The notes under the pieces are model-generated. The model was not told where the DNA came from and did no database searches. It saw only the letters and a program-made list of their open reading frames with translations. From a virus: a DNA stretch of 64,000 nt. The position numbers were made by a program, and so were the translations under genes. Where the stretch lies: positions 50,076-114,075 of the IMG/VR virus record IMGVR_UViG_3300045988_122291. One strand, given 5' to 3'. Shown here one piece after another: positions 1 to 64,000 of this stretch; within the stretch, counting starts at the first letter, position 1, and every line of letters starts with the position of its first letter.

Positions 1-9
1 CCATGAAAG

Positions 10-294
10 TTATACCTTTTCGTATGTTTTCTCGAACACATCCGGCTTGCAGGGGTAAAACTCACCGTTTACACCCTTGATGATGTAGTCACCGATTTCA
101 GCGTATATTATGCCCTCAAGGCTGTCGATGAGTAATCTCCACTCCGTGGTACGTCCTTCCGTGTCTTGCCGGGCGGGAGTAAAAAACGCACCGTGAGTGC
201 AGAAAGTACGGATTTCCTCTCGGTTCTCACCTGTCCACTGGACAGCTTTGATAACCACGGGCTTCTTACGATATTTCATAACCATTTTCTTCAC
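10..294 (-). CDS. hypothetical phage protein (94 aa)
   Basis: Intact ORF in packed same-strand array; 4-nt overlap with upstream ORF; no nameable motif. Confidence 0.55.
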   Translation of the reverse strand: MKKMVMKYRKKPVVIKAVQWTGENREEIRTFCTHGAFFTPARQDTEGRTTEWRLLIDSLEGIIYAEIGDYIIKGVNGEFYPCKPDVFEKTYEKV

Positions 295-488
295 TCTCCA
301 AAAATCATAATATATTTAGTTCCATGTTCGGGGTCATGCTTGCGTAACCAATCCTTAAATTCCTTGTCAGTAGAACAACGATACATCATATTTTGTATTT
401 CGTTCAAGTTTTGACGAATTGTGTCAAGGTCTTTGCGAACGCCGTTGATTAAAATTAAAATATCATTGCAAGATTTTAGGTTGACCAT
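291..488 (-). CDS. hypothetical protein (65 aa)
   Basis: Same-strand ORF, stop overlaps start of 10..294. Confidence 0.5.
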   Translation of the reverse strand: MVNLKSCNDILILINGVRKDLDTIRQNLNEIQNMMYRCSTDKEFKDWLRKHDPEHGTKYIMIFGE

Positions 489-648
489 GTTTCTTTTTCC
501 TCTCGCTGTTTTTCTCTTTCCAGTAGCTCTAAAAGAATAGTATAAAGCGCTACATCTCGTGAGCTATATGCGTGATTTGTTCCTCGAATTGGTTCGGGCT
601 TTAAGTATTCCTTACATTCTTTGATAGCTTCGTTAATTGTCAATTATA

Positions 649-873
649 TCACTCCTTTCTAATATCAATACCAGCGTATCTTAGAATATCGTATAAATCT
701 TCGCTTAAATTGCCCACATAATCGCCATTTTCATCATAAAAGCTGTATGAAGTATAAGGCTTTGCTGTGATACCAGTGGCATCATACAACTTAGTGAAAA
801 ACACTTCGTCAACGCCATCGTATTCAAGATAGTCGTTTAATTCATTGAATTGCTTTTGAGAGATTGTTCTCAT
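649..873 (-). CDS. hypothetical protein (74 aa)
   Basis: Same-strand ORF; 4-nt overlap with 870..1115. Confidence 0.5.
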   Translation of the reverse strand: MRTISQKQFNELNDYLEYDGVDEVFFTKLYDATGITAKPYTSYSFYDENGDYVGNLSEDLYDILRYAGIDIRKE

Positions 874-1115
874 TCTAATTCCTCCTGCAAGTCCATATTC
901 ACTGTTTCAGTACCACAAGCGTTCGGCTGTACCTTATACTCAAAGCCATACTGTTTCTCATAACCTTGCAACACACCTTCGATAGCTTCATAGCCTGTAT
1001 CGAACCTATGAACATCATGGTTTGCCTTGTCAATTAGCTGTTCTGGGTCAATTTCATCTTCACATTCAACAATGTGATAGTGCTTAGTTAGTTCAACAAT
1101 TAGATACTTAGCCAT
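870..1115 (-). CDS. hypothetical protein (81 aa)
   Basis: Same-strand ORF; overlap-coupled to neighbours. Confidence 0.5.
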   Translation of the reverse strand: MAKYLIVELTKHYHIVECEDEIDPEQLIDKANHDVHRFDTGYEAIEGVLQGYEKQYGFEYKVQPNACGTETVNMDLQEELE

Positions 1116-1305
1116 TGGTTTTCTCCTTTAGTGCGTCGATAATATTAGCAATTCCCTTTGCACAATCTTCGCACACCTCTGGATAATTCCTCGTGTGTGG
1201 AGCACGGCACATTCTATTTTTGCTAATAATCGTAATATTATATACGTTTACTTGCTCAAGTGCAGACAGTTCCTTACCGCATACGTCACAAAAACATTTA
1301 ACCAT
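1108..1305 (-). CDS. small zinc-ribbon protein (65 aa)
   Basis: Two CxxC pairs (CDVCGK, CEDCAK); start moved to ATG 1305 behind AAAGGAGAAAACCA SD (ORF track starts at 1428 without SD). Confidence 0.5.
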   Translation of the reverse strand: MVKCFCDVCGKELSALEQVNVYNITIISKNRMCRAPHTRNYPEVCEDCAKGIANIIDALKEKTNG

Positions 1306-1561
1306 TGGTTTTCTCCTTTCCATCTTTAATCGGATATTTTTGGAACATATTATATTGCCAAAACTCATTAACTGGACATAGATACATTGGTGTTTTGAAG
1401 ATATAAAACATTTCACCAGTATTTTCATCTAAAGCAAAATGACTATGCTCATTCCAAATTAACTTAAATTGTTTGCCGAATTGTTCTTTTAGCCATTCTT
1501 CTTTAATCTTGTTTTTGCCATGATTTTCGCCCACTCGTGGCTGATATTTAAACCTTTTCAT
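1298..1561 (-). CDS. hypothetical protein (87 aa)
   Basis: ATG 1561 behind AGAGGA SD; 8-nt overlap with next gene. Confidence 0.45.
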   Translation of the reverse strand: MKRFKYQPRVGENHGKNKIKEEWLKEQFGKQFKLIWNEHSHFALDENTGEMFYIFKTPMYLCPVNEFWQYNMFQKYPIKDGKEKTNG

Positions 1562-1572
1562 TTTAATCCTCT

Positions 1573-1863
1573 CTAATTTCGCATACATCCCATTGTTCTA
1601 TCTACAACTTCTTCAACTTGATACTGAATGATTTTTGCGATTGGAACATTTCTATAAAGAATGAAATGTGCAATTTCGTTGTTATCGCACTTGTTGCATA
1701 AATCTTTAACTGCTTCTTCTTGTGTATTAAATTCACATGAGCAAATATGTCCTTTAGTAATATTTACAAAAGAATATTTTTTAGTAAATTTATGTTGCAT
1801 AATCGTACACACACATTTAGTATCATCATTCTTTGTCACAACAATTATTGGCAGGAAAACCAT
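1573..1863 (-). CDS. hypothetical Cys-rich protein (96 aa)
   Basis: Same-strand ORF in array. Confidence 0.5.
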   Translation of the reverse strand: MVFLPIIVVTKNDDTKCVCTIMQHKFTKKYSFVNITKGHICSCEFNTQEEAVKDLCNKCDNNEIAHFILYRNVPIAKIIQYQVEEVVDRTMGCMRN

Positions 1864-1896
1864 TATTTACACCTCTTTTAATTGATTGATTATATT

Positions 1897-2634
1897 TTAC
1901 CTTACATCAATCGCTTTGTCAATACGCTCTTTGGCGATTTCAAAATAATTTTCATCAAGCTCCATACCGATGAAATTACGATTTGTGTTGACGCAAGCTA
2001 CGCCTGTACTGCCAGACCCCATACAGTTGTCGAGAACGGTCATTCCTTCGTTGGTATAAGTTTTAATCAGCCATTCAAGTAGGGCTACTGGCTTCTGAGT
2101 GGGATGTAAAGCACATTTTTGTTTATCAGTTGAAAACGTTAATACGCTTGTAGGAAATCGTTCTGTACTATCATAAGTAGTTAAATTATACTCTCCATAA
2201 TCTAATGTTTTAATACAGTTGCGTTTTTGATTTGCGGTGCTTGTTTTCCTTTGATGTCCGGTAGTTTTTTGAGGATTATATACTGGCAATTTTTTATAAA
2301 AACAACATATATTTTCATGCGCTCTTAATGGCATACGATTAGCATTAAGAAATCCTGTTGGAGTGGTTTTGTGCCAAATTAGATTATAACGCCACATTTT
2401 CTTATTACTGTTCATTAAATCAGCCATAAACAAGCCGTCAGCAAATAACGCAATCATTCCATGTTCTTTAATAATCCTATTATATTGTTTCCATAAAGCG
2501 TCTAAAGGAAGAACCGTATCCCATTTGTTTCTGGCTGTGATTCCATAAGGCAAATCACATAGAATCATATCCACCGACTGGGAGGGGATATGGGGCATAA
2601 GTTCAAGGCAATCGCCATTCTTAATATCAATCAT
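1897..2634 (-). CDS. DNA methyltransferase (N6-adenine/N4-cytosine, beta class)
   Basis: N-terminal catalytic ILCDLPYG (DPPY-type) motif and C-terminal SAM motif LDNCMGSGSTGVAC. Confidence 0.85.
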   Translation of the reverse strand: MIDIKNGDCLELMPHIPSQSVDMILCDLPYGITARNKWDTVLPLDALWKQYNRIIKEHGMIALFADGLFMADLMNSNKKMWRYNLIWHKTTPTGFLNANRMPLRAHENICCFYKKLPVYNPQKTTGHQRKTSTANQKRNCIKTLDYGEYNLTTYDSTERFPTSVLTFSTDKQKCALHPTQKPVALLEWLIKTYTNEGMTVLDNCMGSGSTGVACVNTNRNFIGMELDENYFEIAKERIDKAIDVR

Positions 2635-2647
2635 GTTTGTTCTCTCC

Positions 2648-3112
2648 TTAGTTAATCTCTCTAAAATCCGTAATTACAGGGTCTCCACACCCATGCTCAT
2701 AAAACTTATGCACATAGAAGAAATATGTGTTAAGCGCATCTTTGACCTTATAAATGATATTAAAGTGCGTATTAAAATCCCAATCTGTCGGCTCACAAGC
2801 CATGTCTACCTTATACCAGTCCTTGGCAAATACTTCGGCGTGTTCTTCAAGCCAGTCTGGTGTGATTTCTTTTACACAGCAAGCATCATAAGAAAAACCT
2901 ATATCTTTAGACCGAGAATGAACTACGGTATAAGAAGTGTATTCATCATCACTGTTTTTCGTAACCGTGCAAATATGTCCCCAGTCACCTATGCGGCGAG
3001 AAACGCCCAAAATTTTCGCATGGTCAGGAAAGAAGTTTACAAACCCTTCATGCTTTTTGGCTTCTTTCAGCGCTTCAATCCACGGTTTGATGTATACTTT
3101 CATAGTTTCCAT
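2648..3112 (-). CDS. hypothetical protein (154 aa)
   Basis: Intact ORF with SD GGAGG upstream. Confidence 0.6.
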   Translation of the reverse strand: METMKVYIKPWIEALKEAKKHEGFVNFFPDHAKILGVSRRIGDWGHICTVTKNSDDEYTSYTVVHSRSKDIGFSYDACCVKEITPDWLEEHAEVFAKDWYKVDMACEPTDWDFNTHFNIIYKVKDALNTYFFYVHKFYEHGCGDPVITDFREIN

Positions 3113-3121
3113 AATTAAAAA

Positions 3122-3168
3122 CCTCCTTGATTTGATACTATTGTACCATTATCAAGGAGGTCTGTCAA
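3122..3168 (-). promoter_or_regulatory. sigma-A-type promoter nested in a terminator-like hairpin (module A)
   Basis: Minus strand TTGACA (3168-3163) N17 TACAAT (3145-3140). Spacer carries CCTCCTTGAT (3160-3151), complementary to the SD arm ATCAAGGAGG (3131-3122), which is followed by TTTTT and ATG 3112. Confidence 0.6.
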
Positions 3169-3185
3169 GCATTTATTTTAAGTTT

Positions 3186-3542
3186 TTAGAGAGAATTATA
3201 GCCAGAATTTTGTTTAACCAAATCTTGAATACCTTCTGACAGCACTTCATACATCATTTCTGCGTCATCAGTTGTCCAATATTCATCACGAATCCTGTAT
3301 TTAACCACACAATCTACGCCATAATTTGTTAGAGCATCTTTGAATTGCTTCGCTAATTCTTTGCCATATACTGCTGGTTCGCCCATAATGGTTTTCACGC
3401 CATCCTTAGGCACAGAAACATAGTATGTTCCAGACAGTGAAGCGGTATAGTTACTGGGTTCTTGCTGTATATAAAGCCCCATTATATATGTTTTTACGAT
3501 AGTGGAAGTAAGTTCTAAATCTTTTTGTTGCTTTTCGTTCAT
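3186..3542 (-). CDS. hypothetical protein (118 aa)
   Basis: Intact ORF directly downstream of the helicase gene. Confidence 0.6.
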   Translation of the reverse strand: MNEKQQKDLELTSTIVKTYIMGLYIQQEPSNYTASLSGTYYVSVPKDGVKTIMGEPAVYGKELAKQFKDALTNYGVDCVVKYRIRDEYWTTDDAEMMYEVLSEGIQDLVKQNSGYNSL

Positions 3543-3545
3543 TGC

Positions 3546-5774
3546 TTAGTCCTCCTTCAACATATCTTTCAGCCAAGTATCTCGTGTAGTTTCTTCTTGC
3601 ACTTTCAGGGCATCTCTCAGCACATCTGTATCACTAATAACAATTAGCTTATCACGAGAGCGTGTCATAGCTACATAGCACAAGTTACGAGATAGTAGAC
3701 GTTTATGTGACTGGTCGGCAAGGAAAATTACTGCCTTTGCACTCGACCCTTGGCTCTTGTGTGTAGAAATACAATAACCCAGAATCAAGTTTCTAAGGTC
3801 AGCACCTTCATAGACACCGTAGCCGTTCTCAAATTCGACAATAAGCGCATACCCTTTATCAGTTTCCATAACTTCGCGCACATAACCAATATCACCATTC
3901 ATTACTTCGATAGGGAAAGAAGGGCTAAAAGAACCTTCATCATTCAGCGCAACAGCGGTCATGCGATAATTGTTCTTAGTGTTTAGTACCTTATCGCCCC
4001 ACTTAAACTGAATCTTACCACCCTTGTTGTTATCTTCATATTCAACAGGCGTATAGTCCTTATCGTTGAAATGTGCTTGGATAGCACGATTGATTGCTAC
4101 TGAGCCAGCTTCACCCTTGTTAAACGGCGAAAGAATCATAATATCGTCCTTAGTATATCCTTCATCGAGCAAATGCTGATATTCTGTCATCGCTTGCTTA
4201 ATAGGATTTGAAATCGGCTCAAACTCATAATCGTCATACTTTTCTGCTATATGGTCAATATTACCGTTACGAGTATCAGTTGCAATCGTGATTAGACCGC
4301 TTGTAGAATAGCGAAAAATCTTATTTAGACTTGCCACTGGTACAATTCCACTATTGATAACATCAACGATAAAATTGCCACATTGAATAGATGCTAACTG
4401 TGCAGGGTCACATACAAATACAAGTTTGCATTTATAGCCAACCTTCTTGAGAAGTTGTGCCATAAGGTGTACGCTTACCATTGAACTCTCGTCCACAATA
4501 ACAACACCACGATACTGCATACACTGACCTTCTTGTTCATCCATGCTATGCTGTGCAAGAAAACGATGAATAGTAGAAGCCTTACGCCCTGTGCTATTAG
4601 CCAATACTTTACTTGCAATACCAGTAGGTGCTAATAACATATAGTCTGCGCACATATCTTCCAACATACGAACAAGCGCTTTGGTAGACGCTGACTTACC
4701 CGAACCACTATAACCACGAAGGACACAAATATTCTGCTCCCAAGTATTATACAGCACTTGCATCTGCTCGTCAGTACACTTAAAGCCGTCAACTTCTCTG
4801 AACTTTTCAAAGTCTGGCTTGCTCATAGTGTATTCTGTTTCAAAGATATTGCCTTGTAGCAGTCTATCTTTAATATGTTTTGTAATCGTTTCTTCAGCTT
4901 CATAAGTGTCAATCAACGCCGAATAACCAGTAGTTTCATCATGATGAATAAAACGACAACCGTTTACTACTTCTGGAATATGCTCTTTGCATTCTGGAAT
5001 CATTTCTTCTGCCATATAACCGAGAACTTCTGCTTCAATGCGTGTATCACCTTCAAGTTCGTTCTCATGTAGAATATTAACACAGCCATATTCACAGCGA
5101 AGTTTGCTGTTTTTTAGGTCAGGATAGCGTTTCAACACTTCTCTATCACTCTTAGCAAACGACCAGTTAATAACATCGTGATAAATACGGTAAGGATTTT
5201 CTTCAAAGTCTTGCTGAAGCAGTTCTGGACTCGCGTATTTGTCCGAAAGTTTCTGTACATCTTTGTCTTGCGTGATACCCAGTTCAGCACAAACGGGGAA
5301 GAAAAGAATGGATTCAAGGTTCTTCTTAATTTTGTCAATATACATTTCAACACGAACCTTGCCTACGTTGTAAATGTTATGATAATCAATATTTTTTTCT
5401 TCACCGCGAAGCACCATTTGAACAAAATGAGGATATGCTTCATGCACACGTTCAGCTTGAATATACTCCATCATCGTGCTTAGAATAGATATTTCTTTTT
5501 CTTCTTCAACTACAATCTCGTCTTTCTCCATCTTTAGACCCGGATAACCGACAAGAATATAACTTGCTGGACGTTTGGCGTTCTGATTAGGACGAATAGT
5601 AATTTCAACTTCATCACCTTCCTTAAAACCAAACAGATTGCTACCAGAGATAGAGAAACCACCCCACTTATCAAGTTCCATATTATAGTTTCCAATGGGT
5701 TTACAGCCCAAAATACGGAACTCATCAAGATAATTGACGAATACTTGCTTTCTAATTTTGCATTTAACGTCCAT
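3546..5774 (-). CDS. SF1 DNA helicase, RecD/Dda-like
   Basis: Walker A GYSGSGKS, Walker B VVIVDESSM, TIHRFL, C-terminal STHKSQGSSAKAV; start set at ATG 5774 behind GGAGG (ORF track: 5834). Confidence 0.85.
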   Translation of the reverse strand: MDVKCKIRKQVFVNYLDEFRILGCKPIGNYNMELDKWGGFSISGSNLFGFKEGDEVEITIRPNQNAKRPASYILVGYPGLKMEKDEIVVEEEKEISILSTMMEYIQAERVHEAYPHFVQMVLRGEEKNIDYHNIYNVGKVRVEMYIDKIKKNLESILFFPVCAELGITQDKDVQKLSDKYASPELLQQDFEENPYRIYHDVINWSFAKSDREVLKRYPDLKNSKLRCEYGCVNILHENELEGDTRIEAEVLGYMAEEMIPECKEHIPEVVNGCRFIHHDETTGYSALIDTYEAEETITKHIKDRLLQGNIFETEYTMSKPDFEKFREVDGFKCTDEQMQVLYNTWEQNICVLRGYSGSGKSASTKALVRMLEDMCADYMLLAPTGIASKVLANSTGRKASTIHRFLAQHSMDEQEGQCMQYRGVVIVDESSMVSVHLMAQLLKKVGYKCKLVFVCDPAQLASIQCGNFIVDVINSGIVPVASLNKIFRYSTSGLITIATDTRNGNIDHIAEKYDDYEFEPISNPIKQAMTEYQHLLDEGYTKDDIMILSPFNKGEAGSVAINRAIQAHFNDKDYTPVEYEDNNKGGKIQFKWGDKVLNTKNNYRMTAVALNDEGSFSPSFPIEVMNGDIGYVREVMETDKGYALIVEFENGYGVYEGADLRNLILGYCISTHKSQGSSAKAVIFLADQSHKRLLSRNLCYVAMTRSRDKLIVISDTDVLRDALKVQEETTRDTWLKDMLKED

Positions 5775-5845
5775 ATAAATAAGACCTCCGTTCTTGCGAT
5801 TATTGTACCACAGAACGAAGGTCTTGTCAAGCATTTTATTCGGTT

Positions 5846-6031
5846 TTATTCTTCTTCTCGACTAAATTGTTCAATCCAGTCGATGTAATTATTATAACCG
5901 CACCAAGGGCAATAAGCTACGCGATAGTGTATAAGAGAGAACCAATTATCCTTAACTTTCCAATCAATCGTATCTTCATCGACTTCAAAGCGCTTATGAC
6001 AGCCTTGGCAGTTTAGCTTTAGAATAGCCAT
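5846..6031 (-). CDS. small zinc-ribbon protein (61 aa)
   Basis: CQGC ... CPWC pairs. Confidence 0.5.
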   Translation of the reverse strand: MAILKLNCQGCHKRFEVDEDTIDWKVKDNWFSLIHYRVAYCPWCGYNNYIDWIEQFSREEE

Positions 6032-6033
6032 AA

Positions 6034-6372
6034 TTACACCTCTTGGTCTACAATCTCGACAATCTCTTGCAAAGCGTCTAAAGCAGTTTGAGATTGACGA
6101 ACTCTCCCCAGTCCAGAAATGCGCTGAACAATTTCCTTAATGTCTATAAGAGCACGTTGAGCCGATTCAAGGTTTGCTTCATAAGATTCAAGTTCGTATT
6201 TAGTAGCGTCTAAATCGTTTTGAACGTTAATAGGTTCTATGCAATTCTTGAGTTCTCTAAGAAAATCACCGCCCATATATTGATGAATATAATAGTAGCA
6301 ATCTTCAAGGTCTTGAATAATTGCTTGACCACCATTCTTAATTGGTGTTACTGTCAATCTCTTCACCTCCAT
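6034..6372 (-). CDS. hypothetical protein (112 aa)
   Basis: Intact same-strand ORF. Confidence 0.55.
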   Translation of the reverse strand: MEVKRLTVTPIKNGGQAIIQDLEDCYYYIHQYMGGDFLRELKNCIEPINVQNDLDATKYELESYEANLESAQRALIDIKEIVQRISGLGRVRQSQTALDALQEIVEIVDQEV

Positions 6373-6506
6373 TCATCTTTTCGCGGAGAACAAAACAATA
6401 TATCAATCAAAGATACTTTTCCGTCGCCATAAGTGGCGCATTTCTTCAACTGGCAAGTTTTACTCACTTTGTTGTAATAGATACAGTCTTTACACTGATT
6501 TCGCAT
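6363..6506 (-). CDS. small Cys-rich protein (47 aa)
   Basis: ATG 6506 shares the A of the TAA stop of 6506..6859 (TAATG); CKDC...C...C pattern. Confidence 0.35.
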   Translation of the reverse strand: MRNQCKDCIYYNKVSKTCQLKKCATYGDGKVSLIDILFCSPRKDEWR

Positions 6507-6859
6507 TATTCTGTTCCTCCTTTCATTTTTGCCCCGCAGTTGGGGCAATAAGGCTTGCCGTACTCTTGCGAAAAATTCCGACAATGGGTGCATTGCTCTT
6601 CATAGTTTCCTGTTTCCAGATTGAACCGTCCCGCGCCCCATTCTCCATACACTACTGGCGCAACGTCAGAAACATTTTGGCATTCCTCCAAACACCTCAA
6701 AGCCTTACGAATACCCCCACGCATCGACATACCATGTGCATCCGGTTTTTCGAGCATAAGTTCATACGTTGCGGCAGGAACAGTCAGTGGAATGCTATCT
6801 CTGACTTCCAATAACTTGTTCTTATATTCTTCATAGTTAATCAGTTTCATTGCTTTCAC
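6506..6859 (-). CDS. hypothetical zinc-ribbon protein (117 aa)
   Basis: CTHC ... CPNC near C-terminus; abuts dnaE stop. Confidence 0.55.
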   Translation of the reverse strand: MKAMKLINYEEYKNKLLEVRDSIPLTVPAATYELMLEKPDAHGMSMRGGIRKALRCLEECQNVSDVAPVVYGEWGAGRFNLETGNYEEQCTHCRNFSQEYGKPYCPNCGAKMKGGTE

Positions 6860-9800
6860 CTATTCCTCCTTCGGCTCATAACCGTATCTGTAACTTTGTA
6901 ACTCCATTGTACCATCATCTTCATTGATTGTCAAGATTTTTTGTAACTTGTGAGGGAAAATGCTGTTCTTGTAAGACTTGACACGGAACGTATCTTCACT
7001 GCGATAACCAGTAAGTACAAGACCCTGACCACGAGTAAACCAGCTTGTGTCCATGACAGTCTTTGTGCCGTCTGCGTGCTGTTCGCTAAATTGGGCTTTG
7101 TAAAATGGATAACTATGATTGTCGAAACGAGCCTGTACTACGTTGTTATTAGAATCAAGTACAGTAATAGTTGAATGAGCATCATTTCTTGCTATCACTG
7201 TACCCATAATTCGACTAAGCTGATACTGTCGCCATTCACGCTTGCCGTACTTCTTAGTAACAAACACTGGCTCAGTAGGCAACTTATCAAATGTAGTAAC
7301 ATTGTATCTATCAGCGTCAATGCAAGTCAATTCATGCTCATTAGAGTAATAGGACAGTGCTTCAAAACTCCAATGATTAACGTTCATGTTAGGCAACTTA
7401 TCACGCATACGAGCCTTGATAGATTGTTCGTTATACATCTTTAGGAACTCTGGCTGGTTAATATAAGCCTTTAGTTCTTCAGTGACGTTCTTGAATAGCT
7501 TCTCAAGCGACTTATCTACAACAAGGGTTCTGCCTTCCTCATCATACCACCAATCTACATTTTCTTCAAGTTGACTACGACACATTGAATCGAAGAAAAC
7601 TAATGCTCGTTCGTCAAGCCAATAGATTTTCTTTGATTTGAACTTGGGGTGTGTACCATAGAGGAATTGCTTTGAGCAAACGTATTTTTTGAAGGCAAGT
7701 GGCATGATAAGAGTGTTGGGTAGCTTACAGCCAATGCGTTGTAATTCAGCTAAATTAGCAGTGGTAAGCGTTTGTTTGCGAGGGGTAGAAAGGGCGAAGT
7801 ACGCTTGCATGACGCGCATACGGTCAGGACAGAACTCATCAAAACAACCAGCCTTGATTAGTTGGATAAACTTGGATGGCGTGATAAGCGTACCTTGGTA
7901 TGAGTTGCGTGTATAGAAGTCACGGAAAGAAGTGTAGGGGCGGTTTGCGATAATTTGTTGAGCAATTTCTGCGTTAATGGATGAAATACCGCCTAAACCG
8001 AAAAGAATAGTGTTATTTGCTTCATCAACGCCAAAAGACATTTCTGCATGATTAGCTGGTGGTGGAGCAACAGCAATACCATTTTCTTTAGCTTTATATA
8101 CAGAGCCAGCAATTTTACCATAGTCCGTAGTATTAGCCACATTATCACGTTCATCTTCTACGCCAGCTTGAGTAATTACAACAGCGGCGTTCCAATAAAT
8201 CTTAGGGAACTTATAGTAAAGATTTAGTTCTTGCAAACATTCGGTGCTGTACTCGTTTGAATGGCTAAAGTCGAAGGCGTAAGATTTGGACATTTCAATT
8301 TGCACTTTCCATAGATAGTCAAGAAAAGCCTTGGTTCTGCCACATTCTGCGCCCTTACGGTACAATCTTTCTTCGGTTTCAGCAAGTGCTTCAGCATTTT
8401 TCTTCGCAACTGCCTTACGCGCCTTATCCGATTCTTTTAGATTGAAGTTACATACACGCTCATCCATTAACACGCTCATCATGGTACTTTGAGCAATCAT
8501 AAGACCGCAGTAGTTGCCAAGTAGTTCTTTAAGGATTTCTTGTTCTTCTTGTGGAATACCATAATTGGTCATATCTTGATACCATTCATTGATATTCTTG
8601 CGATAGCGAACATACATATCCATAGGCTGTTCACCATCAGCAACAGCAAGACGCATTAGACCGTTGGCAAGCGTAAGTTCAGTAAGATTCTGAGCACCGA
8701 TTTTACGTAATGCTTCTTTGCCAGCCTTAGAGTCATACTGAAACGCAGAAGCCATAGTAGGCAACAAGTCCCACATTTCTTTTGTTGTCTTATCAAGTTT
8801 GTCATAAGACAAGTAATAATTGTAAGTATCTCTGAGCGAACCCTTATCTTCAATTTTACCGTTCTTTAACAGTAGTTCCATGCACGTTCTAATGGTTTGT
8901 AGACAGTCGATGGATAGCAGGTCGAACTTGAGGTCGCCCGCATATTCAGCGTCATGCAAGTTAAATTGACTGCATACTGCACCGTTAGAAGATACCATGT
9001 AGCTACCTGTTTCTGTGTAATCGCCTTGAAGCACGTTAAGTGCGCCAGCGTGAACGCCAGAAGAAACAATCATACCTTCAAACGCAAGCGCAGTTTCAAG
9101 CAAGTCGTCATACTTCTTTACTTCTGCGACAAATTCTGGCACGGGTGCTCTGCCCTTCTTTTCATTGCCATATAAGCAATCTTTAAGAGAATAAATAGAG
9201 CCACGGACAGTAGGAATCAAAGACTTAATATATCCTACAGTATCAGAAGAAATACCCAATCCAGTTGCGGCACGTTCAAGTGCTGTTTTTGCAGACAACC
9301 TACCCCAAGTTACGCATTGGCAAGTTCTGCGCCAACCAAAATAGTCTTTAATAGCTTGAATAATTCGCTCTTTCTTAAAACTTTGAATATCAATATCACA
9401 ATCGAAAATGCTTTCCGAACGAGCAATAGAACAGAAACGCCACCAAGGGTAAAATTCTTTCGTTTCTGGGAGCATAGGGTCAATACCAGTGATGTTCAAT
9501 AACTTATTAGTAAGATAGCAACCAGCCGAACCACGACCAATGCCAACATAACTATCGCCTTCAGTCCAAATAAGGTCTACTACCTTTTGCACAACAGTAA
9601 AATAATCTGCCATACATTCACCATCAAATGCTTCACCCAATCCTTTAACTTGCTCCATTTCAATGTTAATCTGAGCAAGATATTCTTTAATGTTCACTGG
9701 ATGAATATTATTGTATTCGTACAGTCCTTTTTCTACTTGATAATAGTAGTATCGTTCATTAAGCGTACCTTCAGTAGCATAATATTTCACAAAAGGAAAT

Positions 9801-10789
9801 TTATCATAATAGTCCTTATAGTAATGCTTAATTTCAAATTCTGGAATCTTAGGCAATGCAGGTACACGAGTAGTCTTTTTAATGGTAATAGGCTGAACCT
9901 TGTCAGCAATCTGATTAGTCGTGTCAAACAATACGTCAATCATTTCGTCATTAAAACCACTTACATACATTTGTTCTCTAAGTTCTTGCGGAGTAAACAG
10001 ATAGGTGGTCTGATAGAACTTCTCAGGTTCACGAGAATCACCGCCGTCTTTAGACTTTAGAAAAGCTGTGTGAATCTTTCTATCTTCTAGACGCATGAAA
10101 TGAGAATCAGTAGTAACAATAATAGGAATGTTTAACTGTTCATGCAACTTCCACAATGAATTGTTGACCGTAATCTGTTCTTCGTTATCTTCCCAGCAAG
10201 GCTGACATTCAAGATAGAAATTATCCTTGCCAAACGTTCGCCAATTCCACTGAATAAATTCTTTAGCTTTAGCCGTATTGCCAGTAAGAATACACTTAGG
10301 CAAGAACCCGCCGATACATCCTGTGCTAACAGCCAAATGACCCTTGTCTTTGCCTACGACTTCTTCAAAGTCTGAGTAGAAACTTGGTCTACGCAACTGA
10401 CCTTTATAAGTATAGCTTCTAAGCCATGCTCTTGCAGATAATTCATACATTTGCTTTAGACCAATCTCATCCAATACAATTACCAAATAATGCCAATAGT
10501 ATGGACGGTCGTTTTCACTAAAACGTAGATTATCTTCTTCTTCTGATAGTAGATAGAACTCATTGGCAAAGATATGCTGAAATGGACGCTGTTTGTCCAA
10601 AGCATTATATGCTTTTTCAAGTTCTACATATCCACTTACAGTTTGGTGGTCTGAAATAGCATAACCTCTCAGACCATTTTCATAGCACCAGTTTACACAT
10701 TTAGGGATATTACAAATAGCGTCAGCAAAACGAAGAACAGCGGAACTGTATTCACTGTGATTGTGTAGTGAAGTATATGTGTTAATCAT
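6860..10789 (-). CDS. dnaE: DNA polymerase III alpha subunit (DnaE-type replicative polymerase)
   Basis: 1309 aa; N-terminal PHP domain (SLHNHSEYS, ISDHQTVSG, TTDSHF) followed by a pol III alpha-size core. Confidence 0.9.
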   Translation of the reverse strand: MINTYTSLHNHSEYSSAVLRFADAICNIPKCVNWCYENGLRGYAISDHQTVSGYVELEKAYNALDKQRPFQHIFANEFYLLSEEEDNLRFSENDRPYYWHYLVIVLDEIGLKQMYELSARAWLRSYTYKGQLRRPSFYSDFEEVVGKDKGHLAVSTGCIGGFLPKCILTGNTAKAKEFIQWNWRTFGKDNFYLECQPCWEDNEEQITVNNSLWKLHEQLNIPIIVTTDSHFMRLEDRKIHTAFLKSKDGGDSREPEKFYQTTYLFTPQELREQMYVSGFNDEMIDVLFDTTNQIADKVQPITIKKTTRVPALPKIPEFEIKHYYKDYYDKFPFVKYYATEGTLNERYYYYQVEKGLYEYNNIHPVNIKEYLAQINIEMEQVKGLGEAFDGECMADYFTVVQKVVDLIWTEGDSYVGIGRGSAGCYLTNKLLNITGIDPMLPETKEFYPWWRFCSIARSESIFDCDIDIQSFKKERIIQAIKDYFGWRRTCQCVTWGRLSAKTALERAATGLGISSDTVGYIKSLIPTVRGSIYSLKDCLYGNEKKGRAPVPEFVAEVKKYDDLLETALAFEGMIVSSGVHAGALNVLQGDYTETGSYMVSSNGAVCSQFNLHDAEYAGDLKFDLLSIDCLQTIRTCMELLLKNGKIEDKGSLRDTYNYYLSYDKLDKTTKEMWDLLPTMASAFQYDSKAGKEALRKIGAQNLTELTLANGLMRLAVADGEQPMDMYVRYRKNINEWYQDMTNYGIPQEEQEILKELLGNYCGLMIAQSTMMSVLMDERVCNFNLKESDKARKAVAKKNAEALAETEERLYRKGAECGRTKAFLDYLWKVQIEMSKSYAFDFSHSNEYSTECLQELNLYYKFPKIYWNAAVVITQAGVEDERDNVANTTDYGKIAGSVYKAKENGIAVAPPPANHAEMSFGVDEANNTILFGLGGISSINAEIAQQIIANRPYTSFRDFYTRNSYQGTLITPSKFIQLIKAGCFDEFCPDRMRVMQAYFALSTPRKQTLTTANLAELQRIGCKLPNTLIMPLAFKKYVCSKQFLYGTHPKFKSKKIYWLDERALVFFDSMCRSQLEENVDWWYDEEGRTLVVDKSLEKLFKNVTEELKAYINQPEFLKMYNEQSIKARMRDKLPNMNVNHWSFEALSYYSNEHELTCIDADRYNVTTFDKLPTEPVFVTKKYGKREWRQYQLSRIMGTVIARNDAHSTITVLDSNNNVVQARFDNHSYPFYKAQFSEQHADGTKTVMDTSWFTRGQGLVLTGYRSEDTFRVKSYKNSIFPHKLQKILTINEDDGTMELQSYRYGYEPKEE

Positions 10790-11357
10790 AATATTTTAGT
10801 CCTCTTTCTTGCCATTCTTTAGGCATTTTAGTAACCTTGTTAAGCCAACGCCAAACTGTTGGTGGATTCATATTGTTGTGCTGTTGACAAAATTCTGGTA
10901 GCGAACGATAAATTATGCCATCACAAATAATGGATTTTTGAATATGAGTTGTTTTAACGTCCTTTCGACCTTTTGCGATACGATGACAATGCTGTGGCGT
11001 ATTGTTGTTTTCTACACTGGTTGTCCAATACAAATTATCAGCGCAATTATTTGTTCTTGTTTCGTCTTTATGCCCTACTTGCGGAAGATGGTCAGGGTTA
11101 GGGATAAACGCTTCAGCAACAATACGATGCAACAGACAAAGTTTTGTTTTTCCGTAATTGCAACGTGCCAATCTTAAACTTACATACTGATTATTTCCAA
11201 TATAGGTGGACATAATTTTGTTTGTAAATAAACTCTTAACTCTACCAAGATTGCTTACTTGATAGAATCCTTCATAACCTACAACGTCTTTCCAAATTTC
11301 TTCCAATATCAACCCCTCCTTAAAACAAAAATGGGAATAGCTTTTAACTACTCCCAT
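10782..11357 (-). CDS. HNH homing endonuclease (NUMOD4 + HNH_3)
   Basis: EIWKDVVGYEGFYQVSNLGRVKS and HRIVAEAF...GHKDETRTNNCADNLYW; overlaps dnaE start; true start may be the TTG near 11306 behind AGGAGG. Confidence 0.8.
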   Translation of the reverse strand: MGVVKSYSHFCFKEGLILEEIWKDVVGYEGFYQVSNLGRVKSLFTNKIMSTYIGNNQYVSLRLARCNYGKTKLCLLHRIVAEAFIPNPDHLPQVGHKDETRTNNCADNLYWTTSVENNNTPQHCHRIAKGRKDVKTTHIQKSIICDGIIYRSLPEFCQQHNNMNPPTVWRWLNKVTKMPKEWQERGLKYYD

Positions 11358-11373
11358 TCTATCACATATCTAT

Positions 11374-11580
11374 TCACTTGTCAAGTTCAAATCTAATATA
11401 CGGATATTCTTTTATAGCGATTGCTCGTGCATTGTCTATTTCCATAGCATTCAAAAAATTATTGACCACAAGTTCAATACTACCATTGTGCTTTTTGAAT
11501 ACACTGGACTTATTGTCTAATTCAATGCACCTTGCAAGCATCATAACCAATCTTTCAAATTGAAAATTTGTCATTATCAT
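11374..11580 (-). CDS. hypothetical protein (68 aa)
   Basis: Same-strand ORF, overlap-coupled. Confidence 0.5.
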   Translation of the reverse strand: MIMTNFQFERLVMMLARCIELDNKSSVFKKHNGSIELVVNNFLNAMEIDNARAIAIKEYPYIRFELDK

Positions 11581-11906
11581 TTTGATTGTTCCTTGTCAAG
11601 AAGTTCTTTTATCATTGACTTCAGTTCTTTAATCTCTTGTCTAAGCGTGTTGAACTCTTCCATAATTGTTGTGTTTGGCATATCTATTTTTCTATCGTTA
11701 ATCTGAACAAAGCCTTGGTATAAATCATTAAGGCGACCTGTCCATATGCGTTCATCTATCCAATCACTTATAGGAGCGTCTACGAATGACAAAACTATTT
11801 GATAATCATTATAATCATTATTCAAAGGATAGAAGTCTGTGATTTTAAACTTATCTCCATCTTTAGAGATAAGAATGTCACCAATGTTAATATCGTTTAC
11901 ATTCAT
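11577..11906 (-). CDS. paralogue family 2 member (N-terminal beta domain + C-terminal coiled coil)
   Basis: MNVNDINIGDILISKDGDKFKITDFY ... LRQEIKELKSMIKELLDKE; similar to 11923..12318. Confidence 0.6.
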   Translation of the reverse strand: MNVNDINIGDILISKDGDKFKITDFYPLNNDYNDYQIVLSFVDAPISDWIDERIWTGRLNDLYQGFVQINDRKIDMPNTTIMEEFNTLRQEIKELKSMIKELLDKEQSK

Positions 11907-11922
11907 ACTGTCTCACCTTTGA

Positions 11923-12318
11923 TTACTCCTTGTCAAGAAATTCTAACATCATTTTTCTAAGTTTTCTGAGTTCGTCACCACAAGCGTTCAACTCACAAAA
12001 AGCGTTGTCAATCTTACGAGCAACTTTTTCATATTGCTCCAACACAACACTCTTGACTGGATTCAATACATTCTCTCCAATCTTATCAAAAGTTTTATTT
12101 AGATTGTCAATCTGTCCCACCCACGCATAATCGGTATACGCATAAATGGTTTCAGAATCACTTTTGTTTATAGTGTTTACAGAACTAAAATCAAGGGGTT
12201 GCAAATCAAGTCGAATTTCTCCGCGTTTTCTATAAGTGTAATAAAAATTTATAATTTTATATCTAACGCCTTCTTTGGTAATAGCAATATCGCCCATGTA
12301 AATATCATTAAGGTTCAT
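11923..12318 (-). CDS. paralogue family 2 member
   Basis: MNLNDIYMGDIAITKEGVRYKIINFY ... LRKLRKMMLEFLDKE. Confidence 0.6.
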   Translation of the reverse strand: MNLNDIYMGDIAITKEGVRYKIINFYYTYRKRGEIRLDLQPLDFSSVNTINKSDSETIYAYTDYAWVGQIDNLNKTFDKIGENVLNPVKSVVLEQYEKVARKIDNAFCELNACGDELRKLRKMMLEFLDKE

Positions 12319-12632
12319 AATGTATGTAACACCGCCTTATTCAACGTTTCTTTGATAGCTTTAACTTCTTCAGTCAGCCTAATAACTTGTTCTCGCAAAG
12401 CCTTGAAATCGCTCATACTAACTGTTTGCAGATTCTCACTGCCAACAAACACAAAGTATTTATACATATTTTTTTCAAGACCGTGATATTCGCTAACATA
12501 TCCGTTATTATTTACTGGCTTAATGCAAAGGTCATACCATACTTCGCCGTTATGGCTTTTCATTTCAGCTTTGGTGATAATTCCCAACGCACCTTCGATA
12601 GTCTTAATTCCCATGCCTTCACGAATATTCAT
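12315..12632 (-). CDS. paralogue family 2 member (divergent)
   Basis: Same size and layout; C-terminal heptad region REQVIRLTEEVKAIKETL. Confidence 0.5.
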   Translation of the reverse strand: MNIREGMGIKTIEGALGIITKAEMKSHNGEVWYDLCIKPVNNNGYVSEYHGLEKNMYKYFVFVGSENLQTVSMSDFKALREQVIRLTEEVKAIKETLNKAVLHTL

Positions 12633-12635
12633 TGA

Positions 12636-13016
12636 TTATACCTCCAACAGCTTATGTATCAACGTCCAATTATAACGTCTTACTTCAGCGCACTTCTTAT
12701 TATATTCTTCTCGCGCTTTCTTACTACGAGCATAATTGTCTGGATAATTAGGGTTCTTCATTAGCATTTCCTTATAGCACTCACTATCTACATATACCTT
12801 GCCATCACGAACCCACAGCTCCTTATCAGCAATGTTATCTACCTTTTTGAAAGCGTCTAAATACTTCTTTCTATCTATTGCACTAAAACCTTTATTCTTC
12901 AAATATTGACACGCTTTACACACAGAATATTCTTCATCGGACAGTGCAAGTTCTTGTTTGGCACGGAATTGTCTATAAGCAATATATTTTTCACACTCTT
13001 CATAGGTAAAAAACAT
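12636..13016 (-). CDS. hypothetical protein (126 aa)
   Basis: Intact ORF; its first 118 nt are overlapped by the tail of 12899..13513. Confidence 0.5.
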   Translation of the reverse strand: MFFTYEECEKYIAYRQFRAKQELALSDEEYSVCKACQYLKNKGFSAIDRKKYLDAFKKVDNIADKELWVRDGKVYVDSECYKEMLMKNPNYPDNYARSKKAREEYNKKCAEVRRYNWTLIHKLLEV

Positions 13017-13513
13017 CTCGTTCTCAAAACATCTGATACTATCAGCACGGCTCTTGCCAAAGAATCCAGTGTCATGCGCTTGAAACTTCTCTCAGTAAGG
13101 ATATAACCATTACCGTCCTTTTTAGCGTTTGAATCAACGTAGAATACGTTCTTATAAGAAATTGGTACAAGCCAGCCCTTAACAAGATACCGATATACAG
13201 CTTGTCTACTACGCCAGTTAAGGATAGCTCCCTTGCTCTCAGGATAAATCAAACGTTCTTCACGCTCATAGGAGCAATGCGACTTATAGGTAAATTTCTT
13301 TGCGCTGACCTTACAAGATACTTGTTGAACTTCATACCAAGGCTTACCATTGATATAAGTTTCAACGTTAGGTACAATACGTTTTAGACCTTCATCAGTT
13401 AAGTAAACGCACATTGGTCTGACATTGCCCTTAGCATAGCTATGATTTATTGCGTCATCACAGACGTTAGGGATATAGTAAATGTTTTTCTTTACGATTT
13501 CCATAGTTTTCAC
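12899..13513 (-). CDS. hypothetical protein (204 aa as drawn; 3' end uncertain)
   Basis: GTG start 13513 behind GGAGAG SD; long out-of-frame overlap with next ORF. Confidence 0.5.
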   Translation of the reverse strand: MKTMEIVKKNIYYIPNVCDDAINHSYAKGNVRPMCVYLTDEGLKRIVPNVETYINGKPWYEVQQVSCKVSAKKFTYKSHCSYEREERLIYPESKGAILNWRSRQAVYRYLVKGWLVPISYKNVFYVDSNAKKDGNGYILTERSFKRMTLDSLARAVLIVSDVLRTRCFLPMKSVKNILLIDNSVPNKNLHCPMKNILCVKRVNI

Positions 13514-13528
13514 TCTCCTTATGTGACT

Positions 13529-13557
13529 ATTGTATCACGGAACATCTGTTATGTCAA
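13529..13557 (-). promoter_or_regulatory. sigma-A-type promoter
   Basis: TTGACA (13557-13552) N17 TACAAT (13534-13529) with TG-extended -10. Confidence 0.55.
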
Positions 13558-13576
13558 TAGTCAAAATACCGCGCAG

Positions 13577-13990
13577 TCATTGCTCAATCCTTTCTTCAGC
13601 CGTACCAAAGTTAGTAGTATAAACCACCCTTTTAACACCCAAACTCTTAATCATTTTCATACACCCAGCGCACGGTCTTGCCATGCCATTCTCACCATCG
13701 CATTTTCTCTTACGAGCAATGTAGACCGTTACTTTAGACCACTCAATTTCTTCGTTAAGCAGTGGAGCAAGCGCGTGTATCTCTGCATGAAGATAATGCG
13801 GTTTATCATCTTCTGGGAAACGCTCTCTATTATATTTCTTCTGCAAGGGATGAGTCTTGCAAGTATTGAACGCTGTGTTAAGCACCGTATTCTTCTGCGC
13901 CACTACACAGCCCATATGGTATCTACCATAGTCACTGCAATCAGCAATAGACAAGGCATGAGCCAGCATTTTCTTGTCATTCTTGTTCAT
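13577..13990 (-). CDS. dCMP deaminase (ComEB/CDA zinc deaminase)
   Basis: HAEIHAL and PCAGCMKMI zinc-binding motifs, 137 aa. Confidence 0.85.
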   Translation of the reverse strand: MNKNDKKMLAHALSIADCSDYGRYHMGCVVAQKNTVLNTAFNTCKTHPLQKKYNRERFPEDDKPHYLHAEIHALAPLLNEEIEWSKVTVYIARKRKCDGENGMARPCAGCMKMIKSLGVKRVVYTTNFGTAEERIEQ

Positions 13991-13991
13991 A

Positions 13992-14198
13992 TTAAACGAA
14001 CCATTTAATTATACCATACAAGTAAAAGACCCAAAGAATGATAATTGATAAACAAGCAAACATAATAATTTCCCAGCTTTCTTCATAATATTCTTTATCC
14101 AGCAAACGTATTGCTTTCCATTCGTCAAGGATTAACCATATTGCGTTTACTGTCATAAAAATCATCATAAAGAAAGAAAGAATAAAAAGAGCAAACAT
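13992..14198 (-). CDS. small membrane protein (68 aa)
   Basis: Two hydrophobic helices. Confidence 0.5.
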   Translation of the reverse strand: MFALFILSFFMMIFMTVNAIWLILDEWKAIRLLDKEYYEESWEIIMFACLSIIILWVFYLYGIIKWFV

Positions 14199-14216
14199 TT
14201 ATAATTCACCTCACAA

Positions 14217-14444
14217 TTAGCATACAAAAAGGATAACCCACGCAACCATACACAGCAGAACAATATACCATTCAATCCAATTTCCCCAGAACAGTACAGG
14301 TGTTTGGTGCTTTCTAAGCCAATACTTCATATCTTTATATACATTGTATGAACTCAGACCAAAAGCAAGCAAGAGAATTGGAACAACAGTCCAACGAATA
14401 AACTCTACAAAAACCTTATCATTACCCATCATTTTCGCTCCCAA
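14217..14444 (-). CDS. small membrane protein (75 aa)
   Basis: Two hydrophobic helices. Confidence 0.5.
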   Translation of the reverse strand: MGAKMMGNDKVFVEFIRWTVVPILLLAFGLSSYNVYKDMKYWLRKHQTPVLFWGNWIEWYIVLLCMVAWVILFVC

Positions 14445-14779
14445 TCAATCAGCACTTCGATATATCTCATTCTACATTGGTCATTTGGCACATCACTAGA
14501 CACGACCTTATATCCCTTTTGCTCAAGCGCTCTCATAAGTCGCTGTTCAGCCAATACAGAAATGAGGTTAGCATTGTACACGATACGAGGATTGACCGCT
14601 TGAGCGTCGTTAATGCGCTTCATCATTTCAATGTGCATAGTGCTCTTGAGGTAAGAGTAACCGCTTACGTCCTTGAAGCCCTGCTTAGTCTTGACCAGAT
14701 TATTAAAGATGCCGATGTTCTTACGAATCATCTTCATATATTCTTCCTTAGTTGGAAGTACGTTAAATGTGCTTGCCAT
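14429..14779 (-). CDS. hypothetical protein (116 aa)
   Basis: Intact same-strand ORF. Confidence 0.55.
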   Translation of the reverse strand: MASTFNVLPTKEEYMKMIRKNIGIFNNLVKTKQGFKDVSGYSYLKSTMHIEMMKRINDAQAVNPRIVYNANLISVLAEQRLMRALEQKGYKVVSSDVPNDQCRMRYIEVLIDWERK

Positions 14780-14781
14780 AT

Positions 14782-15003
14782 TTATTCTTCCACCTTTACA
14801 ATAAGACTTTTCTCAACAAGCCATGTATGATTACCCGAAGTGCCGCTATCTTCACCCCAATTTACGAGAACCATTTTTTTATCCCTCGTTGTCATCACTG
14901 CTTCACCAATTACTGTACAGTCGGGATAGAACTCAGGGGAAACAATGTGTGCTACATCGTTCTTCATATGCACTTTATCGCCAACACAAAATCGAATTTC
15001 CAT
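14782..15003 (-). CDS. SH3/Tudor-like small domain protein (paralogue family 3)
   Basis: FCVGDKVHMKND...VNWGEDSG resembles the repeats in 30811..31974 and 26316..26714. Confidence 0.55.
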   Translation of the reverse strand: MEIRFCVGDKVHMKNDVAHIVSPEFYPDCTVIGEAVMTTRDKKMVLVNWGEDSGTSGNHTWLVEKSLIVKVEE

Positions 15004-15025
15004 ATTTATTCTCCTTTATTTACGT

Positions 15026-15388
15026 TCAAACATGATAGTTCATACCTGCTCTAAAAGATTCAATCAACAAATCCTTAATGATTTCTTGTTCTTCTGCGCT
15101 GAAATTCTTTAGAACATTTTTGTTAATGTTCTTTTTAATATAAATCCATGATTCTGTTTTAGGTAAAACATAAGGCTTTAATTTATCTTCTTCATCACAC
15201 CACATATCAAAACAACTTGTATTTTCTCCTGTGACAAAATAAATATATCCATCGCCATAACACTTTACTTGAGTAACAATCCCCAGCGGAAATTTAGGAT
15301 AAATGTCTTGTAAAAATTCTGGTATTTCCTTGGTTACTTTATCACCAATCTTAAACTTTGCTTTCTTAAACTTTAACTTCGCCTTCAT
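15026..15388 (-). CDS. paralogue family 3 member (120 aa)
   Basis: FKIGDKVTKE...YPKFPLGIV...MWCDEED; start at ATG 15388 behind GGAGG. Confidence 0.55.
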   Translation of the reverse strand: MKAKLKFKKAKFKIGDKVTKEIPEFLQDIYPKFPLGIVTQVKCYGDGYIYFVTGENTSCFDMWCDEEDKLKPYVLPKTESWIYIKKNINKNVLKNFSAEEQEIIKDLLIESFRAGMNYHV

Positions 15389-15433
15389 AAAAACAACCTC
15401 CTTAATATAACATAGCAATGTACGGCATAATCA

Positions 15434-15601
15434 TCAACCAAAAAGATAGTACACAGTAACAAGAGAAGTTACAAAATACACAATTAAGATATATCCAAAA
15501 ATAAGTGTGTATTCTGAAGTAATAGCTAAATATAACAGCACTACAAAAATAGTAGTCCACAGCGTAATACCCAACGAAACCATAATAATTGTACCTACCA
15601 T
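15434..15601 (-). CDS. small membrane protein (55 aa)
   Basis: Start at ATG 15601 behind AAAGGAGG; two TM helices. Confidence 0.5.
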   Translation of the reverse strand: MVGTIIMVSLGITLWTTIFVVLLYLAITSEYTLIFGYILIVYFVTSLVTVYYLFG

Positions 15602-15606
15602 AAAAA

Positions 15607-15659
15607 ACAACCTCCTTTGTTTATGTATCAATGATACCACAAAGGAGGTTGTGTGTCAA
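15607..15659 (-). promoter_or_regulatory. promoter nested in terminator-like hairpin (module B)
   Basis: TTGACA (15659-15654) N17 TATCAT (15636-15631); 14-bp arms 15639-15652 (anti-SD, in spacer) and 15607-15620 (SD ACAAAGGAGGTTGT) followed by TTTTT. Confidence 0.6.
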
Positions 15660-15675
15660 GAGAAATTATGAAATT

Positions 15676-16029
15676 TTATGAGATTTCAAGTGTGCCATAA
15701 GAGATTTCACCATAATCACCCAGAGAAGATAATTTTACGTCTACTTTGATAGAGAAACCATACTCATTACCTGTAGTAAATTCTTTGATAATTAAATGAA
15801 CACCACCATTTTGACATTGCATTAAAATATCACAAGTCTCTCCCGTATTAGACATGAGTTTCGGTGAAAGCAAAAATCGTGAATTGTAATAGTCTCTAAT
15901 GTAAATATAGCTTGTAGCAGGAACATAAAATTCTCTATAAAAATCAGACCCCATATACAAGTCGTCAATCTTCTTATAAATCATAGCCCCACTTGTTTTC
16001 TCAATTTTTCCAGCTACAATCGCGTTCAT
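15676..16029 (-). CDS. MNGIVTGK-family paralogue P1 (117 aa)
   Basis: MNAIVAGKIEKTSGAMIYK ... ISYGTLEIS; shares termini with eight other ORFs. Confidence 0.7.
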   Translation of the reverse strand: MNAIVAGKIEKTSGAMIYKKIDDLYMGSDFYREFYVPATSYIYIRDYYNSRFLLSPKLMSNTGETCDILMQCQNGGVHLIIKEFTTGNEYGFSIKVDVKLSSLGDYGEISYGTLEIS

Positions 16030-16129
16030 CGTACCACCTCCTTAGAGATGACACGGTTTACGTTACTGTGAAATGCCCCCCCCAAGTGAGCGCATAGTTT
16101 GGTAATTCATAATATTTTCTCCTTTGTTT
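16030..16129 (-). promoter_or_regulatory. poly-G uORF leader L1
   Basis: SD GGAGAA + uORF 16110..16063 (MNYQTMRSLGGGISQ*). G8 tract = C-run 16076-16083. The current frame stops 33 nt before the P1 ATG; the G7/G10 frame is open to the TGA overlapping ATGA at 16029. Confidence 0.6.
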
Positions 16130-16411
16130 TTAATCTTTCTTAGGCGTAGTATAAGACTTAGCGTTTTCACTGTCGCCCATACCAAGAACACCATTTTGTG
16201 TAGTCGGGTCAACAAGTGCGTTCCATACGTTGACACAGACAAGGAAGAGACAGTAAGGATTACTGATAGTACCCTTCAGCACGTTGAGCACGCCTGCCCA
16301 TGTGGTCAAATCTGCCGCTGTTAGACCTGCGTAAGCAAGTGCAGTAGCGAATGCACCAAGAATTACATTTACCCAAAACGCATAGTTTTTAATTCTCACC
16401 TTTAGATTCAT
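16130..16411 (-). CDS. holin (phage_holin_1-like)
   Basis: 93 aa, hydrophobic helices, polar tail DPTTQNGVLGMGDSENA; 1-nt overlap with endolysin stop. Confidence 0.7.
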   Translation of the reverse strand: MNLKVRIKNYAFWVNVILGAFATALAYAGLTAADLTTWAGVLNVLKGTISNPYCLFLVCVNVWNALVDPTTQNGVLGMGDSENAKSYTTPKKD

Positions 16412-18135
16412 TACTCTTCACTCCCATACATACCCACTCTATCGTTAATAACAAGAACTCGTAGCAAATCTTCACTTAGGTCAAGACCCTTGCCATTACC
16501 CTTGAGATAGCCCTTATTCACGAGCTTAATGATAGTGTCCTTACCCCAGTCTGGAACTGAAGCAATGCTATCATATACCTTATTGTACTTAGCGTACACT
16601 TCTTCAGCTACATTGCCAGCAACCTTCTTAGCTTCGGTCTGAGCAATAGCTGTGGTTTCTGCTTTAGTCAAATCTTCCACTCCTTTAACCATGTTTAGGA
16701 AATTAGTCCACTGTTCATAATGTCGCACGAAGGGGTCTGGACAATTACCTACAATAAATGTTTTTGTACCTTGGCGCACAAGAATATATCCTGTTGGCAC
16801 ACTTACACAAGACACTTTAGTTGTACGAGTTTTTACACTCTTCTGAACACCACCAATACTATAATTAGCTGTTAAGCGATCAATAGCAAGATAATCATAA
16901 CGAGTGCTTCTACCTAATCGTGTTTTGTTAGTACGATACCCCTTAGTCGCGCAAACAGCTTGTACAACGTCTAAGTTATTTTGAATAGAAGAAGTATAAA
17001 GATGTCCTGCTTCGCAACCGTCTACTTGTAAACATTCGTTCCAAAATACGTCATATTGGTGTTGATTCATTTCCAATAAATTATATTGGAAATGCTTATC
17101 TTTAAGCCACTGTTCACACCAATAGTAAAGGTCTGTGCCATAATTACGGTAACTTACACTACCATCTTTCTTGTTAGAAACAGTATAGTCAATCATTAGG
17201 TTATCAAGAATCTCTTTAACTCTATCAATCTTGCGTTGTTTCTTAACATGAAACTCAATGCCACATACATCTTGGTAAGTTCCCTTCATATAATGTCCGT
17301 CACCTTGTACCCATACAAGGAATCGAATTTCATCATCAGTGAGAGGTAAACCAGACCCAATATACATAGCACCGTTTTTAACTAAGTTTTGTCGAGAGCC
17401 TGTAAGCATATCTCCCCATAGTTGCTCACGCCATTTATATGTTCCAGTCTTTTTATTAAAATTATTGTTTGCCGCCCACATACGATGATTAGAAGTTGCT
17501 TCAAGACCATGACAGCTTAGAACTTCAGCTTCATAAGGCTCAACCACGCTACTAACAGCGCCAAAAGATAGTCTATCAGTATTAGTGTCATACTGCATAA
17601 CTTCTTCTCCAACCTTAATATCTCCAAGAGCCTTCCAACCTTCGCGTGTTAGAAGTTCGGTTGAATCCAAAGGTAAACAATACTTATGTGTAACATGATA
17701 GTGCATACATACATGCTTAATATCAACCCCATACTGTTCCATAAGCCATTGCACGAGCTTTACAGTACGCTTCTGGGTTTCCATAGTAATTACATATTCG
17801 CCATTCTTCCAGTCGCTGCACATTTCAATACCAATGGAATTAACGTTGCGACAGCTATTGTAATAATAGCCTGTTTCACTACCACAATGCCATGCAGTAT
17901 TAGCAAGGTTTACAGTCTGCCAAATTTCGTTCTCATCAACAAAGAAATGTGCGCTTGCATTAAGCCCACTACAACGAGCAAAATAATCTGCATTGTTCTT
18001 TGCAGTATCGCCCTTGCCAGCAGTAAAGTGAATAACAATCCATTGAATCTTATGCTTTACGCCATTCTTTGTGCGACCATACATAAAATTGGAAGGATTG
18101 CATTCCTTAAATTGAAAATATGGTTTTTCTGCCAT
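16411..18135 (-). CDS. N-acetylmuramoyl-L-alanine amidase endolysin (Amidase_2/PGRP) containing an intein; SLH-like C-terminus
   Basis: IVIHFTAG, AHFFVD, WHCG, HVTHKY|...|CPDPF; C-terminal VPDWGKDTIIKLVNKGYLKGNGKGLDLSEDLLR. Confidence 0.85.
   Translation of the reverse strand: MAEKPYFQFKECNPSNFMYGRTKNGVKHKIQWIVIHFTAGKGDTAKNNADYFARCSGLNASAHFFVDENEIWQTVNLANTAWHCGSETGYYYNSCRNVNSIGIEMCSDWKNGEYVITMETQKRTVKLVQWLMEQYGVDIKHVCMHYHVTHKYCLPLDSTELLTREGWKALGDIKVGEEVMQYDTNTDRLSFGAVSSVVEPYEAEVLSCHGLEATSNHRMWAANNNFNKKTGTYKWREQLWGDMLTGSRQNLVKNGAMYIGSGLPLTDDEIRFLVWVQGDGHYMKGTYQDVCGIEFHVKKQRKIDRVKEILDNLMIDYTVSNKKDGSVSYRNYGTDLYYWCEQWLKDKHFQYNLLEMNQHQYDVFWNECLQVDGCEAGHLYTSSIQNNLDVVQAVCATKGYRTNKTRLGRSTRYDYLAIDRLTANYSIGGVQKSVKTRTTKVSCVSVPTGYILVRQGTKTFIVGNCPDPFVRHYEQWTNFLNMVKGVEDLTKAETTAIAQTEAKKVAGNVAEEVYAKYNKVYDSIASVPDWGKDTIIKLVNKGYLKGNGKGLDLSEDLLRVLVINDRVGMYGSEE
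16744..17679 (-). other. intein (312 aa) with LAGLIDADG homing-endonuclease domain
   Basis: Block A CLPLDSTELLTREGWKALGDIKVGEEV, block B LEATSNHRMW, LVWVQGDGHY, terminal FIVGN followed by the +1 Cys of CPDPF; occupies aa 153-464 of the lysin. Confidence 0.75.
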
Positions 18136-18161
18136 TATATCGTCTCCTTTCTTTAAGATAA

Positions 18162-18184
18162 AAGGGGAGAATATATCTCCCCTT
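18162..18184 (-). terminator. intrinsic terminator-like hairpin
   Basis: AAGGGGAGA / TCTCCCCTT arms with 5-nt loop, followed on the minus strand by TTTT. Confidence 0.55.
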
Positions 18185-18192
18185 ATTTCAAA

Positions 18193-18396
18193 TTAAAGAC
18201 CGTTATCAGCAAGTAGCTTGCGATAATCAGCGGACAGGAGAGTTGCGCCAGTCTTTTCCTCGCGCCACTTAATGTAGACCGCACGTGCGAGGTCATCACG
18301 AGGAATGTTGTGCTTGTTGTCCCACTGGTCGAGCTGTACACCAATGTCACCGGGGAGCTTTGCGATGTGTCGATGTTGTAGTTTGTAATTGTACAT
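18193..18396 (-). CDS. hypothetical protein (67 aa)
   Basis: Start at ATG 18396 behind AAAGGAGAAG; last gene before the terminator. Confidence 0.5.
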   Translation of the reverse strand: MYNYKLQHRHIAKLPGDIGVQLDQWDNKHNIPRDDLARAVYIKWREEKTGATLLSADYRKLLADNGL

Positions 18397-18427
18397 ATTT
18401 TTTTCTTCTCCTTTGTTTGCTTGATTT

Positions 18428-18823
18428 TTATTCAAAGTAGCCTATTTCAATTTTATCAAAATAGTCACTCAAATAACCACTTAAACTTCTAATGTGTATT
18501 TCATCTCGGTCGGAATTATACCAAACTGAAAATAATGAGTAATTTTGCCTCGGATAGTTTTTGGGTGATACATAGAAATTATTTTCTTTGTCATCGCTAC
18601 TAATATCTCCCATAAAATTAGTGGGGAAAATAATAACTTCTTTTCCATCTGAAGTTTCTCTGTAAAATCTAAAAAGAATATTGTTTTTCGGCGTGCGATA
18701 TAAATTTGTATTGTATAGCGTTAAATTGTAATCATTCGGCATATTCCATGATTGTGTTACATGAAACACCATAGTGTCTCCGACACTTTTAGTTTCCTGT
18801 TTATTAGTGACAATAGCATTCAT
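18428..18823 (-). CDS. MNGIVTGK-family paralogue P3 (131 aa)
   Basis: MNAIVTNKQETKSVGDTMVF ... KIEIGYFE; own SD GGCGGTGA, no uORF, 19 nt after the P2 stop. Confidence 0.7.
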   Translation of the reverse strand: MNAIVTNKQETKSVGDTMVFHVTQSWNMPNDYNLTLYNTNLYRTPKNNILFRFYRETSDGKEVIIFPTNFMGDISSDDKENNFYVSPKNYPRQNYSLFSVWYNSDRDEIHIRSLSGYLSDYFDKIEIGYFE

Positions 18824-18842
18824 ACTGTCACCGCCTTTGAAG

Positions 18843-19145
18843 TTACTTTATGGAAATTCGATAGAATTTTGCATTTAATCCTTCTCTGTTGTTTGTTGCC
18901 CCCATTATATTTCCATTTTCGAAATATAAATGAACCGATGGTGCGTCTGGACTGACAGAAAAAGTTTTTCCGTCCCATTTTCCAATAGAGAAATCGTAAC
19001 TGTAAAGAATATAAACACAAGGGTCGTTCGCTTTTGGTGTTTCTATTACTGTTCCATGGTATTCTATCCAAAAAGAACTGTTGTACACTATTTCGAACTC
19101 TTTGCTTGTTCCTAATCCAATGGGCAAAGTAATAATTCCGTTCAT
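18843..19145 (-). CDS. MNGIVTGK-family paralogue P2 (100 aa, divergent)
   Basis: Starts MNGIITLPIGLG; preceded by leader L2. Confidence 0.6.
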   Translation of the reverse strand: MNGIITLPIGLGTSKEFEIVYNSSFWIEYHGTVIETPKANDPCVYILYSYDFSIGKWDGKTFSVSPDAPSVHLYFENGNIMGATNNREGLNAKFYRISIK

Positions 19146-19216
19146 TTACTCTGCCCCCCCCAGTTTAATCTGAAGAATGCTCATTGCTCAAATTCCTTTC
19201 TGAGCAATGAGAAGGT
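19146..19216 (-). promoter_or_regulatory. poly-G uORF leader L2
   Basis: uORF 19184..19146 (MSILQIKLGGAE*). G8 tract = C-run 19154-19161, length fixed by ORF-track coordinates. The TAA stop abuts the P2 ATG (TAAATG). The uORF start lies inside the 11-bp hairpin 19180-19211. Confidence 0.6.
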
Positions 19217-19591
19217 TTATTCAAAAGTGCCGATTTCTACTGAAGAAAGGTTATTTCTCATTTTAAAATTATCAGAAACTCCCAAAGCAAGTCTTATGCT
19301 GGGGTCTGAATATTTTTTTACAACCTCTACCCAATCTGCTTCGTTAGGCGAAAGATATGTCGCAATCGTCGAACTGTCGTTATCTACCATTACAAAGCGC
19401 ATTGAAATATAAGCTACTCTGTCACCAAAAGATTCTATTTTTAAGAAATAAGGTGGCTCAAGATAAGAAGTATTTGGCACATAAAAATACATGAGTGCAG
19501 TTGCTTCTGTAGGAACACTGCCTACTAAAGCAGTTTTCCATACCAAACTTCCAGCCTGTTTCTCTTGCTTACCAGTCACAATACCGTTCAC
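19217..19591 (-). CDS. MNGIVTGK-family paralogue P4 (124 aa, GTG start)
   Basis: (V)NGIVTGKQEKQAGSLVWK ... SSVEIGTFE. Confidence 0.7.
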   Translation of the reverse strand: MNGIVTGKQEKQAGSLVWKTALVGSVPTEATALMYFYVPNTSYLEPPYFLKIESFGDRVAYISMRFVMVDNDSSTIATYLSPNEADWVEVVKKYSDPSIRLALGVSDNFKMRNNLSSVEIGTFE

Positions 19592-19746
19592 TCTTGTGCA
19601 CCTTCTTTCGGTGCATACTTCTCATTGCTCAAATAATTTAGTGGGAGACTATGCCCCCCCCCAGTTGAAACTGAGGTTGACTTACAAATACACATTTTTG
19701 TGTCTCCTTTGTTATGTGTTGTTTGTAATTTGAGCAATGGGAAGGG
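19592..19746 (-). promoter_or_regulatory. poly-G uORF leader L3
   Basis: SD GGAGA + uORF 19695..19588 (35 aa). G9 tract 19654-19662, confirmed by the APPQ translation of the plus-strand ORF 19491..19733. Its TGA overlaps the P4 GTG (GTGA). SD hairpin 19597-19615. Confidence 0.65.
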
Positions 19747-20103
19747 TTAAGAAAATAATTCAAAACCTAAATTACTATATTCATTAGTAGTAATAGTATT
19801 GGTATTGAAATTTATGGTAAGCGTTGCAACTGAAGAGCTACCTATGCCATTAAGAGTGATAACCGATTGTTTATAAATAGCCCCTGTTTCATATCCAGAA
19901 CTGCTATTTATAACAATCGCATATTTCTCTTGAGGAAAAATCACACAATAGGTCGTATAATAACTACGATATGTTTCAGTAGCAATAACTGAATATTTAT
20001 CTATATCAGTAATCGTTGCATTACCATTGTAGTATTGCCGAACAGCAGAAGTTGGCACTTTACCACCAGTTGTTTCAATCTTACCCGTTACAATTCCGTT
20101 CAT
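19747..20103 (-). CDS. MNGIVTGK-family paralogue P5 (118 aa)
   Basis: MNGIVTGKIETTGGKVPTS ... NLGFELFS. Confidence 0.7.
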   Translation of the reverse strand: MNGIVTGKIETTGGKVPTSAVRQYYNGNATITDIDKYSVIATETYRSYYTTYCVIFPQEKYAIVINSSSGYETGAIYKQSVITLNGIGSSSVATLTINFNTNTITTNEYSNLGFELFS

Positions 20104-20262
20104 CCAACAGCACCAACTTTCTTCAGTGCTGTTCCATTGCTCAAATTAAAGTTTAGGAGAATGCTAACGCATTGCCCCCCCCCAACTGAAGTCAGGGTTG
20201 ACTGAATGTTAAACATAAATGTTCTCCTTTTGTATAGTTTTTATTTGAGCAATGGAAGGGAA
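20104..20262 (-). promoter_or_regulatory. poly-G uORF leader L4
   Basis: SD GGAGAA + uORF 20216..20100 (38 aa). G9 tract 20175-20183. Its TGA overlaps the P5 ATG (ATGA). Hairpin 20106-20133; 12-bp arms CCATTGCTCAAA 20134-20145 / 20244-20255. Confidence 0.6.
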
Positions 20263-20616
20263 TTACCAATAAATGAAAACTGCCATATTCGTTCCGACAT
20301 ATGTTAATGTCATTGCTGAGAAATCGACAGTATACAATGCTGAAGTTGAAGTAGCGGGAGAATAAAAAGTATAGACAGTATCGGTAATTATTTTTCTATC
20401 TTCCCAATCAACGGGTTGAGGGAGATATATGATATATTTTCCTTGTGGATATATCTCATAGCATCCGTGCGAACTTATATATGTTCTAATGCACCTTAAT
20501 TTAGATATATCGAAAGGAGAATTTGTTTTATCAATAACAGGTCTTTCTATGCTTGTAGGCACAGTATCACTTATACTTTGCTTTTCTTCAATTTTACCGC
20601 TAACAATCCCATTCAT
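20263..20616 (-). CDS. MNGIVTGK-family paralogue P6 (117 aa)
   Basis: MNGIVSGKIEEKQSISDTVPTS ...; C-terminus divergent. Confidence 0.7.
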   Translation of the reverse strand: MNGIVSGKIEEKQSISDTVPTSIERPVIDKTNSPFDISKLRCIRTYISSHGCYEIYPQGKYIIYLPQPVDWEDRKIITDTVYTFYSPATSTSALYTVDFSAMTLTYVGTNMAVFIYW

Positions 20617-20785
20617 ACAGTCACCTGCTTTCGGTGACTAACATTGCTCAAAAAGGACTTTCGCCCTATTAGGAAGTTATTGCCCCCCCCAAGTGAAACA
20701 TAAGTTCACTCAGAGAAAACTTGATACGCATGGTATCACTCCTTGTTATTTAATTGAGCAACGTGTGTGAAGGGTGGTTAAGTGG
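20617..20785 (-). promoter_or_regulatory. poly-G uORF leader L5
   Basis: SD GGAG + uORF 20731..20669 (MRIKFSLSELMFHLGGAITS*). G8 tract 20683-20690. The current frame stops 52 nt before the P6 ATG; the G9/G6 frame is open for 24 codons to the overlapping TGA. SD hairpin 20620-20638. Confidence 0.6.
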
Positions 20786-21127
20786 TTAGGAAATTTCGAG
20801 AATGCCAAGTTCTAATGAGTTCATACATTCGCTAAAAGGAATGAAACGTGAAGCAGAATTAGTTCGAACCATACAAGCGCCTTGCCACTGGCTACAATAA
20901 ATGTTGTCTGGTAAATCCAGTGTTATGTGCCTTTCATCATCTCGCGAAATCACGAAATTTTTCACGCAAATTAAAGTAATATTATTACTTTTATCTATAA
21001 TACGAATATACTTCAAAGCATTATAGTCAAAAGTAAAATTTGATTGACTTAAATCAATCGACTGTTCACTCTTAAACACCATACTACCAGCAGTCTTTTC
21101 AATCTTGCCAGTTACTATACCATTCAT
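20786..21127 (-). CDS. MNGIVTGK-family paralogue P7 (113 aa)
   Basis: MNGIVTGKIEKTAGSMVFKSEQ ... SLELGILEIS; ATG 21127 preferred over the GTG at 21130. Confidence 0.7.
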   Translation of the reverse strand: MNGIVTGKIEKTAGSMVFKSEQSIDLSQSNFTFDYNALKYIRIIDKSNNITLICVKNFVISRDDERHITLDLPDNIYCSQWQGACMVRTNSASRFIPFSECMNSLELGILEIS

Positions 21128-21250
21128 CACAAGACCTCCTTTCGGAGGTTGCCAATCCTGTTGCTCAAAGGAAAGGCATTTCCAATCATTAGGTTAGAAC
21201 AATGCCCCCCAAGTGAATGAGAGTTTTAGTCTTAATCATATGTATTCTCC
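21128..21250 (-). promoter_or_regulatory. poly-G uORF leader L6
   Basis: SD GGAGAA + uORF 21239..21189 (MIKTKTLIHLGGIVLT*). G6 tract 21205-21210. The G7 frame is open for 26 codons to the TGA that shares its A with ATG 21127. CCTCC-GAAA-GGAGG hairpin 21135-21148 buries the SD. Confidence 0.6.
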
Positions 21251-21679
21251 TTACATATTGTCTACAATTTCGTGCATCTTATCTTCAAGATGAATCGCAA
21301 CGAACGATAGTAACGCCCATGCACAACAGAAGAATAGATTACACTGTCCAAAAAAGAAGGTAAACGGTAAGTGGCTGTAATCCCACACATCCATATGCAG
21401 GATGTTATTCAGCACTACACCAGTTAATCCTTCAAGAACTGTGATAACCACGGTTCCAATTACTACTTGTTGCCATTGCTTGAATTGGTGTTTTCCTTCG
21501 TTTAGCAGTCCTACAATAACGAAACATAGCCCGCCGAGAACTGCCATAGTCCAGTTGGTTGGTTTGCCTTTCCAAATGGTTTCGATGGCGAAGTAAAGCA
21601 TACCACCCATCACACCAAACAGCGCATGGACAAGTATTGAATTTAGTTTATGCTTCATAGCTTTAAGCCAACTTAGCAA
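21251..21679 (-). CDS. polytopic membrane protein (DUF1113 / putative ABC-transporter type IV-like)
   Basis: 4-5 TM helices, VWDYSHLPF motif. Confidence 0.55.
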   Translation of the reverse strand: MLSWLKAMKHKLNSILVHALFGVMGGMLYFAIETIWKGKPTNWTMAVLGGLCFVIVGLLNEGKHQFKQWQQVVIGTVVITVLEGLTGVVLNNILHMDVWDYSHLPFTFFFGQCNLFFCCAWALLSFVAIHLEDKMHEIVDNM

Positions 21680-22343
21680 GCATAGCGTCCATCTGAGCCT
21701 TTGCAGAAGCCAATACCTTAACTTCTTGTTCTGCCAGCTTACCAGTTAGTTCAGTTGCAAGGGTTACTGCCTTAACAGCGTCCTTATCTTCACAGCTATT
21801 TACATACTGTTTTAGCAAGTTACCGTGTGTAGTCAGCTTAGTGATGAGCGTTTGCATACTCACGTACAAGCTGACAATATCAGCCTTTGGATAAATTACA
21901 CATTCCTTGCCGTCAGCATGGTAAGGAAATTCTTCAACGCCCATAACAACTGCATTAAAGATATTACCAATGTTGGCTTGGTCGTTTGCTGTTAGGCTGA
22001 AATGTTCATCACCATAAGAAGTCTTAACGTCAACGCCAGCATAAATAGTTTGCTCAACTGAATTGTTAAGAGAATTGATAACTTGACCACGAAGTTCTTC
22101 AATAGTCGGCTCATAAGGAGTAGGAGCTTCTTCCTTGTCCCAGTGAACCGTATTACCTACGCATTCCCAAATCTTATAATCTGACTTCTTGAGAGTGCAA
22201 AGTTCTTCGTCAATGTCAGTGACAAATCGAATTGTATCACCAAGTTCAATATCATGAACCTTATCAAGCGTAATGTAGCAACGTTCGGAATTGATGATAC
22301 CTTCTACATTTTCATATGTTTTCTTATTAGTAATTAGTTTCAT
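21663..22343 (-). CDS. tail-fibre-associated protein (DUF4376-like, tentative)
   Basis: 226 aa following the tail-fibre-like gene; FSLTANDQANIGN segment and C-terminal coiled coil. Confidence 0.45.
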   Translation of the reverse strand: MKLITNKKTYENVEGIINSERCYITLDKVHDIELGDTIRFVTDIDEELCTLKKSDYKIWECVGNTVHWDKEEAPTPYEPTIEELRGQVINSLNNSVEQTIYAGVDVKTSYGDEHFSLTANDQANIGNIFNAVVMGVEEFPYHADGKECVIYPKADIVSLYVSMQTLITKLTTHGNLLKQYVNSCEDKDAVKAVTLATELTGKLAEQEVKVLASAKAQMDAMLAKLA

Positions 22344-22741
22344 TAAACTACCTCACCTACTACTTGAACAGTAAAATCTACTGAAGGCTTTGTAGAGCCA
22401 GAAGTTCTTAGAGTCAAAGTATTCGTACCTGTTGTGCCGTAATCTGCAAGCAATGCAAATGCAGTTTTCTGATTAGCCGCCGCTGTTGCGTCAGAACTCG
22501 GCAGAAGATAAATAATTGGCTGATAGCGCATATTGATAGCAAGACCACTAATTGTTTGTGTTTGCTGATAAACACCGCCACTTGAACTCCAACCACCAGA
22601 ATAGAAAGTAGCTGTACCAAAAACGGTCTTGCCTACTTCAAGGTTTTGTCGTGCGCCTTGGGCAGTTGTTGCACCAGTGCCACCGTCAGGGATTGGAACA
22701 GGGTAAACGTAACCTTGCCCTGTTATTGCTCCATAACCCAT
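22343..22741 (-). CDS. tail-fibre-like protein (132 aa)
   Basis: N-terminal PDGGTGATTAQGARQNL motif, common at phage tail-fibre N-termini. Confidence 0.5.
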   Translation of the reverse strand: MGYGAITGQGYVYPVPIPDGGTGATTAQGARQNLEVGKTVFGTATFYSGGWSSSGGVYQQTQTISGLAINMRYQPIIYLLPSSDATAAANQKTAFALLADYGTTGTNTLTLRTSGSTKPSVDFTVQVVGEVV

Positions 22742-22795
22742 TCAATCACTTCCTTTTGTCAAAATTTAGGCGAATCTCTCGCCTTTGATATTAGC

Positions 22796-22824
22796 ATTAT
22801 ACCACATCCTTATACATTTGTCAA
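22796..22824 (-). promoter_or_regulatory. sigma-A-type promoter
   Basis: TTGACA (22824-22819) N17 TATAAT (22801-22796); 5'-UTR hairpin AGGCGA/TCGCCT at about 22768-22784. Confidence 0.55.
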
Positions 22825-22846
22825 GAGGTAAATTGTAAATAATTTG

Positions 22847-23938
22847 TTAATTATTTAGAATATCAATCGTCCGTGCTTCATACAGCTTTTGCCATGCCTG
22901 AAAATCGCGGTCTACTGCATTTTCCTTGCGTTCAAGTAAACCCAAGCTATCCCACACAACATCAACTTGTGCAAGACCAGACCAAAGTTCAGCTTGCTTC
23001 ATAATCTTATTGTTCCATTGCTCAAACTCTGTGTCTGTGCCGCCAGTAGCATCATTATCTACAATAAGAACAACATGATTAACGCCCAACTTTAACAGTT
23101 GATTCCTGCGTTGTAAGCCAAGCTGTGAGCCGAACATAGCGACTGCTGTTGATTGTGAGCCGAGAAAGCTATGCAATTTAAGCACCGCTTTCTCGCTTTC
23201 GGCAATCATTACAGTACCAGTACGTTCTATTTCATATTGGTTCTGCGCCAATCCATATAGCACTGCGTTAGTAGGGAACTTATAGATAGTGCCATCCAAC
23301 AGTTGCAAAGGTCGATATTTACCATTTATTGCATTTTCACCCCAATACCTGCAACGAATCCCTACTAAGTCATAATTTTCATTGAACACAGGAATGGTCG
23401 TTCCCCATTCTCGTCCATACCAGCCGATACGAAACAAGGCTTGCGTTTCTTCGCTTATGCCTTCATTCACCCATTCTTGGCATGGTACATTGGGAATAGC
23501 GTCAAGAATAGAAATATCATAAGTCGGCAATAAACTACCGCCGTTTCGTACTGTAATGAACTTCTCAAGTCCAGACCAATCCGTGATATTAGGGTTGGCT
23601 ACACGCTGAACTTGAGAAGATTCAATACCAGTAACATCAAGAATGTAATTTACTGCGTCTACGAAAGAACAAGGTTGCTTTAGTAGAGATAATCGTGTTT
23701 GGGTTAGTGAGATAATGTCGTATGAACGTCCAGCGGTTAAGCCAAGATAAATGCTTGTATCTGGATAAAATAGTAACTTTGCTGAACCATCTAAAGCATT
23801 AACATTCTTATCGCCAGTAAAGTAAACAATTTCATTTGGGTGTTCCATGTAGATAGGAATACCCAACGACTTCATTATCTTTTTGTGGTCGTCAATAGTT
23901 AATCGGGCTTTCAGAGCCTTAGTATTTATCTTAGCCAT
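22847..23938 (-). CDS. DNA primase (Toprim domain)
   Basis: MIAESEKAVLKL and VVLIVDNDATGG Toprim acidic motifs; 363 aa. Confidence 0.7.
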   Translation of the reverse strand: MAKINTKALKARLTIDDHKKIMKSLGIPIYMEHPNEIVYFTGDKNVNALDGSAKLLFYPDTSIYLGLTAGRSYDIISLTQTRLSLLKQPCSFVDAVNYILDVTGIESSQVQRVANPNITDWSGLEKFITVRNGGSLLPTYDISILDAIPNVPCQEWVNEGISEETQALFRIGWYGREWGTTIPVFNENYDLVGIRCRYWGENAINGKYRPLQLLDGTIYKFPTNAVLYGLAQNQYEIERTGTVMIAESEKAVLKLHSFLGSQSTAVAMFGSQLGLQRRNQLLKLGVNHVVLIVDNDATGGTDTEFEQWNNKIMKQAELWSGLAQVDVVWDSLGLLERKENAVDRDFQAWQKLYEARTIDILNN

Positions 23939-23956
23939 TTCCAGCCCGTCCTTTAC

Positions 23957-24385
23957 TTAGTCGATACTTGCTTCGTAATATCCTTTAGCTACATAGAAGT
24001 AAATCCCATCGTCCCTGTTCAGTGCAAACAAGACAGAATCACCACAAGCAATAAACTTTAGTGGCTCTTCTGGATGAGTGCGAAAATAATCAGCGGCTTC
24101 GCGAATCCAACCGTTAATGATTTGGTCTCTCTGCGGAACACCACCATTAAAATCATAAAAATTTTCTGGAAAATGCGGTGGATTATTTAGTGAAATTTCT
24201 TCTTCTTCCATGCAATGCCCGCTACACTCGGGGCAAAGCACATATGTTTGCTTATATTCATTGTGCCACGTTTCATCACTGCCGTACTCAAATTCACAAC
24301 CACAAATAGGGCAAGTTGTGCGCTTTGTTACAATTTCGGGTGCGGTACTCTTAGTATCACCGTGCTTAATTACCTTCATCTTCAT
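23957..24385 (-). CDS. zinc-ribbon protein (142 aa)
   Basis: CPICGC ... CPECSGHC. Confidence 0.55.
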   Translation of the reverse strand: MKMKVIKHGDTKSTAPEIVTKRTTCPICGCEFEYGSDETWHNEYKQTYVLCPECSGHCMEEEEISLNNPPHFPENFYDFNGGVPQRDQIINGWIREAADYFRTHPEEPLKFIACGDSVLFALNRDDGIYFYVAKGYYEASID

Positions 24386-25520
24386 CCTCCTGTTCTTCTT
24401 GTGAAATACCGTAAGTTACAATAAATTCCTTTACTGCTTTAGCAAATTCGTCAATCTCAGCTTGTGTAGTAGGGTTGACACCGCCGTCAAAACTTAGGCG
24501 AATACATTCGCTTGCTTCTTTTTCAGAATAGCCAGTGTGCATCAGCACACGATACCGCCCCTCACCATCTTCACATGAACTGTGTCCTACGCCAATATAA
24601 ATCTTTTTGCTTGCAAGGAAAACTTGCAATGCGTCAGCGTATACACCGTTGATACGAAGGCATACAATATCAGTGATGTAATCTTCTGCGCCAGATAGAG
24701 CCATTGTACTGTGCTTAACACCTTGTTCAAACAGCGCGTTTCTAACGGCATTGTCCCATTCTTCTGTACAGCGATGATTATAATGCACTACACTACGCAT
24801 AAGCGCATAAGCTGTACTTGTTGCACTGTCAACGTCAGGAGTACCGATATAATCAATGCCGTTTAACCATTTATTAAATCGGTCGCTTACCCAAATGAAG
24901 CCTTGACCCTTTTCGCCGTGGAACTTGTGTGCACTTGCGATAATACAGTCACAGAAATTTTCAAGGTTCTTTGGAATATCATACTTGCCAATACTTGCGG
25001 TCATGTCGCAAACAAAGAAGCCGTTAAGTTCTCGTGCTACAGCACCAATATCGGCAACAGGGAAAACTTCACCAGTGATATTAGAAACAAGCTGACAGAA
25101 TGTGATAGGAATGCAATTACGCCACATCTTATCTTTTACAATATCTTTGTCTTTCAGTTCATCAATATTGCAAACAAAGACGCCTCTTTCGCTGTTAGCA
25201 ATACATTCGTGTTCATAGGGGGATTGAAGCAATGTGTGCCATTTAATTTTATCATTTTTGCTTTCATCTTCATCAGCGTCACTCATAGAATCGCTCCAAG
25301 CTTCTCTAATCTTATCAAATAGATACTTGAACATCACACTCGCCGTACCACCAAACACAACCTTACCAGAACTTACACCGAGAGAGCACTTTACACTGGC
25401 TTCAGCGTTAGTTAACGCTTCACGGCTTTCTTCACCATAAGGTGTATTAGTGTTCAGCCAATGACATTGATATGAAGCATATTTAGGAAAAGTGGTAGCC
25501 GCGCTATCAAGATAAATCAT
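24366..25520 (-). CDS. class V aminotransferase / cysteine desulfurase-like (NifS/IscS family)
   Basis: PLP-lysine motif SAHKFHGEKGQG; Cys loop GVGHSSCEDG; 384 aa. Confidence 0.7.
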   Translation of the reverse strand: MIYLDSAATTFPKYASYQCHWLNTNTPYGEESREALTNAEASVKCSLGVSSGKVVFGGTASVMFKYLFDKIREAWSDSMSDADEDESKNDKIKWHTLLQSPYEHECIANSERGVFVCNIDELKDKDIVKDKMWRNCIPITFCQLVSNITGEVFPVADIGAVARELNGFFVCDMTASIGKYDIPKNLENFCDCIIASAHKFHGEKGQGFIWVSDRFNKWLNGIDYIGTPDVDSATSTAYALMRSVVHYNHRCTEEWDNAVRNALFEQGVKHSTMALSGAEDYITDIVCLRINGVYADALQVFLASKKIYIGVGHSSCEDGEGRYRVLMHTGYSEKEASECIRLSFDGGVNPTTQAEIDEFAKAVKEFIVTYGISQEEQEDEDEGN

Positions 25521-25738
25521 TCGTCATCACCTCCGATATTATTATACATAGTAATAATAAGATTTCCAAGAAAACACGTTAATACATTTATTCCCCAGAA
25601 AATAACATTAAAACCGATTTCTTGAGCCGAAACATTAACTTCCTTTGGTTCACCATCCATTGCGCTGTCAGCCAGCATATAAGCCGTTTTTACACAGCCA
25701 ACGAACAGATAAATTAAAGCAAATATCCAAAGTGTCAT
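25517..25738 (-). CDS. small membrane protein (73 aa)
   Basis: Two TM helices; overlap-coupled. Confidence 0.5.
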   Translation of the reverse strand: MTLWIFALIYLFVGCVKTAYMLADSAMDGEPKEVNVSAQEIGFNVIFWGINVLTCFLGNLIITMYNNIGGDDE

Positions 25739-26097
25739 TCTGTAATTTCTCCAATCTTTGATAGTGATTTAATATGCTTGATGCCATCCTTATCAATAAA
25801 ATAAGAATAATACCAAATCTCACCATTAAGTTCATAGGTGAAAATATTGTGTGTATCGCCCCATGCGCTTGTAATGCTCTCACTGGCAATTAGCTTACCA
25901 TGATTAACAAGAAACTTAAGGTCGATATGTGGCTTAACTTGCTGTTCAGTAAGGGTAACTTCTTTTCCTCGTGTCAAAATAACTGTATAAGTAATCACAG
26001 GACTTGTCATAGTATCAGCATCAATTACAATACCGTCACCATAAATTGTTTTTACTTCCATGTTCTTTTCGTACACTGTCATCTTGTTTTCCTCCAA
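25735..26097 (-). CDS. hypothetical protein (120 aa)
   Basis: Intact same-strand ORF. Confidence 0.55.
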   Translation of the reverse strand: MEENKMTVYEKNMEVKTIYGDGIVIDADTMTSPVITYTVILTRGKEVTLTEQQVKPHIDLKFLVNHGKLIASESITSAWGDTHNIFTYELNGEIWYYSYFIDKDGIKHIKSLSKIGEITE

Positions 26098-26312
26098 ATT
26101 TTAATTCCATCAACAACAAGCCAACACACAAGTACACACCACCAAATTGTACCAAGCAGTAGCTTTGCATTCATAAAATTAACCAATGTGTAAAAGAAAC
26201 TAACGATTGTAAATATTACACACATCCACGTTGGCATTTCCATAAGATACACCTCCTTTTGATGAACAACGTTCTTATGTGTTAATGTATCATAAGAACG
26301 TTGATTTGTCAA
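26079..26312 (-). CDS. small membrane protein (77 aa)
   Basis: Two TM helices. Confidence 0.5.
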   Translation of the reverse strand: MTNQRSYDTLTHKNVVHQKEVYLMEMPTWMCVIFTIVSFFYTLVNFMNAKLLLGTIWWCVLVCWLVVDGIKIWRKTR

Positions 26313-26315
26313 GAA

Positions 26316-26714
26316 TCAATTTTTAACTGTATTCTTAGGCTTAATCTTAAACGGTTTGCCCTTTATTGCGCGACCATAACCAGAACGATAAGCGTCTACT
26401 ACCATCTTCTTTACTTCATCGTGAAAAATATCAACATCTGCTAAAAAAGTAACAATCCGCTCCATTTTTGGTTTCAACATTTTCCATACTTCTTCATCGG
26501 TGCATTCTATGAATTCAACTCCATCTTCGCAAATCCACCAACAATCATCACCCGAAGTAGTACCTTTTTCCCACTGAATCTCATAGATATAATGTTTATC
26601 TGTTTCGTCAATATCCATGATTACGCCTGTAGTGCCGTAAGGAGGATAAATCTTTGGATACATAGCGTGCCTTTCCTTGTCCGCCATTACTACATTATCG
26701 CCAACTTTAAGCAT
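26316..26714 (-). CDS. paralogue family 3 member (SH3-like N-domain + conserved C-domain)
   Basis: LKVGDNVVMADKERHAMYPKIYPPYGTTGVI ... VWKMLKPKM ... AYRSGYGRAIKGKPFKIKPK matches 30811..31974. Confidence 0.65.
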   Translation of the reverse strand: MLKVGDNVVMADKERHAMYPKIYPPYGTTGVIMDIDETDKHYIYEIQWEKGTTSGDDCWWICEDGVEFIECTDEEVWKMLKPKMERIVTFLADVDIFHDEVKKMVVDAYRSGYGRAIKGKPFKIKPKNTVKN

Positions 26715-26800
26715 AGTTATTCTCCTTTACATTTCCACCAACAAACGGCTTGTTCTTTCTTCCTCTGTTGTGCGATTGATAAGCATTTCTTTAATAAAAA

Positions 26801-26852
26801 TCTCCTTTCCTTATGTTGATATTATTGTAACACAAGGAAAGGAGAATGTCAA
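26801..26852 (-). promoter_or_regulatory. promoter nested in terminator-like hairpin (module C)
   Basis: TTGACA (26852-26847) N17 TACAAT (26829-26824); 12-bp arms 26834-26845 and 26801-12 (AAGGAAAGGAGA on the mRNA) followed by TTTTT. Confidence 0.55.
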
Positions 26853-26959
26853 GAAAAACTTATGGAATTTTTACTGATATTAAATTACCGCTAATATTTA
26901 GTGAAACAATGGTTTGTTGACATTTTCATCGCTAAAATAATGAAATTCTTGCTTCATAG

Positions 26960-27150
26960 ATTATAGCATTGTTATAATTGCTTTAGTCTTATACAATCTC
27001 CACAAGCGTAGATTATACTGTTCGGTTATGCCCTAACCTACTCGGTTATGCCCTAACCTACAGTTTATTTATAATTATTATGAATAAGCTATTTCAAGCC
27101 CTTTTTTCAAGATGTTAACACTTGCGTTAATATCTCTATCATGTTTAGTA
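26960..27150 (-). ncRNA. candidate TnpB omega/reRNA scaffold (bounds approximate)
   Basis: By analogy: TnpB guide RNAs derive from the 3' end of tnpB plus the right end of the element; no covariance model was run. Confidence 0.3.
27021..27060. repeat. tandem 20-bp direct repeat (2 copies, 19/20 identical)
   Basis: ttcggttatgccctaaccta / ctcggttatgccctaaccta, 18-57 nt downstream of the tnpB stop. Confidence 0.7.
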
Positions 27151-28187
27151 TGGCACTCAGGACACTCCCAAGTACGAACATCCAGATTCTTAACCAGAGG
27201 ATTCTTGTAACCACAGTAGCTACAAGTCTGGCTACTTGGGTACATAGTAGGGACACTGATTACCGTATTACCATACCATTCACCTTTATACTTGAGCATA
27301 GCAAAGAATTTAGACCACGAAGCACTTGCGATTGACCGCGCAAGATTATGATTACGCATCATACCTTTTACATTCAAGTCCTCTATGCAGATAGTTTGGT
27401 TTTCGCGTATCAGCATAGTTGACTGCTTTTGTAAAAAGTCATTTCTTTGATTAGTAATCTTTTCGTAGATACAAGCTAACTTAATACGTTGTTTATTACG
27501 ATTGTTAGAGCCTAATTGCTTACGAGAAAGACCGCGCTGTGCTCTAATGAGTTTACGAGCAGATTTCTCTAAAAACTTTGGATTAGGAATTTTGTTACCG
27601 TTACTATCTGTATAGAAATCTTTAATTCCCACATCAATACCAACAGTTCCATTTGCATTGTTCATAAGCTGTGGCTCAAAATCAACATTGAGAACTACGA
27701 AATATTTGCCAGACGGTGTTCTTTCAACAGTGACATTGTTAATATGCCCAACTTCCATAGATTGTTTAATTTTTATATATCCCAATTTAGGCAATCTAAT
27801 ATATTTCCCTACAATGCGAATAGTATTTACATGGTTAATCGTTCTATAAGACTGATAATTGTTATGTTTATTCTTAAATTTTGGATATTTAGACTTTTTA
27901 GCAAAGAATTTTTTATAACCTTTATCTAAATCTCTTAAAGATTGCTGCAGAGCAATAGAATCCAATTCTTTAAGAAAATTAAATTCTTCTTGTTGTTTAA
28001 GTGCCGTTAGCATGGCACAAGTTCCACTATACCCAACACTAATGCCATTTTTATAGGAATCTCTACGCATAACCAGACCTTTATTATACACAAGTCTGCA
28101 ACCGCCAAAAATTCGATTTATTAAATTTTTCTGTGTTTTATTGGGATAGACCCTGAATTTAATACCTTTTTGCATATAATTTCCCAT
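27078..28187 (-). CDS. tnpB: TnpB (IS200/IS605-family RNA-guided nuclease), no tnpA partner
   Basis: [11 protein letters not shown]-terminus; RuvC residues in GIDVGIKD and [11 protein letters not shown]; zinc finger CSYCGY...[18 protein letters not shown]. Confidence 0.9.
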
Positions 28188-28256
28188 ACATTATGACATA
28201 TTTCTGAATGAATTTCTTTATATAAAAGTGTGTGCGCGAGATAGTAAAACCTTTTC

Positions 28257-29114
28257 TCACATAAAAGCAGAGGTTTGAATCTTAGTAATCATGTTACTTA
28301 GAGCAACAGCAAGTTCTTGCCTTGTTACTTGCTTATTAGGATTGAACTTACCATAATTATCGCCCTGCATAACACCGTACTTTGTCACGATTTCAACAGC
28401 ATCACGCGCCCAATCATCAACATTATCCTTATCTTCATACATCGCCAGAGGGTCTTTCTTCAGATAAACACAAAATGCGTTATCCACTTTACGATTTTCA
28501 GACGGATTATTCACAACCTTGCCGTCATGCAGTTTTCTTACGCTACCACCGCCGTCAAGGTTCATAGCATAAAATGCTCGATATTGCAGAAAAATTGCAG
28601 TCATTTGCTCAAAAGTCATACCCGGTGCATCAACAGTAAGAATAAGAACACTGCCATCTTCTCTAACACCAATAGCAGTACGAGCTGTCTTGTAATTAAG
28701 AGTTTTAGCGTTTCCATAGTCCTTATTAGCTTTACCATTGATGATAAGCATGGGATAAGCTGTCATGAAGTCACGCCATTCATGGCTTGCATCCTTACCA
28801 TAGATAAGAGTCTGTGCGCCATTCCATACCGTGCCCATGCCTTCAAAGTTGTTCTTATAATTCTGCTCTTCGTACATAGAAACGAATGACATAACATTAT
28901 GTCCAGACTTCATGTTGAACAAACCGCCATTAACCATGATGTTCGGCTTCTTCTCGGCACGATTATAATAATGTTCAAGCATTTCAGTCGGTTCTGCCAG
29001 TTTAACAAAACGAACTTCGTCAATGCTTTCAATAGGGATAATATCAAGCTGTGTGTACTCATTTACACGGACAGTCTGAAAGTGTCTATATTCATTCAAA
29101 ATAAATCTCTCCAA
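28257..29114 (-). CDS. phosphodiester glycosidase (NAGPA/DUF2233) with C-terminal SLH domain
   Basis: VNGGLFNM, ARTAIGVREDGSVLILTVD, AMNLDGGGS; C-terminal DWARDAVEIVTKYGVMQGDNYGKFNPNKQVTRQELA. Confidence 0.8.
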   Translation of the reverse strand: MERFILNEYRHFQTVRVNEYTQLDIIPIESIDEVRFVKLAEPTEMLEHYYNRAEKKPNIMVNGGLFNMKSGHNVMSFVSMYEEQNYKNNFEGMGTVWNGAQTLIYGKDASHEWRDFMTAYPMLIINGKANKDYGNAKTLNYKTARTAIGVREDGSVLILTVDAPGMTFEQMTAIFLQYRAFYAMNLDGGGSVRKLHDGKVVNNPSENRKVDNAFCVYLKKDPLAMYEDKDNVDDWARDAVEIVTKYGVMQGDNYGKFNPNKQVTRQELAVALSNMITKIQTSAFM

Positions 29115-30814
29115 TCATCATTGTCAGCAAGCGACCTAACTTTGCTTTTAGGCGTAATCTCATACTGTTGAATCATAGCTTGGGGATAATAACGACCGTT
29201 CCATTCGTTTGTATAAAGGGTTACTATTGCTTCAAACGTAAACTTGTCATATTTTTCCCATTCAGCGGATTGTTCTTCGTTTAATCTAAACTTGATAAAA
29301 TCTACGCCATAAGCACTGATTTTACCTGTAGTTGTTTTCTTTCTAAATAGGCGAACCCAGTTCTGATAGCAAGTGAACTTAACATAGAATACTGGCTCAA
29401 CAACACCGCTACCTGCGCTACCCCACATATCTTTATATTCTTCACAGTTCATGCAGAGTGGAAGATTGATTTGCTGTGGAGACAACTTTGCTGTAACATC
29501 TATTGTATCACAAATCACATCATTTGTCAAGTGCGAATCGAGATATTTTAGAAGTTTTTTTAGATTGGCTTTAGGCATGATTAAGCCAGAAGCGCACTCA
29601 TGACCTTCAGCTTTGGCAAGTCGTGATTCATTGATAATATTTGCAATAGGAAATGGCGAACGCATACTACCAGAATATTGTGTGGGATTGACTGGACGTA
29701 AAATAAAAGCTGGCTTATTCACAAGTGATAGCATCTTGTTCGCTACCAGCCCAGTATAGTTAGCTTGTTCGTTCTTAATAAATCCGACAGTGGCTTTATG
29801 CTCGTTATCCATATCTTCGCTAACCTTAGACATAATCTCGTCTACAGTCTTACGTTGTTCGTTTACAGCCTTACGAAGAACGGCAATACCTTCAGCCATA
29901 TCACGTTCACCAACAAGCGATTCAAAGAAAATGCGTTTGCTTTCTTGGTCATTACTACGGCATAAGGCATTGATTGGTGGAATACAGCCGAATGAAAAGC
30001 CATGTGGGTCTGTTTCACCCTTATAATTTAGCGTTTGCACAAGTTCATTTAGTTCTGGTGCGTAGACAAGATTCTTAATTCCGTCTATAAAATACGCTCG
30101 GTTTTCAAGGCTTGTCATATTACATACATCACTAATTAGACTAACGGCGATAAAAGGTGTGTATTCTTGATAAATTTTAATCTCGGTATCTGGGTCTAAA
30201 TAAAGTTCGCCATATCGCTCAATCAGCTTAAAGGTAACACCTGTACCTGATAAGGCTGTGTTTAGCCCAGTGCCAAGATGATGATTAACCACTGTGGCGT
30301 AGTTGTTGCTTGTGGGCGTGGTTTCATGGTGGTCTACACAAATTGTATATACGCCATTTTCTTTCAGCGTCATACAAGGTTCATTGTCGCTTGACCCCGC
30401 GTCAGGAATGATTAGTAGCTTTGCGCCAGAATCAATAACTTGTTGTACTATGTTCTCGTTTGGTGCTCTCAAACCATGAGCCTTGCCTTCGTGATGAAAA
30501 ACAATAAGATTGTCTTGTGGCACGTTGAGATATTCTTTTAGAAATTTGTAAATTATTGCGCCTGAACACTGACCATCGACATCGGAGTCAACTAAAATTG
30601 CAATTTTCCCACCGTTTTCAACCGCTGTCTTAATCTCAGCGCAAGCGACATCAATGTTAGGATAATCACCAGCATAATCATAGCAATAAGCCACATCACC
30701 ATTGCCAGAGAGGTCGATATAATGCTCGACCTCTTCTTCATTTACACCGCAAGCAACAAGATATTCACGAATGAAATCTCCTGTAACCTTATTTAAGAGT
30801 GGGCGTACCTTCAT
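29096..30814 (-). CDS. DHH/DHHA1 phosphoesterase, RecJ-like exonuclease
   Basis: ILVDSDVDGQCSGAI (DxD), IIPDAGS, ICVDHHE (DHH), 572 aa. Confidence 0.75.
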   Translation of the reverse strand: MKVRPLLNKVTGDFIREYLVACGVNEEEVEHYIDLSGNGDVAYCYDYAGDYPNIDVACAEIKTAVENGGKIAILVDSDVDGQCSGAIIYKFLKEYLNVPQDNLIVFHHEGKAHGLRAPNENIVQQVIDSGAKLLIIPDAGSSDNEPCMTLKENGVYTICVDHHETTPTSNNYATVVNHHLGTGLNTALSGTGVTFKLIERYGELYLDPDTEIKIYQEYTPFIAVSLISDVCNMTSLENRAYFIDGIKNLVYAPELNELVQTLNYKGETDPHGFSFGCIPPINALCRSNDQESKRIFFESLVGERDMAEGIAVLRKAVNEQRKTVDEIMSKVSEDMDNEHKATVGFIKNEQANYTGLVANKMLSLVNKPAFILRPVNPTQYSGSMRSPFPIANIINESRLAKAEGHECASGLIMPKANLKKLLKYLDSHLTNDVICDTIDVTAKLSPQQINLPLCMNCEEYKDMWGSAGSGVVEPVFYVKFTCYQNWVRLFRKKTTTGKISAYGVDFIKFRLNEEQSAEWEKYDKFTFEAIVTLYTNEWNGRYYPQAMIQQYEITPKSKVRSLADNDDWRDLF

Positions 30815-31974
30815 ACGTTCACACCATTTACACGAAGATAATCACGAATTGGGACAAGAGCCTTAAACTTAGGGTTATAAATTTCTGAATTATACTCTGA
30901 CTTGCTAACGTCTTGTTCGAATGTCATAGACGCACAATGTTTATTGCCAAAGCACCTTACACCATTATACTTACCAATCGCCCACGGCTTGATGTCACTC
31001 AGCGCCATTAACTTATCGCCACAATATAAAGCCCTAATGCTCTTACTATCGAACTTTCCTACCGCTTTACTAAACGGAATAGCTACATACATTTCACAGT
31101 TTGGGTCGCCAATAACGTCAAAGCCGTCAGCCCACAAACCACCATCGGAATCATAAATAAAATTACTGTAAATTTCCATGCCTTGCTCACCATGAAAAGC
31201 GTGGTCAAATCCAGATACTGTATAGCTATTATCAAGGTCTGCATAAATTGTGACAATCATCTTGCCACCAAGTACATCATCAATCAACTTTTCAATGCTC
31301 GGCTTCTCATCCACCTTCGGCTTAATCATAAAGCTACGACCCTTGGTAGCGCGACCATATCCAGAGCGATATGCGGCGACAACCATGTTCTTGACAATAG
31401 GAGAATACATATCAAGATTTTCAATATGGGCTGGAACAAGCTGTCTCATCTTTGGCTTTAGCATTTCCCACACTTCGTCATCGGTGTATTCGCAAAGTTT
31501 AATATCTTTTTCTTCACACCACCATGCTTTTTTTGCTGCATAATTACCGTTGATATTCACGCCTTCAGCTTCGCCCCAGTCAACCAATACATCGCCATCA
31601 TCTTTATCTTTATCTTTGATAATGCCGACAGACCCAACGGCAGGATAAAATTGACTCAATCTCTTATGCTTGTCACCATTGGTGAAAACAACCTTATCAC
31701 CAATATTAAATTTATTCATATTACAAACTTCCTTTTGTGTATTTGCATTAACTTTTTCCAGTTTCTTTGCGGTACACCACCAAGCATATTTATCTTCAGA
31801 AATATTCCAATCTACTCCCGAATCTTGACCCCAATCAACAAGAACAACTTCACCACTGGACGCACACTGAACCACGACACCAATACTGCCCTTTGCAGGA
31901 AATTTTTTTGGACAGTACTCATGATGTTCTTTATCCTTCATCATTACTTCATCACCAACATTAAACTTACTCAT
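30811..31974 (-). CDS. paralogue family 3 member with two SH3-like repeats (387 aa)
   Basis: FNVGDEVMMKDKEHHEYCPKKFPAKGSIGVV and FNIGDKVVFTNGDKHKRLSQFYPAVGSVGII; VWEMLKPKM...AYRSGYGRATKGRSFMIKPK. Confidence 0.65.
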   Translation of the reverse strand: MSKFNVGDEVMMKDKEHHEYCPKKFPAKGSIGVVVQCASSGEVVLVDWGQDSGVDWNISEDKYAWWCTAKKLEKVNANTQKEVCNMNKFNIGDKVVFTNGDKHKRLSQFYPAVGSVGIIKDKDKDDGDVLVDWGEAEGVNINGNYAAKKAWWCEEKDIKLCEYTDDEVWEMLKPKMRQLVPAHIENLDMYSPIVKNMVVAAYRSGYGRATKGRSFMIKPKVDEKPSIEKLIDDVLGGKMIVTIYADLDNSYTVSGFDHAFHGEQGMEIYSNFIYDSDGGLWADGFDVIGDPNCEMYVAIPFSKAVGKFDSKSIRALYCGDKLMALSDIKPWAIGKYNGVRCFGNKHCASMTFEQDVSKSEYNSEIYNPKFKALVPIRDYLRVNGVNV

Positions 31975-32390
31975 GCAAATTTCTCCTTTAGATATTTAAT
32001 AATTTCTTCTTCACTATAATCATCTTGCACCCAAATTTTATAATTATCTGCATATAAACGCAAGCAATCACCATTTTGTGCGAATATAAAAAAATCTTCT
32101 ATCACGGTCGAAAATCTCATGTGACTGAAATAACTTTTAAGCCAATAAATATTGCCATCAATAAAAGGCAGAAAACCAATTTCGCAATCTCTGAGAATTT
32201 TGTTACACTTATCAGTAAAATCATCAGTGGAAAGAATGTATTTGTTGTTAATATGGTGTACAACACCATCCATATCTTGTACATAACACATGGTATCTTC
32301 TTTCATAGGGTCTGTACAAAGATAATTAAACATTTTTCCAAAGTTTATACCATAAGCATCAACGTTAATCACTTTGTCTTTATATTCCAT
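31971..32390 (-). CDS. hypothetical protein (139 aa)
   Basis: Intact ORF, overlap-coupled. Confidence 0.55.
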   Translation of the reverse strand: MEYKDKVINVDAYGINFGKMFNYLCTDPMKEDTMCYVQDMDGVVHHINNKYILSTDDFTDKCNKILRDCEIGFLPFIDGNIYWLKSYFSHMRFSTVIEDFFIFAQNGDCLRLYADNYKIWVQDDYSEEEIIKYLKEKFA

Positions 32391-32423
32391 AATATCACCT
32401 CTAATAATTATATTATTATTTAT

Positions 32424-32858
32424 TTATTCATCGTCAAGGTCTTGAGGATTTTCATGAAAATTTTCTCTTAAAAACTGGTCAAGGCGCTGTGCATACATAC
32501 TTGTTTCGGTTTTATAACCAATCACCCAAGTAGCGCCATTAGAATCAATAGCCCTGCTCCAAGTACCGTCTTTAGTCCAGAACATTGCTTCGTTGAAATT
32601 TTCATCAAAACCAACTTTCTCGAAAACAGAAGGCGCGTGGGGGAAAGAATGCTCAACACTTTCCCACACAAGAGCCAAACCATGAAGCCAATCATTACAC
32701 TTTTCAATAAAATAATCAGCTTCCACTACATCACTGTCATCGGGGTAATAAGCACTGCCATCCGAAGCAACAAAACGACAATTCCCAAAAGTATCTGTTG
32801 TCATTTCACCAATTTTACCAAATACCAGCTCATCTTTACCAATGTAAACACATTTCAT
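32424..32858 (-). CDS. hypothetical protein (144 aa)
   Basis: Intact ORF behind AAAGGAGAT SD. Confidence 0.55.
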   Translation of the reverse strand: MKCVYIGKDELVFGKIGEMTTDTFGNCRFVASDGSAYYPDDSDVVEADYFIEKCNDWLHGLALVWESVEHSFPHAPSVFEKVGFDENFNEAMFWTKDGTWSRAIDSNGATWVIGYKTETSMYAQRLDQFLRENFHENPQDLDDE

Positions 32859-32865
32859 AATAAAA

Positions 32866-32914
32866 ATCTCCTTTCTTATGATAAGAGTATATCACAAGAA
32901 AGGAGATATGTCAA
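32866..32914 (-). promoter_or_regulatory. promoter nested in terminator-like hairpin (module D)
   Basis: TTGACA (32914-32909) N17 TATACT (32891-32886); 12-bp arms 32896-32907 (anti-SD, in spacer) and 32866-32877 (SD AAGAAAGGAGAT) followed by TTTTATT ATG. Confidence 0.6.
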
Positions 32915-32931
32915 CATTATTTATAAAATTT

Positions 32932-33312
32932 TTATTCCAAAAATCCAAAAGTTAAAGATTTTAATAAACCAAAAGAAGAAGTTCCTGCTATATGTTGTTT
33001 CTCCCAATATATATCGTCATCATCACGTGTCCGGAAGCGGTAAAATTTAATACTTTCATAAATTGAATCATTTTCACCCAAAAGTTCAAAAGAACCACCT
33101 ACACTGAATGAATTTATAGACAGATAAGTATATGCTATTCCTGTTGGTTGTTGCATACCTATTCTTAGCGTATATTTATAAAATCTTCCAACCAAATCAT
33201 AATATCTTAATTCATACGGAGAGTTGTCATTCGCAACATCCCATACAGCAACTTCGTTAAATACCAAACTTCCGGCTGGCTTTTCCATTTTACCAGAGAT
33301 AATTGCGTTCAT
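32932..33312 (-). CDS. MNGIVTGK-family paralogue P8 (126 aa)
   Basis: MNAIISGKMEKPAGSLVFNE ... SLTFGFLE. Confidence 0.7.
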   Translation of the reverse strand: MNAIISGKMEKPAGSLVFNEVAVWDVANDNSPYELRYYDLVGRFYKYTLRIGMQQPTGIAYTYLSINSFSVGGSFELLGENDSIYESIKFYRFRTRDDDDIYWEKQHIAGTSSFGLLKSLTFGFLE

Positions 33313-33429
33313 GCAATCACCTCCTTACTGCTTACAGCGTTAAGCCGTATGCCCCCCCCAAGTGGAAACAAAGTTTACTAATTTAAACATAAAAATGCCC
33401 TCCTTTAATTTATGTTATGAGGAAAATCC
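33313..33429 (-). promoter_or_regulatory. poly-G uORF leader L7
   Basis: SD GGAGGG + uORF 33390..33340 (MFKLVNFVSTWGGHTA*). G8 tract 33352-33359. The current frame stops 27 nt before the P8 ATG; the G7/G10 frame is open to the TGA overlapping ATGA. Confidence 0.6.
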
Positions 33430-34968
33430 TCACTTTAACTTAGGCTTTGGGATTGATACAAATTTATTGTAAGAATCGCACACAAAAAAATCGGTATTAC
33501 GCATAGTGCTCATATCAAAATAATGGAATATCTTGAGTTTACGGTCTTGATATTCGCCAAATCGTGACTTGTGAATATATGTAATACGGTTAGGAACAAG
33601 CGTGTTATTTAGCCCCTTTTCTCTTTGGTGCTTAATAAACGGCTCTACCAGCTTCATTTCTTTCGGTCTGTCTTTAGCGGCTAATACAACACAACCAAAG
33701 TCAACCTTAGTTCGTGAAGCCTTAGAAGAAGAAATACAGCTTTCGTCAGGGAAGTCTAATTGCTTTTCATTGCCATTGGTCTGCGTCATTGTAAGCAAGC
33801 CAACATTGTACTTCTCTGCATATGCTTTAAGGTCTGTCGCCAGTCCTCTTAAAGCCATATCTTCACGCGCTTGCACGCCTGTATTTGCACGATACTCCAT
33901 AGACAATGCGCTGTTAAGCATCATATAGTCGAAACAGCCATACACTGCGCCATAGCCTTCTACGCACTCTTTAATCTTACGGTCGATATTAGCCGATGTA
34001 AAATCAGGCATATCAATCAATCTAAGGTCGCAACTCTTGATAATCTCTGCGGCTTTGATAACTCGCTTGCGTTCTTCATCAGTACAGTTACCCATAGTAA
34101 TTGTGTTTGACGGTACGTTAGCTATACACGCAAGAAACATAGGTTGCATCTCTGTACGCTGTGCCAACTCAGTGTGGATAAAGAATCCTGCGCCTTGATA
34201 ATTGGGATTAGGAATAAAGTCTTGCGCTTCATCGTCCCAATATTGGTCTACACAAAGACCGCAAATATCGGCTACAGCCATACGAGTTTTACCCACAGAA
34301 CTTGGACAAGACCGCATAAACAAATGTCCACGGTTAAAACCATGCGCTAATTCTGTTTGATAAGGTGAATATAAGAACGCGCCATAAGACGGCTTTTCAT
34401 CAAATTCAGCAAGCAATCCTTCAATATCCTCGCCTACTGTCATCTCTTCACGCACATACTTGCTATCGTACTTTGTCCTTAGGCTGTTTGCTTTATACTC
34501 AACAGCATTAAGAATCTGCTCAATAGTTAGCTTTTCCAGCTTTGCGCGTTCATCAGATTCATTACCAAGCGTATCATAAAATTCTTTAATATCCACGCCT
34601 TGCTCGTCAAGTTCTCTTAGCAGAGCAAACTTGCGGATAACAGAATAATAATACTCATAGTTATCTGGGTTTGCCAATTCCTTTACTGTGTAAATAAAGT
34701 CAAGGTAATTATTGTCTCGACAAACTTCCATTTGTGGAACATGATTCTGAAGTACAGATTCAATTTCAACTTCTGTAACTTCGCCTACGCCACTTCTTGC
34801 CAGCTTTGCAATACACACAAAGATGACTTGATGAAAGTTTGATGGAGCAAATGTAGCTTTATCCAACGGATATTCTGGTAATGATAGCAACTGTGGTCGC
34901 TTCATTAAACTACCAAGCATCAACGATGCAAGGTTTACATCATAAAGTTCCATCGGAATCAACCCCAA
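33430..34968 (-). CDS. replicative DNA helicase (DnaB-type)
   Basis: DnaB-like N-domain and RecA-type core (SCPSSVGKTRMA P-loop-like, LLTMTQTN); 512 aa; ATG 34953 is an alternative start. Confidence 0.7.
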   Translation of the reverse strand: MGLIPMELYDVNLASLMLGSLMKRPQLLSLPEYPLDKATFAPSNFHQVIFVCIAKLARSGVGEVTEVEIESVLQNHVPQMEVCRDNNYLDFIYTVKELANPDNYEYYYSVIRKFALLRELDEQGVDIKEFYDTLGNESDERAKLEKLTIEQILNAVEYKANSLRTKYDSKYVREEMTVGEDIEGLLAEFDEKPSYGAFLYSPYQTELAHGFNRGHLFMRSCPSSVGKTRMAVADICGLCVDQYWDDEAQDFIPNPNYQGAGFFIHTELAQRTEMQPMFLACIANVPSNTITMGNCTDEERKRVIKAAEIIKSCDLRLIDMPDFTSANIDRKIKECVEGYGAVYGCFDYMMLNSALSMEYRANTGVQAREDMALRGLATDLKAYAEKYNVGLLTMTQTNGNEKQLDFPDESCISSSKASRTKVDFGCVVLAAKDRPKEMKLVEPFIKHQREKGLNNTLVPNRITYIHKSRFGEYQDRKLKIFHYFDMSTMRNTDFFVCDSYNKFVSIPKPKLK

Positions 34969-35041
34969 TCTGTTTTGTCATTTATCGCTATTAAAAAAGC
35001 AATAGCAATGGCTAAGATAAACCACTTTGCCATTTCTGTCA

Positions 35042-35611
35042 CTAAAAATCAACTGCCTTCACATTGTAGTTAGTTCGGTTTCCTTCTCGCTCGATTTCTA
35101 CACTTTCTTCTTCGGGTAGAACAAACGTCTTATTTGCCTTCAATTTTTCCATGAACTGATAAAACGGTTCAATATATCGAGGGAAAAATTGTGTCAAGCT
35201 AATCTTTGGGTCGAACTGATGATTGTCGTACATTAGTGCATATACTATTATACCACGAAGCTGAGAATAGTCAAGACCAAATTTCTCCATATAGTTGCTG
35301 GCTTGACGTTGCCACAATGGGAAGTTACGATAATCTTCTGGATATGTCACATTAAGCAAATCCAAGAATTTGCGATATTCGCCATCACCATTATCTCGCA
35401 TATCTTTCTGGCGTTGTTTTTCTTCACGCTTTTGTCGTGCTTTTTCTTCACGCGCTCTTGCTTTGGTTTCGTCTTGAATTTGACGTTCTTCTGCCTTGGC
35501 AAGTAAGTATGCGTCATAGCACTCTTGACTGCAAAAATGGTTCGTTTTATAACGCTTACCATTATATCGCTGACCTCTGGGGATGTCTGCCCCACATACG
35601 TCACAAGTCAT
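35042..35611 (-). CDS. hypothetical protein with N-terminal zinc finger and basic coiled coil (189 aa)
   Basis: CDVCG...C..EC; KARAREEKARQKREEKQRQK. Confidence 0.55.
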   Translation of the reverse strand: MTCDVCGADIPRGQRYNGKRYKTNHFCSQECYDAYLLAKAEERQIQDETKARAREEKARQKREEKQRQKDMRDNGDGEYRKFLDLLNVTYPEDYRNFPLWQRQASNYMEKFGLDYSQLRGIIVYALMYDNHQFDPKISLTQFFPRYIEPFYQFMEKLKANKTFVLPEEESVEIEREGNRTNYNVKAVDF

Positions 35612-35633
35612 TGTTTGTTCACCTCCAATACAA

Positions 35634-35691
35634 AGACCGTAGCTATCTCTAACTACGGTCTTATTCTACCACATATTTATCGGTTTGTCAA
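35634..35691 (-). promoter_or_regulatory. promoter with terminator hairpin straddling the predicted start site (module E)
   Basis: TTGACA (35691-35686) N17 TAGAAT (35668-35663); 9-bp hairpin AGACCGTAG/CTACGGTCT at 35634-35661 begins 1 nt after the -10. Confidence 0.5.
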
Positions 35692-35700
35692 GAAAAATTT

Positions 35701-36753
35701 TTAATCTTCTACAACAATTCCCATATCACAAGCAAAAGTTACAAGCTGATTGTAGATATTCTCAAGTTCAACGAGATTGTCATTAGTACATTCGCTAATC
35801 TTGTGACCTTCACCAAGTTCAATGGCAACAACTTCCTTAACCTTCTCTGGATACTTATGACCAACAGCGGCAAAGTAAGGCTTAATCATAGCAATCCATG
35901 TATCCTTGTCATAGCCGTCATGGCTTTCAGTCCAGTCAGACAGTTCAGCGCCTTCTTCCTTTGCGGAACGCTCAATAGCCTTAGTGATGGCTTCTTCAAG
36001 TCCCTTTGCAGTAAACGGCTTAATATAAGTCTGTACAGCATAACGAGAACGAGCGAATACGGTCTTTGTTTGCTTACAAATAGCGGTAGAAGGAATTACG
36101 TCACCATTTTCATCAATGCCGTTTGGCTTTAGATAAAAACAGAAATCGCAAATATCACGGACAAAACGAGTAGAGGACTTGATATTATTAGTGCCCTTTG
36201 GCTGAGTAAACTCAAACTTCTCGCCAGAAATCTCGTCAGCGACTTCAATCTTTTCTTCGTGACCAATAAATACAACTGTATAGCCAACAGAACATAGACG
36301 GTTAATCTGTGTGCGGAAATCCTTACGATAAATAGAATAGCCATTCTGCTTACCAGTAATCTCACTTAGGTCGCGTACACCAAATTCTTGACAAACAGAA
36401 TTTTCAGCCAGCTCTACGAGGTTTTCAACGGGGTCAATAACGATTGTCTGGAATTTACGTTGCATAACCTTCCAAGATTCAATCTTCTCTCCCTTATTCT
36501 CTGGGTCATCAATCAGCTTATCATTGACAAGCTGATTGACAAAATCCTTAAATACACTCCAACGAGTGACTGGGGTCTTATAACATTTTACGCCATTACC
36601 ACCCGGCTCAAGCATAAGCAACAGTGGCTTGGGAAGTTTAGAACAAACATAGCTTTTGCCTGTACCATTTGTTCCGTATAGATAAATTTTCTGACCCTTA
36701 ATAGAACCAACGATTGATTCTTCTTCAAGGTCTAATAGATTAACTTTAGCCAT
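35701..36753 (-). CDS. AAA_24-type ATPase (Sak4-like recombination/annealing ATPase)
   Basis: Walker A IYLYGTNGTGKS, Walker B-like TVVFIGHEE; 350 aa. Confidence 0.7.
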   Translation of the reverse strand: MAKVNLLDLEEESIVGSIKGQKIYLYGTNGTGKSYVCSKLPKPLLLMLEPGGNGVKCYKTPVTRWSVFKDFVNQLVNDKLIDDPENKGEKIESWKVMQRKFQTIVIDPVENLVELAENSVCQEFGVRDLSEITGKQNGYSIYRKDFRTQINRLCSVGYTVVFIGHEEKIEVADEISGEKFEFTQPKGTNNIKSSTRFVRDICDFCFYLKPNGIDENGDVIPSTAICKQTKTVFARSRYAVQTYIKPFTAKGLEEAITKAIERSAKEEGAELSDWTESHDGYDKDTWIAMIKPYFAAVGHKYPEKVKEVVAIELGEGHKISECTNDNLVELENIYNQLVTFACDMGIVVED

Positions 36754-36770
36754 TGGATTTCACCTCTTGA

Positions 36771-37883
36771 TTAAAAGTCAATGTTGTCAATGTCGTATGG
36801 GTCGCCATCTGGCACTGGGTCAGCAATCGGCTTCTTCTTCTGAGCGGACGCAGTTGCCTTTGCCTTGGCACGAGCCTTGCTATTGTTAAACGCAGAACCA
36901 GAGGTAGGAGTGCTATTCTGCTGTGGCTTACCCTTAATTGCTTCAGCTTCAAGCTCTTCAATCTTTCCCTTGCGAACCTTTAGAGCCGCCTTGATAGTTT
37001 CTGGGTCAAGCCACATAGTCTCAATAGCGACTTCATTACCCTCTTCATCGGTATAGGTCTTTTCTTCTGGCTCTTCGACCTGCATTGGGTCAATCTCACG
37101 CAGAACCATAATGCTACGATACATAGAGTTATTATTCTCGGACGGGTCATCGCCAGTACGAGCCTTCTTGCCAATAACACGACCCTTAGTGGGCTTCTTA
37201 ACTTCGACCTGCTGACCCATAGCATTAACAAGCTCCATCTTTAGATTAGAACGAGTCTGTGCTGGCTCAAAAGCGTCAAAATCGCTGTCACCTTCGAGGA
37301 TAAGTTCACCAGCATCTTCATCGGTGGTAATCTCAATCGGGAATACCTCGCCATTGTAGGTAACGCCAAGCATCTTAATCAGTGCTCGACCTGTTTCCTC
37401 ATCATTCACAATCTCAGGAGCAACCTTAGTTACAAAACCGTTCTTTAGATTGATGTTAAAGAAATCTTCTGTATCGTCTGGTACGTTAGTAGACGCAGAG
37501 CGAATATTGTAACGCAGAGAATAACCTGCCTTCTTCTCCTTGTAGGAAGGATAATCATTCGGCTGAATCTCGCCCTTAATGCGGACGCGAGTAGCCGGAA
37601 TATTGGAATTTCCGTTAATCATCGGATTCCACTCAAGCATAGACTGTGCCATGCCCCACTGACGCGCTTCACCGCCATCATAGCCGACAGAAGGGAAGTA
37701 TGCGCGAATAGTAGTAATCAGATTATTGGTCTTAATCGCCACAGTACCACGAACTACCTGACACGGTACAGTTTCCTGACCGTGGTTAATCTTCTGCGTG
37801 CCATCAACCAGTTCAAGGTTCAACTCGCTTACAGTTCCTACACAAGCAAATACAAAATCAGTCTTATTCAGCGTTGTTTCCAT
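36771..37883 (-). CDS. putative ssDNA-binding protein (T7 gp2.5-like logic)
   Basis: Follows the AAA_24 ATPase; basic linker then acidic C-terminal tail ending DPYDIDNIDF (terminal aromatic, like gp2.5/SSB tails). Confidence 0.45.
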   Translation of the reverse strand: METTLNKTDFVFACVGTVSELNLELVDGTQKINHGQETVPCQVVRGTVAIKTNNLITTIRAYFPSVGYDGGEARQWGMAQSMLEWNPMINGNSNIPATRVRIKGEIQPNDYPSYKEKKAGYSLRYNIRSASTNVPDDTEDFFNINLKNGFVTKVAPEIVNDEETGRALIKMLGVTYNGEVFPIEITTDEDAGELILEGDSDFDAFEPAQTRSNLKMELVNAMGQQVEVKKPTKGRVIGKKARTGDDPSENNNSMYRSIMVLREIDPMQVEEPEEKTYTDEEGNEVAIETMWLDPETIKAALKVRKGKIEELEAEAIKGKPQQNSTPTSGSAFNNSKARAKAKATASAQKKKPIADPVPDGDPYDIDNIDF

Positions 37884-37937
37884 AAATAAATCTCCTTAAA
37901 TAAATGAAAATAAATATTATAAGCGGGTTAAACCCGA

Positions 37938-38189
37938 TTATTCCTTGTTTGCCACAATATCTTCGATAGAAGCCATTGCTTTAAGCGTCTTGTTGTCCAT
38001 GTTTAGCTTCTTCTGAATACGTTCAGCTTCGGCATTGAAATACTCGATAGCGTCCTTCTTATTCATTTTGTTGGCGATGCGCTTAGAAGCAATCATCGCC
38101 GCACAATAGCCAATAAGAATGCCAATGTTACGTTGTTCGGTGAAACGCTTGGTTAGTTCTTTCTTTAGTACAATCTGAAACTCGTCCAT
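37938..38189 (-). CDS. hypothetical protein (83 aa)
   Basis: Intact ORF. Confidence 0.5.
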   Translation of the reverse strand: MDEFQIVLKKELTKRFTEQRNIGILIGYCAAMIASKRIANKMNKKDAIEYFNAEAERIQKKLNMDNKTLKAMASIEDIVANKE

Positions 38190-38686
38190 TACTGCACCTT
38201 CTTTAGACCCTTTCGACCAACAAGAAAATACTTCTTGCTCAATTCATTAACAATTAGATAGACTTCCTTAGTCTGTTCAAAAACAGCGGAATCAACAACA
38301 CGAAATGTACCAGAATCATAATTTGACAGTCTACCGCCCCAATCAAGAAGAATATCATTTGCCAACTTTGTATTACCTAAGTCGCGCTGTGCATTAGCAA
38401 ACGTAACAATCCAATCACGAGCCGTTGGGTAACACCAACCATTGTCTGCCACTGTTACCTCATCAGTAACCATAATCTCGTCCTTATGCTCAAAGTAGTC
38501 ATTTAGTACCCAACCAGCGTCAAACTTATCGTCTGGATGGCACTTGTAACTCTTACTCTTATCGCGGTTTTTCTTGTAGAAATGCACTGCGTCCTCAAAG
38601 CCAACAGGAGTAATAACGGTTTCATTACCGTTAATTGTCAGCATAAAACCTCCTTCAATTTCATAAGGTGCTTTGTTCTTGTCCAT
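38189..38686 (-). CDS. hypothetical protein (165 aa)
   Basis: Intact ORF, 1-nt overlap with next. Confidence 0.55.
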   Translation of the reverse strand: MDKNKAPYEIEGGFMLTINGNETVITPVGFEDAVHFYKKNRDKSKSYKCHPDDKFDAGWVLNDYFEHKDEIMVTDEVTVADNGWCYPTARDWIVTFANAQRDLGNTKLANDILLDWGGRLSNYDSGTFRVVDSAVFEQTKEVYLIVNELSKKYFLVGRKGLKKVQ

Positions 38687-38716
38687 TGTTTTTACCTCCG
38701 TTTTGTTGTTTGTATT

Positions 38717-39973
38717 TTATAATGCCCCACAAATTTTTCTCCTTTCAGTCAAAAACGAAGTTTTTGTACTTACAAAAAGAAGATTTTTATAATTTATAGA
38801 GCCATTATTTACTTTAATTCCTGTAAGATTCCGAATATCAAAATATCCACTGTTTCTTCTTCCGAAAACAAAATATTCTTCACCTTTGTATTTAACTTTA
38901 TCAAATAATCTAAAACCTTTAACAAAATACGGTGCTTGATTGTTTTTTCTAAGCCCTCCTTTGTAAATTTTTTGCTTGTGTATTTTTCTGTTATGACATC
39001 TAACCTTTTTTTGAAAATAATAATATCCAAGAGATTGTGCATTTGGATTACCACTAATACAACGAGCATCTATATAATGTCCTTTTGGTAAATTATGCGA
39101 AATTCTAACTCGCTTAGTAATATATCCATAAGTTTCTTGCACACTTGAATATTTTTTCTTTAATTCAAGAATTAAAGTTTTCTTCATAACGTTCATAAAA
39201 GTAGCATCTCTAAAAGATTTTCCGCTACAAACTGTATTTGGTAATTTAATCAAACCTTTATGATAGTCTCTGTGACATGATTTGCATAAAGTAACTAAAT
39301 TACTTGGAGAATTGCCACCAGTTTTGCGAGACTTAATATGATGAACATTTAAGATTTGGTCTTTAGACTTGCCTTTGCAACATTGACAAGTATGATTATC
39401 TCTAAATAATACATATTCTCTTACGTTCCAAAAGCCTTCTTGCTCTCCATGCTGATACTCTGTATTACTAATATTTGGATTTTTGAGTTTTTGAGTGTCA
39501 AAAGAAGCTACTTCAACAATTATATTCTTGATAGGAAGAATGTGACAAATATTGTCAATAACTGTTAAATGTGTTTGTACCTTTTGCTTAACGCTCGGTG
39601 CTAACCACCCCTTCTTTTTTGAAGAAACGCGATTATTAAATCTTGGCTTTCGATACCTCGTTTTTCTATATCTTCGTGCTCTTCGACATTCTTTTCGAGA
39701 AGAAAGCAAATTAACAATATCATTTCTCAACTCGATTTCTGCTTCATACATTACTTTTGTTTGAGTAGAAGCAGATGCTCCAATATACTTGCTCCCTGCA
39801 TCAATTCCCAAACTAATATTTTGAACATATTTAGTAGAATTATACAAAAGTTGTATAACAAATGGACATCGTTTTATTACTTTAGCTTTTCCTTCTTTTA
39901 GCAAACGTCTAACTTTACCATGTCTGGAAGTAGGCATAAGGGGATTGCCTTGAGCGTCTAAAACATAAACCAT
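38717..39973 (-). CDS. iscB: IscB-type RNA-guided nuclease (PLMP + split RuvC + HNH)
   Basis: N-terminal NPLMPTSRHGKVRRLL (PLMP/RRXRR), RuvC-I LGIDAGSKYIG, Arg-rich bridge CRRARRYRKTRYRKPRF, RuvC-II IVEVASFD, HNH CQCC...NVHHIKSRKTGGNSPSNLVTLCKSCH, RuvC-III HYIDARC. Confidence 0.85.
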   Translation of the reverse strand: MVYVLDAQGNPLMPTSRHGKVRRLLKEGKAKVIKRCPFVIQLLYNSTKYVQNISLGIDAGSKYIGASASTQTKVMYEAEIELRNDIVNLLSSRKECRRARRYRKTRYRKPRFNNRVSSKKKGWLAPSVKQKVQTHLTVIDNICHILPIKNIIVEVASFDTQKLKNPNISNTEYQHGEQEGFWNVREYVLFRDNHTCQCCKGKSKDQILNVHHIKSRKTGGNSPSNLVTLCKSCHRDYHKGLIKLPNTVCSGKSFRDATFMNVMKKTLILELKKKYSSVQETYGYITKRVRISHNLPKGHYIDARCISGNPNAQSLGYYYFQKKVRCHNRKIHKQKIYKGGLRKNNQAPYFVKGFRLFDKVKYKGEEYFVFGRRNSGYFDIRNLTGIKVNNGSINYKNLLFVSTKTSFLTERRKICGAL

Positions 39974-40169
39974 TATTTACCTCACTTATCAAATAAGTAA
40001 TTCAGACAAAAGTCTGTTGTGTAACCTTCGCCAATGTTGTAATAGCTTTTTACATTTAGCACACTGATTTAATGCCAAACAATAGAGCAAAGGACTAAGT
40101 TAAACATCCTTTGGTATTATAACTAAAACAACGTAGTCATTAAAGACTTAGGCTAATTAGAACTCTTAT
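39974..40169 (-). ncRNA. candidate IscB omega-RNA (bounds approximate)
   Basis: 196-nt non-coding gap immediately 5' of iscB, where IscB omega-RNAs are encoded; contains hairpins (CAGAC/GTCTG, TCACTTAT/ATAAGTAA). Confidence 0.4.
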
Positions 40170-41006
40170 TCAGAAAACAAGAGTTCTAATAGCTTCGTTA
40201 ATCTGATTCTGTTCATGCTTAATGTAACGAGTAGTAGTAGCGATAGAATTATGTCCCAACATTGCACTAATAGTTGCTACACCTACGCCATTAGCATTAG
40301 CAATAGTAGCCGCTCCCGCTCTAAGCGCATGATTAGTGATTTCATTCCAGAACGGAATGCCAGCACGCTTTGCGGTCAACTTCAGCATCTTGTTAAGATT
40401 GCTATTATCAAGATGTTCACCACGTTCAGAAGTGAAAAGATACTCACCATCTGCACGTTCAAACTTGATATAGTTATCAATGCTTTCCTTTGCCTGTTCG
40501 TTGATGTAAATCGTGCGTTCCTTCGCACCCTTGCCGAGAATAACAATCTGATTGTCAATCATGTTATTGTAATCCTCAAAAGTGATAGAAGTCAGTTCAC
40601 TAAAACGAAGTCCGGTAGAGCAATACAGAGCAATAACTGCAACATCTCTGAACTTTTTGCAGTTATGAAGCATCTTGCTTACGTCCTCTGCGGAGATATA
40701 ATGCTTTTCCTTGTTCTTAATCTTAGGAGAAGTAAAGTCAAGAGCAGGATTCTCATTGATAACCTTGGCAGAAGTCAGAAACTTGAAGTAATTTCTAACT
40801 GCACTAATCTGGATATTCATGGATGCGGTAGACAGATTGCTGATAGACGCTTTCCATGCGGTCAAGTCGAGGAAAGTGATTTCTTCGACAGGCTTGTTAA
40901 CGAACGCCAGCATCTTATCTACATAAAGCAGATAATTCTTGATAGTGTTTTTGGATTTCTTATCAGCTACCAGAGAAGCCTTGTAATACTCGTTAATGTT
41001 AGTCAT
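40170..41006 (-). CDS. tyrosine recombinase / integrase (XerC/D-like)
   Basis: SAM-like N-domain; HALRAGAAT and LGHNSIATTTRYIK catalytic motifs; start at ATG 41006 behind GGAGAG. Confidence 0.85.
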   Translation of the reverse strand: MTNINEYYKASLVADKKSKNTIKNYLLYVDKMLAFVNKPVEEITFLDLTAWKASISNLSTASMNIQISAVRNYFKFLTSAKVINENPALDFTSPKIKNKEKHYISAEDVSKMLHNCKKFRDVAVIALYCSTGLRFSELTSITFEDYNNMIDNQIVILGKGAKERTIYINEQAKESIDNYIKFERADGEYLFTSERGEHLDNSNLNKMLKLTAKRAGIPFWNEITNHALRAGAATIANANGVGVATISAMLGHNSIATTTRYIKHEQNQINEAIRTLVF

Positions 41007-41183
41007 TTGAAATCTCTCCTTCGTTTCTTGATGTATGTATTGTAACATGGTACAAGCCAAAAGTCAATAGATTTTTCAAAAAAATCAGAAAAGAATTTCC
41101 CGACTCATACATGGCAAGATGAGTCGGGAATTATGGAGGTGAAAAACCATGAAGAACGAAGCCTTCTATGGCACAGATATGGT

Positions 41184-41258
41184 TGGCACAAGACTTAGGA
41201 CTTTAACCTAAACGAACAGTTTTGGAGACTGTCATGCTAACAATTACATCAGTCTTGC
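41184..41258 (-). tRNA. tRNA-Trp: tRNA-Trp (anticodon CCA)
   Basis: Hand-folded cloverleaf: acceptor GCAAGAC/GTCTTGT, anticodon arm ACAGT-CTCCAAA-ACTGT, T arm TTAGG-TTAAAGT-CCTAA, discriminator G, encoded CCA. Confidence 0.7.
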
Positions 41259-41261
41259 ATA

Positions 41262-41336
41262 TGGAGCGCTATGGCGTAATCGAAACGCTATCTTCAGTTT
41301 GGAAAACTGAGGTTCTTACCGTTAAACTAATAGCGC
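41262..41336 (-). tRNA. tRNA-Gly: tRNA-Gly (anticodon TCC)
   Basis: Acceptor GCGCTAT/ATAGCGC, anticodon arm TCAGT-TTTCCAA-ACTGA, discriminator U, encoded CCA. Confidence 0.8.
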
Positions 41337-41452
41337 AAATTGTCCCGCGACCCAAAGGTACGTCATGTGCACTTGACTTGTTTTCCACTGGGAATCGCAG
41401 TACAGTCATGAGCTAAACCGCAATAAACGTGAACTTAACAAACGGGGAACAT

Positions 41453-41528
41453 TGGTAGCGATGGTGCGATTCGGACGCACGAAATCATGGAGTCAAAGTC
41501 CATTGCCTTACCGCTTGGCTACACCGCT
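41453..41528 (-). tRNA. tRNA-Gln: tRNA-Gln (anticodon TTG)
   Basis: Acceptor AGCGGTG/CATCGCT, anticodon arm ATGGA-CTTTGAC-TCCAT, T arm GTGCG-TCCGAAT-CGCAC, encoded CCA. Confidence 0.75.
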
Positions 41529-41694
41529 ATATTTCTCCTACGATGACGGGTCGCAGGAGAGAAATATGAAATTATGCCGACACGTTTGAGCGTGTCTATT
41601 AAATTGTTTGTCTGCCGTACCAGACGATGTGTGTGGAATGTATATTTTTATTTTCTGCACTTAATACAAAAAATTTACCTTGTACGGAAGGCAT

Positions 41695-41770
41695 TGGTCT
41701 CCCATCGCAGGCTCGAACTGCGGACTTCTTGATTAAAAGTCAAGTGCTCTACCAACTGAGCTAATGGAAG
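41695..41770 (-). tRNA. tRNA-Lys: tRNA-Lys (anticodon TTT)
   Basis: D arm GCTCAGTTGGTAGAGC, anticodon arm CTTGA-CTTTTAA-TCAAG, T arm CGCAG-TTCGAGC-CTGCG, encoded CCA. Confidence 0.85.
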
Positions 41771-41778
41771 ATTTGATT

Positions 41779-41792
41779 GGGGCAAATGCCCC
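41779..41792 (-). terminator. short GC hairpin (terminator or processing site)
   Basis: GGGGCA-tt-TGCCCC between the small CDS 41798..41902 and tRNA-Lys. Confidence 0.35.
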
Positions 41793-41797
41793 ATCAC

Positions 41798-41902
41798 TTA
41801 TCGTAGATTGTAACGGTCTACACCGCGCATATTCTTCTGCATCTCAAGATTTGCTTCATAGAGACCACGGAAGAAATGCTTAATATTGCTCTTAACACCC
41901 AT
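41798..41902 (-). CDS. small protein (34 aa)
   Basis: GGAGGTGA SD 6 nt before the ATG; own TTGACA-N17-TACAAT promoter overlapping the sigma gene 3' end. Confidence 0.45.
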   Translation of the reverse strand: MGVKSNIKHFFRGLYEANLEMQKNMRGVDRYNLR

Positions 41903-41938
41903 CGGTATCACCTCCTAACATTATCTATTGTATCACAC

Positions 41939-42553
41939 TTATCTCATTTTGTCAAGTGTTTTTAGAATTTTTTCGATATAAATTTTTCTTTCAGCGTCAT
42001 CGTCACTATAACGTTTTACATATCTGGAATTGCGCTTATAATAATCTCGCAAATTTCTCACAACAGCAGAACATCTACTAAAAGAAACACCTGTATCTTC
42101 GCTTAGTTCTCGGCACGTTTTATTCTCAATTCTACCAAGTAAAACTTTAAGCGTTGTCAATGGTAGTTTTTCGATAAACCATTCTGCCCATATCTTCCCC
42201 AGCGCTTCAGCTTCAGTATTTTGCTTAGAAGCAATAAATTCTTCTAAAGCATATGTTGCTTTTTCGCTGACCGAAGAAACTTCTGCGCTTAAAGAAAGTG
42301 TTTCCATGCCAAATAAGCTATCATGTCTCATTACACTGCGTATACTATTAAGCATACATTTATAAGCAAGCGTAGAAAATTTTGTTGTGCCATTAAAAGT
42401 TAATGCCGCTTTGCACAATCCAATAGCACAAATATCATACCATTCGTTGATACTTAGAGCTTGATTATTCAAAAAAGAATAAATTAGATTGTGGTTTTCT
42501 TCTACCAGCTTTCTTTGTTCATTATTCAGTTTTGAAATTTTTGTTTCGCGCAT
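41939..42553 (-). CDS. sigma-70 family sigma factor (phage-encoded, small)
   Basis: 204 aa; region 2-like N-half and region 4 HTH (CRELSEDTGVSFSRCSAVVRNL). Confidence 0.7.
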   Translation of the reverse strand: MRETKISKLNNEQRKLVEENHNLIYSFLNNQALSINEWYDICAIGLCKAALTFNGTTKFSTLAYKCMLNSIRSVMRHDSLFGMETLSLSAEVSSVSEKATYALEEFIASKQNTEAEALGKIWAEWFIEKLPLTTLKVLLGRIENKTCRELSEDTGVSFSRCSAVVRNLRDYYKRNSRYVKRYSDDDAERKIYIEKILKTLDKMR

Positions 42554-42577
42554 AAGTATCTTCCTTTTAATTTTTAG

Positions 42578-42651
42578 TGGAGCGAATGACGGGTACTGCC
42601 CCCGCGTCCTCAGTTTGGGAAACTAAAATTCTACTATTGAACTACATCCGC
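42578..42651 (-). tRNA. tRNA-Gly: tRNA-Gly (anticodon CCC)
   Basis: Acceptor GCGGATG/CATTCGC, anticodon arm TTAGT-TTCCCAA-ACTGA, discriminator U, encoded CCA. Confidence 0.75.
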
Positions 42652-42749
42652 ATATGATAACAGGGAACGAGTTAGAAAGAAGGTATGTCAAAAGAAGGAG
42701 AAAAAATCTCGTTCCCTGTTATTTACTTATGTTTATTATGTTTTAGAAG

Positions 42750-42893
42750 TTATCGCTTAAACTTCGGCAGAAGGTTATGATTTGCGTCCTCAAGCATATT
42801 CTGCACTGCAAGGTCATACTTCTGCTTCTCGGTCATAGGCTTGTTCTTCTTTTCGTTTTCCTTTGCTCGGCGGTTATTCTTAGCCATTTTCAT
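42750..42893 (-). CDS. small basic protein (47 aa)
   Basis: MKMAKNNRRAKENEKKNKPMTEKQKYDL...; weak GGAA SD. Confidence 0.4.
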   Translation of the reverse strand: MKMAKNNRRAKENEKKNKPMTEKQKYDLAVQNMLEDANHNLLPKFKR

Positions 42894-42909
42894 TTCGTTC
42901 CTTTCAAAA

Positions 42910-43551
42910 TCAGTTTACAATGTACACATTACGATATTGTACACCAAGGTTGCTTGCTTCAGACTTAGAGCCTACTGCAATATCAATAATGTTGCCCTTA
43001 ATTGCACCGCCTGTATCAGCGCAATAAAAAACACCATTAAAACCTTCAATTCTAATCTTAGAGCCAAGAGGAATTACACGAGGGTCAACAGCTACAGTAT
43101 ACCACGGTGTTACTGGTGTACCAAGAGCAGTAATTGAACCGCCTTCATCGGCTGAGCCTGTGTAGAAAGTACATTTCATACGAGCTACAAGTCGACCACG
43201 CTTGGCTTCTTCTGCTTTTCTCTTAGCTTCTTCTTCAGCCTTGCGCTTTGCTTCTGCTTCGCGTTCAGCATTGAGCGCTTTGTTATAATCTTCTGTTAGT
43301 GCTACTACGGTTTCATTATGTTCATCCCACTTGTCCTTGGCATGGAGAATAATGAAATCATCTTCTTCTGCTCCCAGAGTTCTTGCACATTCAGCAAGCT
43401 GGTGAGCAGTGTTTCGCATTGTGATTGCTTCATCGAGATTGGATTTAATCTCCGCACTCGTCTGGCTTGAAGCAAAAGCCGATGTAGAAAGACATACACC
43501 AACCATCACTACGGTAGCGAAACTTTTTGTTAGTTTGTTTCCAAACTTCAT
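42910..43551 (-). CDS. secreted 3D-domain cell-wall protein (MltA/RlpA-like barrel)
   Basis: Signal peptide MKFGNKLTKSFATVVMVGVCLSTSAFA, EAKRKAEEEAKRKAEE coil, 3D domain VAVDPRVIPLGSKIRIEG...YCADTGGAIKGNIIDI; the ORF-track 5' extension overlaps tRNA-Met. Confidence 0.8.
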   Translation of the reverse strand: MKFGNKLTKSFATVVMVGVCLSTSAFASSQTSAEIKSNLDEAITMRNTAHQLAECARTLGAEEDDFIILHAKDKWDEHNETVVALTEDYNKALNAEREAEAKRKAEEEAKRKAEEAKRGRLVARMKCTFYTGSADEGGSITALGTPVTPWYTVAVDPRVIPLGSKIRIEGFNGVFYCADTGGAIKGNIIDIAVGSKSEASNLGVQYRNVYIVN

Positions 43552-43598
43552 TGGTATCGCGTCCTTTCGTTTATTTTGGTTTTTGTTCTCTTGAACAA

Positions 43599-43677
43599 TG
43601 GTAGCCCGTGTGGTGCTCGAAACCACGAAATCTTCCGGTTATGAGCCGGATGCTTTAACCAACTTAGCTAACGGGCT
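43599..43677 (-). tRNA. tRNA-Met: tRNA-Met (anticodon CAT; could be Ile2-type)
   Basis: Acceptor AGCCCGT/ACGGGCT, anticodon arm TCCGG-CTCATAA-CCGGA, T arm GTGGT-TTCGAGC-ACCAC, encoded CCA. Confidence 0.75.
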
Positions 43678-43707
43678 ATATATCGAGGGCATATTGCCCT
43701 CAGTATT

Positions 43708-43788
43708 TTACTTAGTGCTGTGACGCTTGGTGCAGTCACCATAACACCATTCTTCAAAGTCTACTGACTTGTCATACTGATAACCCAT
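43708..43788 (-). CDS. small protein (26 aa)
   Basis: GGAGGTAAG SD, own TTGACA-N17-TACAAT promoter, followed by the GAGGGCA/TGCCCTC hairpin. Confidence 0.4.
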   Translation of the reverse strand: MGYQYDKSVDFEEWCYGDCTKRHSTK

Positions 43789-44007
43789 GATACTTACCTC
43801 CTTTGTTCACTTAAACATTGTATCACGACCTTTCGCCGTTGTCAAGTATAATTTTTAATTTGATATTGCGTACTACTGCAAGAAGCGAAACGAAATTTGT
43901 TCTTGTCTCTGTTTATATATGGCTCTACACTTGGAACAAATATCTGCAAATATTTGTGCGTAGTCGCACCATACGCCGCTCATTTCATACGCTATATCAT
44001 TTATGTT

Positions 44008-44066
44008 TGGCTGAACAGGACTTGAACCTGTATCTCACACGCGTGTTCCCAATTACACCATCAGTC
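44008..44066 (-). pseudogene. tRNA-like remnant lacking an anticodon arm
   Basis: D arm GTGT-AATTGGGA-ACAC and T arm ACAGG-TTCAAGT-CCTGT with only 10 nt between them; sequence verified against the plus-strand ORF translation. Confidence 0.3.
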
Positions 44067-44188
44067 AATATAAACCCGTCTTTATTCATCAAACCTGAAG
44101 CCACAGGTAACGGTTGTGATGATTATTTTTGAAAGGAGTCGTGCTTCTGGTAGTAATAGAAGCACATGAAAAATGAAAAAGATGTGGT

Positions 44189-45028
44189 CTATTTAATCTT
44201 CTTTTGTTGTTTCTTATATCTTTCCATATACTTATGAAGAATTTGTTTTAATTCATCTGACAATTCTTCGTCTGCATATCTAAAAATATAACCAGCGGAA
44301 GTATGATGTGATTTGTATTTTTCTTCTTTGGAAAGACACATCCATAAATGTCGAAAAGTCACCTTAGGTAATTGTCTACAACATTCTTTTAGAGAAGGAA
44401 ACCATTGCTCTTCTCCTGTATGTTTATTGATTGCGATAACTGGTTGTGATGCTTTTTCAGCAAAAATTTGAGATGCTTTTTCAAGGATTTCTGGATGCCT
44501 TTCAGCAACATCTCTGTTTGAATCAGCATGAGAAATAAAACAACAAGTTTCTTTACTATATAATTTGTTTCCCTTAACAAGAGTATCTTTATCCAACATA
44601 ATCATTTGTAAAGGATTTTGAATCCAAAATTCAAAACCTTGTAACTCTGTTACATCTCGATAAAAATTTGCGAAATCTTCCCATTCTTTAGAACAAGTTG
44701 TGCCTTTATAAGTAGGATATTTTTCTTGAAATTTATCTGAACAACGATAAATCATGTGTCGCCATTTCTCGTAAACTCTTTTATAAAATTCGTCACGAAG
44801 AACATCTTTAGACAAAGAATTATATCCCATGCCATAAACAGTTCGCGCATACTCACCGTTATTCTCGCCATGTCTACATTGAGTATGACATTCACGAATT
44901 TCTTTTAATGGCTTATACACTTCCATACCACACACTTTACATTTTGCATGATAAAGAATGTGACCATGTTTCCGTTGCTCAGTTTGATAGATATTTGTAT
45001 AAATCCCAATATCTTCAATCTTATTCAT
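44189..45028 (-). CDS. putative free-standing homing endonuclease / DNA-binding protein (279 aa)
   Basis: Cys/His cluster near the N-terminus (CKVCG...CHTQCRH); sits between tRNA genes like other phage HEGs; family not recognised. Confidence 0.4.
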   Translation of the reverse strand: MNKIEDIGIYTNIYQTEQRKHGHILYHAKCKVCGMEVYKPLKEIRECHTQCRHGENNGEYARTVYGMGYNSLSKDVLRDEFYKRVYEKWRHMIYRCSDKFQEKYPTYKGTTCSKEWEDFANFYRDVTELQGFEFWIQNPLQMIMLDKDTLVKGNKLYSKETCCFISHADSNRDVAERHPEILEKASQIFAEKASQPVIAINKHTGEEQWFPSLKECCRQLPKVTFRHLWMCLSKEEKYKSHHTSAGYIFRYADEELSDELKQILHKYMERYKKQQKKIK

Positions 45029-45129
45029 TTGTAATTCACCTTTTCTGAATTTTAATTTTAGCGAAGGCTCAAAGGAAAAGGCTTTGTTGTCTCAATAATT
45101 AGCTTTATTATTGCTACCCTATCGCTAAG

Positions 45130-45208
45130 TGGTGCTACTGAGAGGACTCGAACCTCCAACTTACGAATTTTGAGTTCGTCACCTATCTGCCAATTGGGTT
45201 ACAGTAGC
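45130..45208 (-). tRNA. tRNA with anticodon CAA but short (class I) variable loop
   Basis: Acceptor GCTACTG/CAGTAGC, anticodon arm ACGAA-CTCAAAA-TTCGT, 5-nt variable loop, T arm GGAGG-TTCGAGT-CCTCT, discriminator A, encoded CCA. Confidence 0.6.
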
Positions 45209-45399
45209 ATATATAATATCCACGACATAGCCTTATCATCGTGGTAGGGATCTATTGGCTGTTACATACCCTTTATGTAATTCTCTTGATTACCAGTCAT
45301 CCCAGTTTTTCATCTCAAAGAGAGTCAAGCATTATGGGATTAGCTTGATTTAATTTCAAATTCTTGTATTAAATACCTCAATGAAACTGCGTTATCCTT

Positions 45400-45640
45400 T
45401 AAAGAATACGCTGACCAACTAACAAAGAACTTGAAGCGCTGTTCATCTCTGAACTGTTTATAGTCAACGACCCATCATCTAAAACCGATGGGCTTGTAAC
45501 TCGATACGACTTCGCTATTACATTTTAGGGCGTAATAGGTTATTCGTAAGCATAAATTACCTATCAGGACACGCGCTTGCCCCTATAATTCTTTTTCCCT
45601 CGACAAGTATGTTCTTAGCAGCATTTATATCTCTGTCGTG
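45400..45640 (-). ncRNA. candidate TnpB omega/reRNA scaffold (bounds approximate)
   Basis: 3' end of tnpB plus structured downstream region (e.g. CCCATC...GATGGG hairpin). Confidence 0.3.
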
Positions 45641-46657
45641 AACAGTACCGCAAACAGGACACTTCCACTCTCTAATCCACAATGGTTTCTTTCCTGTGAT
45701 AGTTCCACAACACGAACAAATCTGTGAACTTGGAAACCATCTACCGATTTTCTGAATGATTCTACCTTTAGCAACCGCTTTATATTCCAGCATACTTACA
45801 AATTCAGCCCAACCAACATCAAAAACGCTCAAAGCTAAATGACGATTTTTCATAAGTCCTTTTACATTTAAGTCCTCTAAAGCTATAACTTGGTTCTCGT
45901 TAATTAGCTTATAAGAAACTTTGTGCAAATAATCTTTACGTTGATTAGAAATGTGCTGATGTAATTTAGCAACTCTTAACTTCTGTCGCTTATAGTTATT
46001 ACTATCACGAGTCATTTTACTAAGTTTTCTTTGTTCTCGCTTTAATTTTGGAAGACCTTTTCGCAAAGAACGCAATACAGGTATCTTCTCACCATCAGAA
46101 CAAATCGCTAAATCTTTTAGTCCTAAATCAATACCAATTTCTTTATCCGTTGGTTTTAATTTTACTGTTGGTTCTTCTTCTCTCCACAGAATAGAAATAT
46201 AAAACTCGTTTGTGGGTGTCATAGAGATAACGCAAGACTTTGCTATTCCAGTTTTGTGTCTATGATTGATAATTTTTACTTTGTCCAACTTTGTAATTTT
46301 AATATCATTTTCTGTAACGATATATCCAGAAGATTGCATTGTCTTATAACTATTCTTAGGGTGCTTCTTGCTTTTATATTTTGGATAACCAACATTCTTT
46401 TCCTTAAAGAATTTTGAAAAAGCAGATTGTAAATCCATTTGAGTAAAACATAATGACATAGAGTCAACTTCTTTAAGCCACTCGTATCGTTTTTTATAAG
46501 ACGCAGGAGTATTTATTTTCCCCTTTCCGTTCTTCTCATAAAAATCAATATTATCGCGTAACGCTTCGTTCCAATACCAACGACAACAGCCAAATGTTTT
46601 ACGGATAAGAAGTTTTTGTTCTTCGGTTGGATAACATCTTACTTTATAGGCTTTCAT
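45557..46657 (-). CDS. tnpB: TnpB (IS200/IS605-family RNA-guided nuclease), no tnpA partner
   Basis: MKAYKVRCYPTEEQ; GIDLGLKD, IALEDLNVKGL, zinc finger CSCCG...CPVCGTVHDRDINAAKNI. Confidence 0.9.
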   Translation of the reverse strand: MKAYKVRCYPTEEQKLLIRKTFGCCRWYWNEALRDNIDFYEKNGKGKINTPASYKKRYEWLKEVDSMSLCFTQMDLQSAFSKFFKEKNVGYPKYKSKKHPKNSYKTMQSSGYIVTENDIKITKLDKVKIINHRHKTGIAKSCVISMTPTNEFYISILWREEEPTVKLKPTDKEIGIDLGLKDLAICSDGEKIPVLRSLRKGLPKLKREQRKLSKMTRDSNNYKRQKLRVAKLHQHISNQRKDYLHKVSYKLINENQVIALEDLNVKGLMKNRHLALSVFDVGWAEFVSMLEYKAVAKGRIIQKIGRWFPSSQICSCCGTITGKKPLWIREWKCPVCGTVHDRDINAAKNILVEGKRIIGASACPDR

Positions 46658-46719
46658 ATTCTCACCACCTTTCTTATAATATAATCATATCACAAGTAAC
46701 GCGAAATGTCAAGAGATTT

Positions 46720-46980
46720 TTTCAAATTTTCGATTTCAATTCTTCAATTCAAATTCATATCATATATTATACCATATATTTTTTAATTTGTCAACCCTAA
46801 ATTTGAATTTTGGATGAAAAATTTTGAATTTGAATTTTCTTGCTCGTTTTTCGATTTCGATTATACAGTTCATTTATCGAATATAAAATTCGATTTTGAT
46901 TTTCCAAACACAAAACACAAATTTCGATTTGAAATCCAAAACTCAAATTTCGATTTCAATTCTACAATTATTTTATAATT
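46720..46980. repeat. AT-rich iteron field (TCGATTT / TTTGAATTT motifs)
   Basis: At least five copies of (A)AATTTCGATTT(C/G)A(A/T)T and several AAATTTGAATTT units in about 260 nt of non-coding DNA. Confidence 0.6.
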
Positions 46981-47056
46981 GCGAAATAAAACCAAAAAGA
47001 ATAAATCGTAATCACCGCACTAAGCGCGAAGCAAACAAACAATAATCTAAACTCTG

Positions 47057-47395
47057 TCATGTCGATTCCTCCTCTGAGAAAATGACTTGAACTGTGACGT
47101 AAGAATCCAAAACTTTAAGCGTTGCCGATTCAACGACATGATGTTCCTCCAAATTGTTTATGATCTCAATTATTTTATAAAACTCATCTACAATATCTTG
47201 TTCTTTAGAAATTGCAAAAGGAATTATTCCTTCACGATATTGCGCGATACTTCCTGCTAACCAATGCTGAATCCATTCAGTTGCTTCTTCAGCGGTCATG
47301 CCATCGTATCGTTTAATGAACAAATTGTAGACGTTAGTTGCGTCCGTGTTTTGCCCTACAAGGAATCTTCTCACCGTAATATCGTATTTAGCCAT
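47057..47395 (-). CDS. hypothetical protein (112 aa)
   Basis: Intact ORF behind GGAGGTGA SD. Confidence 0.55.
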   Translation of the reverse strand: MAKYDITVRRFLVGQNTDATNVYNLFIKRYDGMTAEEATEWIQHWLAGSIAQYREGIIPFAISKEQDIVDEFYKIIEIINNLEEHHVVESATLKVLDSYVTVQVIFSEEEST

Positions 47396-47457
47396 CTCGT
47401 CACCTCCTTGACTGTAACTATTGTATCACGTTGTCACCAACTTGTCAACAACTTTTT

Positions 47458-47610
47458 TCAGTTAAAGAAAACAATCTTCAGCCACATCACTTTGTCCACG
47501 GCATTAGCTATTGTCAGTATCAGCATAGACGCTACAACAAACGATGACACAATCAGCCGTGCTACGTCCGCAGTATACATATCTTTCAGTGTTCTTAACT
47601 TTCTCTTCAT
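47458..47610 (-). CDS. small membrane protein (50 aa)
   Basis: GGAGAA SD; central hydrophobic helix; coordinates checked against the plus-strand ORF translation. Confidence 0.4.
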   Translation of the reverse strand: MKRKLRTLKDMYTADVARLIVSSFVVASMLILTIANAVDKVMWLKIVFFN

Positions 47611-47934
47611 GCACTGCGTTCTCCTTTCATTCTATCCTATCAGCCGTAAAATCAATATGCTGACCATCCCACACGCGATTCTGTTGTCTGTCACACAAAG
47701 AATAACTGCGGTGTGAAGCGAAATATCAACTATTATACGAATAATATATAATTGGAATTGAATTACTAATTAACTGGTAACAATACCATCTATTATTCAT
47801 ATGTATAGCGGGGGATTTTTCGCGTTCGCATAATGCGCGTGACCATCACCATATATAGGCATATATATGTGGGGAAAATTTTAATCTCGCGTAATGCGCG
47901 AAGGCTCTCCCCCACCTTGCGGAAAAATTCCAAA

Positions 47935-48076
47935 TCCTGTAAACTCTGGGGATTTTTGGAAAAACTTTAGCGATTTAGTACGTTAAAACCCTGTATTCTT
48001 ATCGGAATTTTCTCAATCCCCTGCACTCCCATAGGAATTATCGGAAAACCTTAATTCCCTGTATTCCTATCGAAAA
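47935..48076. repeat. dispersed ~20-nt motif CCCTG(T/C)A(T/C)TC(N)TA(T/G)(C/A)GGAAT, 3-4 direct copies
   Basis: Copies at 47989-48008, 48018-48038 and 48057-48076, degenerate at 47935-47954; the same motif occurs as an inverted pair at 54212-54276. Confidence 0.6.
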
Positions 48077-48862
48077 TACACCATACAGAACCAGCGACAA
48101 AAAGAAAAGCGCAAAACCTAAACACTGAAAGCATCAGTGAATAAAGTTTTGCGCTTGCTGTATCTTTTCCCATAGTGGGCAAGTGTCGCTTGTGCTGGAA
48201 TTGAACCATATTCAATTTACTTGGTTATTGTAACACAAAAAAGAGAGCAAGTCAAGCCATATTTTCATTTTTGTATATTGCACAAAAAACTTTTTCAAAT
48301 TTTGTTCATTTTACCCTTGACTTTTTCATACTTTAGCAGACTAAAGCAAAATGGGTATCTTCCCCTTCCCCTCACTTTAGCTTTCTCGGTACTACTTGTC
48401 ACTTCTATATTTTTTATTGTATCTATATTATAGCACTTTCGCAAGGTTTTACAATAGACAAACTGTACAAATTATCATTTTCTTTTTGTGTGCTTTCCGT
48501 CCGTCCTTTACTCCGCTTTTGCTCTACTCCTGCTTTTGTTCCGCTCTTGTGCTCCGCATATCCATAACATAACGATAAGCGCACGAGAACGCGCCTATAA
48601 TCGTTTTTAAACTGTTAAGCGTATAACTTGACCTTGAACGCCTAAAACGCAATACAGCGCATTTATAGCCGACTACAGTATATAGTCTATAATCGGCTCA
48701 GAACGCGCCACAAGCGCACGAACGGGTAAAACCTATAAACATACGTCAGACCAACCAAAAACGATTATAGCACATCCTCGCGCCAAAGAAGGCAATCAGA
48801 CAGCAGACCGCACGGAACAGCACGAACAGACCGAGCAGAGCAACAAACAAAAAAGAAGGTCA

Positions 48863-49096
48863 TTATCGACCTTCTTTTCCTTTCCATTCTTCCTCTTCTT
48901 TCCATTCCGCTATTGCGCGCTTTGCGGCTAATAGATTATCACAACAGCAAGATTTTAGAATGCTTAAATGTAAATTACTAAATTGGTTTTTGTCTAATCT
49001 TCCGCGTTCATCCGAAGAATAAATAAAATAAACAATTTCGTTTGTATAAATTTGAATTGCTTGTACTGGATAGCGATATTTAATTATCTGTTTCAT
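48863..49096 (-). CDS. hypothetical protein (77 aa)
   Basis: Intact ORF, overlap-coupled with 49093..49293. Confidence 0.5.
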   Translation of the reverse strand: MKQIIKYRYPVQAIQIYTNEIVYFIYSSDERGRLDKNQFSNLHLSILKSCCCDNLLAAKRAIAEWKEEEEWKGKEGR

Positions 49097-49293
49097 GCTT
49101 TAGCCTCTTTAAATGCGTAATGCTCCGCGTTTACTATCATTTCCATCGCTTCGTCTATTGTTATAAATCCCCCTTCGCATTTTTCAACCGCTTTATTTAT
49201 GCGATAAATATAAAGCTGATTCTTAACATTATCATAATAAAACGGATTACGCGAAAGTTTATAGTTCGCATATTCCTTTATAAACCTTTTCAT
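49093..49293 (-). CDS. hypothetical protein (66 aa)
   Basis: Start at ATG 49293 behind AAGGAGG. Confidence 0.5.
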   Translation of the reverse strand: MKRFIKEYANYKLSRNPFYYDNVKNQLYIYRINKAVEKCEGGFITIDEAMEMIVNAEHYAFKEAKA

Positions 49294-49442
49294 TTTTTTA
49301 AACCTCCTTGACAAGTAAAATATTGATTTCGGGATTGAATGTAAATTTTTTATATTCTTCCCACGTATCAAAAAAGTCGTTGCCAAAAACGCCTTTTAAC
49401 GTCCATTCCGCATATACTTTTTTTCATCTTTTCCCTCTCCTT

Positions 49443-49583
49443 TTAATAAGTTCCGTTTATCCCTGCAAGCCAGCTAAAACCGACCCACAAGAAAATATAA
49501 ATTATTGCGCCATATGCGAACATATAACGCAGTAAATACAGCGCGTGAAGAATGCACCAAACAGGGTTATCAATTTTTTTCAT
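49443..49583 (-). CDS. small membrane protein (46 aa)
   Basis: GGGAGAC SD; hydrophobic; coordinates checked against two plus-strand ORF translations. Confidence 0.4.
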   Translation of the reverse strand: MKKIDNPVWCILHALYLLRYMFAYGAIIYIFLWVGFSWLAGINGTY

Positions 49584-49837
49584 CTTAAAAGTCTCCCTTC
49601 AAAAGTCGCTTGCTTTTGTTTACGTCTATAATTATATCATTTGTCCGCATAAAGTCAAGAATTATTTACTAAAAATCTTCCGTCAAACCGCACAAATAAA
49701 AACTTTAATTTTGTTTATTTTGACGTTGAATTTTCTTGACTTTAGCGTTATAATTATGTTAGTCTGAAAGGGCACTATATAAAAAAAGAAAACAGAAATA
49801 GAAAAAGCTGGAAGTTATGCGCTCCCAGCTTTTTTAT

Positions 49838-50374
49838 TTACTTTAACAGCTTTGCAAACTTTGCAAACTGTTCATGATTAACGTTAGGTAAAATTGCAAT
49901 AGAAACATCTAAATTCATGTAAACGCCCATGATAAAATTAGTGTTACGCAAAAACGCCTTGCCAAACGTGCACCATCGAATAGGCTTTACATATTTTTCA
50001 TCATACACAAACAATTTTTCACCATCAGAAAAAGCGCAAAGCGTGCGCCATGTATTTTCTGCGCTAATTCCTGTGTACAGCAGTGAACCATCTTCTAACG
50101 TTGTCGGCATAAATTCCACTATTGTCTGTTCACTCTTAACGCAATAATCACCCAAACATTCAACGGAAAAATTACCGCCAGCGGTAAAATTGAATGTTTC
50201 TTGCAGAAAATCAATCATATTTTCGCGGACAGCGGCAAAACTTGCGATAAATTCACCATTAGAAAAATAAATAGTCGCATCCTTACGCTGAATATATACT
50301 TTTCTGCGCTTTGTTTCCTTCTTCGCTAACTTAATATAATATTCAAGAACCTTTTCAGCACTCATCTTTTTCAT
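49838..50374 (-). CDS. hypothetical protein (178 aa)
   Basis: Intact ORF; followed by the AGCTGG/CCAGCT terminator hairpin near 49806-49832. Confidence 0.55.
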   Translation of the reverse strand: MKKMSAEKVLEYYIKLAKKETKRRKVYIQRKDATIYFSNGEFIASFAAVRENMIDFLQETFNFTAGGNFSVECLGDYCVKSEQTIVEFMPTTLEDGSLLYTGISAENTWRTLCAFSDGEKLFVYDEKYVKPIRWCTFGKAFLRNTNFIMGVYMNLDVSIAILPNVNHEQFAKFAKLLK

Positions 50375-50459
50375 TTTTTCATCGCTCCGTTTCAAATTTG
50401 TTCCTTTGTCGGGATGGTTGCGGACTTTTTAAGGATAAATCCGCGAGAACCTTTAGACC

Positions 50460-50696
50460 TTAACCAAAAATAAAAACTGCGTTTGTACGAGAAGTGATAG
50501 CGTAAAGCGTACCACTATTACGACCTTGTAACAGCATCCCGTTACAGCCATAAACGCCAGTAGAATAACCAATCTGACGCAACCAAAATTCTTTCTTTTC
50601 CAGTTCTTCACGCACGTTATTGTCTGCGTGCGTGATGTCCTCCGCTACTCCATCGGCTACCATTGCGCGAAGCTGTTTCTGCGTGTACTTGGTCAT
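50460..50696 (-). CDS. hypothetical protein (78 aa)
   Basis: ATG 50696 behind AAGGAGA. Confidence 0.5.
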   Translation of the reverse strand: MTKYTQKQLRAMVADGVAEDITHADNNVREELEKKEFWLRQIGYSTGVYGCNGMLLQGRNSGTLYAITSRTNAVFIFG

Positions 50697-50733
50697 GATA
50701 AAAATCTCCTTTTCAAAAACCATTTTGTCTTTC

Positions 50734-50771
50734 TGTGATACTAATATATCACATCTGCGCTATCTTGTCAA
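50734..50771 (-). promoter_or_regulatory. promoter with palindromic 20-nt element
   Basis: TTGACA (50771-50766) N17 TATATT (50748-50743); TGTGATA-N6-TATCACA palindrome at 50734-50753, identical to 52192-52211. Confidence 0.55.
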
Positions 50772-50917
50772 GCTAAAACCTCGACAATCTCAATATTTTT
50801 TTCAATAGTTTCCGCTCCATCGAAAAAATCAAAATAAGTGGTATCGTCCAGCACTTGAAAATGCTTTACGCCTTCAAGCTGAACAGAACCGAGCATGTCA
50901 CGAAAAATAACAGTCAT
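50768..50917 (-). CDS. small acidic protein (49 aa)
   Basis: AGGAGG SD inside the end of the upstream ORF. Confidence 0.4.
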   Translation of the reverse strand: MTVIFRDMLGSVQLEGVKHFQVLDDTTYFDFFDGAETIEKNIEIVEVLA

Positions 50918-50920
50918 TTT

Positions 50921-51163
50921 TCAATCCTCCTGATATAATAAATCTAAAATAGATAAATCAAATGTTTCCCCTGTTTTTGGCTTTTCTTGTTCTGCTATCG
51001 CGTCATCAATTCGCTTTTGTTCTTGTTCGTGCTTTTCGCGTAACGTTTCAGAATAACCGTTATTTTCTGCCGTTATCATATATTCATGTCCGCGATATTG
51101 ATAAAACAAATGTACAGCATAGCCGTTTTTATCGCGTACACTTCCAATAAATTTAGCTTTCAA
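50921..51163 (-). CDS. hypothetical protein (80 aa)
   Basis: Intact ORF. Confidence 0.5.
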   Translation of the reverse strand: MKAKFIGSVRDKNGYAVHLFYQYRGHEYMITAENNGYSETLREKHEQEQKRIDDAIAEQEKPKTGETFDLSILDLLYQED

Positions 51164-51416
51164 TTTTATTCACCTGTTTTTCAAACCATAGCCAGCAATC
51201 TACTAAACCGTTGCGCGTCCACAATTTACAATTATGTTTTGCAGGTTCGCCCTTGCGCGGTCTGTAGCCTTGCGCTACCCAATAACCATACGTTCCCAGC
51301 TTGAGAGAAGAGGGAATTTTGTGCTCCCTCTTGTACTCCTCAAGCAGTAATTCGTTTAACATGGTTTTCGTTTGTCTTGTCATTGTGCCGTACCTCTTAA
51401 CCGTAGCACTCGACAA
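51153..51416 (-). CDS. hypothetical protein (87 aa)
   Basis: Intact ORF, overlap-coupled. Confidence 0.5.
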   Translation of the reverse strand: MSSATVKRYGTMTRQTKTMLNELLLEEYKREHKIPSSLKLGTYGYWVAQGYRPRKGEPAKHNCKLWTRNGLVDCWLWFEKQVNKIES

Positions 51417-51834
51417 GATAAATTTTTGCGTTTACGGGTTTGAGATACTCGCCAGCGGCAAGCAGACAATCGCGCATTGCACTTTCACCCATTCCGTTAC
51501 ATCCGACATTAAAACGCATTCCTGCACGATGAAAAGCGGAATCGAGCGCCGCGCTTGCACGATGATAGCCCCAGCCGCCAGCCTTTGCACTTGCGCGAGC
51601 ATCACCATACTGAATATAATAATCATAGTCAGTATACTTAGTATTCAGCCAGATACTAGAATAGTGACAATTTTCTGTTGCGCCCAGACGAGCATCGACC
51701 AGCGTTTCCATCTCATCATTTATAATGGTCACAACTTTGTAACCAAAGTAAAAATGCTTTTCCTGTTGCTCTCGATAGCTTGCGGGCATATTCTGCGCGG
51801 GTATGAACGACATAACCTTATTTTCCGTTTTCAT
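51397..51834 (-). CDS. hypothetical protein (145 aa)
   Basis: Intact ORF. Confidence 0.55.
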   Translation of the reverse strand: MKTENKVMSFIPAQNMPASYREQQEKHFYFGYKVVTIINDEMETLVDARLGATENCHYSSIWLNTKYTDYDYYIQYGDARASAKAGGWGYHRASAALDSAFHRAGMRFNVGCNGMGESAMRDCLLAAGEYLKPVNAKIYLVECYG

Positions 51835-51919
51835 TTTTTCAACACTCCATTTTCAAAAATTGTTTACGCTTTGCGCGTATGGTAGGAGGCTTTCAGATAA
51901 ACCTCCCAGAACCAATTTT

Positions 51920-52156
51920 TTATTCTCTATTGTTTTCTAAATCCTCCCAATCAGTATAACCGAGCCATTCTGCAATAGTATCACGCTCAAACCAGAAAAA
52001 ATCATTGATTTCCGTATCTGTTGGGATTTCGCAGAAAACATCTTCTAATAAAGTCTCGACCGTTTCCAGTTCTTCACAAGTGAGGTCATCTGCGGTATCT
52101 TTGCCGCCAGACCAAAATTTGAAGTTGTCCAAACTATCTTCACATACATATTTCAT
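51920..52156 (-). CDS. highly acidic small protein (78 aa)
   Basis: About one third D/E residues, W/F-rich; early-region position. Confidence 0.5.
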   Translation of the reverse strand: MKYVCEDSLDNFKFWSGGKDTADDLTCEELETVETLLEDVFCEIPTDTEINDFFWFERDTIAEWLGYTDWEDLENNRE

Positions 52157-52191
52157 TTTAATTGACTCCTTTCAAATTGTCTACTTGACTT

Positions 52192-52229
52192 TGTGATACT
52201 AATATATCACATTATTTACACACTGTCAA
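52192..52229 (-). promoter_or_regulatory. promoter with palindromic 20-nt element
   Basis: TTGACA (52229-52224) N17 TATATT (52206-52201); palindrome 52192-52211. Confidence 0.55.
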
Positions 52230-52254
52230 GCATTATTTTTATTTTTCTTTTTCG

Positions 52255-52485
52255 TTACTCTTCAATTCCAATATAAAGCACATTTTCATTTGCGTAAAGC
52301 TCAGTAACTTTACAATATGCGTATTTGTTCATTCCACCATATACAAAACCCTTATACTGACCTTTGTAAATTTCCTGTTTCCGATAACCATTTTCCCGAA
52401 CATAAATACATACGTTCGCAAGTCCGCCAATGACATAGCCGACAGTCTGAAGTGCTACATTATTCATAATCTTCTTCATTTTCAT
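52255..52485 (-). CDS. hypothetical protein (76 aa)
   Basis: ATG 52485 behind AAGGGAG. Confidence 0.5.
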   Translation of the reverse strand: MKMKKIMNNVALQTVGYVIGGLANVCIYVRENGYRKQEIYKGQYKGFVYGGMNKYAYCKVTELYANENVLYIGIEE

Positions 52486-52652
52486 TTTTATTACTCCCTT
52501 CGCTTTAGCTTGTCCTAATAATATCACACGTTCTGCAATCCGTCAACCATTTTCAATCACGATTTTCTAATTTTGTATATATTGTTCAATTTTCGATATA
52601 AACTCAATGGATATATAGCAAAACTGCATAAATAGCGATAGACACGAAAAAA

Positions 52653-52672
52653 AGAGGGCTTTAAAGCCCTCT
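52653..52672 (-). terminator. intrinsic terminator
   Basis: AGAGGGCT-TTAA-AGCCCTCT followed on the minus strand by a T-run. Confidence 0.6.
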
Positions 52673-52679
52673 TTCTCTT

Positions 52680-52967
52680 TCAATCCATAGCGATAGCCGT
52701 TAAAATACGGTCATCTTCAATATTGTCCGTGCCGCGAGTATCAAACACGACAGCATAAAGGCGGCTTGCATCCAGTTCTCCATACACGCCCCAGACGTTG
52801 CCGTCCTCTGTCTCCAGATAGGTTAAACCACGGTCAACAGATACGACCTCGACGGCGTGTTCAATACGCAAGCTGTCATCACTCCATGCGGTAGGAGCGG
52901 CAGAAGTGGAAACGTTGCCAGCAATAAGAGCAGAAACGAGAGACGCGCAGATACCAAAATTTAACAT
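52680..52967 (-). CDS. secreted small protein (95 aa)
   Basis: N-terminal signal-like segment MLNFGICASLVSALIAGNVSTSAA. Confidence 0.5.
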   Translation of the reverse strand: MLNFGICASLVSALIAGNVSTSAAPTAWSDDSLRIEHAVEVVSVDRGLTYLETEDGNVWGVYGELDASRLYAVVFDTRGTDNIEDDRILTAIAMD

Positions 52968-53639
52968 AATTGATTGACTCCTTTCAAAAGTCGGTATTTT
53001 ATTTATTGTCTTTTCCCTTTCGGCATACTAAGTATAACATGACGTAAGCTATAACACAAGACTTTTTCTTCGTCAAACTACATAAAATTATTATTTCTCT
53101 TTTGTATAATATTTTATACTATATAATACATAATAGAGAACGTATACTATTTTAGTATACTTTTCATTCTCGCCGCATCCTGTTGATTATTATTGATACT
53201 TTATATCAATAGACATCTATTCCACTCTTAAAACCTGTCAATAATAATCTTATATAATATCACGCCTTTCATTTTGTATATTTTACTACTTGACAGAAAA
53301 TTATTGATAATTCGTATCAATAACATTGCATATGCCCCTATTTGGCGCGAGAATGCCCTGTATGCGCTTTTTGACTTCAAACGTGAATTTATATGCGGAC
53401 TTTCTGAAAAGCGCACGGGCTTCGATTTGTCAAAAACAGCGCTTTAATTTTGTATACTTTGCCTATTGATTGTGCGTTTTCTGTGCTATTTAGTAATGTT
53501 ATATAAAAGTAGGACTTTATATTTGTTACTATTGCATAAATGAGACGAGATAAAGAACAACGTGAACGATAATATACATTTAAATATATAAATGTCTATT
53601 ATCGTATTCGTTGTACTATATCAGACAGAACGAACGATA

Positions 53640-53935
53640 ACTAAAGTATACTTAAACGATACACATTATAACGGCTCTATTATATACTTTTATAGTACAC
53701 GTTCGCGTTAATGTATATTATTTCTGTATATGATTATTGTATATCATTTTAGTATACGATTGCCGTTTGAATGTATACCAGATAAGTATACAATAATTAT
53801 ATATCAGACAAGTACACTTTAATGTATACTATCATAGTATACAATAGAATGTATACTATTATTGTATACTTTACACACACATGACAAACGTATACCGAAC
53901 GAGTATATAATAAACATATACTATATGAGTACACA
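53640..53935. repeat. GTATAC-centred iteron array
   Basis: Perfect GTATAC at 53824-29, 53837-42, 53851-56, 53864-69 and 53890-95 (13-14-bp phasing), plus about 10 more GTATAC/GTACAC/GTATAT units back to about 53640 and outliers near 53143-53160 and 53452. Confidence 0.7.
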
Positions 53936-53940
53936 ATAAA

Positions 53941-54580
53941 GAGAGGAAGAGGAGGAGCAGGAGCAAGTGCAAGAATATGCAAGACGATGAATAAAGAGTG
54001 ATGATGATTGATGATAGAATGTAAGATGGTTACAAGTCGGTTACAAGGTGATTAGATGTAGAGATGAATACTATATAGGAAGGAGATGGAGAGGAGATAG
54101 AAGGGGGAATGAGGGGGAAAGTGCGGAGTTTATACCAGAAAAGAAGAAAATCGTAATATACACGCGCGAGAAGTTGCAAAAACGCGACTTTTTGTCAGCT
54201 TGTATCAATTTCCTGTATTCATATAGGATTTTAGGAAATTGCTTTATATCCCTATATTCCCGTAGGAATGCAGGGGGGAGGGTATCAGATTTACCATATA
54301 ATCACAATTATGCGGTGCTGATTACCAACATTTTCCATTCTGAAGAGGGGGTAAATTCTGGATGAAGAACCATTTTTTGGAACTTTTTTCGGCATTAGTC
54401 CTTACCAACACACCACCCCTAATTACTCCCATTTCCCCCATATTTTACCACCCCCTTTCCCTCCTCTTTCCTCTCCATTCGCTCCTCTTCCTACCCCACC
54501 CCCTGCCCATTCACCAGCCTTTCCTTCCCTATTCCAATCGGTCATTTTCACCATTTTCAACCCTTCAAATTTCCCCTTGA
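53941..54580. repeat. strand-asymmetric imperfect palindrome (purine-rich arm, pyrimidine-rich arm)
   Basis: 53941-54130 is GA-rich and 54400-54580 is CT-rich; TGGAGAGGAGATAGAAGGGGG (about 54085) resembles the reverse complement of CCCTCCTCTTTCCTCTCCA (about 54445). The centre holds the inverted motif pair 54212-54230 / 54256-54276. Confidence 0.55.
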
Positions 54581-54999
54581 AATTCCGTCATATTTTTATA
54601 GGGAGTTTTCACCTAAACCATCATATTTTTCAAACGACTTTTTATCTAAATTCACATATTTTTCAAACGAGTTTTAAATAAAAGAAAAGTTAATAAAATG
54701 TTTACAATTTATTCATATTGTTATAATAAGTTTGTGATAATGTTATAATGTGTGTCAAATTAAGATGCGCGTTAAAGTTACGTTGTTTTAACAACAAAAA
54801 TATACCTAAAATTATCTGTGGTTTTTCATGAGTTTTAAGGAGTGGCAGAACCGTTAAGAATTTTTGGACAAAAAATGTCTATATAACAAGGGCTATGATA
54901 TATATACAAAAAATGTCCAAAAATTAAAACGGCTTTAGCCAGTATAGGTAATACGACATATTTTGTCTTATGTCCAAAAATTTAAAAGGAGGTTTCTAT

Positions 55000-56097
55000 A
55001 TGAGAGAACCAAAAAAGAATCCAATAGAAAGTATGAAAGGAGAAGAATTAGAAAAGTTTATTGGCAACTTGAGAAAGATACAAGGCCAGCCGTTATCTTA
55101 TTCTAAACTATGTGAAGCATTGAACTTGCCGAAGAAGTCCAGCAATTCTAAAACAGCGCAATTAAACGACCTAAAGGTTATCTGTAATTTTGATATTAGT
55201 TCCAGCCCAACTCGATATACTATTACTGAAGTCTTTAGCTACTTACAGCCATGTATGGATTTCTTAAATTCTAATGTCATGCGGATTCAGTTGTCTATGG
55301 AATCAGCGCTCTTTCAAGCATTCTTAAATAATAATGGCAAAAGTTTATATCTATCTAATATGGAGTTGCTAAAGACCGTTGGAGCAGTTAATGAAAATTT
55401 CGCTTATTGTATCGACTATAAGGCATTAAACAAAATTGATAAGAACCTGCTTTATATGTCGGATATGGTCATGCCAGTTTACCGTTTGCTATCAGTCTGG
55501 GTTAAAAGAAAGATTGAAAAGATGGTTATTCGTGGGACGTTTCATACGGGATTTGGCTTTAGACTATATCGTTATCATAGAGGACAGTATGGTATGTATA
55601 TAACTAAGCATGATGTGCCGAGAGAAACTGAATTAAATAAAGAATGTATGGCGCTGTTCAACCAAGCCGTTAATCATTGTTTGCCAAGAAGCTGGGGAGG
55701 AGAATGGGTTTCAATCAAGACTTGGGAGAACTTTGAAAAGTACCTCGATGAAATTACCAGTGAATATTTTGAAGGTAAGGGCGATTATTATAAACTTCGG
55801 CGCATTACTGTTTATGAGCCGTCTAAAGACGAATGGATTTTACAACAGTTAAAGAATGTGAATGAGCAACTTAATGCTTTACAAGAAGTCAATAGCAAGT
55901 CTAAGTCGAAAATTCTTACAGGTAAACATATTGGTATTACTTATGATAAACAAGGTGACGAAGTTATTGATAGCGACTTTACTATTATGCAACGTGATAA
56001 ATTTGTAGATTATAATATTGACCTGCACCCACCAGTTATTTTCAAAGAAGTGTTGAAGCAGATTAACTATTTAGAATCGCTAAAAGAAAAGGAATAA
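55000..56097 (+). CDS. hypothetical protein, candidate DNA-binding initiator/regulator (365 aa)
   Basis: Only plus-strand gene in its neighbourhood; ATG 55000 behind AAAGGAGG; HTH-like SYSKLCEALNLPKKSS; ATGTCCAAAAAT repeats upstream. Confidence 0.6.
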   Translation: MREPKKNPIESMKGEELEKFIGNLRKIQGQPLSYSKLCEALNLPKKSSNSKTAQLNDLKVICNFDISSSPTRYTITEVFSYLQPCMDFLNSNVMRIQLSMESALFQAFLNNNGKSLYLSNMELLKTVGAVNENFAYCIDYKALNKIDKNLLYMSDMVMPVYRLLSVWVKRKIEKMVIRGTFHTGFGFRLYRYHRGQYGMYITKHDVPRETELNKECMALFNQAVNHCLPRSWGGEWVSIKTWENFEKYLDEITSEYFEGKGDYYKLRRITVYEPSKDEWILQQLKNVNEQLNALQEVNSKSKSKILTGKHIGITYDKQGDEVIDSDFTIMQRDKFVDYNIDLHPPVIFKEVLKQINYLESLKEKE

Positions 56098-56107
56098 GCA
56101 AAAGAAA

Positions 56108-56134
56108 AAGACCTTGATATTATTCAAGGTCTTT
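56108..56134. terminator. bidirectional terminator between convergent genes
   Basis: AAGACCTTGA-N7-TCAAGGTCTT flanked by A-run and T-run. Confidence 0.65.
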
Positions 56135-56160
56135 AGCATTAGTCCGTCATAGTTATTTGT

Positions 56161-56520
56161 TTATTCGAGTGTTCCAAGTTCAATAGATGTATAATAATCA
56201 TTTAGATTTAAAAAATCTTGGTCATTATTGTACATTGTTATATTTACATAACTATTATTGGTAGGTCTCGTAAATCGCGTCCAAACCGTATTATTATAAG
56301 GCTCTGGATAGAAGCAAAACCAATATTTAAGGGCAGCCGGGTCAGTACAAAAAGCACAAATAATAGAAATTAAATTATTTTTTGTCACAACTTTAATATA
56401 CTTATTAGTTATATTTGTATAAAAAGTATAATCTGTATTATATAAATCAGCTATTTGTTCAGTCTTAAACACCAAACTTCCTGCTTGCTTTTCCTGCTTA
56501 CCAGCAACAATAACATTCAT
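56161..56520 (-). CDS. MNGIVTGK-family paralogue P9 (119 aa)
   Basis: MNVIVAGKQEKQAGSLVFKTEQ ... SIELGTLE; ATG 56520 preferred over the TTG at 56526. Confidence 0.7.
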   Translation of the reverse strand: MNVIVAGKQEKQAGSLVFKTEQIADLYNTDYTFYTNITNKYIKVVTKNNLISIICAFCTDPAALKYWFCFYPEPYNNTVWTRFTRPTNNSYVNITMYNNDQDFLNLNDYYTSIELGTLE

Positions 56521-56624
56521 CAGCAATCACCACCTTTCGGCAGTCGATTACTTAACCAATGCCCCCCCCAAGTGGCGAGGTGGTTTGATAATGCTAAATG
56601 TTCTCATAGGGAACACTCCTTTTC
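56521..56624 (-). promoter_or_regulatory. poly-G uORF leader L8
   Basis: SD GGAG + uORF 56607..56548 (MRTFSIIKPPRHLGGALVK*). G8 tract 56562-56569. The G7/G10 frame is open to the TGA that shares its A with ATG 56520. CTGCC-GAAA-GGTGG hairpin 56530-56543 covers the SD. Confidence 0.6.
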
Positions 56625-57032
56625 TTAGTCTATTACCATTATTTCAACTTCAACTCTGGGACGCTTTGTGTCAACTTGAAACTCATGTTCAAACCCTATT
56701 ACATTCTTCCAGCCGTCATTATCAATGATATGAAACCTAATCAAGGCATCTTCGATAACTTTCATTCCAAAAGAGCATATATTTGACTTATCTCGTACCT
56801 GATTAGGCTCATACCAATGATATATGATGTAAATACTTAAATGCTCTAAGCTATCCAAAGGCTTGAAATATCGCTTTATCTTGTTTTCCCAAGATTGCTT
56901 AAAACTCTGAGCAGTTGAACTTCCTTGATAGCATTGAACAATATAAGTATTCAATGAAGGTAAAATAAATGGTATTGTGATTTTATATGAATTATCTTTA
57001 AGATGAACGCAATCAGGGCGATGGCTCATCAT
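56625..57032 (-). CDS. rusA: RusA-like Holliday junction resolvase (tentative)
   Basis: 135 aa; DKSNICSFGMKVIEDALIRFHIIDNDGW resembles the RusA D-x-D-N...K...DAL...DD core. Confidence 0.5.
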   Translation of the reverse strand: MMSHRPDCVHLKDNSYKITIPFILPSLNTYIVQCYQGSSTAQSFKQSWENKIKRYFKPLDSLEHLSIYIIYHWYEPNQVRDKSNICSFGMKVIEDALIRFHIIDNDGWKNVIGFEHEFQVDTKRPRVEVEIMVID

Positions 57033-57040
57033 AATTCTCC

Positions 57041-57412
57041 TTATTCAGCAGTAGCGTACATTGTATCTTCGGCTGGCTGTTGAGATACCATACCAACATC
57101 TTCCTGTACTTCAGCTTCGTCAGTTGGCGCTTCGTCAGCACTTTCATCTTCAATAGTAAGCATCAGCTTAACATACTTGCCATCTTCGCGTCTCCACTGA
57201 TAACCACTGCCCTTATCTTCATTCTCAATCTGAGCAAAAAGATAATCGCGTACAGCTTGGATAGCTTCAGAAGTCATGTCATGAGGGTCTACCCATTTAC
57301 CATTTTCTACTGTACCACCGACAATTACTGGAATAGTCTTACCTTCGTTATTGATGGAAGTACAAATCAGCTTAAATTCCTGTTTGGTTTCTTCAGCAAT
57401 CTTCTTAGCCAT
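57041..57412 (-). CDS. hypothetical protein with acidic tail (123 aa)
   Basis: Intact ORF. Confidence 0.55.
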   Translation of the reverse strand: MAKKIAEETKQEFKLICTSINNEGKTIPVIVGGTVENGKWVDPHDMTSEAIQAVRDYLFAQIENEDKGSGYQWRREDGKYVKLMLTIEDESADEAPTDEAEVQEDVGMVSQQPAEDTMYATAE

Positions 57413-57430
57413 AGTAATTTCTCCTTTATG

Positions 57431-57703
57431 TTAATTTTTTTTATGGATATTTCTCATTCGTTCAGCCATTTGCGCCTTTTGCTCTTCGGTGAACTCACGC
57501 TTAATTGGTGGCTTTGGTGCTCTAAACCAATTTGCAGGAACACGAGCATATACATAGCCATCAGCGTTTTTAGCCACAATTTCAACATCGTTTGGATATT
57601 GTTCTCTTAGCTTGTAAATATGATTGATATATTTACGTTCGTTTGTACCAAATTCAAGGTAATTATGGTCACTATCTTTAAGAATAGAAGTTTCAAACGC
57701 CAT
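57431..57703 (-). CDS. hypothetical protein (90 aa)
   Basis: Intact ORF. Confidence 0.5.
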   Translation of the reverse strand: MAFETSILKDSDHNYLEFGTNERKYINHIYKLREQYPNDVEIVAKNADGYVYARVPANWFRAPKPPIKREFTEEQKAQMAERMRNIHKKN

Positions 57704-57861
57704 TATGCAGTAACCTCTTCTTTCTTTTCTTCAACAATTACATTGTATGTACCGCACTGACACTTCTTACCACAACATTGACACTTATCTTTCTTAGTGA
57801 AAGCATATAGCTTATCAGCCAGCATATCGTTAGCGCAAGTTGAGCATAGAATCATTCGCAT
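57703..57861 (-). CDS. small Cys-rich protein (52 aa)
   Basis: CSTC ... CQCCGKKCQC; TAATG overlap with the next gene; GGAGAA SD. Confidence 0.4.
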   Translation of the reverse strand: MRMILCSTCANDMLADKLYAFTKKDKCQCCGKKCQCGTYNVIVEEKKEEVTA

Positions 57862-57876
57862 AGTTAATTCTCCTTT

Positions 57877-58179
57877 TTATTTAGCGTAGGATACTGTTAT
57901 AGGTAAGTGGTCAATCAGTTCTTCTTCGGCATCTGATTCAGCAATCATTGCGTCAATTTTTTCCTTGTGCTCAAGATAATCAATCAACTTGGCGAGATAC
58001 CATTGCGCTTTCCGAACATCCTCCAAGCCGTTTTTAGCTTCGTATCTCCAAAGATACTTGATTACATTTGCCACACATACAGCTTCAAGTCCAGTCTTAT
58101 TTGCTGTTGCTGATTCAAGAGCGTCAATACATTCGACTTTACCTTGCTTATAGTGTGAAGGGTTGATAGCGTCTGCCAT
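57877..58179 (-). CDS. DUF3310-family phage protein
   Basis: PSHYKQGKVECIDALESA ... NVIKYLWRYEAKNGLEDVRKAQWYL. Confidence 0.7.
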   Translation of the reverse strand: MADAINPSHYKQGKVECIDALESATANKTGLEAVCVANVIKYLWRYEAKNGLEDVRKAQWYLAKLIDYLEHKEKIDAMIAESDAEEELIDHLPITVSYAK

Positions 58180-58266
58180 AGCTTAGACCTCCTTATGTCT
58201 TTGTTTTTAGTGTATCATAATTTAGGCAAAAAGTCAATAATTAAATTGTGAACAAATTGTTAATAG

Positions 58267-58875
58267 TTAGCATTTGTAACCATTGTTAATATATTTTTTG
58301 CGAAACAGGTCTTTTTCAATAAAGAGAATATTGTCATTAACGTCATATAAATCGTCTGACCAATCGCCAATGGCAATACCATAGTCAGCATTATAAACTG
58401 TCATATATCGCTTCAGTTGTTTGATAGCCGCTTTATTAAATTGTCCAAATTTAATTTCAACAGGAGCGAGTTTTCCATTGATTTTTACCCATTTATCAGG
58501 GATGTCTTTTCCATTATTCAGAGATTCTTCTGTGGTTTCAATTAACATTCCCCAACTACAATAATCTATTACTTCTTGACCATAAATATCAAATAAATGA
58601 TGATATAAAAATTCATCTTCTTTGAACTCACAATTATCCATAAGAATAAGATATTCTCTAAAATTATCTACAAGGTCAATCAATTCTTTATCTTTGCTTG
58701 CAAGCGCTAATTCGCTAAGAACACCAATATCATTAAAAGCTGTACTCATATCTTCAGCGTTGAAATAATGTCTGGGAGTTTTACAGATATGATTTAAAAC
58801 TTCTACAAAAATTTTATAAAGTTTCGGAGAAGAATAGATTTTATTTTCTTCTATTGTGCTTACATTTTCTTTCAT
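58267..58875 (-). CDS. putative PD-(D/E)XK-type nuclease (202 aa)
   Basis: C-terminal PVEIKFGQ (E-x-K) after acidic segment; ATG 58875 behind GAGG; family not recognised. Confidence 0.35.
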   Translation of the reverse strand: MKENVSTIEENKIYSSPKLYKIFVEVLNHICKTPRHYFNAEDMSTAFNDIGVLSELALASKDKELIDLVDNFREYLILMDNCEFKEDEFLYHHLFDIYGQEVIDYCSWGMLIETTEESLNNGKDIPDKWVKINGKLAPVEIKFGQFNKAAIKQLKRYMTVYNADYGIAIGDWSDDLYDVNDNILFIEKDLFRKKYINNGYKC

Positions 58876-58955
58876 TGCATTTACCTCTTTTCTTTTTACG
58901 CTATATTTTGATAATCTAATTATACCATAAATTTGATAAAAATGCAAGTGGTATT

Positions 58956-60104
58956 TTAATCTTCATCTGGCGCGTATTCATCATCGACATACCAAATATC
59001 AACTTTGAAATGGTCTTTAAGAGCGTCAATAGCTTGCTGTGGCGTAATTGCAAAGAACTCTCTGTCTTTGTTTACTCTTTGTGCATCAAAATATTTGTGC
59101 ATTGCTGATTCAAGTTCAAAGCAATCATCGGAGAATACGAAGCAATGTGCCTTAAAGGGAATAGGCAAGCTGGAACTGGACAGTTCTCGAACTCGCGTCC
59201 ACGGGCTTTCTCTCCTGCTCACACCCACTTTCACAAGATTGGGAAGGCTTGGAGAAGAAATAACATAAAGCCAGCCAGACTTAGTATTAGTAAGGCGATA
59301 ATCAGCGTCAGCCATACGCTTATCAATATCAGCAATCTTTTCTTTAATGCTTTCGCGTTCTTCGTCTGTCAGAGCTTTATCAAAAGCAATATCCATAGCT
59401 CTCTTTTCTTCTTCTAACTTTTTCTTTAAGCGATTCATTTCGATGATAAGCTGTTCTTGCTCTTTAAGTCTGCGCTTTTGTTCGCGCTGTTCTTTACGCT
59501 GTTTTTCTTTAGCCAACTTTAAGTCAAGATATAATCGAATTAGCTTTTTGCACAGCGCATGATATTCATAATTGATAGCCGTACCAAGAGTGTCCGCACG
59601 TTTGTTAAGACGATTATAAGTGTTGTCTAATAGTTCAATCGTGCGTGAATAATTATTTTCTGTAACAGCTTTCTTTTTCTTTTCAAAATAATTATTATAT
59701 GCTCCAAGCAGGTTATTACTATACTCTTTCTGCATTTTTACCCCTTTAGGGACACTATTGTTCAAAGTATAAGTACGAATAATCTTGCATACAGTCGCAT
59801 TATTATACATTTTTGCAATGTTGCTTTCAATAGCAACAATCTTTTTGGTAATTTCTTCGTTATTGGTGTCCAATGGAGTATATTCTAAACCCATGTCTTG
59901 CATTTCTACATAACCGTTTAGAGCGCCAGTGGCAGACTGTAATTCTTCAAGATGCTGAAGTTCAGACATGACCTTGTTTTCAGTATCAGTCTTTAACCGT
60001 TCTTGGTCGGCAATATCGTGAAGCAATGAGTTTCTGCGCATTTCAAGACTTTGGATTTCTTTAGCGAGAGCATCGCGCTTAAATAGCGCATCAAACAATC
60101 CCAT
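58956..60104 (-). CDS. coiled-coil (DUF4041-like) + T5orf172/MUG113 GIY-YIG-superfamily domain protein
   Basis: Long N-terminal coiled coil; C-terminal GWLYVISSPSLPNLVKVGVSRR...LESAMHKYF...REFF. Confidence 0.6.
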   Translation of the reverse strand: MGLFDALFKRDALAKEIQSLEMRRNSLLHDIADQERLKTDTENKVMSELQHLEELQSATGALNGYVEMQDMGLEYTPLDTNNEEITKKIVAIESNIAKMYNNATVCKIIRTYTLNNSVPKGVKMQKEYSNNLLGAYNNYFEKKKKAVTENNYSRTIELLDNTYNRLNKRADTLGTAINYEYHALCKKLIRLYLDLKLAKEKQRKEQREQKRRLKEQEQLIIEMNRLKKKLEEEKRAMDIAFDKALTDEERESIKEKIADIDKRMADADYRLTNTKSGWLYVISSPSLPNLVKVGVSRRESPWTRVRELSSSSLPIPFKAHCFVFSDDCFELESAMHKYFDAQRVNKDREFFAITPQQAIDALKDHFKVDIWYVDDEYAPDED

Positions 60105-60389
60105 GATAATTACTCCTTTTATGATTTCTTAAAGACAGTGTAGCACACTGTTGGCTTGAAGTCAATAGTAATCATTGGTCAAAGCACGAAATTTTTTATT
60201 TGAGTAGCAAGGGTAGTGAAAGTTTATCTGTGAAATGCGAAAAGGAAAATTCGTAGCTGAAAGCAAAGGAAACAACTGTTGTGTAAAAGAAACAAGTGAA
60301 GGGGTTGACGAAAGTGTAGAAGAGCGGTATGATTAAAGCGCCGAAATTGGCGAGTTTGGTTAAACCGAAACAAACCTTTTCTTTTATTT

Positions 60390-60492
60390 AATTTTCTTTT
60401 AGTTATAAAAAACCATTTTATCTATATATAAGTCCTGCTTACGCAGTCCTTATATATATCTAAAGCCGTCATTTTATAACTAAAAGAAAATT
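60390..60492. repeat. ~100-bp palindrome in divergent intergenic region
   Basis: Perfect 21-bp arms AATTTTCTTTTAGTTATAAAA (60390-60410) / TTTTATAACTAAAAGAAAATT (60472-60492) with partly symmetric interior. Confidence 0.65.
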
Positions 60493-60686
60493 TTCAAGCA
60501 TTAATTACTTTAGTAATTTAACGCTTTAGTATGTTAAAGTGTATACGCAGTTAATCTTTGATTAACGTAGTACATATATTTATAATATATTTATATATTA
60601 TAACGCGTGCGCGTAGCACATATTTGTTAAAAAGTCAAGTCCTAAATTGTAAACAATTTGTAAATAAAATATGAACGGAGTATGAC

Positions 60687-60715
60687 TTGACTTTTTTGTA
60701 AAAATGTGTTACAAT
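60687..60715 (+). promoter_or_regulatory. sigma-A-type promoter of the plus-strand RNAP operon
   Basis: TTGACT N17 TACAAT; -35 lies in the right arm of a 13-bp inverted repeat (AAAAAGTCAAGTC ... GACTTGACTTTTT). Confidence 0.6.
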
Positions 60716-60752
60716 AGTTATAATAAATAACTGATTTTTAGTTAGAATCGAG

Positions 60753-60941
60753 GTGAGAATATTGGCTTGGTCAGAAATGAGTTATAACAAATATCATTCC
60801 GAAGATATTGTCGAAGAAAAGCAACGTCCAGCAAAGAAAAATCTGGATGATACATATAGCTTGCGCTTACAAAAACATCAAGAGATGGAAAAGAAGCGCC
60901 AAGAACGATTAAAGAAAAAGTACAAGGGTGAGCAACAATGA
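60753..60941 (+). CDS. small basic protein (62 aa; start uncertain)
   Basis: Stop overlaps the next start (ATGA); K/R/E-rich. Confidence 0.45.
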   Translation: MRILAWSEMSYNKYHSEDIVEEKQRPAKKNLDDTYSLRLQKHQEMEKKRQERLKKKYKGEQQ

Positions 60942-62842
60942 GTCTAACAAATCAAATTCATGCTTATTCGGTGGGTACGGACGCATTTTATGATGAATCC
61001 GAGCAATTTATCCATAAGCGCTTATTGAAGTTATATAAGCTACGAGCGGTTAATCGCAAGTACAAAGAAAAAGAAAATAATTATTCATGGGGCATAGCGT
61101 GTATCAATCGAGTAATCAAGAAAGAAAAAGAGCAACTTGAACAATTACTCAATAAGCGTCTGGAAAGTACCGAACCACGCACAATGAATCCAGAAGTTTT
61201 GAAGGATAAAAATGTTATTTCATTGTTTGTTAGTTCGCTTACTCGCGCTATTGGAATTGAACACAATCAGTTGTCTGAAGATATTTTTGTTATCAGCGTT
61301 TATTTTTTTCAAGTATTTCATAACATTGTTCGTGATGGGTTTATATATAACGGAGAAAAATATATTTTTCTTACGGCTTCAGCAGGGCAAATACGCACAA
61401 AGAAAGCAGTTTTTATAAAAGAATCAACTTTTAATCGTATTAAGATGCGAATGATGTGCGGACTAACCGTTGAAGAAATCAACGAAGCTGGTGGCACAAA
61501 TGAGAATAAGTTTCTTGCTTATCTTGCTCTTGGCAATTCAGCTACAGATGTTTGGGAAGATTTTGATATTGATAAGTCGATTGTAGTTGATGATTTTGAA
61601 ACCGAAGTTCAGTCCGAAGTTGACCATATTTCTATTGACTATACGATTGAACGAAAAATTACAGGCACAATGATTCCTCATATGGACGGTTGCGGAATAA
61701 TGTTGGATAAACCTACAAGAATGGTTCGCGCTCCGTGGGTCAAGGGTTTGCTTGTATATTTTCCTTTTGATAAGTTTATTCAAGAAAAATGTAATGGCAA
61801 AGCAATAGTAACTGATATTTATGGTCAAGACCATGATATTCTTGCTGAAGATATTCGATATATTTTCACAAAAAGTCAGTTTAAGATGTATAAGTTTTAC
61901 CAATCATGGGAAGATTACAAACAAAAGTTCAAGCAATATCGTTGCGAAGTATGCTATTGTAACATGGAAGAACAAGATATTCCTCGTGCCAGAATCAATT
62001 ATCAGATGCTTCAAACACTTACCGATATGACCGACGAAGAAATTGCTACATTGACTAAAGAAACAGTCGAAGAAATTGAAGCTATTGGCAATGATTTTCA
62101 AACTTCTATGAAATTGATTGGCGCAACTTCATATAACAAAAATCCAAGTTATGTGCAAGAAGCGTTAATGATTTATCCAGAACTTATGCGTGACCAGTAT
62201 AGCCGTGATATTTTGAAAGAAACTAAAAAGAGTTTGATTAAACAAGCAAAATCAGGACGTTTAAGAGTGAATGGTAAATATCTCTTTTTATCTCCTGACC
62301 TATATGCGTTTTGTGAATGGCTGTTTCTTGACGAAGCGAACCCAAAAGGATTGCTTCAAGACGGTGAAGTGTTTACTACGCAATTTAGTAATGGTGATGA
62401 AGTTGCTTGCTTGAGAAGCCCACACTTGTACCGTGAATGGGCGATTCGCAAAAATGTAAAGAATGAAGATTTGAACAAGTGGTTTGGGGAAACGAAATGT
62501 GTGTACACCAGTTGCCATGATTTGATTAGCCGCTATCTGATGTTTGATAATGATGGTGATAAATCTTTAGTTGTTAAAGATAAATTGCTTACTTCGATTG
62601 CAAAGCGCAATATGGAGGGTATTGTGCCAATGTCTTATGACCTTAAAAAAGCGAAAGTTGGCAGTATCACTCCTGATAACATTTATCACAGTATGGTTAA
62701 AGCCTATACTGGCGGCAATATTGGTGTTGTAAGTAATCAGATTACTAAGGTTTGGAATAGTTCAAATCTTGCAAAAAGTTATGAAGATGCTTTAAAAACA
62801 GTTAAATTGTTTACTTATATCAATAATCAAGTGATTAAATAA
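60938..62842 (+). CDS. two-barrel (YonO/QDE-1-like) RNA polymerase, 5' exon (ORF runs a few codons into the intron)
   Basis: CLRSPHLYREW and metal-binding-type LMFDNDGDKS motifs near residue 540; the ORF ends abruptly where the group I intron sequence begins. Confidence 0.5.
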   Translation: MSLTNQIHAYSVGTDAFYDESEQFIHKRLLKLYKLRAVNRKYKEKENNYSWGIACINRVIKKEKEQLEQLLNKRLESTEPRTMNPEVLKDKNVISLFVSSLTRAIGIEHNQLSEDIFVISVYFFQVFHNIVRDGFIYNGEKYIFLTASAGQIRTKKAVFIKESTFNRIKMRMMCGLTVEEINEAGGTNENKFLAYLALGNSATDVWEDFDIDKSIVVDDFETEVQSEVDHISIDYTIERKITGTMIPHMDGCGIMLDKPTRMVRAPWVKGLLVYFPFDKFIQEKCNGKAIVTDIYGQDHDILAEDIRYIFTKSQFKMYKFYQSWEDYKQKFKQYRCEVCYCNMEEQDIPRARINYQMLQTLTDMTDEEIATLTKETVEEIEAIGNDFQTSMKLIGATSYNKNPSYVQEALMIYPELMRDQYSRDILKETKKSLIKQAKSGRLRVNGKYLFLSPDLYAFCEWLFLDEANPKGLLQDGEVFTTQFSNGDEVACLRSPHLYREWAIRKNVKNEDLNKWFGETKCVYTSCHDLISRYLMFDNDGDKSLVVKDKLLTSIAKRNMEGIVPMSYDLKKAKVGSITPDNIYHSMVKAYTGGNIGVVSNQITKVWNSSNLAKSYEDALKTVKLFTYINNQVIK

Positions 62843-63960
62843 TAGTCACGCTATATGGCAACATATAGAAAAATTTAGCTGGTGAACTTGCAAATGCAAG
62901 GTGTCATTGTCACGCTAAGGAAACATAGGAAATGATGTTTAAGACAATGGCTAACAGGGGAAAACTAAAATAATTGCTTATTTTATTATAGAAAGGGGTG
63001 ATAATAATGATTTTTATAGACGAATCAAAGTTTAAGAAAGAAATCGGTATTTATAAAATTGTGAATTTAGTGAACGGAAAAGTTTATATTGGACAAACTG
63101 GGCAAAACTTTCAACGTAGATATTGGCATCATCAATGGAAATTAAAAAATAATTCGCATGATAATAAATATTTACAAAATGCTTGGAATAAATACGGTAA
63201 AGATAATTTTTCTTTTGAAGTGGTTGAAATTACAACAAAAGATAATTTGGACGAAAGAGAAAAATTTTGGATAGAGCGTTATCGGAATACTGTTGGGTGC
63301 TATTCTATTCAAGAAGGTGGTCAGCCCCATGATTTGATTCGGTATGTGACTCCTGAGATGCGAAAACTTGTAGGAGAAAAAAATCGTCAACGATTACTTG
63401 GCAGTAAGGCAAGTGAAGAAACTCGCAAGAAAATGTCTAAGACGAGAAAAGGTAAACATCCAATACGAAAAAATGATGTTTTAACTCTTGAGCAAGCGAA
63501 GCAAGTTAAGCAAATGTTAATATCAGGAGTTAAATCTAAAGATATTTGTTCTTGCTTGGAAATTCCTTATAAGGGTGTTAATAGTATTATCTCTAATAAT
63601 AATTATAGTGCGATTAAAGTAGATGGATGGGAAGAATGGTACGAAAACTATTCACAGCATCGAAAGAAAAGATTAACTAAAGCGCAAATTTTAGAAATTG
63701 TAGACAAGTTTACACACGGTAAAGAAATTTCTGAGTTAGCTCAAGAGTATGATATTAAAGAAGAAACAGTTCGTAGACATATTCGTGTTTACGGTTAAGC
63801 AATTATCAAGTCAATCCTGTGCCAAGCCGAGAAATCGGAAAGGTGCAACGACTATCCCGTAAGGGAGTAAGGAATGGGTGAAAGTCCTATTCCCGAAGTG
63901 CCAGCCATCCCATTGGGATGAAGATATAGTCTACTCCCCTAATAAATATCGGGAAACCGA
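62836..63960 (+). mobile_element. group I intron carrying a GIY-YIG homing endonuclease gene (3' boundary uncertain)
   Basis: P1-like pairing GTGAT|T...AGTCAC with U.G at 62835; hairpins CTATAT/ATATAG and CTTGCA/TGCAAG; hallmark AAGATATAGTC at 63920-63931. Confidence 0.6.
63007..63798 (+). CDS. GIY-YIG homing endonuclease (I-TevI-like)
   Basis: GIYKIVNLVNGKVYIGQT...RRYWHH...N; C-terminal NUMOD/HTH-like repeats; ATG 63007 behind GGGGTGA. Confidence 0.85.
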   Translation: MIFIDESKFKKEIGIYKIVNLVNGKVYIGQTGQNFQRRYWHHQWKLKNNSHDNKYLQNAWNKYGKDNFSFEVVEITTKDNLDEREKFWIERYRNTVGCYSIQEGGQPHDLIRYVTPEMRKLVGEKNRQRLLGSKASEETRKKMSKTRKGKHPIRKNDVLTLEQAKQVKQMLISGVKSKDICSCLEIPYKGVNSIISNNNYSAIKVDGWEEWYENYSQHRKKRLTKAQILEIVDKFTHGKEISELAQEYDIKEETVRRHIRVYG

Positions 63961-64000
63961 GGGTACAAAGGAGATTACGCTAAGACGCTGTGGAAAGTTG

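Follow-up and report, generated by a model that had tools for sequence, protein, structure and literature searches.

Inteins are known mainly in proteins of replication, repair, nucleotide metabolism and packaging, and this bias has been used in arguments about their function. Lysin genes of phages can be interrupted by group I introns that carry a homing endonuclease, such as those of lysK in Staphylococcus phage K and plyTW in Twort, which splice as RNA. The locus described here lies in a stretch of 64,000 nucleotides of viral DNA, the whole of which is referred to as the window. Like the lysK and plyTW introns, it appears to hold a mobile, self-splicing element that interrupts a lysis gene; unlike them, its reading frame is continuous and the insert has a predicted HINT fold. 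An RNA intron was considered and rejected, given that the Rfam intron families give no hit in the region and that the frame is uninterrupted.

Among inteins of solved structure, the best sequence relative of the window intein is AceL NrdHF-1-1 (6zgq; Hoffmann et al., 2020, PMC7891396), which is of phage or metagenomic origin and splices fast without a penultimate His. At C1:6 this intein has a Gly that cannot be exchanged for His (G145H) without loss of splicing, the missing His being compensated for by Arg N3:11 (PMC7891396). Both inteins have a Gly-Asn end, Arg N3:11, Met N3:12, Cys C2:4 and a Pro/Gly kink in block C2. AceL NrdHF, however, is naturally split, begins with Ala1 (class 3), has Thr at C1:5 (M-C-T) and resides in an RNR beta subunit; it lacks an embedded endonuclease, its halves being separated by a free-standing GIY-YIG gene. 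The window intein, in contrast, is contiguous, has Cys1 and Val C1:5, contains an embedded LAGLIDADG domain and is hosted by an endolysin.

The best structural matches are PI-SceI (1vde/1ef0), TliVMA/PhoVMA (7qsu/7qst) and PI-PfuI (1dq3), in which, as in the window, a HINT domain that begins with Cys1 and ends in Asn before a +1 Cys is interrupted by a LAGLIDADG endonuclease of the double-motif type. They differ from the window intein in their penultimate His and in their V-ATPase and RNR hosts, their identity to it is about 10%, and PI-SceI has an extra DNA-recognition region; to our knowledge, none of them has a Cys at position 4 of block F. The nearest inteins in 50,697 deposited phage genomes are those of RNR, NAMPT, RtcB and primase genes, with approximately 24–28% identity over some 98–100% of the intein, for example in RNR alpha of the Staphylococcus phages Romulus and Remus and in RNR beta of Tenacibaculum phage PTm1. 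These inteins belong to the same G-N clade and carry LAGLIDADG domains, but all of them sit in genes of nucleotide or nucleic-acid metabolism. Finally, in the class 3 inteins MP-Be DnaB and Msm/Mch DnaB1, for which a phage origin has been proposed, position 4 of block F is occupied by a Cys of the obligate type (PMC2807308, PMC7664689). MP-Be DnaB starts with Pro1 and is resembled by Pro1 variants of the lysin intein family, whereas the copy in the window differs from the class 3 DnaB inteins in keeping Cys1 and in having neither Trp N3:12 nor Thr C1:5.

The interrupted endolysin

The phage genome to which the window belongs derives from human-gut metagenomes; it measures 114 kb and is complete, as its direct terminal repeat of 75 bp shows. 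The endolysin precursor gene, identified from the list of open reading frames and its translation (positions 16411..18135 of the window, minus strand), encodes 574 aa plus a stop and is laid out as an Amidase_2 catalytic domain with the intein inside it, followed by a linker and a putative C-terminal wall-binding domain. The Pfam Amidase_2 model matches the precursor with E=4e-22 and finds this single copy in the 114-kb genome, and the eight further lysin families among the nine Pfam models searched are not found in the complete genome. The start of a 93-aa holin gene (16130..16411, minus strand; PHROG holin, E=2e-10) overlaps the stop of the endolysin, and the homolog of this holin in L001, the syntenic phage scaffold considered below, matches Pfam Phage_holin_1.

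The N-extein (aa 1–152; 17680..18135, minus strand) contains the predicted zinc ligands His36 and His145 and the predicted catalytic Glu104, assigned by alignment to PlyL, PlyG and XlyA, the same three amidases that the structural model matches in Foldseek searches; all three show conservation of 90% or more across 92 homologs. The C-extein (aa 465–574; 16414..16743, minus strand) opens with Cys465 (16741–16743), the first residue of CPDPF, and continues with a helical linker and the C-terminal domain. In the alignment with PlyL (1yb0), H36 corresponds to H29, E104 to E90, H145 to H129 and C465 to C137, and we take H29, H129 and C137 to be the zinc ligands of PlyL. The claim of the initial annotation that the intein splits the segment between the His and Cys ligands of the zinc site is borne out by this correspondence, and the alignment shows the intein directly preceding the Cys that is predicted to bind the catalytic zinc together with His36 and His145. 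Cys465 would then have a double role, as the +1 nucleophile of splicing and as the third zinc ligand.

Evidence for the insertion

On the precursor, the Amidase_2 profile (PF01510) aligns over positions 3–128 of 131 with 79.4 bits. When the exteins are joined, a comparison that the initial annotation had proposed, the contiguous profile is restored (3–131 of 131) and the score rises to 85.7 bits, against a cut-off of 26. The intein-free proteins P0103–P0113 (261–267 aa) are 89–95% identical to the lysin and read HVTHKYCPEPF across the site, and the closest of these alleles keep 94–95% identity along the entire 262-aa spliced extein. At the level of DNA, L001, a scaffold of 113.7 kb with about 90% nucleotide identity, is without exactly these 936 bp, the alignment breaking at window positions 17677 and 16745, which correspond to L001 positions 6459 and 6455. 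A candidate homing target can be read from L001–L004; in L001 the sequence across the empty site includes CATAAGTAT immediately followed by TGTCCAGAACCG, with the insertion point between the two. P0104 and P0106 represent a variant allele of the empty site, with CV. By member counts, intein-free alleles of the same lysin outnumber the intein-bearing ones, whose cluster has 38 members on contigs of up to 114 kb.

Given the empty alleles, the restoration of Amidase_2 on joining, the HINT and LAGLIDADG model and the conserved catalytic residues, the segment 16744–17679 (minus strand) is in all probability a real and mobile intein with an endonuclease, lodged in the only endolysin that could be recognised in the phage; an intein with a LAGLIDADG endonuclease that splits the zinc site of an Amidase_2 lysin had been supposed when the sequence was first read.

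Architecture and fold of the intein

The intein consists of 312 aa (aa 153–464; 16744..17679, minus strand), from Cys1 to Gly-Asn, and coincides exactly with the gap of the empty alleles and of L001. It is inserted in frame, after HVTHKY and before CPDPF; the coordinates and junctions originally assigned to it are exact, and all four landmarks originally quoted are present. The N-terminal HINT half (approximately aa 153–257; 17365..17679, minus strand) is beta-rich in the AlphaFold2 model and contains block A, CLPLDSTELL, with Cys1 (17677–17679), and block B, TSNHRMW, with T214-x-x-H217-R218-M219 (17479–17496). The LAGLIDADG homing-endonuclease domain follows (approximately aa 258–400, with approximate borders; 16936..17364, minus strand). 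Its first motif is LVWVQGDGHY, with D279 at 17299–17301, and a second, ECLQVDGC, which was not among the original landmarks, has D372 at 17020–17022; the corresponding helices of the model, 267–279 and 358–372, each end in an acidic residue. In the C-terminal HINT half (approximately aa 401–464; 16744..16935, minus strand), block F/C2 is VSC443VSVPTG, with Cys443 at 16807–16809, and block G/C1 is FIVG463N464, the last of the four landmarks, followed by the +1 Cys.

The insert thus has the nucleophile at position 1, the Thr-x-x-His of block B and the C-terminal Asn followed by Cys that are expected of an intein, and the two acidic-ended helices, together with similarity of fold, point to a LAGLIDADG endonuclease. 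A penultimate His, which is common in inteins but not universal, is replaced by Gly463. This replacement was noted from the start and is confirmed, but it is no oddity of the present copy, as Gly occupies C1:6 in 225 of 230 relatives and is a trait of the clade. In block F, a Cys takes the place of the Asp that is usual in class 1 inteins. Two defining traits of class 3 are absent as well: position 1 is a Cys, and the residues at the WCT positions are Met219, Cys443 and Val462, of which only the Cys fits. Cys1 (C153), T214, H217, D279, G280, C443, G463, N464 and C465 are invariant in 92 homologs; among the 230 relatives, D279 is retained in 222, D372 in 221 and the Cys at C2:4 in 229, while in block B Arg is found at N3:11 in 183 and Met at N3:12 in 132.

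AlphaFold2, supplied with the alignment of 92 sequences, gave a model with a pLDDT of 89.9 (a single-sequence run reached 35.5 and was unusable), and this confident model predicts a HINT plus LAGLIDADG fold for the insert. Its best Foldseek matches in the PDB are the TliVMA, PhoVMA, PI-SceI and PI-PfuI inteins, with E values from 4e-12 to 3e-7. The endonuclease I-DmoI is also matched (E of about 1e-5, TM of about 0.6 on the target), as are the endonuclease parts of PI-SceI and PI-PfuI, and in BFVD the model is best matched by RNR, DNA polymerase, TerL and portal proteins of phages that contain inteins. A profile of the intein finds AceL NrdHF (6zgq) with E=1.6e-7, while a single-sequence search of the PDB gave only marginal matches (E of about 0.06), to the Mtu RecA mini-intein in a shifted register. 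The intein and LAGLIDADG models of Pfam and NCBIfam (Intein_splicing, Hint, Hom_end_hint and the NCBIfam intein N- and C-terminal models) match neither the insert alone nor the precursor at E values up to 10, and PF14890 (Intein_splicing) finds nothing across the whole genome.

Distribution and mobility

An exhaustive search for related inteins, with E<=1e-3 as the limit, returned 2,500 cluster representatives. Of the 230 full-length relatives, 175 occupy the same Amidase_2 site, at the junction preceding Cys-Pro, although inteins are found at three or more different conserved sites of this domain; P0099 is a mini-intein derivative at the same lysin site. No second copy of the intein was found elsewhere in the phage genome.

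The element is shown by sequence comparison to move among diverged lysins. Near-identical Amidase_2 domains (97–100% over aa 28–152) hold three inteins that are mutually only 58–65% identical, and a lysin of 62% identity contains an intein of 86% identity. In the comparison with L005, the endonuclease region is 91% identical in amino acids and the exteins 59%, and overall the median identity is 45% for inteins and 26% for exteins. Intein and extein identities are nonetheless correlated (Spearman 0.75), so that much of the spread would have been vertical or between close relatives. The dN/dS of the intein relative to L005 is approximately 0.03–0.09, with saturated dS, and the catalytic residues are under purifying selection.

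A DNA search of deposited phages gave no match. When the proteins of the 50,697 deposited phage genomes were searched, no match extended over 80% or more of the lysin precursor, and the only inteins to turn up were distant ones in other genes. Proteins of this type in public records, such as WP_417001513.1 and DAZ51843.1, are labelled as plain amidases; for the sister lysin, WP_417001513.1 points to Agathobaculum and related gut Clostridia as candidate hosts. A full-text literature search that covered a minority of the subscription journals brought up no account of an intein-bearing endolysin or amidase, and none of 224 LysA genes of mycobacteriophages contains an intein (Payne and Hatfull, 2012).

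Splicing mechanism and alternative explanations

In the precursor of 574 aa the zinc site could not form and the enzyme would be inactive; in the cytoplasm the intein would excise itself and the exteins would be ligated into an amidase of 262 aa, which would then be released by the adjacent holin. It is reasonable to consider that lysis depends on splicing, since the zinc Cys sits 312 residues away from His145 and the search of the genome brought up no further lysin family. During co-infection, the LAGLIDADG domain would cut intein-free lysin alleles, and repair would copy the intein into them. The chemistry would most likely start with an N-S acyl shift at Cys1, followed by transfer of the N-extein to Cys465, by cyclisation of Asn464, in which Arg218, by analogy with AceL NrdHF, would assist instead of the missing penultimate His, and by an S-N shift that yields a native peptide bond. 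The same analogy suggests that a penultimate Gly is compatible with fast splicing (PMC7891396). Splicing is most likely constitutive and fast, which would make the element selfish and near-neutral for the phage.

The invariant Cys443 of block F may assist in these reactions, or it may offer an alternative route of the class 3 type. In a class 3 or hybrid mechanism, this internal Cys (C2:4) would be the first nucleophile and would form a branched thioester, Cys1 being dispensable or auxiliary. Such a mechanism is a tentative alternative, which we consider the less probable one: it is in keeping with the retention of the C2:4 Cys in all but one of the relatives, with the class 3 assignment of the closest solved relative, AceL NrdHF, which has Met N3:12, Arg N3:11, Gly C1:6 and the Pro..Gly kink in common with the window intein, and with the description of WCT inteins that start with Cys1 or Ser1 (Tori et al., PMC2807308). 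At the lysin site itself, three of the 175 inteins begin with Pro1, for which a class 1 start is impossible, whereas the other 172 retain Cys1. Thr at C1:5 is found in all three Pro1 variants but in only 21 of the 172 Cys1 copies (Fisher p=0.002, for sequences that are not phylogenetically independent), and this distribution suggests that the Cys-His-Thr triad matters only once Cys1 is lost; the present copy has Val at that position, and N3:12 is without Trp. The clade keeps the nucleophiles of both classes and could for that reason, although we think it improbable, be a natural bridge between class 1 and class 3 splicing.

A decayed, non-splicing HINT-like insertion or an assembly artefact, with a dead lysin or an insert tolerated as a permanent domain, would agree with the failure of every curated intein model and with the missing penultimate His. 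It is nevertheless highly improbable, as none of the splice-junction residues varies among the 92 to 230 relatives compared, dN/dS lies well under 1, the allele is found again on many independent contigs and samples, and the insert physically splits the zinc site of the only lysin found in a complete genome. A different proposal is that conditional splicing has been co-opted as a timer or sensor of lysis, maturation of the endolysin awaiting a redox, zinc or temperature signal. The redox sensor would be the cluster Cys1/Cys443/Cys465; in the zinc variant, the +1 Cys and the two extein His residues would possibly bind Zn2+ in the precursor and block splicing, as Zn2+ does in other inteins. The position of the insertion at a metal-ligand Cys, the convergence of three cysteines on the active site and the recurrence of inteins at three different conserved Amidase_2 sites speak in its favour, and conditional, redox-sensitive splicing is documented for other inteins, among them Msm DnaB (PMC6195587) and Pho RadA (PMC5790916). 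Against it, the same lysin is met more often without the intein than with it, which shows that the element is dispensable; the intact LAGLIDADG endonuclease, the mini-intein derivative and the swapping of inteins are hallmarks of selfish, cyclical homing; and homing elements generally insert at conserved catalytic motifs, which leaves a regulatory explanation unneeded. The timer is thus unlikely, and control of lysis by redox or temperature, which nothing in the sequence supports, is speculation; a selfish, constitutively splicing element, the null reading, is more likely.

Implications

With this large clade, the hosts of inteins come to include a new class of protein, the lysis enzymes that attack the cell wall. 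Hundreds of lysins of uncultivated phages contain the same element and are labelled in databases only as amidases; the intein models of Pfam and NCBIfam miss the insert and leave it invisible to annotation. When endolysins are mined as antimicrobials, such genes will be mis-sized and mis-expressed unless the intein is removed. The clade, with its Cys1 and Pro1 variants, its mini-intein and its Gly-Asn terminus, forms a natural series in which the transition from class 1 to class 3 can be studied, and new splicing tools can be drawn from it.

The zinc-ligand Cys is kept 312 residues from its partner His residues, and on this ground lysin inteins could, although we think it improbable, be more than parasites: the endolysin would be a zymogen whose maturation is gated by zinc or redox through Cys1, Cys443 and Cys465 and the two extein His residues, and the phage would gain a post-translational brake on premature lysis. 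Lysis time is an easy phenotype with which to ask whether inteins are purely selfish or regulatory.

Gene structure and intein-free alleles

The endolysin precursor (574 aa) is encoded on the minus strand at 16411..18135, and the insert, located by script from CLPLDS (residue 153) to the end of FIVGN (residue 464), occupies window positions 16744-17679 of the same strand, exactly where the initial annotation had placed it. It is flanked by ...HVCMHYHVTHKY on the N-terminal side and CPDPFVRHYEQW... on the C-terminal side. In the precursor, the Amidase_2 profile of Pfam is matched over residues 28-153 (profile positions 3-128 of 131, 79.4 bits), while the conceptually spliced 262-aa product matches the profile whole (3-131 of 131, 85.7 bits); joining the exteins thus restores a contiguous domain, so the outcome named at the outset as refuting the intein did not occur.

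The spliced extein can be aligned with PlyG, PlyL and XlyA, and the alignment equates His36, Glu104, His145 and Cys465 with His29, Glu90, His129 and Cys137 of PlyL. In the structures of PlyL and T7 lysozyme, the positions aligned with His36, His145 and Cys465 are the three zinc ligands and the one aligned with Glu104 is the catalytic Glu. Cys465, the +1 splicing nucleophile, is thus also zinc ligand number three. It lies 312 residues away from His145 in the precursor, a separation that would prevent the catalytic zinc site from assembling.

The spliced extein, used as a query, yielded 1,725 relatives, and the best 11 of these (proteins P0103-P0113, 261-267 aa) share 89-95% identity with the query over 99-100% of its length; their sequence runs HVTHKYCPEPF, uninterrupted, across the insertion site. 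Two of these intein-free alleles, P0104 and P0106, have HKYCVEPF in place of HKYCPEPF at the homing site, and may be endonuclease-resistant target variants. The contigs encoding P0109 come from human-gut metagenomes and are syntenic with the window (amidase, 93-aa holin, 117-aa ORF). At the DNA level, the syntenic intein-free scaffold L001 aligns at about 90% identity on both sides of the site (window 18405-17677 with L001 5729-6459, and window 16745-15009 with L001 6455-8194), the sole difference being the 936-bp insert, edged by two Cys codons. Five of the first 21 bases of the C-extein differ from the empty allele, which is compatible with a co-conversion tract, in a sample too small to press the point.

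Nature of the insert

Curated sequence models (Pfam and NCBIfam, with PF14890 searched across the genome) do not recognise the insert. A homology search with residues 153-464 only returned 101 proteins, almost all of them Amidase_2 lysins with assorted partner domains for wall binding or a second catalytic activity (PG_binding_1, glucosaminidase, SPOR, SH3, Cpl-7 and choline-binding repeats), together with two distant matches to RNR small subunits. In an alignment of 92 sequences all inserts have Cys as their first residue, Gly-Asn as their last two and Cys at the +1 position, and the columns of C153, P155, L162, G166, W167, T214, H217, Q277, D279, G280, V441, C443, R454, G463, N464 and C465 are invariant. 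The AlphaFold2 model built from this alignment is confident (pLDDT 89.9, pTM 0.72), and its top Foldseek matches in the PDB are endonuclease-bearing inteins (TliVMA, 3.7e-12; PhoVMA, 3.9e-10; PI-SceI, 2.6e-9; PI-PfuI, 3.5e-8), interleaved with Amidase_2 catalytic domains (XlyA, PlyL, PlyG, AmiA, AmpD) and followed by the LAGLIDADG enzyme I-DmoI. Among viral models (BFVD), the best matches are intein-bearing RNR, DNA polymerase, methylase, portal and terminase proteins. An RNA intron was ruled out, as the region has no match among the Rfam intron families. Taken together, the uniform junctions, the invariant columns, the modelled fold and the lack of an Rfam intron match identify the insert as a full-length intein, in which a double-motif LAGLIDADG endonuclease interrupts the HINT domain. 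The original proposal of such an intein in the zinc site of the lysin was essentially right, as the empty alleles, the restored profile, the model and the PlyL alignment all indicate.

The intein part of the model is also matched by A0A8S5NZS4 (BFVD match 39), a 561-aa 'TIGR02594 family protein' from a gut Myoviridae contig. Proteins of this family are CHAP/NlpC-like hydrolases of the cell wall, so inteins may also occur in lysins with a different type of catalytic domain.

Splicing route

A 29-member family profile retrieves the AceL NrdHF intein (PDB 6zgq, E=1.6e-7). This intein has Ala1, Met at N3:12, Cys at C2:4, Thr at C1:5 and Gly at C1:6; its splicing is complete within minutes and is abolished by G145H, and the C-scissile carbonyl accepts a hydrogen bond from Arg N3:11, which stands in for the missing His (PMC7891396). 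The window intein shares Arg218-Met219 at N3:11-12, Cys443 at C2:4, which is followed by a Pro..Gly turn, and Gly at C1:6 (Gly463-Asn464), but has Cys1 and Val462 instead of Ala1 and Thr C1:5. Its full-length relatives keep Gly C1:6 (225/230), Cys C2:4 (229/230), His N3:10 (229/230) and, less often, Arg N3:11 (183/230). The penultimate Gly first remarked upon is indeed present; given its frequency and the fast splicing of AceL NrdHF, it is a clade trait compatible with efficient splicing, neither a peculiarity of this copy nor a defect. The intein belongs to this Gly-Asn, AceL NrdHF-like clade, in a new class of host protein and at a new insertion site.

The exact route is less certain than the reading of the Gly. 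The block-F Cys is invariant and the nearest relative, AceL NrdHF, is class 3, both of which point to a class 3 or hybrid route with an internal thioester at Cys443; this is nevertheless rather doubtful, since Cys1 is retained in 172 of the 175 inteins at this lysin site, which speaks for class 1. Three inteins of this lysin site begin with Pro1 (P0227, P0231 and P0294). All three have Thr C1:5 (FITGN), compared with 21 of the 172 Cys1 copies (Fisher p=0.002, indicative only, as the sequences are not independent), and are presumably class 3 splicers that arose inside a mostly Cys1 family. Because the window copy has Val462, a class 1 start with Cys443 as an auxiliary residue is on balance favoured. 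A few WCT inteins with a Cys1 or Ser1 start were noted earlier by Tori et al. (PMC2807308).

Mobility and distribution

The lysin at locus L005 is a different one, its whole exteins sharing about 59% aa identity with those of the window lysin. The two inteins are 86% identical, a figure that rises to 91% in the endonuclease part; with dN at 0.05-0.10 and a saturated dS, dN/dS lies well below 0.1. At locus L006, the Amidase_2 N-extein is 94% identical and the intein just 65%. The metagenomic lysins P0001/P0002, P0005 and P0011 are 97-100% identical over Amidase_2 (aa 28-152), while their three inteins are mutually only 58-65% identical. Over all pairs, inteins have a median identity of 45% and the host domain one of 26%, and the correlation of intein and extein identities (Spearman 0.75) indicates transfer mostly among related lysins. 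The catalytic Asp residues of the endonuclease are kept in 222/230 and 221/230 relatives. In the Amidase_2-SH3 lysin P0099 (422 aa) the zinc-Cys site is likewise occupied, by a mini-intein that has lost its endonuclease domain and so represents a more advanced point in the homing cycle. Related inteins occupy two further conserved Amidase_2 sites, AWH/CG and the position immediately after the first zinc-ligand His (IH/C or IH/S); P0010 (983 aa) and P0237 contain two inteins each, those of P0010 being related, and the lysins with further sites or two inteins are P0010, P0237, P0285 and P0306.

When 1.84 billion cluster representatives were searched exhaustively with phmmer, 2,500 matched at E<=1e-3, of which 506 also did so at 1e-10 and 99 at 1e-30. 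The hundred best matches are nearly all lysins that carry the insert around residue 140-160, and remoter members lie in family A DNA polymerases (...PN/C...GN/CQNIP), RNR and other proteins. Among 50,697 deposited phage genomes, relatives of the intein are at most 28% identical and reside in RNR, NAMPT, RtcB and primase genes, and none of the records has a match spanning 80% or more of the lysin precursor. An 85%-identical intein is already in NCBI, in DAZ51843.1 (Caudoviricetes sp.) and WP_417001513.1 (Agathobaculum butyriciproducens), both named solely as N-acetylmuramoyl-L-alanine amidase. No published description of an intein in a lysin was found in the literature searched, whose coverage is incomplete.

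Genomic context and implications

The virus record is 114,075 bp long, and the window covers its bases 50076-114075; direct terminal repeats of 75 bp mark the record as a complete genome. The cluster of the intein-bearing allele has 38 members, on contigs of up to 114 kb. The holin directly follows the lysin, its start overlapping the lysin stop. Small paralogous genes in tandem (about 100-135 aa, MNAIV.../MNGIV... N-termini, period about 512 bp) flank this lysis cassette on the minus strand (window 15676-16029 and 18428-21130). In three of the spacers, a conserved motif some 44 nt long (19639-19682, 20160-20203 and 20667-20710) contains a C8-C9 homopolymer; spacers alone align with L001 (92-99% identity) and ORF bodies do not, which suggests hypervariable cassettes, possibly with phase-variable expression. 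A free-standing gene for an HNH homing endonuclease (38717-39973, minus strand, 418 aa; PHROG E=6e-60) adds another type of mobile endonuclease to the genome, which also has six clustered tRNA genes (Trp, Gly, Gln, Lys, Met and Leu; 41184-45208, minus strand), and a replication module with a 1309-aa DNA polymerase, an exonuclease V-like helicase, a RecJ-like exonuclease and a DnaB-like helicase.

Amidase_2 is present in one copy, and no Amidase_3, GH25, CHAP, Phage_lysozyme, NlpC/P60, M23 or SLT domain was found in the complete 114,075-bp genome. With its one recognisable lysin cut at a zinc ligand, a phage in circulation must splice that protein, and no other indirect argument for activity is as strong. 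The element is best read as a selfish intein, competent for homing, whose splicing the endolysin needs in order to mature; control of lysis by redox, zinc or temperature finds no support and seems improbable. The interest of lysin inteins lies in their breadth, their invisibility to annotation and the simple phenotype they offer for testing intein function.

Follow-up and report, generated by a model that had tools for sequence, protein, structure and literature searches.

A putative phase-variable, cassette-shuffled protein family in an SPbeta-like gut phage

Within a 64-kb stretch (hereafter the window) of a 114-kb gut phage, nine minus-strand genes encode paralogous proteins of 100-131 aa that share their ends and hardly anything in between. 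From the DNA sequence we lean, with moderate confidence, towards host-interaction proteins that form a phase-variable family with shuffled cassettes and whose translation would be set by hypermutable polyG tracts; this looks like a viral bet-hedging system of a form not described before.

Nine genes with conserved ends and exchanged cores

The initial annotation had proposed a family of nine paralogues of this size, and all nine genes were located (Table 1). It had counted seven tandem copies at 18428-21130; the array in fact holds six (18428-21127) and the remaining three lie at 15676, 32932 and 56161, the first of these being the seventh nearby copy, beyond the holin gene. The family N-terminus reads MNGIVTGKIEK.. 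and the usual C-terminus SxExGTLE. The N-terminal motif described earlier as shared is full (about 19 aa) in six members and partial in P20263 and P19747, which have only about 10 residues in common with the family, and in P18843, which has only MNGII; the C-terminal motif, ascribed to most members, was found in six of nine. Positions M1, N2 and I4 are invariant in all nine window members, and M1, N2, I4, K8, E10, G14, G108 and E111 across 39 homologues. A G-x-hydrophobic-E motif stands at both ends (GKIE, GTLE), and many members terminate exactly on that glutamate.

The cores, already judged unalignable, proved so both in core-only BLAST, which gave just two links (P20786-P56161 and P19747-P20263), and in profile-profile comparison of core groups, where the probability was below 2% for all pairs except one (22%). 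The family is nevertheless real and not a chance grouping: a family-profile search of 1.8 billion proteins recovered 87 genuine cluster representatives at 50% identity, 42-164 aa long (mostly 110-146 aa), with nearly full profile coverage for most and about ten shorter or partial.

Structure predictions are consistent with a common fold. AF2 models of two members, of moderate confidence (P20786, pLDDT 78; P32932, pLDDT 75), each contain eight beta strands, and their secondary-structure elements follow in identical order despite the unalignable cores; the N-terminal 15 residues are conserved, yet disordered in the models. The best reading of these two models is a family of small, predicted all-beta, phage-specific proteins. 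Searches of Pfam, PHROG, PADLOC and the PDB gave no match to the family, and fold searches with the models gave no significant one; weak matches of one model to fibre tips were not reproduced by the second. Neither mutually unrelated folds nor a confident match to a housekeeping phage family, either of which the initial annotation would have counted against its proposal, was found.

The earlier idea of swappable modules gained support from a comparison of the window with a related locus, L002. The leaders, the first 10-20 codons and the last ~6 codons are 90-97% identical at the DNA level and the cores have zero identity, which implies that the conserved ends hold the junctions at which cassettes were replaced. 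In L001 and L002 an unrelated 136-aa cassette stands behind the leader that heads P19747 in the window, and the core of P19217 is replaced in L002. Leader 1 combines parts of L002 leaders 1 and 2 in a chimaera whose joint falls between polyG tract and start codon. The leaders and conserved gene ends also act as homologous joints at which related phages swap cores.

The neighbours agree with the earlier description, with fibre-like, 226-aa and membrane-protein genes upstream of the array and an endolysin (Amidase_2) and a holin (Phage_holin_1) downstream. Pfam at E<=0.01 did not bear out the label 'DUF4376-like' given to the 226-aa gene, and neither Pfam nor the PDB gave a match to this protein; the tail-fibre labels on both upstream genes, taken from sequence similarity, are weak. 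Between the array and the endolysin lie an ORF of 80 aa (probably in reality 67 aa, from an internal ATG), with no family assignment from Pfam or PHROG, and an intrinsic terminator. The six tandem copies would form a single operon, from the promoter at 22824 to that terminator, and would have no promoters of their own; a sigma70-like scan gave one match within the leaders (10/12, overlapping leader 1), and shuffled sequence yields matches of this kind at least as often as the region does. The phage is SPbeta-like: it encodes a YonO-type RNA polymerase and a PolIII alpha with 33% identity to its counterpart in SPbeta phages, and it has YonJ- and YonG-like genes. Its host is probably a Gram-positive member of the Lachnospiraceae.

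Table 1. Features of the locus in window coordinates. ON and OFF: uORF in or out of the frame predicted to couple to the gene. SD, Shine-Dalgarno; IR, inverted repeat.
Feature	Coordinates	Strand	Description
P56161 leader	56521..56624	-	uORF 56548-56607; G8 at 56562-56569; SD hairpin 56522-56552 (z -5.2); OFF
P56161	56161..56520	-	Dispersed family gene, 119 aa, downstream of RusA-like gene
P32932 leader	33313..33429	-	uORF 33340-33390; G8 at 33352-33359; OFF
P32932	32932..33312	-	Dispersed family gene, 126 aa, downstream of DnaB-like helicase
Promoter	22796..22824	-	sigma70/sigmaA-type, perfect TTGACA-17-TG-TATAAT; predicted operon head
132-aa protein	22343..22741	-	GGTGATTAQGARQNL motif; weak tail-fibre similarity (phrog_11393, E 9e-4)
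226-aa protein	21663..22343	-	PHROG 1348 'tail fiber protein', E 7e-9
Membrane protein	21251..21679	-	142 aa, 4 TM, PF06541, CmpB-like
Leader 1 (P20786)	21128..21250	-	SD; uORF 21189-21239 (MIKTKTLIHLGGIVLT); G6 at 21205-21210; hairpin 21134-21150 (ACCTCC GAAA GGAGGT) sequesters SD; OFF
P20786	20786..21127	-	Family gene, 113 aa; N- and C-terminal motifs both full
Leader 2 (P20263)	20617..20785	-	IR 20754-20764 / 20641-20651; uORF 20669-20731 (20 aa); G8 at 20683-20690; SD hairpin 20618-20640; OFF (coupling would need G9)
P20263	20263..20616	-	Family gene, 117 aa
Leader 3 (P19747)	20104..20262	-	IR 20243-20255 / 20134-20146; uORF 20100-20216 (38 aa), terminating in P19747 ATGA; G9 at 20175-20183; SD hairpin 20106-20133; ON
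P19747	19747..20103	-	Family gene, 118 aa
Leader 4 (P19217)	19592..19746	-	IR 19728-19739 / 19623-19634; uORF 19588-19695 (35 aa), terminating in P19217 GTGA; G9 at 19654-19662; SD hairpin 19597-19615; ON
P19217	19217..19591	-	Family gene, 124 aa, GTG start
Leader 5, short type (P18843)	19146..19216	-	Compact hairpin 19180-19211; uORF 19146-19184 (MSILQIKLGGAE), stop TAA abuts ATG; G8 at 19154-19161
P18843	18843..19145	-	Family gene, 100 aa; 'gene A' of short-leader pair
Stop-free +2 frame through P18843	18820..19143	-	Ends in TGA of P18428's ATGA start
P18428	18428..18823	-	Family gene, 131 aa; 'gene B' of short-leader pair
80-aa ORF	18193..18435	-	Last gene of predicted operon
Intrinsic terminator	18162..18184	-	Predicted operon end, just upstream of endolysin
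P15676 leader	16030..16129	-	uORF 16063-16110; G8 at 16076-16083; SD hairpin 16030-16055; OFF
P15676	15676..16029	-	Dispersed family gene, 117 aa, downstream of holin

PolyG leaders and a proposed translational switch

The most informative feature of the locus, absent from the initial annotation, is its polyG/uORF leaders. Eight of the nine genes are headed by a leader with a ribosome-binding site, a tiny upstream ORF (uORF) and a polyG tract (G6-G9); P18428 has none and starts 20 nt past the P18843 stop. G7-or-longer tracts occur at seven sites in the 64 kb (0.86 expected by chance), all upstream of family genes, as is the G6 tract of the eighth leader. In relatives such tracts likewise lie upstream of family genes, and the adjacent late-gene region is free of them. 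All eight leaders have the uORF, with a strong SD (AAGGAG-type) in seven and a weak AGGA in the short leader of P18843. In each of the window's seven long leaders a single post-tract frame is open as far as the start codon, which it joins through an ATGA or TGATG overlap, and in most leaders this frame traverses a hairpin sequestering the ribosome-binding site of the gene. An SD-covering hairpin was found in ten of eleven leaders (z-scores -1.8 to -5.2), the search yielding no significant one for P32932 (z +0.65); the stems differ in sequence and share their architecture, which implies compensatory change.

The same organization is kept among relatives. Exactly one frame is open to the start in 13 of 14 distinct leader types (per-leader chance 0.17-0.42), a pattern with a chance product of ~1e-7.5, to be read with caution since the leaders are paralogues; each non-coupled frame is closed by two to four stops. 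The uORFs of 60 leaders from 16 loci fall into two length classes, 12-20 aa and 33-39 aa, and 14 of these leaders are ON and 46 OFF. The copy that is ON varies between related contigs, mostly with one or two ON leaders per contig. Tract lengths, read from assemblies, in which homopolymers are error-prone, range from G5 to G10 at orthologous positions: the leader 4 site has G9 in the window, G8 in L001, G10 in L002 and G5 in L035; leader 3 has G9 in the window and G8 in L001, L002, L005 and L035; and the leader 2 tract is G7, G8 or G9 across relatives.

We infer from this anatomy that protein output would depend on the frame in which the uORF leaves the tract. Translation of a long leader would begin at its own ribosome-binding site and read the uORF across the polyG tract. 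Two of the three frames end the uORF 0-6 codons past the tract, which would leave the ribosome-binding site of the cassette locked in its hairpin (OFF or low); the third takes it across the hairpin to the ATGA/TGATG overlap, where the terminating ribosome could reinitiate (ON). Slipped-strand mispairing during replication would add or remove one G, and each cassette would therefore flip independently. The short dispersed leaders have their OFF-frame stop just 30-36 nt ahead of the start, and ribosomes that terminate at this stop might already unfold the hairpin.

Short-leader pairs such as P18843/P18428 would use a variant of this device. Here only 8 nt separate the tract from the first gene, and one frame traverses that gene; kept free of stops, this frame may serve as a conduit along which ribosomes reach the second gene's start. 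The +2 frame of P18843 has 107 codons without a stop, against 13.6 stops expected under synonymous resampling (P(0)<1/3000). Seven distinct paralogues, P18843 included, have such a frame (8-14 stops expected, P<1/3000 each), whereas the remaining family genes have 10-19 stops in it. The conduit frame always terminates at the ATGA of the next gene, and the peptide it encodes is not conserved.

Alternative readings of the leaders and the proteins

The leaders could instead be constitutive intergenic modules serving mRNA processing or stability, ordinary coupling or PeSL-type joints, every paralogue being made and the differences in polyG length reflecting neutral drift or assembly noise. The leaders and conserved gene ends clearly do serve as recombination joints, the ON fraction (23%) is near the 33% expected for randomly drifting tract lengths, and the error-prone homopolymers and the P32932 leader without an SD hairpin fit this account too. 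We nevertheless consider it unlikely: neutral tracts would preserve neither a single open frame in nearly all leader types nor a stop-free alternative frame of 100-118 codons, and the tracts, which at G7 or longer are absent from the rest of the 64 kb, are kept at every leader in independent assemblies (ENA, IMG/VR, Logan). Programmed recoding, through ribosomal frameshifting on G_GGG_GGG or RNA polymerase slippage, would direct a constant share of the ribosomes to the long frame and give a set low expression rather than a heritable ON/OFF state. G_GGG_GGG is a perfect slippery run, and many leaders have a hairpin 1-5 nt past the tract (e.g. AATGC GTTA GCATT, CTTACG..CGTAAG), a spacing classic for -1 frameshifting. 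However, a programmed site should keep its length, whereas the orthologous tracts do not, and to enter the long frame some leaders require a +1 shift and others a -1 shift, a requirement that changes among relatives with tract length; this argues against programmed frameshifting and proves nothing about DNA switching. Recoding, which we regard as distinctly improbable, and DNA switching are not mutually exclusive. It is also conceivable, at a very low probability, that the uORFs encode functional peptides, with an ...LGG motif similar to the double-glycine leader of bacteriocin precursors, and that the family genes are mere neighbours. Those leaders have the consensus LSxxELxxIxGG, which one uORF peptide (MRIKFSLSELMFHLGG followed by AITS) resembles; the others do not match it, the short uORF forms have just 2-5 residues after GG, the peptides are unconserved beyond the DNA motif CACTTG(n)CA, and no processing or export genes lie nearby.

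With the phase-variable switch as the preferred reading of the leaders, the proteins themselves most likely act, in our judgement, at the phage-host interface. A tentative proposal is that they are alternative binding or adhesin modules docking on a common partner through their conserved termini. The operon promoter belongs to the same host-type class as those of the replication genes, and the late structural module is encoded ~40 kb away from the operon on the other strand, which weakens a virion role. Somewhat doubtful, but of similar standing, is the proposal that they are injected or intracellular effectors, such as anti-defence proteins, that share an N-terminal handling peptide; the decapeptide up to the invariant Glu10 would be a packaging or processing tag comparable to those of T4 internal proteins. 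Such effectors would suit an operon and dispersed copies among early/middle genes with host-type promoters, near helicase, RusA and primase genes, as well as an N-terminus conserved though modelled as disordered, the motif repeated at both ends with its terminal glutamate, and the fast cassette turnover typical of arms-race genes. On the other hand, no member matched PADLOC or known anti-defence proteins, a simple N-terminal tag leaves the conserved C-terminus unexplained, the array is always syntenic with both tail-fibre-like genes, and several copies adjoin cell-envelope genes (endolysin, holin, NAGPA-SLH). The rest of the probability lies with some other function.

Comparison with known systems

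XepA and YomS, from the lysis regions of PBSX and SPbeta, are small beta-sandwich proteins of ~118 aa, encoded in SPbeta-type phages between the tail-fibre-like genes and those for holin and endolysin. The present family resembles them as small, predicted beta proteins in the same setting of an SPbeta-like phage; sequence-profile searches and PDB fold searches with the family did not return either protein. As in T4 internal proteins, with their N-terminal capsid-targeting sequence, and T2-type gp38 adhesins, a short conserved terminus, here putatively for docking or targeting, is combined with a highly variable remainder at polymorphic loci (PMC3157838), but the family has no homology to either, and both of its termini are conserved. 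Like the PeSL elements of T4-type phages, the leaders are conserved intergenic motifs that flank variable ORFs and form the junctions of insertions, deletions and replacements among close relatives (PMC2839356, PMC4122927). PeSL consist of an early promoter and a stem-loop terminator (PMC2839356, PMC4122927), whereas the leaders have no consistent sigma70-type promoter and no U-tract terminator, and combine a uORF, a polyG tract and an SD hairpin.

PolyG phase variation has a precedent in phages: in the passages of PMC10877375 and PMC11868660 that cite Sorensen et al. 2021 (Cell Rep 35:109214), Campylobacter phages (Fletchervirus) are described as having hypermutable polyG tracts in receptor-binding-protein genes. 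As in that account, phage polyG tracts would here give one lysate with subpopulations expressing different host-interaction genes. A search of the phage collection returned no record with sequence similarity, and the host here is probably Gram-positive. In the Fletchervirus phages the tract reportedly lies inside the regulated ORF, whereas in the present phage a separate uORF carries it, and coupling to the gene would run through a ribosome-binding site locked in a hairpin, with eight putatively switchable leaders for nine cassettes.

Termination-reinitiation coupling with a sequestered downstream ribosome-binding site is familiar from the UGAUG of trpB-trpA and from the coat and replicase genes of MS2. 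The ATGA/TGATG overlaps and an SD hairpin that only an upstream translating ribosome could open follow this textbook arrangement. In contrast to it, the upstream ORF encodes a leader peptide (12-39 aa) dedicated to this task, and its reach would be gated by a hypermutable tract, and one subtype would couple through the alternative frame of a whole gene.

The opa family of Neisseria, with ~11 phase-variable loci, likewise has many paralogues with a conserved framework and hypervariable parts (PMC11868660, PMC3745409). There a 5' repeat switches each copy independently, with few ON together, and recombination between copies yields new variants, as would be the case here. Opa products, unlike those of this phage family, are bacterial outer-membrane proteins. 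The opa repeat is a CTCTT pentamer within the signal-peptide coding region, whereas the repeat described here is a homopolymer in a coupled uORF.

The paralogue family and its exchangeable cores

The nine-paralogue family proposed in the initial annotation proved to be real, with minor corrections, when its members were located by a six-frame motif scan together with a greedy ORF map. The tandem arrangement was also found, although six copies, and not the seven previously counted, lie within 18428-21130. Throughout this region the genes lie on the minus strand. The shared termini held as conserved ends, but on alignment of all nine proteins M1, N2 and I4 alone were invariant; with 30 database homologues added (39 sequences), the invariant set comprised six N-terminal positions (M1, N2, I4, K8, E10 and G14) and two C-terminal ones (G108 and E111), and the family consensus was MNGIVTGKIEKTAGSMVFK ... 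SxExGTLE(IA). That the cores are unalignable was borne out: after removal of 20 N-terminal and 12 C-terminal residues, BLAST linked just the cores of P20786 with P56161 and of P19747 with P20263, and hhalign between core groups gave probabilities below 2%, except for one pair (22%).

Coordinates of the family genes, named by their start position, and of the operon boundaries
Feature	Position	Strand	Sequence
P20786	20786-21127	-	
P20263	20263-20616	-	
P19747	19747-20103	-	
P19217	19217-19591	-	
P18843	18843-19145	-	
P18428	18428-18823	-	
P15676	15676-16029	-	
P32932	32932-33312	-	
P56161	56161-56520	-	
Operon promoter	22796-22824		perfect TTGACA-17-TGnTATAAT
Intrinsic terminator	18162-18184		

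A word-indexed search retrieved 46 homologues, none of them functionally annotated ('hypothetical protein' being the only name given, and that to few), on contigs that are mostly short, the largest being metagenomic Caudoviricetes contigs of ~100-114 kb. An exhaustive search of 1.84 billion representatives gave 89 matches at E<=1e-3, 87 of them genuine; these representatives of 50% identity clusters are 42-164 aa long (most 110-146 aa) and most of them span nearly the whole profile, but about ten are shorter or match it in part. Matches to proteins of 5,703 aa and 1,019 aa (20 and 7 'stretches') were rejected as repeat-summed artefacts, each domain scoring <=10 bits, and on inspection these were LRR and Listeria-Bacteroides-repeat surface proteins. 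No consistent match was obtained with Pfam, PHROGs or PADLOC for the nine proteins, or with Pfam for 39 homologues; a DUF6718 match of a single member (E 0.03) was taken as chance. Neither a sequence-profile search of the PDB with the family nor tblastn and megablast against 50,697 GenBank phage records, at the DNA or protein level, returned a match. GTDB genomes contained no relative, and therefore neither a prophage nor a host could be assigned from them; one homologue-bearing MAG is labelled Lachnospiraceae, and the phage host probably belongs to this bacterial group.

The AlphaFold2 models of P20786 (pLDDT 78, pTM 0.69) and P32932 (pLDDT 75, pTM 0.67) are both all-beta, with four strands, a short helix and four further strands; conserved strands lie at each end, and the first ~15 conserved residues are disordered. 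Because the two models share this order of elements, the cores look like cases of extreme divergence on a single, common scaffold rather than unrelated inserts. Foldseek returned nothing at E<=0.001 with the two models against the PDB or with one of them against BFVD (best E-values 0.18 and 0.016, respectively). The weak top matches of model 1 include the T7 gp17 tip, adenovirus fibre heads and gp12; the gp17 tip reached a TM of 0.40 with model 1 only, and because model 2 did not reproduce it, the fibre-tip matches were given little weight. With Foldseek (PDB, BFVD), Pfam and PHROG, no known RBP domain proved significantly similar to the proteins in sequence or structure, and XepA/YomS appeared neither in the profile search nor among the best 50 matches of either Foldseek PDB search.

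The earlier suggestion that these proteins are swappable modules gained support from a BLAST map of the window against L002, a related phage contig. Stretches of 90-97% identity (leaders, first 10-20 codons, last ~6 codons) alternate with cores devoid of similarity (19753-20073, 19235-19532 and 18419-19180), and L002 carries an additional 131-aa cassette. As identity is confined to the leaders and the gene ends, the conserved ends double as recombination joints. Leader 1 of the window (leaders 1 to 5 being the DNA that precedes P20786, P20263, P19747, P19217 and P18843) is a chimaera of leaders 1 and 2 of L002, with the joint between the polyG tract and the start codon. The cassette located after the NAGPA-SLH gene encodes 124 aa in the related contig L001 and 146 aa in L002; at that site the window has a TnpB gene (27078-28187) directly after NAGPA-SLH (28257-29114), and not a family cassette with a polyG leader, so that TnpB seems, from this arrangement, to have replaced the cassette.

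PeSL cassettes of T4-type phages are defined by a promoter and a terminator (PMC2839356, PMC4122927). As in those cassettes, the indel or replacement junctions between close relatives fall here in a conserved intergenic motif; unlike them, the present leaders do not have the defining promoter and terminator. No sigma70-type match was found in leaders 2-5, the sole in-leader match (10/12) overlapping leader 1, and the leaders contain no U-tract terminator; strong signals were limited to the operon promoter and the terminator at 18162-18184. Integron-like attC cassettes were considered and dropped, as there is no nearby integrase and the structure differs; the sole tyrosine recombinase (40170-41060) is ~20 kb distant from the array.

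PolyG tracts and putatively coupled frames in the leaders

Alignment of the DNA upstream of the nine genes revealed conserved elements in eight of them, namely an AAGGAG-type ribosome-binding site with its ATG, followed by the motif (T)CAC(T)T-G(6-9)-CA, and a hairpin directly before the start codon. In the leaders of the tandem copies, an inverted repeat CATTGCTCAAAT ... ATTTGAGCAATG, with arms ~101-112 nt apart, encloses the uORF and the polyG tract and shows compensatory changes (e.g. ca/tg to tg/ca). Rfam has no family for the leader element, either at the gathering threshold or at E<=10. Tracts of G7 or longer occur at seven sites in the 64-kb window, all in family leaders (shuffles expect 0.86 matches); they are likewise confined to family leaders in the 20-kb relatives L001 and L002, and the adjacent late-gene region contains none. 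The polyG tracts are specific to the family.

The tracts sit 8-89 nt 5' of the family genes, within separate uORFs (MRIKFSLSELMFHLGGAITS is an example of a uORF traversing the tract). Across 60 leaders from 16 loci these uORFs are always 12-20 aa or 33-39 aa long. Past the tract, one frame of the three is open for 13-25 codons and ends at the family gene start, and the remaining two reach a stop within 0-6 codons. This pattern was seen in 13 of the 14 distinct leader types (window and relatives together), where the stop of the long frame forms ATGA, GTGA or TTGA with the start codon (+1), or else TGATG or TAATG (-2). Spacer shuffling gave a chance of 0.17-0.42 per leader for such a frame, the product being ~10^-7.5, a value to be read with the reservation that the leaders are paralogous. 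The segment crossed by the long frame alone holds a hairpin covering the Shine-Dalgarno (SD) sequence, for example ACCTCC-GAAA-GGAGGT, GTCACC-GAAAGCA-GGTGAC or CAGCACTGAAG-AAAG-TTGGTGCTG. It was found in 10 of 11 leaders (-9.5 to -15.7 kcal/mol, z -1.8 to -5.2), that of P32932 being the exception, and its stems differ in sequence and are constant in location. Folding z-scores were obtained per copy because stem position and loop length were too varied for a common alignment. A reading of the uORF products as double-glycine bacteriocin-like peptides was dropped, since the peptides are not conserved.

Comparison with relatives taken from ENA assemblies, IMG/VR, and JGI or ENA metagenomes revealed that orthologous leaders with near-identical flanks differ in tract length (16 loci, independent assemblies). 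The leader GTTTCAACT ... CATAGT has G9 in the window, G8 in L001, G10 in L002 and G5 in L035; GCTTCACTT ... CAATAA was found with G8 ten times, G9 twice and G7 once; CTTTAACTT ... CGTTCT with G7 and with G8 five times each; and CCCGTCACT ... CATACG with G8 once and G9 twice. L001 and L002 are near-identical apart from such differences. When a leader is called ON if its uORF reaches the family gene start in the coupled frame, and OFF if the uORF stops early, 14 of the 60 leaders are ON and 46 are OFF. Within the window, the G9 leaders of P19747 and P19217 (leaders 3 and 4) alone are in the coupled frame; the ON leader of L001 and L002 is that of the P20786 orthologue, other leaders are ON in L005, L030, L033, L034, L035, L037 and L040, and L039 has none. 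The shift that leads from OFF to ON is +1 for some leaders and -1 for others. This mixed direction argues against one-directional, programmed frameshifting, which we dropped for that reason, and fits stochastic slippage as in bacterial contingency loci. Judged by its sequence, the G6-G9 frame arrangement would qualify as such a locus, that is, a homopolymer of at least ~7 nt in which a one-unit change would alter the expression of a particular gene.

A different layout was observed for the short-leader pair P18843/P18428. The tract lies 8 nt 5' of the ATG of P18843, and the uORF, depending on its frame, meets a TAA abutting the ATG, stops within ATGA, or enters the +2 frame of the gene. This +2 frame, which we call the conduit, runs for 107 codons without a stop and ends exactly in the ATGA of P18428, a gene that has no leader of its own. 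All eight modules of the P18843 type found in relatives have the +2 frame open (107-118 codons), and it always terminates at the ATGA of the following family gene. Synonymous-codon resampling of seven modules predicted 8-14 stops in this frame (P(0)<1/3000 each), and in the eight remaining family genes of the window the equivalent frame contains 10-19 stops. The +2-frame peptide is basic and has 23-28% identity where the main frame retains 37-40%; because it is so poorly conserved, selection seems to act on the openness of the frame and not on a second protein. Ribosomes would then pass through P18843 in the +2 frame and reinitiate at P18428.

Two polyG tracts, 46 nt apart, were noticed in the leader that follows the helicase gene of some relatives (L005, minus strand, 1385-1446; L030, 9585-9646), first a long-type tract and then a short-type one 8 nt before the ATG. 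Such a double tract would be a two-stage switch.

Genome context and candidate roles of the proteins

The promoter and the intrinsic terminator bound an operon comprising the genes of the 132-aa, 226-aa and membrane proteins, the six paralogues and an 80-aa ORF. Among the neighbours named in the initial annotation, the tail-fibre-like gene, the membrane protein (CmpB-like), the endolysin and the holin were recovered, but the DUF4376 label found no Pfam match. The 132-aa protein (22343-22741, minus strand) carries GGTGATTAQGARQNL and has a weak tail-fibre PHROG match, and the 226-aa protein matches PHROG 1348 'tail fiber protein' (7e-9). Downstream of the array lie the 80-aa ORF, the Amidase_2 endolysin and Phage_holin_1. 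The family profile revealed no relationship to the 132-aa, 226-aa and 80-aa neighbours. Residues 14-122 of the 132-aa protein gave weak phmmer matches (E 0.003-0.2) to immunoglobulin lambda light chains, and its GGTGATTAQGARQNL stretch weak matches to the PDB tail fibres 7z47 and 6cl5; this protein may consist of a fibre-type linker motif followed by an Ig-like domain. The 80-aa ORF (18193-18435, minus strand), the last gene of the operon, overlaps the end of P18428 by 8 nt and has no family match; it is retained in relatives, the product probably being 67 aa long and starting at an internal ATG that has an SD sequence in front of it. The endolysin (16411-18135, minus strand) has 574 aa in the window and 263 aa in L001 and L002. 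Its extra 312 residues (aa 153-464; ~16744-17679) start with a Cys after ...HKY and end in ...VGN followed by a Cys, an intein-like insertion, probably with a homing endonuclease.

On the gene strand (minus), positions 1-60000 of the window contain 24 extended -10 promoters close to consensus (TTGACA-17-TGnTAnAAT), and on the other strand 3; the host-type set of the minus strand is unusually dense and uniform. The region also encodes a primase, a DnaB-like helicase, PolIII alpha, a RusA-like resolvase and a RecD-like helicase. Across a ~13-kb overlap there is complete identity between the window and a Logan contig of 114,030 bp (from SRR1761705), and that contig carries, on the plus strand 3' of a YonO-type RNA polymerase gene (window 60938-62842, plus strand; 634 aa; PF05183, RdRP, E 9e-13), YonJ-like, YonG-like, TerL and more late-region genes. 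The polymerase looks like a single-subunit enzyme of the YonO type that opens the late module, as its counterpart does in SPbeta, and from this gene order we regard the phage as SPbeta-like in plan. By PolIII alpha, the closest cultured relatives are the Enterocloster phages PMBT24 and CB457P2 (39%), with SPbeta-like phages at 33%. The late-module stretch is at 12070-21905 of contig L041, where a GIY-YIG gene (17909-18757) lies directly 3' of TerL.

An IscB-type protein (38717-39973, minus strand; RRXRR + HNH, 418 aa) is preceded directly 5' by a full-length HEARO/omega RNA (40016-40190, minus strand; Rfam RF02033, 100 bits), which by sequence identifies the pair as an OMEGA-type RNA-guided nuclease element in a phage genome. 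Two TnpB (OrfB_IS605 / Cas12f-like) genes are located at 27078-28187 and 45557-46657, both on the minus strand. Seven tRNA genes are clustered at 41187-45208 (minus strand), adjoining the tyrosine recombinase (Phage_integrase), whose presence implies that the phage may be temperate or carry an Xer-like resolvase.

The family shares its operon with two weakly tail-fibre-like genes, yet it sits far from the late module (YonJ-like, YonG-like, TerL) and on the opposite strand; endolysin and holin are, like the family genes, outside the late structural module. It is possible, if somewhat doubtful, that the proteins are binding modules: the array is always syntenic with the two tail-fibre-like genes, the conserved termini suggest a common docking site, and the expression of few members at once would fit variants competing for a single site. 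That they are intracellular or injected effectors we rate as only slightly less probable; in favour of this reading, the promoters are host-type, the dispersed copies adjoin replication genes, the N-terminal decapeptide is conserved yet disordered and ends in an invariant Glu, and a G-x-hydrophobic-E motif recurs at the N- and C-terminal ends. T4-type internal proteins may offer an analogy, since in them, too, unrelated sequence follows a conserved N-terminal stretch of ~10 aa whose last residue is Glu; this is a resemblance only.

A putative contingency system and its precedents

The anatomy of the leaders points to a multi-gene contingency system. From what is known of translational coupling, a short uORF is predicted to leave the SD hairpin closed and the gene silent or weakly expressed, and a long uORF to melt the hairpin, terminate at the overlap and allow reinitiation, turning the gene on. 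Two features expected for termination-reinitiation are present, a stop overlapping or abutting the start in 13 of 14 leader types and, as predicted from sequence, a structure occluding the downstream ribosome-binding site in 10 of 11 leaders. At the sequence level, the stop-free conduit frame departs strongly from chance, and so does the putative polyG/uORF/hairpin switch. We tentatively propose, giving it somewhat less than an even chance, that the array is a ribosome-routing device, conduit frames included, in which the polyG frames of the leaders choose which of the ~9 interchangeable cassettes a particular phage genome would translate.

Literature searches found no description of a coupled leader-ORF tract or of the conduit-frame subtype. 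If true, this would be, as far as we can tell, the first described homopolymer phase variation acting via uORF termination-reinitiation, and, whether in viruses or in any other system, the first example of selection keeping an alternative frame open for coupling and not for coding; a gut phage would gain heritable, reversible diversity in host interaction. Its confirmation would mean that a large gut phage toggles the members of an exchangeable protein family one by one, by a mechanism outside the standard catalogue, with the tract in a coupled leader ORF and not in a promoter or the gene itself, and would provide a new rationale for long overlapping open frames, which could serve to deliver ribosomes and not to code. 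With such tracts, a single-genome assembly misleads about what the phage population expresses, and they could explain why phage preparations vary in host range or in sensitivity to defence systems. A grammar this simple (SD, uORF, G(n), one open frame, hairpin, ATGA) can be looked for in other viromes, and the family, with 87 cluster representatives and no annotation, is a target for structure and binding studies.

Tracts of G8-G10 were also noticed in long ORF-like, tail-fibre-repeat-like sequence (...CTTGGACTGGGGGGGGGTAAGCACTTGGG...) of three IMG/VR contigs that are 74-107 kb long and have no relationship to this phage (L004 at 8667 and 9634, L020 at 11993, L026 at 11660 and 12553). They recur at the same sites with G7, G9 and G10, and may mean that a second group of phages phase-varies its fibre genes through polyG.

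Bacteria classically hedge their bets by phase variation, which to our knowledge has been documented for very few phage systems. In that of the Campylobacter phages, the polyG tract reportedly lies within the coding sequence of the regulated RBP gene. These RBP genes are described as harbouring hypermutable polyG tracts (Sorensen et al. 2021, as cited in PMC10877375 and PMC11868660). We found no sequence relationship to those genes or phages (tblastn, megablast; 50,697 phage records), and the tract described here is in a separate upstream uORF, not in the regulated gene. The Neisseria opa family comprises ~11 paralogues that switch independently (PMC11868660). In contrast to both precedents, the tract of the present family is placed in a dedicated leader ORF, which would be coupled to its gene through a locked ribosome-binding site, and the putative conduit-frame subtype also sets this family apart.

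Follow-up and report, generated by a model that had tools for sequence, protein, structure and literature searches.

Length-variable poly-G tracts in the leader ORFs of a hypervariable phage gene family: a candidate phase-variation system acting through translational coupling

Introduction

In Streptococcus gallolyticus, pilus phase variation at the pil1 locus depends on GCAGA repeats in a leader peptide, combined with a terminator (Danne et al. 2014, PMC3894217). The repeat length governs ribosome travel, and the pil1 genes are ON only with a long leader, which allows the ribosome to disrupt the stem-loop. In Neisseria, opa constitutes a multi-locus phase-variable family of about 11 loci (PMC3745409). 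The CTCTT repeats of opa belong to the gene itself, in the region that encodes the signal peptide. In Helicobacter pylori, a variable G run in the tlpB mRNA leader tunes translation and is the target of the RepG sRNA (PMC8295292). Concerning phages, hypermutable poly-G tracts are reported by Sorensen et al. (2021) in Campylobacter phages, with several length-variable tracts per genome and phenotypic subpopulations as the result. Contingency loci, at which slippage in short repeats serves for bet-hedging, have been described in T2, T4 and other phages (Gomez, Barrick & Waters 2025 preprint, PMC12633550).

The DNA considered here, called the window, is a stretch of 64,000 nucleotides from a virus, a large gut phage. 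It contains nine genes of one family, eight of them preceded by a leader ORF (uORF) with its own Shine-Dalgarno sequence (SD) and a poly-G tract inside. The nearest parallels known are pil1 and the tracts of the Campylobacter phages. The likeness to pil1 is evident in the simple-sequence repeat placed inside a short leader ORF upstream of the putatively regulated genes, where its length would govern ribosome travel. So, the statement of the initial annotation that a uORF-borne repeat gating downstream genes had not been described does not hold, pil1 being a precedent. The differences are that the repeat is a G homopolymer instead of GCAGA; that the pil1 stem-loop is a transcription terminator (attenuation), while the phage stem-loop contains the SD, abuts the start codon and is not followed by a U tract; that the putative ON frame of the phage ends in a stop/start overlap, i.e. 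in translational coupling; and that pil1 is one bacterial locus, while the phage system comprises 9–11 loci.

Like opa, the phage system consists of about ten dispersed hypervariable paralogues, each with its own repeat, with most of them OFF and a few ON per genome, so that expression is combinatorial (for the phage, these states are predictions), but it has a separate leader ORF coupled to the gene, and its carrier is a virus. In the Campylobacter phages, the tracts occur inside the regulated coding sequences, including those of receptor-binding proteins, and truncate the protein, whereas the family genes studied here are free of tracts and the tract of the separate leader ORF would act through coupling. 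The T2 and T4 contingency loci are intragenic frameshifts in ordinary genes, without a leader-ORF module, an SD hairpin or a paralogue family. Finally, the tlpB repeat is untranslated, whereas the phage tract belongs to an ORF that has its own SD and whose stops depend on the frame, and a C-rich sRNA could not be shown.

Results

Poly-G tracts and leader ORFs of the window

The coordinates of all the features are summarized in Table 1. C runs of the + strand were counted by machine as G runs of the coding (-) strand, and eight tracts of G6, G8 or G9 were found, all of them on the coding strand, with exactly the positions and lengths claimed by the initial annotation. The only further G/C run of at least 6 nt in the window is a G6 at 54273-78 on the + strand, in agreement with the claim that the tracts are eight of nine such runs. 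Considering only the runs of at least 8 nt, seven were seen, versus about 0.2 expected at 37% GC. The conserved context CACTTG(n)CAT that had been proposed was confirmed in part: the 5′ flank is CACTT in five of the eight loci (AAACT, CAACT or CAGTT in the others), and the 3′ flank is CA in all eight and CAT in five. Since GGG accounts for only 6% of the Gly codons in the long ORFs, the homopolymer is not explained by the encoded peptide, as had been argued. No G run of 6 nt or more occurs inside the family ORFs of the window; the tracts lie in the separate ORF, 8–77 nt upstream of the family gene start (39–77 nt in seven of the eight modules).

The count of eight leader ORFs for the nine members of the family, named MNGIVTGK in the initial annotation, was also confirmed, the ninth gene having none. 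Each leader ORF has an SD of its own, as claimed, with AAGGAG (in G, AAAGGAGG) 7–8 nt 5′ of the ATG in seven cases and a weaker AAAGGAA in B. The tract starts 7.7–13.7 codons into the uORF (8–13 codons had been claimed), the translation of the leader ORFs being an inference. Leader ORF F is chimeric, its 5′ half being of the J type (J being a module type of the relatives) and its 3′ half of the F type.

Table 1. Positions of the features in the window (tract lengths by machine count; hairpins and ON/OFF states are predictions)
Feature	Position	Strand	Remarks
Poly-G tract A	16076..16083	-	G8; G8 in 6/6 copies seen
Poly-G tract B	19154..19161	-	G8
Poly-G tract C	19654..19662	-	G9; relatives G8, G9, G10
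Poly-G tract D	20175..20183	-	G9; relatives G7 or G8
Poly-G tract E	20683..20690	-	G8; relatives G7, G8, G9
Poly-G tract F	21205..21210	-	G6; F-type tracts in relatives G7 or G8
Poly-G tract G	33352..33359	-	G8; G8 in 14/14 copies seen
Poly-G tract H	56562..56569	-	G8; three IMG/VR relatives G8, G8, G9
Leader ORF A	16063..16110	-	MNYQTMRSLGGGISQ, stop; outside coupling frame at G8; needs G7 or G10
Leader ORF B	19146..19184	-	MSILQIKLGGAE, stop; degenerate module; stop TAA abuts main ATG (TAAATG) at G8
Leader ORF C	19588..19695	-	35 aa at G9; predicted ON; stop TGA overlaps main GTG (GTGA)
Leader ORF D	20100..20216	-	38 aa at G9; predicted ON; stop TGA overlaps main ATG (ATGA)
Leader ORF E	20669..20731	-	MRIKFSLSELMFHLGGAITS, stop; predicted OFF at G8; coupling frame needs G9
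Leader ORF F	21189..21239	-	MIKTKTLIHLGGIVLT, stop; predicted OFF at G6; coupling frame needs G7
Leader ORF G	33340..33390	-	MFKLVNFVSTWGGHTA, stop; outside coupling frame at G8; needs G7 or G10
Leader ORF H	56548..56607	-	MRTFSIIKPPRHLGGALVK, stop; outside coupling frame at G8; needs G7 or G10; junction TGATG
SD-sequestering hairpin A	16035..16050	-	CAUCUC-UAAG-GAGGUG
SD-sequestering hairpin C	19595..19617	-	UGCACC-GAAAGAA-GGUGCA
SD-sequestering hairpin D	20107..20132	-	ACAGCAC...GUGCUGU; SD unpaired probability 0.009
SD-sequestering hairpin E	20619..20639	-	AGUCACC-GAAAGCA-GGUGACU
SD-sequestering hairpin F	21134..21149	-	ACCUCC-GAAA-GGAGGU; 6 nt before main ATG
SD-sequestering hairpin H	56530..56543	-	CUGCC-GAAA-GGUGG
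Collapsed inverted-repeat hairpin, module B	19180..19211	-	11-bp stem, 10-nt loop; contains SD and ATG of uORF B
Family gene A	15676..16029	-	117 aa; downstream of holin gene
Family gene B	18843..19145	-	100 aa, divergent; 3′ part has G5 remnant of tract
Family gene C	19217..19591	-	124 aa, GTG start
Family gene D	19747..20103	-	118 aa
Family gene E	20263..20616	-	117 aa
Family gene F	20786..21127	-	113 aa
Family gene G	32932..33312	-	126 aa; downstream of DnaB-like helicase gene
Family gene H	56161..56520	-	119 aa
Ninth family gene	18428..18823	-	131 aa; no leader ORF or tract; 19 nt past stop of B
Sigma-70-type promoter, perfect	22796..22824	-	TTGACA-17-TATAAT, with TG; heads operon holding array
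Intrinsic-terminator-like hairpin	18162..18184	-	ends array operon
Inverted-repeat arm R, module C	19618..19634	-	core TTGAGCAATG
Equivalent R arms	20132-20147 (D), 20642-20654 (E), 21160-21168 (F)	-
Inverted-repeat arm L	19726..19741	-	core CATTGCTCAA; just 3′ of gene D
Equivalent L arms	19201-19214, 20243-20257, 20754-20762	-

Reading-frame anatomy of the modules

At each locus, one of the three frames following the tract is open up to the start of the main gene and ends there in overlapping stop and start codons (coupling frame), and the other two frames meet a stop 2–19 nt past the tract (8/8 loci of the window). The type of junction varies with the locus, but the principle is kept: ATGA, GTGA, TGATG (as in the coupling frame of module F), TAATG in a relative, or a TAA placed 0–3 nt before the ATG. 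The rule is obeyed by all 25 distinct spacers, which represent 11 module types, and exactly one coupling frame is present in 105 of 106 module instances from 34 sequences. With shuffled spacers, the full frame pattern was obtained with P = 0.02–0.05 per locus, giving a product of about 1e-13 over nine types if these are taken as independent. This significance is exaggerated by combining the P values, since modules that are paralogues of one another lack such independence.

Judging only from the frame, without expression data, modules C and D are predicted to be ON in the window, and A, E, F, G and H to be OFF. The early, out-of-frame stops of the modules arranged in the tandem array are 49–75 nt before the main start, well 5′ of the hairpin considered below, while those of the single-copy loci are merely 22–36 nt from it. 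Because of this short distance, the state of the single-copy loci may not be truly OFF but leaky or graded. A ribosome terminating at such an early stop may still open the hairpin or re-initiate.

Hairpins masking the SD of the family genes

In 9 of 10 module types, a hairpin is predicted whose 3′ arm includes the SD of the main gene. Although their sequences vary between modules, the two arms stay complementary, as in CACC/GGUG, CCUCC/GGAGG, CAUCUC/GAGGUG and CACCUCGC/GUGGGGUG. According to the predicted structures, the median probability of the SD being unpaired is 0.17 for the family genes versus 0.55 in a comparison set of 38 window genes outside the family (Mann-Whitney p = 4e-5), and the SDs of the array are strongly masked (0.009–0.33). 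In module G, the SD is unpaired in the fold that starts just past the tract. The module hairpins do not look like intrinsic terminators, since they have no T run, the start codon comes directly after them and the SD is within the stem-loop.

Variation of tract length among relatives

The window was compared with 33 related metagenomic sequences, which are consensus assemblies from different samples. The comparison of tract lengths in relatives, suggested by the initial annotation, showed that the array is not invariant, with tracts from G6 to G10, and that the single-copy loci are nearly fixed at G8. Including the relatives, the lengths found were G8/9/10 at C, G7/8/9 at D and at E, G7/8 at F and G6–9 at J. 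Contigs from different samples were found that differ solely in tract length, with 0 mismatches and 0 gaps over 3.2–4.2 kb. None of the approximately 28 A/T runs of 6–8 nt present in the same genomes varies in length.

The commonest length is G8 (74 of 106 module instances), which at every locus is one step from the coupling frame, the step being +1 nt at C, D and E and -1 nt at A, F, G, H, I and J. Every complete array has one or two modules in the ON frame, and these are different ones in different lineages. The single-copy loci are A, G and H of the window plus I, seen only in relatives; all their copies are outside the coupling frame. Locus H is G8 in three copies and G9 in one, and locus I is G8 in the 7/7 copies that keep the CACTT flank, its eighth copy (in relative L054) having CACT followed by G9 through a T-to-G change. 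As the single-copy loci hardly ever depart from G8, the documented ‘switching’ is confined to the tandem array. The change of length was seen between assemblies of different samples, and switching within a population is inferred from it.

The array operon and the family proteins

The array is located between one strong promoter and one terminator, and no promoter comparable to the one heading the operon was found inside the array, which fits with a control exerted at the translation level. The leader segments are surrounded by inverted repeats of 17–19 nt that are separated by about 90 nt, and the genes by perfect ones of 12–15 nt that are separated by about 400 nt. No inverted repeats were found in the single-copy modules. 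These array repeats, of 14–19 nt, are left unexplained by a switch based on the leader ORF.

The family proteins are hypervariable and, according to model predictions, consist of a small all-beta domain preceded by a conserved N-terminal tail; the AlphaFold2 model of protein F (pLDDT 81) shows eight strands, all beta. The family proteins gave no match to Pfam or PHROG, and a Foldseek search gave nothing significant (best E = 0.06). The only hint of a receptor-binding role is the context beside weak tail-fibre matches. A role in the virion or in host interaction is a mere possibility, guessed from the position near tail-fibre-like and lysis genes, with no known function.

Discussion

What is established here comprises the tracts themselves, the anatomy of the reading frames, the hairpins as predictions, and polymorphism in tract length among genomes that are otherwise nearly identical. 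The reading towards which we lean, without great confidence, is phase variation through slipped-strand changes in the leader ORF, acting by translational coupling. In each module, the order is SD, short leader ORF, poly-G tract, spacer, SD-masking hairpin and family gene. Slipped-strand mispairing during phage DNA replication would add or remove a G and so set the frame in which the leader ORF is read downstream of the tract. In two frames, the ribosome would halt just past the tract, the hairpin would stay closed and the gene would be poorly translated (OFF). In the third frame, it would traverse the spacer and the hairpin up to the stop overlapping the main start, and termination there would unmask the SD, with re-initiation of translation (ON). 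With 9–11 modules per genome, a phage population could contain many combinations of expressed family members. With no transcript, ribosome or protein data, it is by inference that the leader ORFs are translated, that the main gene depends on them and that a population switches, and the role played by the proteins is likewise inferred. The initial claim of a slippage-prone uORF tract gating a paralogue family can be said to be supported by the frame anatomy, the SD sequestration and the length polymorphism, its effects on expression being an inference.

A graded effect remains possible as an alternative. According to it, hypermutable tracts would exist, yet translation of the main genes would depend mostly on the SDs of these genes; the leader ORF would act as a volume control, e.g. 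by the distance of the terminating ribosome to the hairpin, or have negligible effect, instead of being an ON/OFF gate. In its favour, the single-copy loci keep the non-coupling G8 in nearly all the relatives, with the genes intact and diversifying; their out-of-frame stops are near enough to the start to be reached by a terminating or scanning ribosome; and their SDs are strong (AAGGAGGTG), that of G being unpaired in the fold mentioned above. Against it are the distant early stops and the predicted strong masking of the SDs in the array, and the strict conservation of the stop/start overlap in one single frame, which is hard to explain without coupling. Slippage of RNA polymerase or programmed ribosomal frameshifting on the G run, giving a constant low level of coupled translation with the DNA differences being incidental, seems unlikely. 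Homopolymers are known slippage sites for RNA polymerases, and the predominance of G8, which at each locus needs a single step to reach the coupling frame, would favour this view. Nevertheless, the step needed has opposite signs at different loci; the tract begins at codon position 1, 2 or 3 depending on the module, so that no single frameshift signal fits; there is no conserved slippery heptamer or stimulator; and variation at the DNA level, including ON lengths, was directly observed.

Even less probable is a switch acting on DNA or transcription, either because the spacing within a promoter is adjusted by the tract or because a recombinase flips the leader segment or the gene cassette by means of the 14–19 nt inverted repeats, as in Clostridioides difficile cwpV. 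The inverted repeats do flank leader segments and genes, and the phage encodes a tyrosine integrase. However, the best promoter match spanning the tract is 8/12 for any tract length from 6 to 10; all 106 module instances are upstream of a family gene and on its strand; no C run of at least 6 nt occurs on the coding strand of L054 and L055, the two sequences checked; the single-copy modules lack inverted repeats; and the integrase gene is about 20 kb away. As for an artefact without function, i.e. errors of homopolymer sequencing or assembly plus leader ORFs arisen by chance, it can practically be discarded. Short-read data are known to be prone to indels in homopolymers. Nonetheless, assemblies made independently (from ENA, Logan, IMG/VR and a GTDB MAG) show these tracts at identical positions, the A/T runs never vary, the excess of long runs over expectation is large (7 versus ~0.2 of at least 8 nt), and the frame anatomy and the hairpins are non-random.

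Returning to the coupling switch, a bolder reading can be put forward, for which the reasons to believe and to doubt weigh much the same, expression being inferred. It would be a viral combinatorial switchboard of about ten independent translational-coupling switches serving a hypervariable all-beta family, by which one genotype would keep producing virions or infections that differ in their subset of these proteins; jointly with this, the proteins would serve as exchangeable modules for host interaction, either as tips that bind receptors or as anti-defence proteins packaged in the virion, and the switch modules would double as recombination joints for cassette exchange. In this reading, the system would be a phage counterpart of Neisseria opa, and the gating by a leader-ORF repeat that leads to a stop/start overlap plus an SD hairpin would be undescribed for phase variation. 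As the source metagenomes exist, distributions of tract length can be tabulated from the reads without culturing.

Should the mechanism prove right, translational coupling would be a new route by which phase variation can operate, and a compact, portable cassette of about 120 nt would make any downstream gene stochastic with its coding sequence and promoter untouched, which could be used as a component in synthetic biology. A hypervariable family evidently kept individually switchable by selection is worth characterising, and a multi-locus combinatorial system of this kind in a phage bears on how gut phages may hedge their bets against the diversity and the defences of their hosts.

Poly-G tracts and leader ORFs

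The genes around the tandem array (modules B to F) are all encoded on the minus strand; the tracts are C runs on the plus strand and G runs on the coding strand. The initial annotation had given coordinates and lengths for eight tracts, had counted them as eight of the nine G/C runs of 6 nt or more, and had placed a leader ORF before eight of the nine family genes. All three claims held: machine counting reproduced every coordinate and length exactly, and the remaining run in the 64 kb is a single G6 on the opposite strand. A fourth claim, that of a conserved CACTT-Gn-CAT context, held only partly, the context being complete at four of the eight loci and its 3′ CA present at all eight. Runs of 8 nt or more number seven, versus about 0.2 expected at 37% GC.

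The nine paralogues (100–131 aa) have in common the N terminus MNGIVTGKxEK and the C terminus SxExGxLE, and the ninth gene lies directly after gene B. In seven of the eight leader ORFs, AAGGAG occurs 7–8 nt upstream of the ATG (in G: AAAGGAGG), while the leader of module B has a weaker Shine-Dalgarno (SD) sequence, AAAGGAA. The tract begins 8–14 codons into the leader ORF. Since GGG makes up only 6% of the Gly codons of long ORFs, the homopolymer is not explained by the coding of Gly-Gly-Gly.

Gene B contains a G5 tract remnant (ATGGGGGCAAC) that is read through, and it ends 19 nt before the ninth gene. It resembles a family gene joined to what is left of the leader module of the gene that follows.

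Coordinates of features in the window and, where indicated, in the related sequence L054 (tract lengths by machine count)
Feature	Position	Strand	Remark
Tract A	16076-83	-	G8
Tract B	19154-61	-	G8
Tract C	19654-62	-	G9
Tract D	20175-83	-	G9
Tract E	20683-90	-	G8
Tract F	21205-10	-	G6
Tract G	33352-59	-	G8
Tract H	56562-69	-	G8
Ninth G/C run	54273-78	opposite	G6
Promoter	22824-22796	-	TTGACA-17-TATAAT (perfect), head of array operon
Terminator-like hairpin	18184-18162	-	end of array operon
Gene B	18843-19145	-	tract remnant near 18902
Ninth family gene	18823-18428		
Array inverted repeats	19180-21168	-	intergenic regions
Module F	21115-21270	-	J/F hybrid
Conserved N-terminal tail	21083-21127	-	one example
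C-rich run	54270-54282	coding	
Region without convincing ORFs	53000-54960		
Endolysin ORF	16411-18135	-	
TnpB/IS605 OrfB-like transposase ORF	27078-28187	-	
HNH-endonuclease ORF, 418 aa	38717-39973	-	
HEARO RNA	40016-40190	-	
Tyrosine integrase ORF	40170-41060		
tRNA cluster	41187-45208	-	
HNH endonuclease ORF	44189-45028		
I locus of L054	L054 127-250		
J/F joint of L054	L054 6880-6960		

Coupling frame between leader ORF and family gene

Each leader ORF was rebuilt with tract lengths from n-3 to n+3. At the window loci, one frame only was open through the whole spacer (39–83 nt), with its stop overlapping the start of the family gene (ATGA in A, D, E and G; GTGA in C; TGATG in F and H). The two other frames met stops 30–69 nt upstream of the start, and the leader was fused to the family ORF in none of the frames. 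With its 8-nt spacer and its TAAATG junction at G8, module B is degenerate. The tract lengths needed for coupling, and the ON or OFF states predicted from them, are summarized in the table of modules.

Considering window and relatives together, the 25 distinct spacers of 11 module types contained no stop in the coupling frame, and in both non-coupling frames the first stop fell 2–19 nt past the tract. In shuffled spacers the full frame pattern had P = 0.02–0.05 per locus, with a product across nine locus types of about 1e-13; because the paralogues are non-independent and the 19-nt limit was set post hoc, this product is an upper bound on significance. Exactly one coupling frame was found in 105 of 106 module instances (window plus 33 related sequences). 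Other junctions in relatives meet the same principle, namely TAATG (L058) and, at the L054 copy of I (a single-copy locus known only from relatives), TAA 3 nt before ATG. At the latter, a T-to-G change makes CACTT+G8 into CACT+G9, and the coupling frame is retained before a different, 100-aa protein (MNAKVIKEML...). The family Asn2 codon (AAY) is invariant, and MD... variants carry TGATG or TAATG; the overlapping TGA made by ATG-A may be part of the reason for the invariant Asn2.

Modules, predicted coupling states, predicted SD-hairpin arms and tract lengths (J, array gene missing from the window; number of copies in window and relatives in brackets)
Module	Window tract	Coupling needs	Predicted state	Hairpin arms	Tract lengths
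A	G8	G7 or G10	OFF	CAUCUC/GAGGUG	G8 (6)
B	G8				G8 (1), window only
C	G9	G9	ON	CACC/GGUG	G8 (2), G9 (7), G10 (1)
D	G9	G9	ON	CAGCAC/GUGCUG	G7 (3), G8 (8), G9 (1)
E	G8	G9	OFF	CACC/GGUG	G7 (1), G8 (9), G9 (8)
F	G6	G7	OFF	CCUCC/GGAGG	G7 (3), G8 (12)
G	G8	G7 or G10	OFF		G8 (14)
H	G8	G7 or G10	OFF	CUGCC/GGUGG	G8 (3); one G9 copy (L028) outside the 106
I				CACCUCGC/GUGGGGUG	G8 (7); one CACT+G9 copy outside the 106
J					G6 (3), G7 (1), G8 (11), G9 (1)
J/F hybrid (window F; L057)					G6 (1), G8 (1)
C/D-like (L054, L055)					G7 (2)

Predicted masking of the family-gene SD

Folds that began where the tract ends and extended 12 nt into the family gene predicted, in nine of ten module types, that the family-gene SD (GGAGG or GGUG) lies within the 3′ arm of a hairpin, mostly with a GAAA-type loop. 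The arms vary in sequence between module types yet remain complementary, and orthologue changes in the I and C hairpins preserve pairing via G-U or A-U. MAFFT did not align these hairpins in register, so their complementarity is not backed by a formal count of covariation. When 60 nt upstream were included, the median SD unpaired probability was 0.17 for the seven canonical family genes versus 0.55 for 38 other window genes whose SD could be recognised (Mann-Whitney p = 4e-5). In module G, the SD was unpaired when the fold began just past the tract, and paired with the 60-nt context. The SD hairpins are not terminators, because the start codon comes next and no T run follows any of them.

Transcription context

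The array operon comprises, in order, a 132-aa gene, a 226-aa gene (both with weak tail-fibre matches in PHROGs), a 142-aa membrane protein (PF06541), the array F-E-D-C-B, the ninth gene and an 80-aa ORF. Within the array there was no promoter comparable to the one at its head. A model placing the tract in a promoter spacer was rejected, since sigma-70-like promoters so arranged reached at best 8/12 matches (tract lengths 6–10). In the absence of array-internal or tract-spanning promoters, the control of individual genes must be post-transcriptional, which fits the leader-ORF design.

Tract lengths in relatives

Members of the family are rare, with 46 proteins retrieved by a word-indexed search of 5.8 billion sequences and 93, at E ≤0.001, by searching 1.84 billion representatives exhaustively with an HMM. 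All matches were unannotated and came from human-gut metagenomes or ~110-kb phage contigs. No deposited phage was matched by megablast, and only three related contigs were found in IMG/VR.

The initial annotation had proposed comparing tract lengths in relatives. Among the 106 module instances surveyed, array tracts varied from G6 to G10 and single-copy loci were nearly all G8. Tract length differed between contigs of different samples that matched with neither mismatches nor gaps over 3.2–4.2 kb outside the tracts (E, 8 in L015 vs 9 in L020; D, 7 in L016 vs 8 in L021); tract C was 9 in L016 vs 8 in L018, with one mismatch elsewhere. Under the same exact-flank criterion, none of ~28 control A/T runs of 6–8 nt varied (~170 copy comparisons), versus 5/6 array G tracts. 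Therefore, indels in array tracts are much faster than base substitution and specific to G runs. From this inter-genome comparison, hypermutability of the tracts at the DNA level is very likely, switching within a population being an inference.

In each complete array the ON frame is found in one or two modules, whose identity varies by lineage: F (L001, L002), C (L014, L015, L019, L022), E and C (L016, L017), E (L018, L054, L055), or C and D (window). As the genomes are related, this pattern is merely suggestive.

Inverted repeats and cassette exchange

A core CATTGCTCAA (arm L) follows each family gene immediately on the 3′ side, and its complement TTGAGCAATG (arm R) falls between each tract and its SD hairpin; both arms are confined to the tandem array. 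These inverted repeats of 14–19 nt flank leader segments and family genes. L can pair with the R of the next module over 17–19 nt with one mismatch, the ~90-nt loop holding the leader SD, ATG and tract, and the minimum-free-energy folds of C, D and E include the L-R stem directly abutting the SD hairpin. Alternatively, L can pair with R across its own gene, 12–15 nt perfect and ~400 nt apart; a complementarity matrix did not decide between the two pairings. Since out-of-frame stops are always 5′ of R, only coupling-frame ribosomes would cross it. The role and pairing partner of the repeats are not explained by the switch model proposed below.

The modules further serve as recombination joints. 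One leader type is followed by different family genes in different lineages, and the window F module combines a J-type 5′ half and a 3′ half of F type, gene J having been deleted. The J-type 5′ flank and the F-type 3′ flank of L054 join exactly at the tract.

Proposed switch and alternative explanations

We propose that slipped-strand changes in the tract would set the frame of the leader ORF. In the coupling frame, the ribosome would traverse the spacer, melt the SD hairpin and end on the stop overlapping the start, so that the family gene would be translated; in the two other frames it would halt just past the tract and the SD would remain masked. The analysis demonstrates the tracts and their reading frames, the structure predictions and the polymorphism between genomes. 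Leader-ORF translation, the dependence of family genes on it and within-population switching are inferred, and with these steps resting on inference the balance of evidence tips only modestly towards the coupling switch. The overall interpretation in the initial annotation, a slippage-prone tract in an upstream ORF gating the paralogues, is thus supported and sharpened, its effects on expression being inferred.

The single-copy loci are a weak point. They are G8, outside the coupling frame, in essentially all relatives, with cassettes that are intact and even lineage-variable (the G-type leader, for example, precedes either of two different genes). Their early stops lie just 22–36 nt before the start; since a ribosome that terminates so near could already re-initiate or melt the hairpin, these loci may not be OFF but leaky or graded.

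An extra layer, in the form of transcriptional slippage or of frameshifting by the ribosome on G8, is not excluded. Nevertheless, the step needed is +1 at C, D and E but -1 at the other loci, and the tract begins at differing codon positions among modules, which argues against a programmed recoding signal; a programmed ribosomal frameshift was rejected on these grounds. DNA inversion is unsupported, since each of the 106 module instances precedes its family gene and shares its strand. A double-glycine bacteriocin-type leader finds only a loose likeness in the E-type peptide, and the peptides are unconserved and shift frame with tract length. An intramolecular G-quadruplex cannot, it is reasoned, be made from one run per locus. 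The modules and their surroundings matched no Rfam family. In Helicobacter, the G-repeat in the tlpB leader acts via the sRNA RepG (PMC8295292); for a RepG-like C-rich sRNA, the sole coding-strand C-rich run is complementary to the G tracts and lacks a convincing sRNA fold (z = -2.2). The ~2 kb without convincing ORFs between divergent transcription units is rich in G5/C5 runs (GGAAAGGGGGTGG, CCCTCCCCCCTGC, TTTCCCCCTCATTCCCCC).

Family proteins

An AlphaFold2 model of F (52-sequence alignment; mean pLDDT 81, pTM 0.71) predicts an eight-strand all-beta domain (residues 16–112) after a disordered tail. Conservation within the family is highest in this tail (residues 1–15), where M1, N2, I4, K8 and E10 are invariant, and it is at the protein level, because paralogue codons there differ synonymously. 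The family proteins matched nothing in Pfam or PHROGs and nothing significant in a PDB sequence search. Foldseek with the model (PDB, BFVD) gave nothing significant (best E = 0.06), its weak matches including fibre-head and tail proteins. Giant repeat proteins (988–5703 aa) with 5–20 matched stretches in a profile search, of Listeria-Bacteroides, fn3 or cadherin repeats, were judged additive repeat artefacts.

A virion or host-interaction role can only be guessed at; it is hinted by the neighbouring tail-fibre-like genes and lysis cassette, and a conserved N-terminal docking or targeting peptide with a hypervariable domain would point the same way. More speculatively, and by analogy, the tail may serve for docking, or may act as a targeting peptide removed by a protease, as in T4 internal proteins.

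Host and neighbouring genes

The sole GTDB match, a 2.6-kb contig binned as 'Melainabacteria', was discarded for host assignment as probably mis-binned. One homologue carries the label 'Lachnospiraceae'; along with an SLH domain and matches to Phage_holin_1 and Amidase_2, this suggests a Firmicutes host.

The endolysin ORF encodes 574 aa versus 260–263 aa in relatives, Amidase_2 spanning residues 28–153 only; the insert (borders ...YC|LPLD and ...VGN|C) is likely an intein or homing-endonuclease insertion. The TnpB-like ORF (phrog_506, E = 5e-133) sits where L001 and L004 have family member I with a G8 module; L051 and L052 also have TnpB there. The HEARO RNA (Rfam RF02033, 100 bits) lies directly 5′ of the 418-aa HNH-endonuclease ORF, a combination that resembles a phage-borne IscB/omega-RNA-type pair. 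A cluster of seven tRNA genes, a tyrosine integrase ORF and a further HNH endonuclease ORF were also located.

Comparison with known systems

The closest mechanism is that of Streptococcus gallolyticus pil1, where a leader peptide carries GCAGA repeats and, when it is long, enables the ribosome to destabilise a terminator (PMC3894217). The logic proposed for the phage modules matches this one, but pil1 acts on a transcription terminator, has a pentanucleotide as its repeat and is a single bacterial locus. The 5′-UTR repeat of Haemophilus hmw acts via RNase III (PMC12721329). Among phages, the poly-G tracts of Campylobacter phages are intragenic. So are the contingency loci recently reported in T2 and T4 (PMC12633550). 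These closest phage cases differ from the separate leader ORF found here. Literature searches on phase variation, leader peptide, translational coupling and poly-G did not find this arrangement described. On the reading that we favour, though by no wide margin since the coupling is inferred, the modules would constitute a contingency locus acting via a leader ORF and translational coupling, multiplied about 10-fold in a phage.
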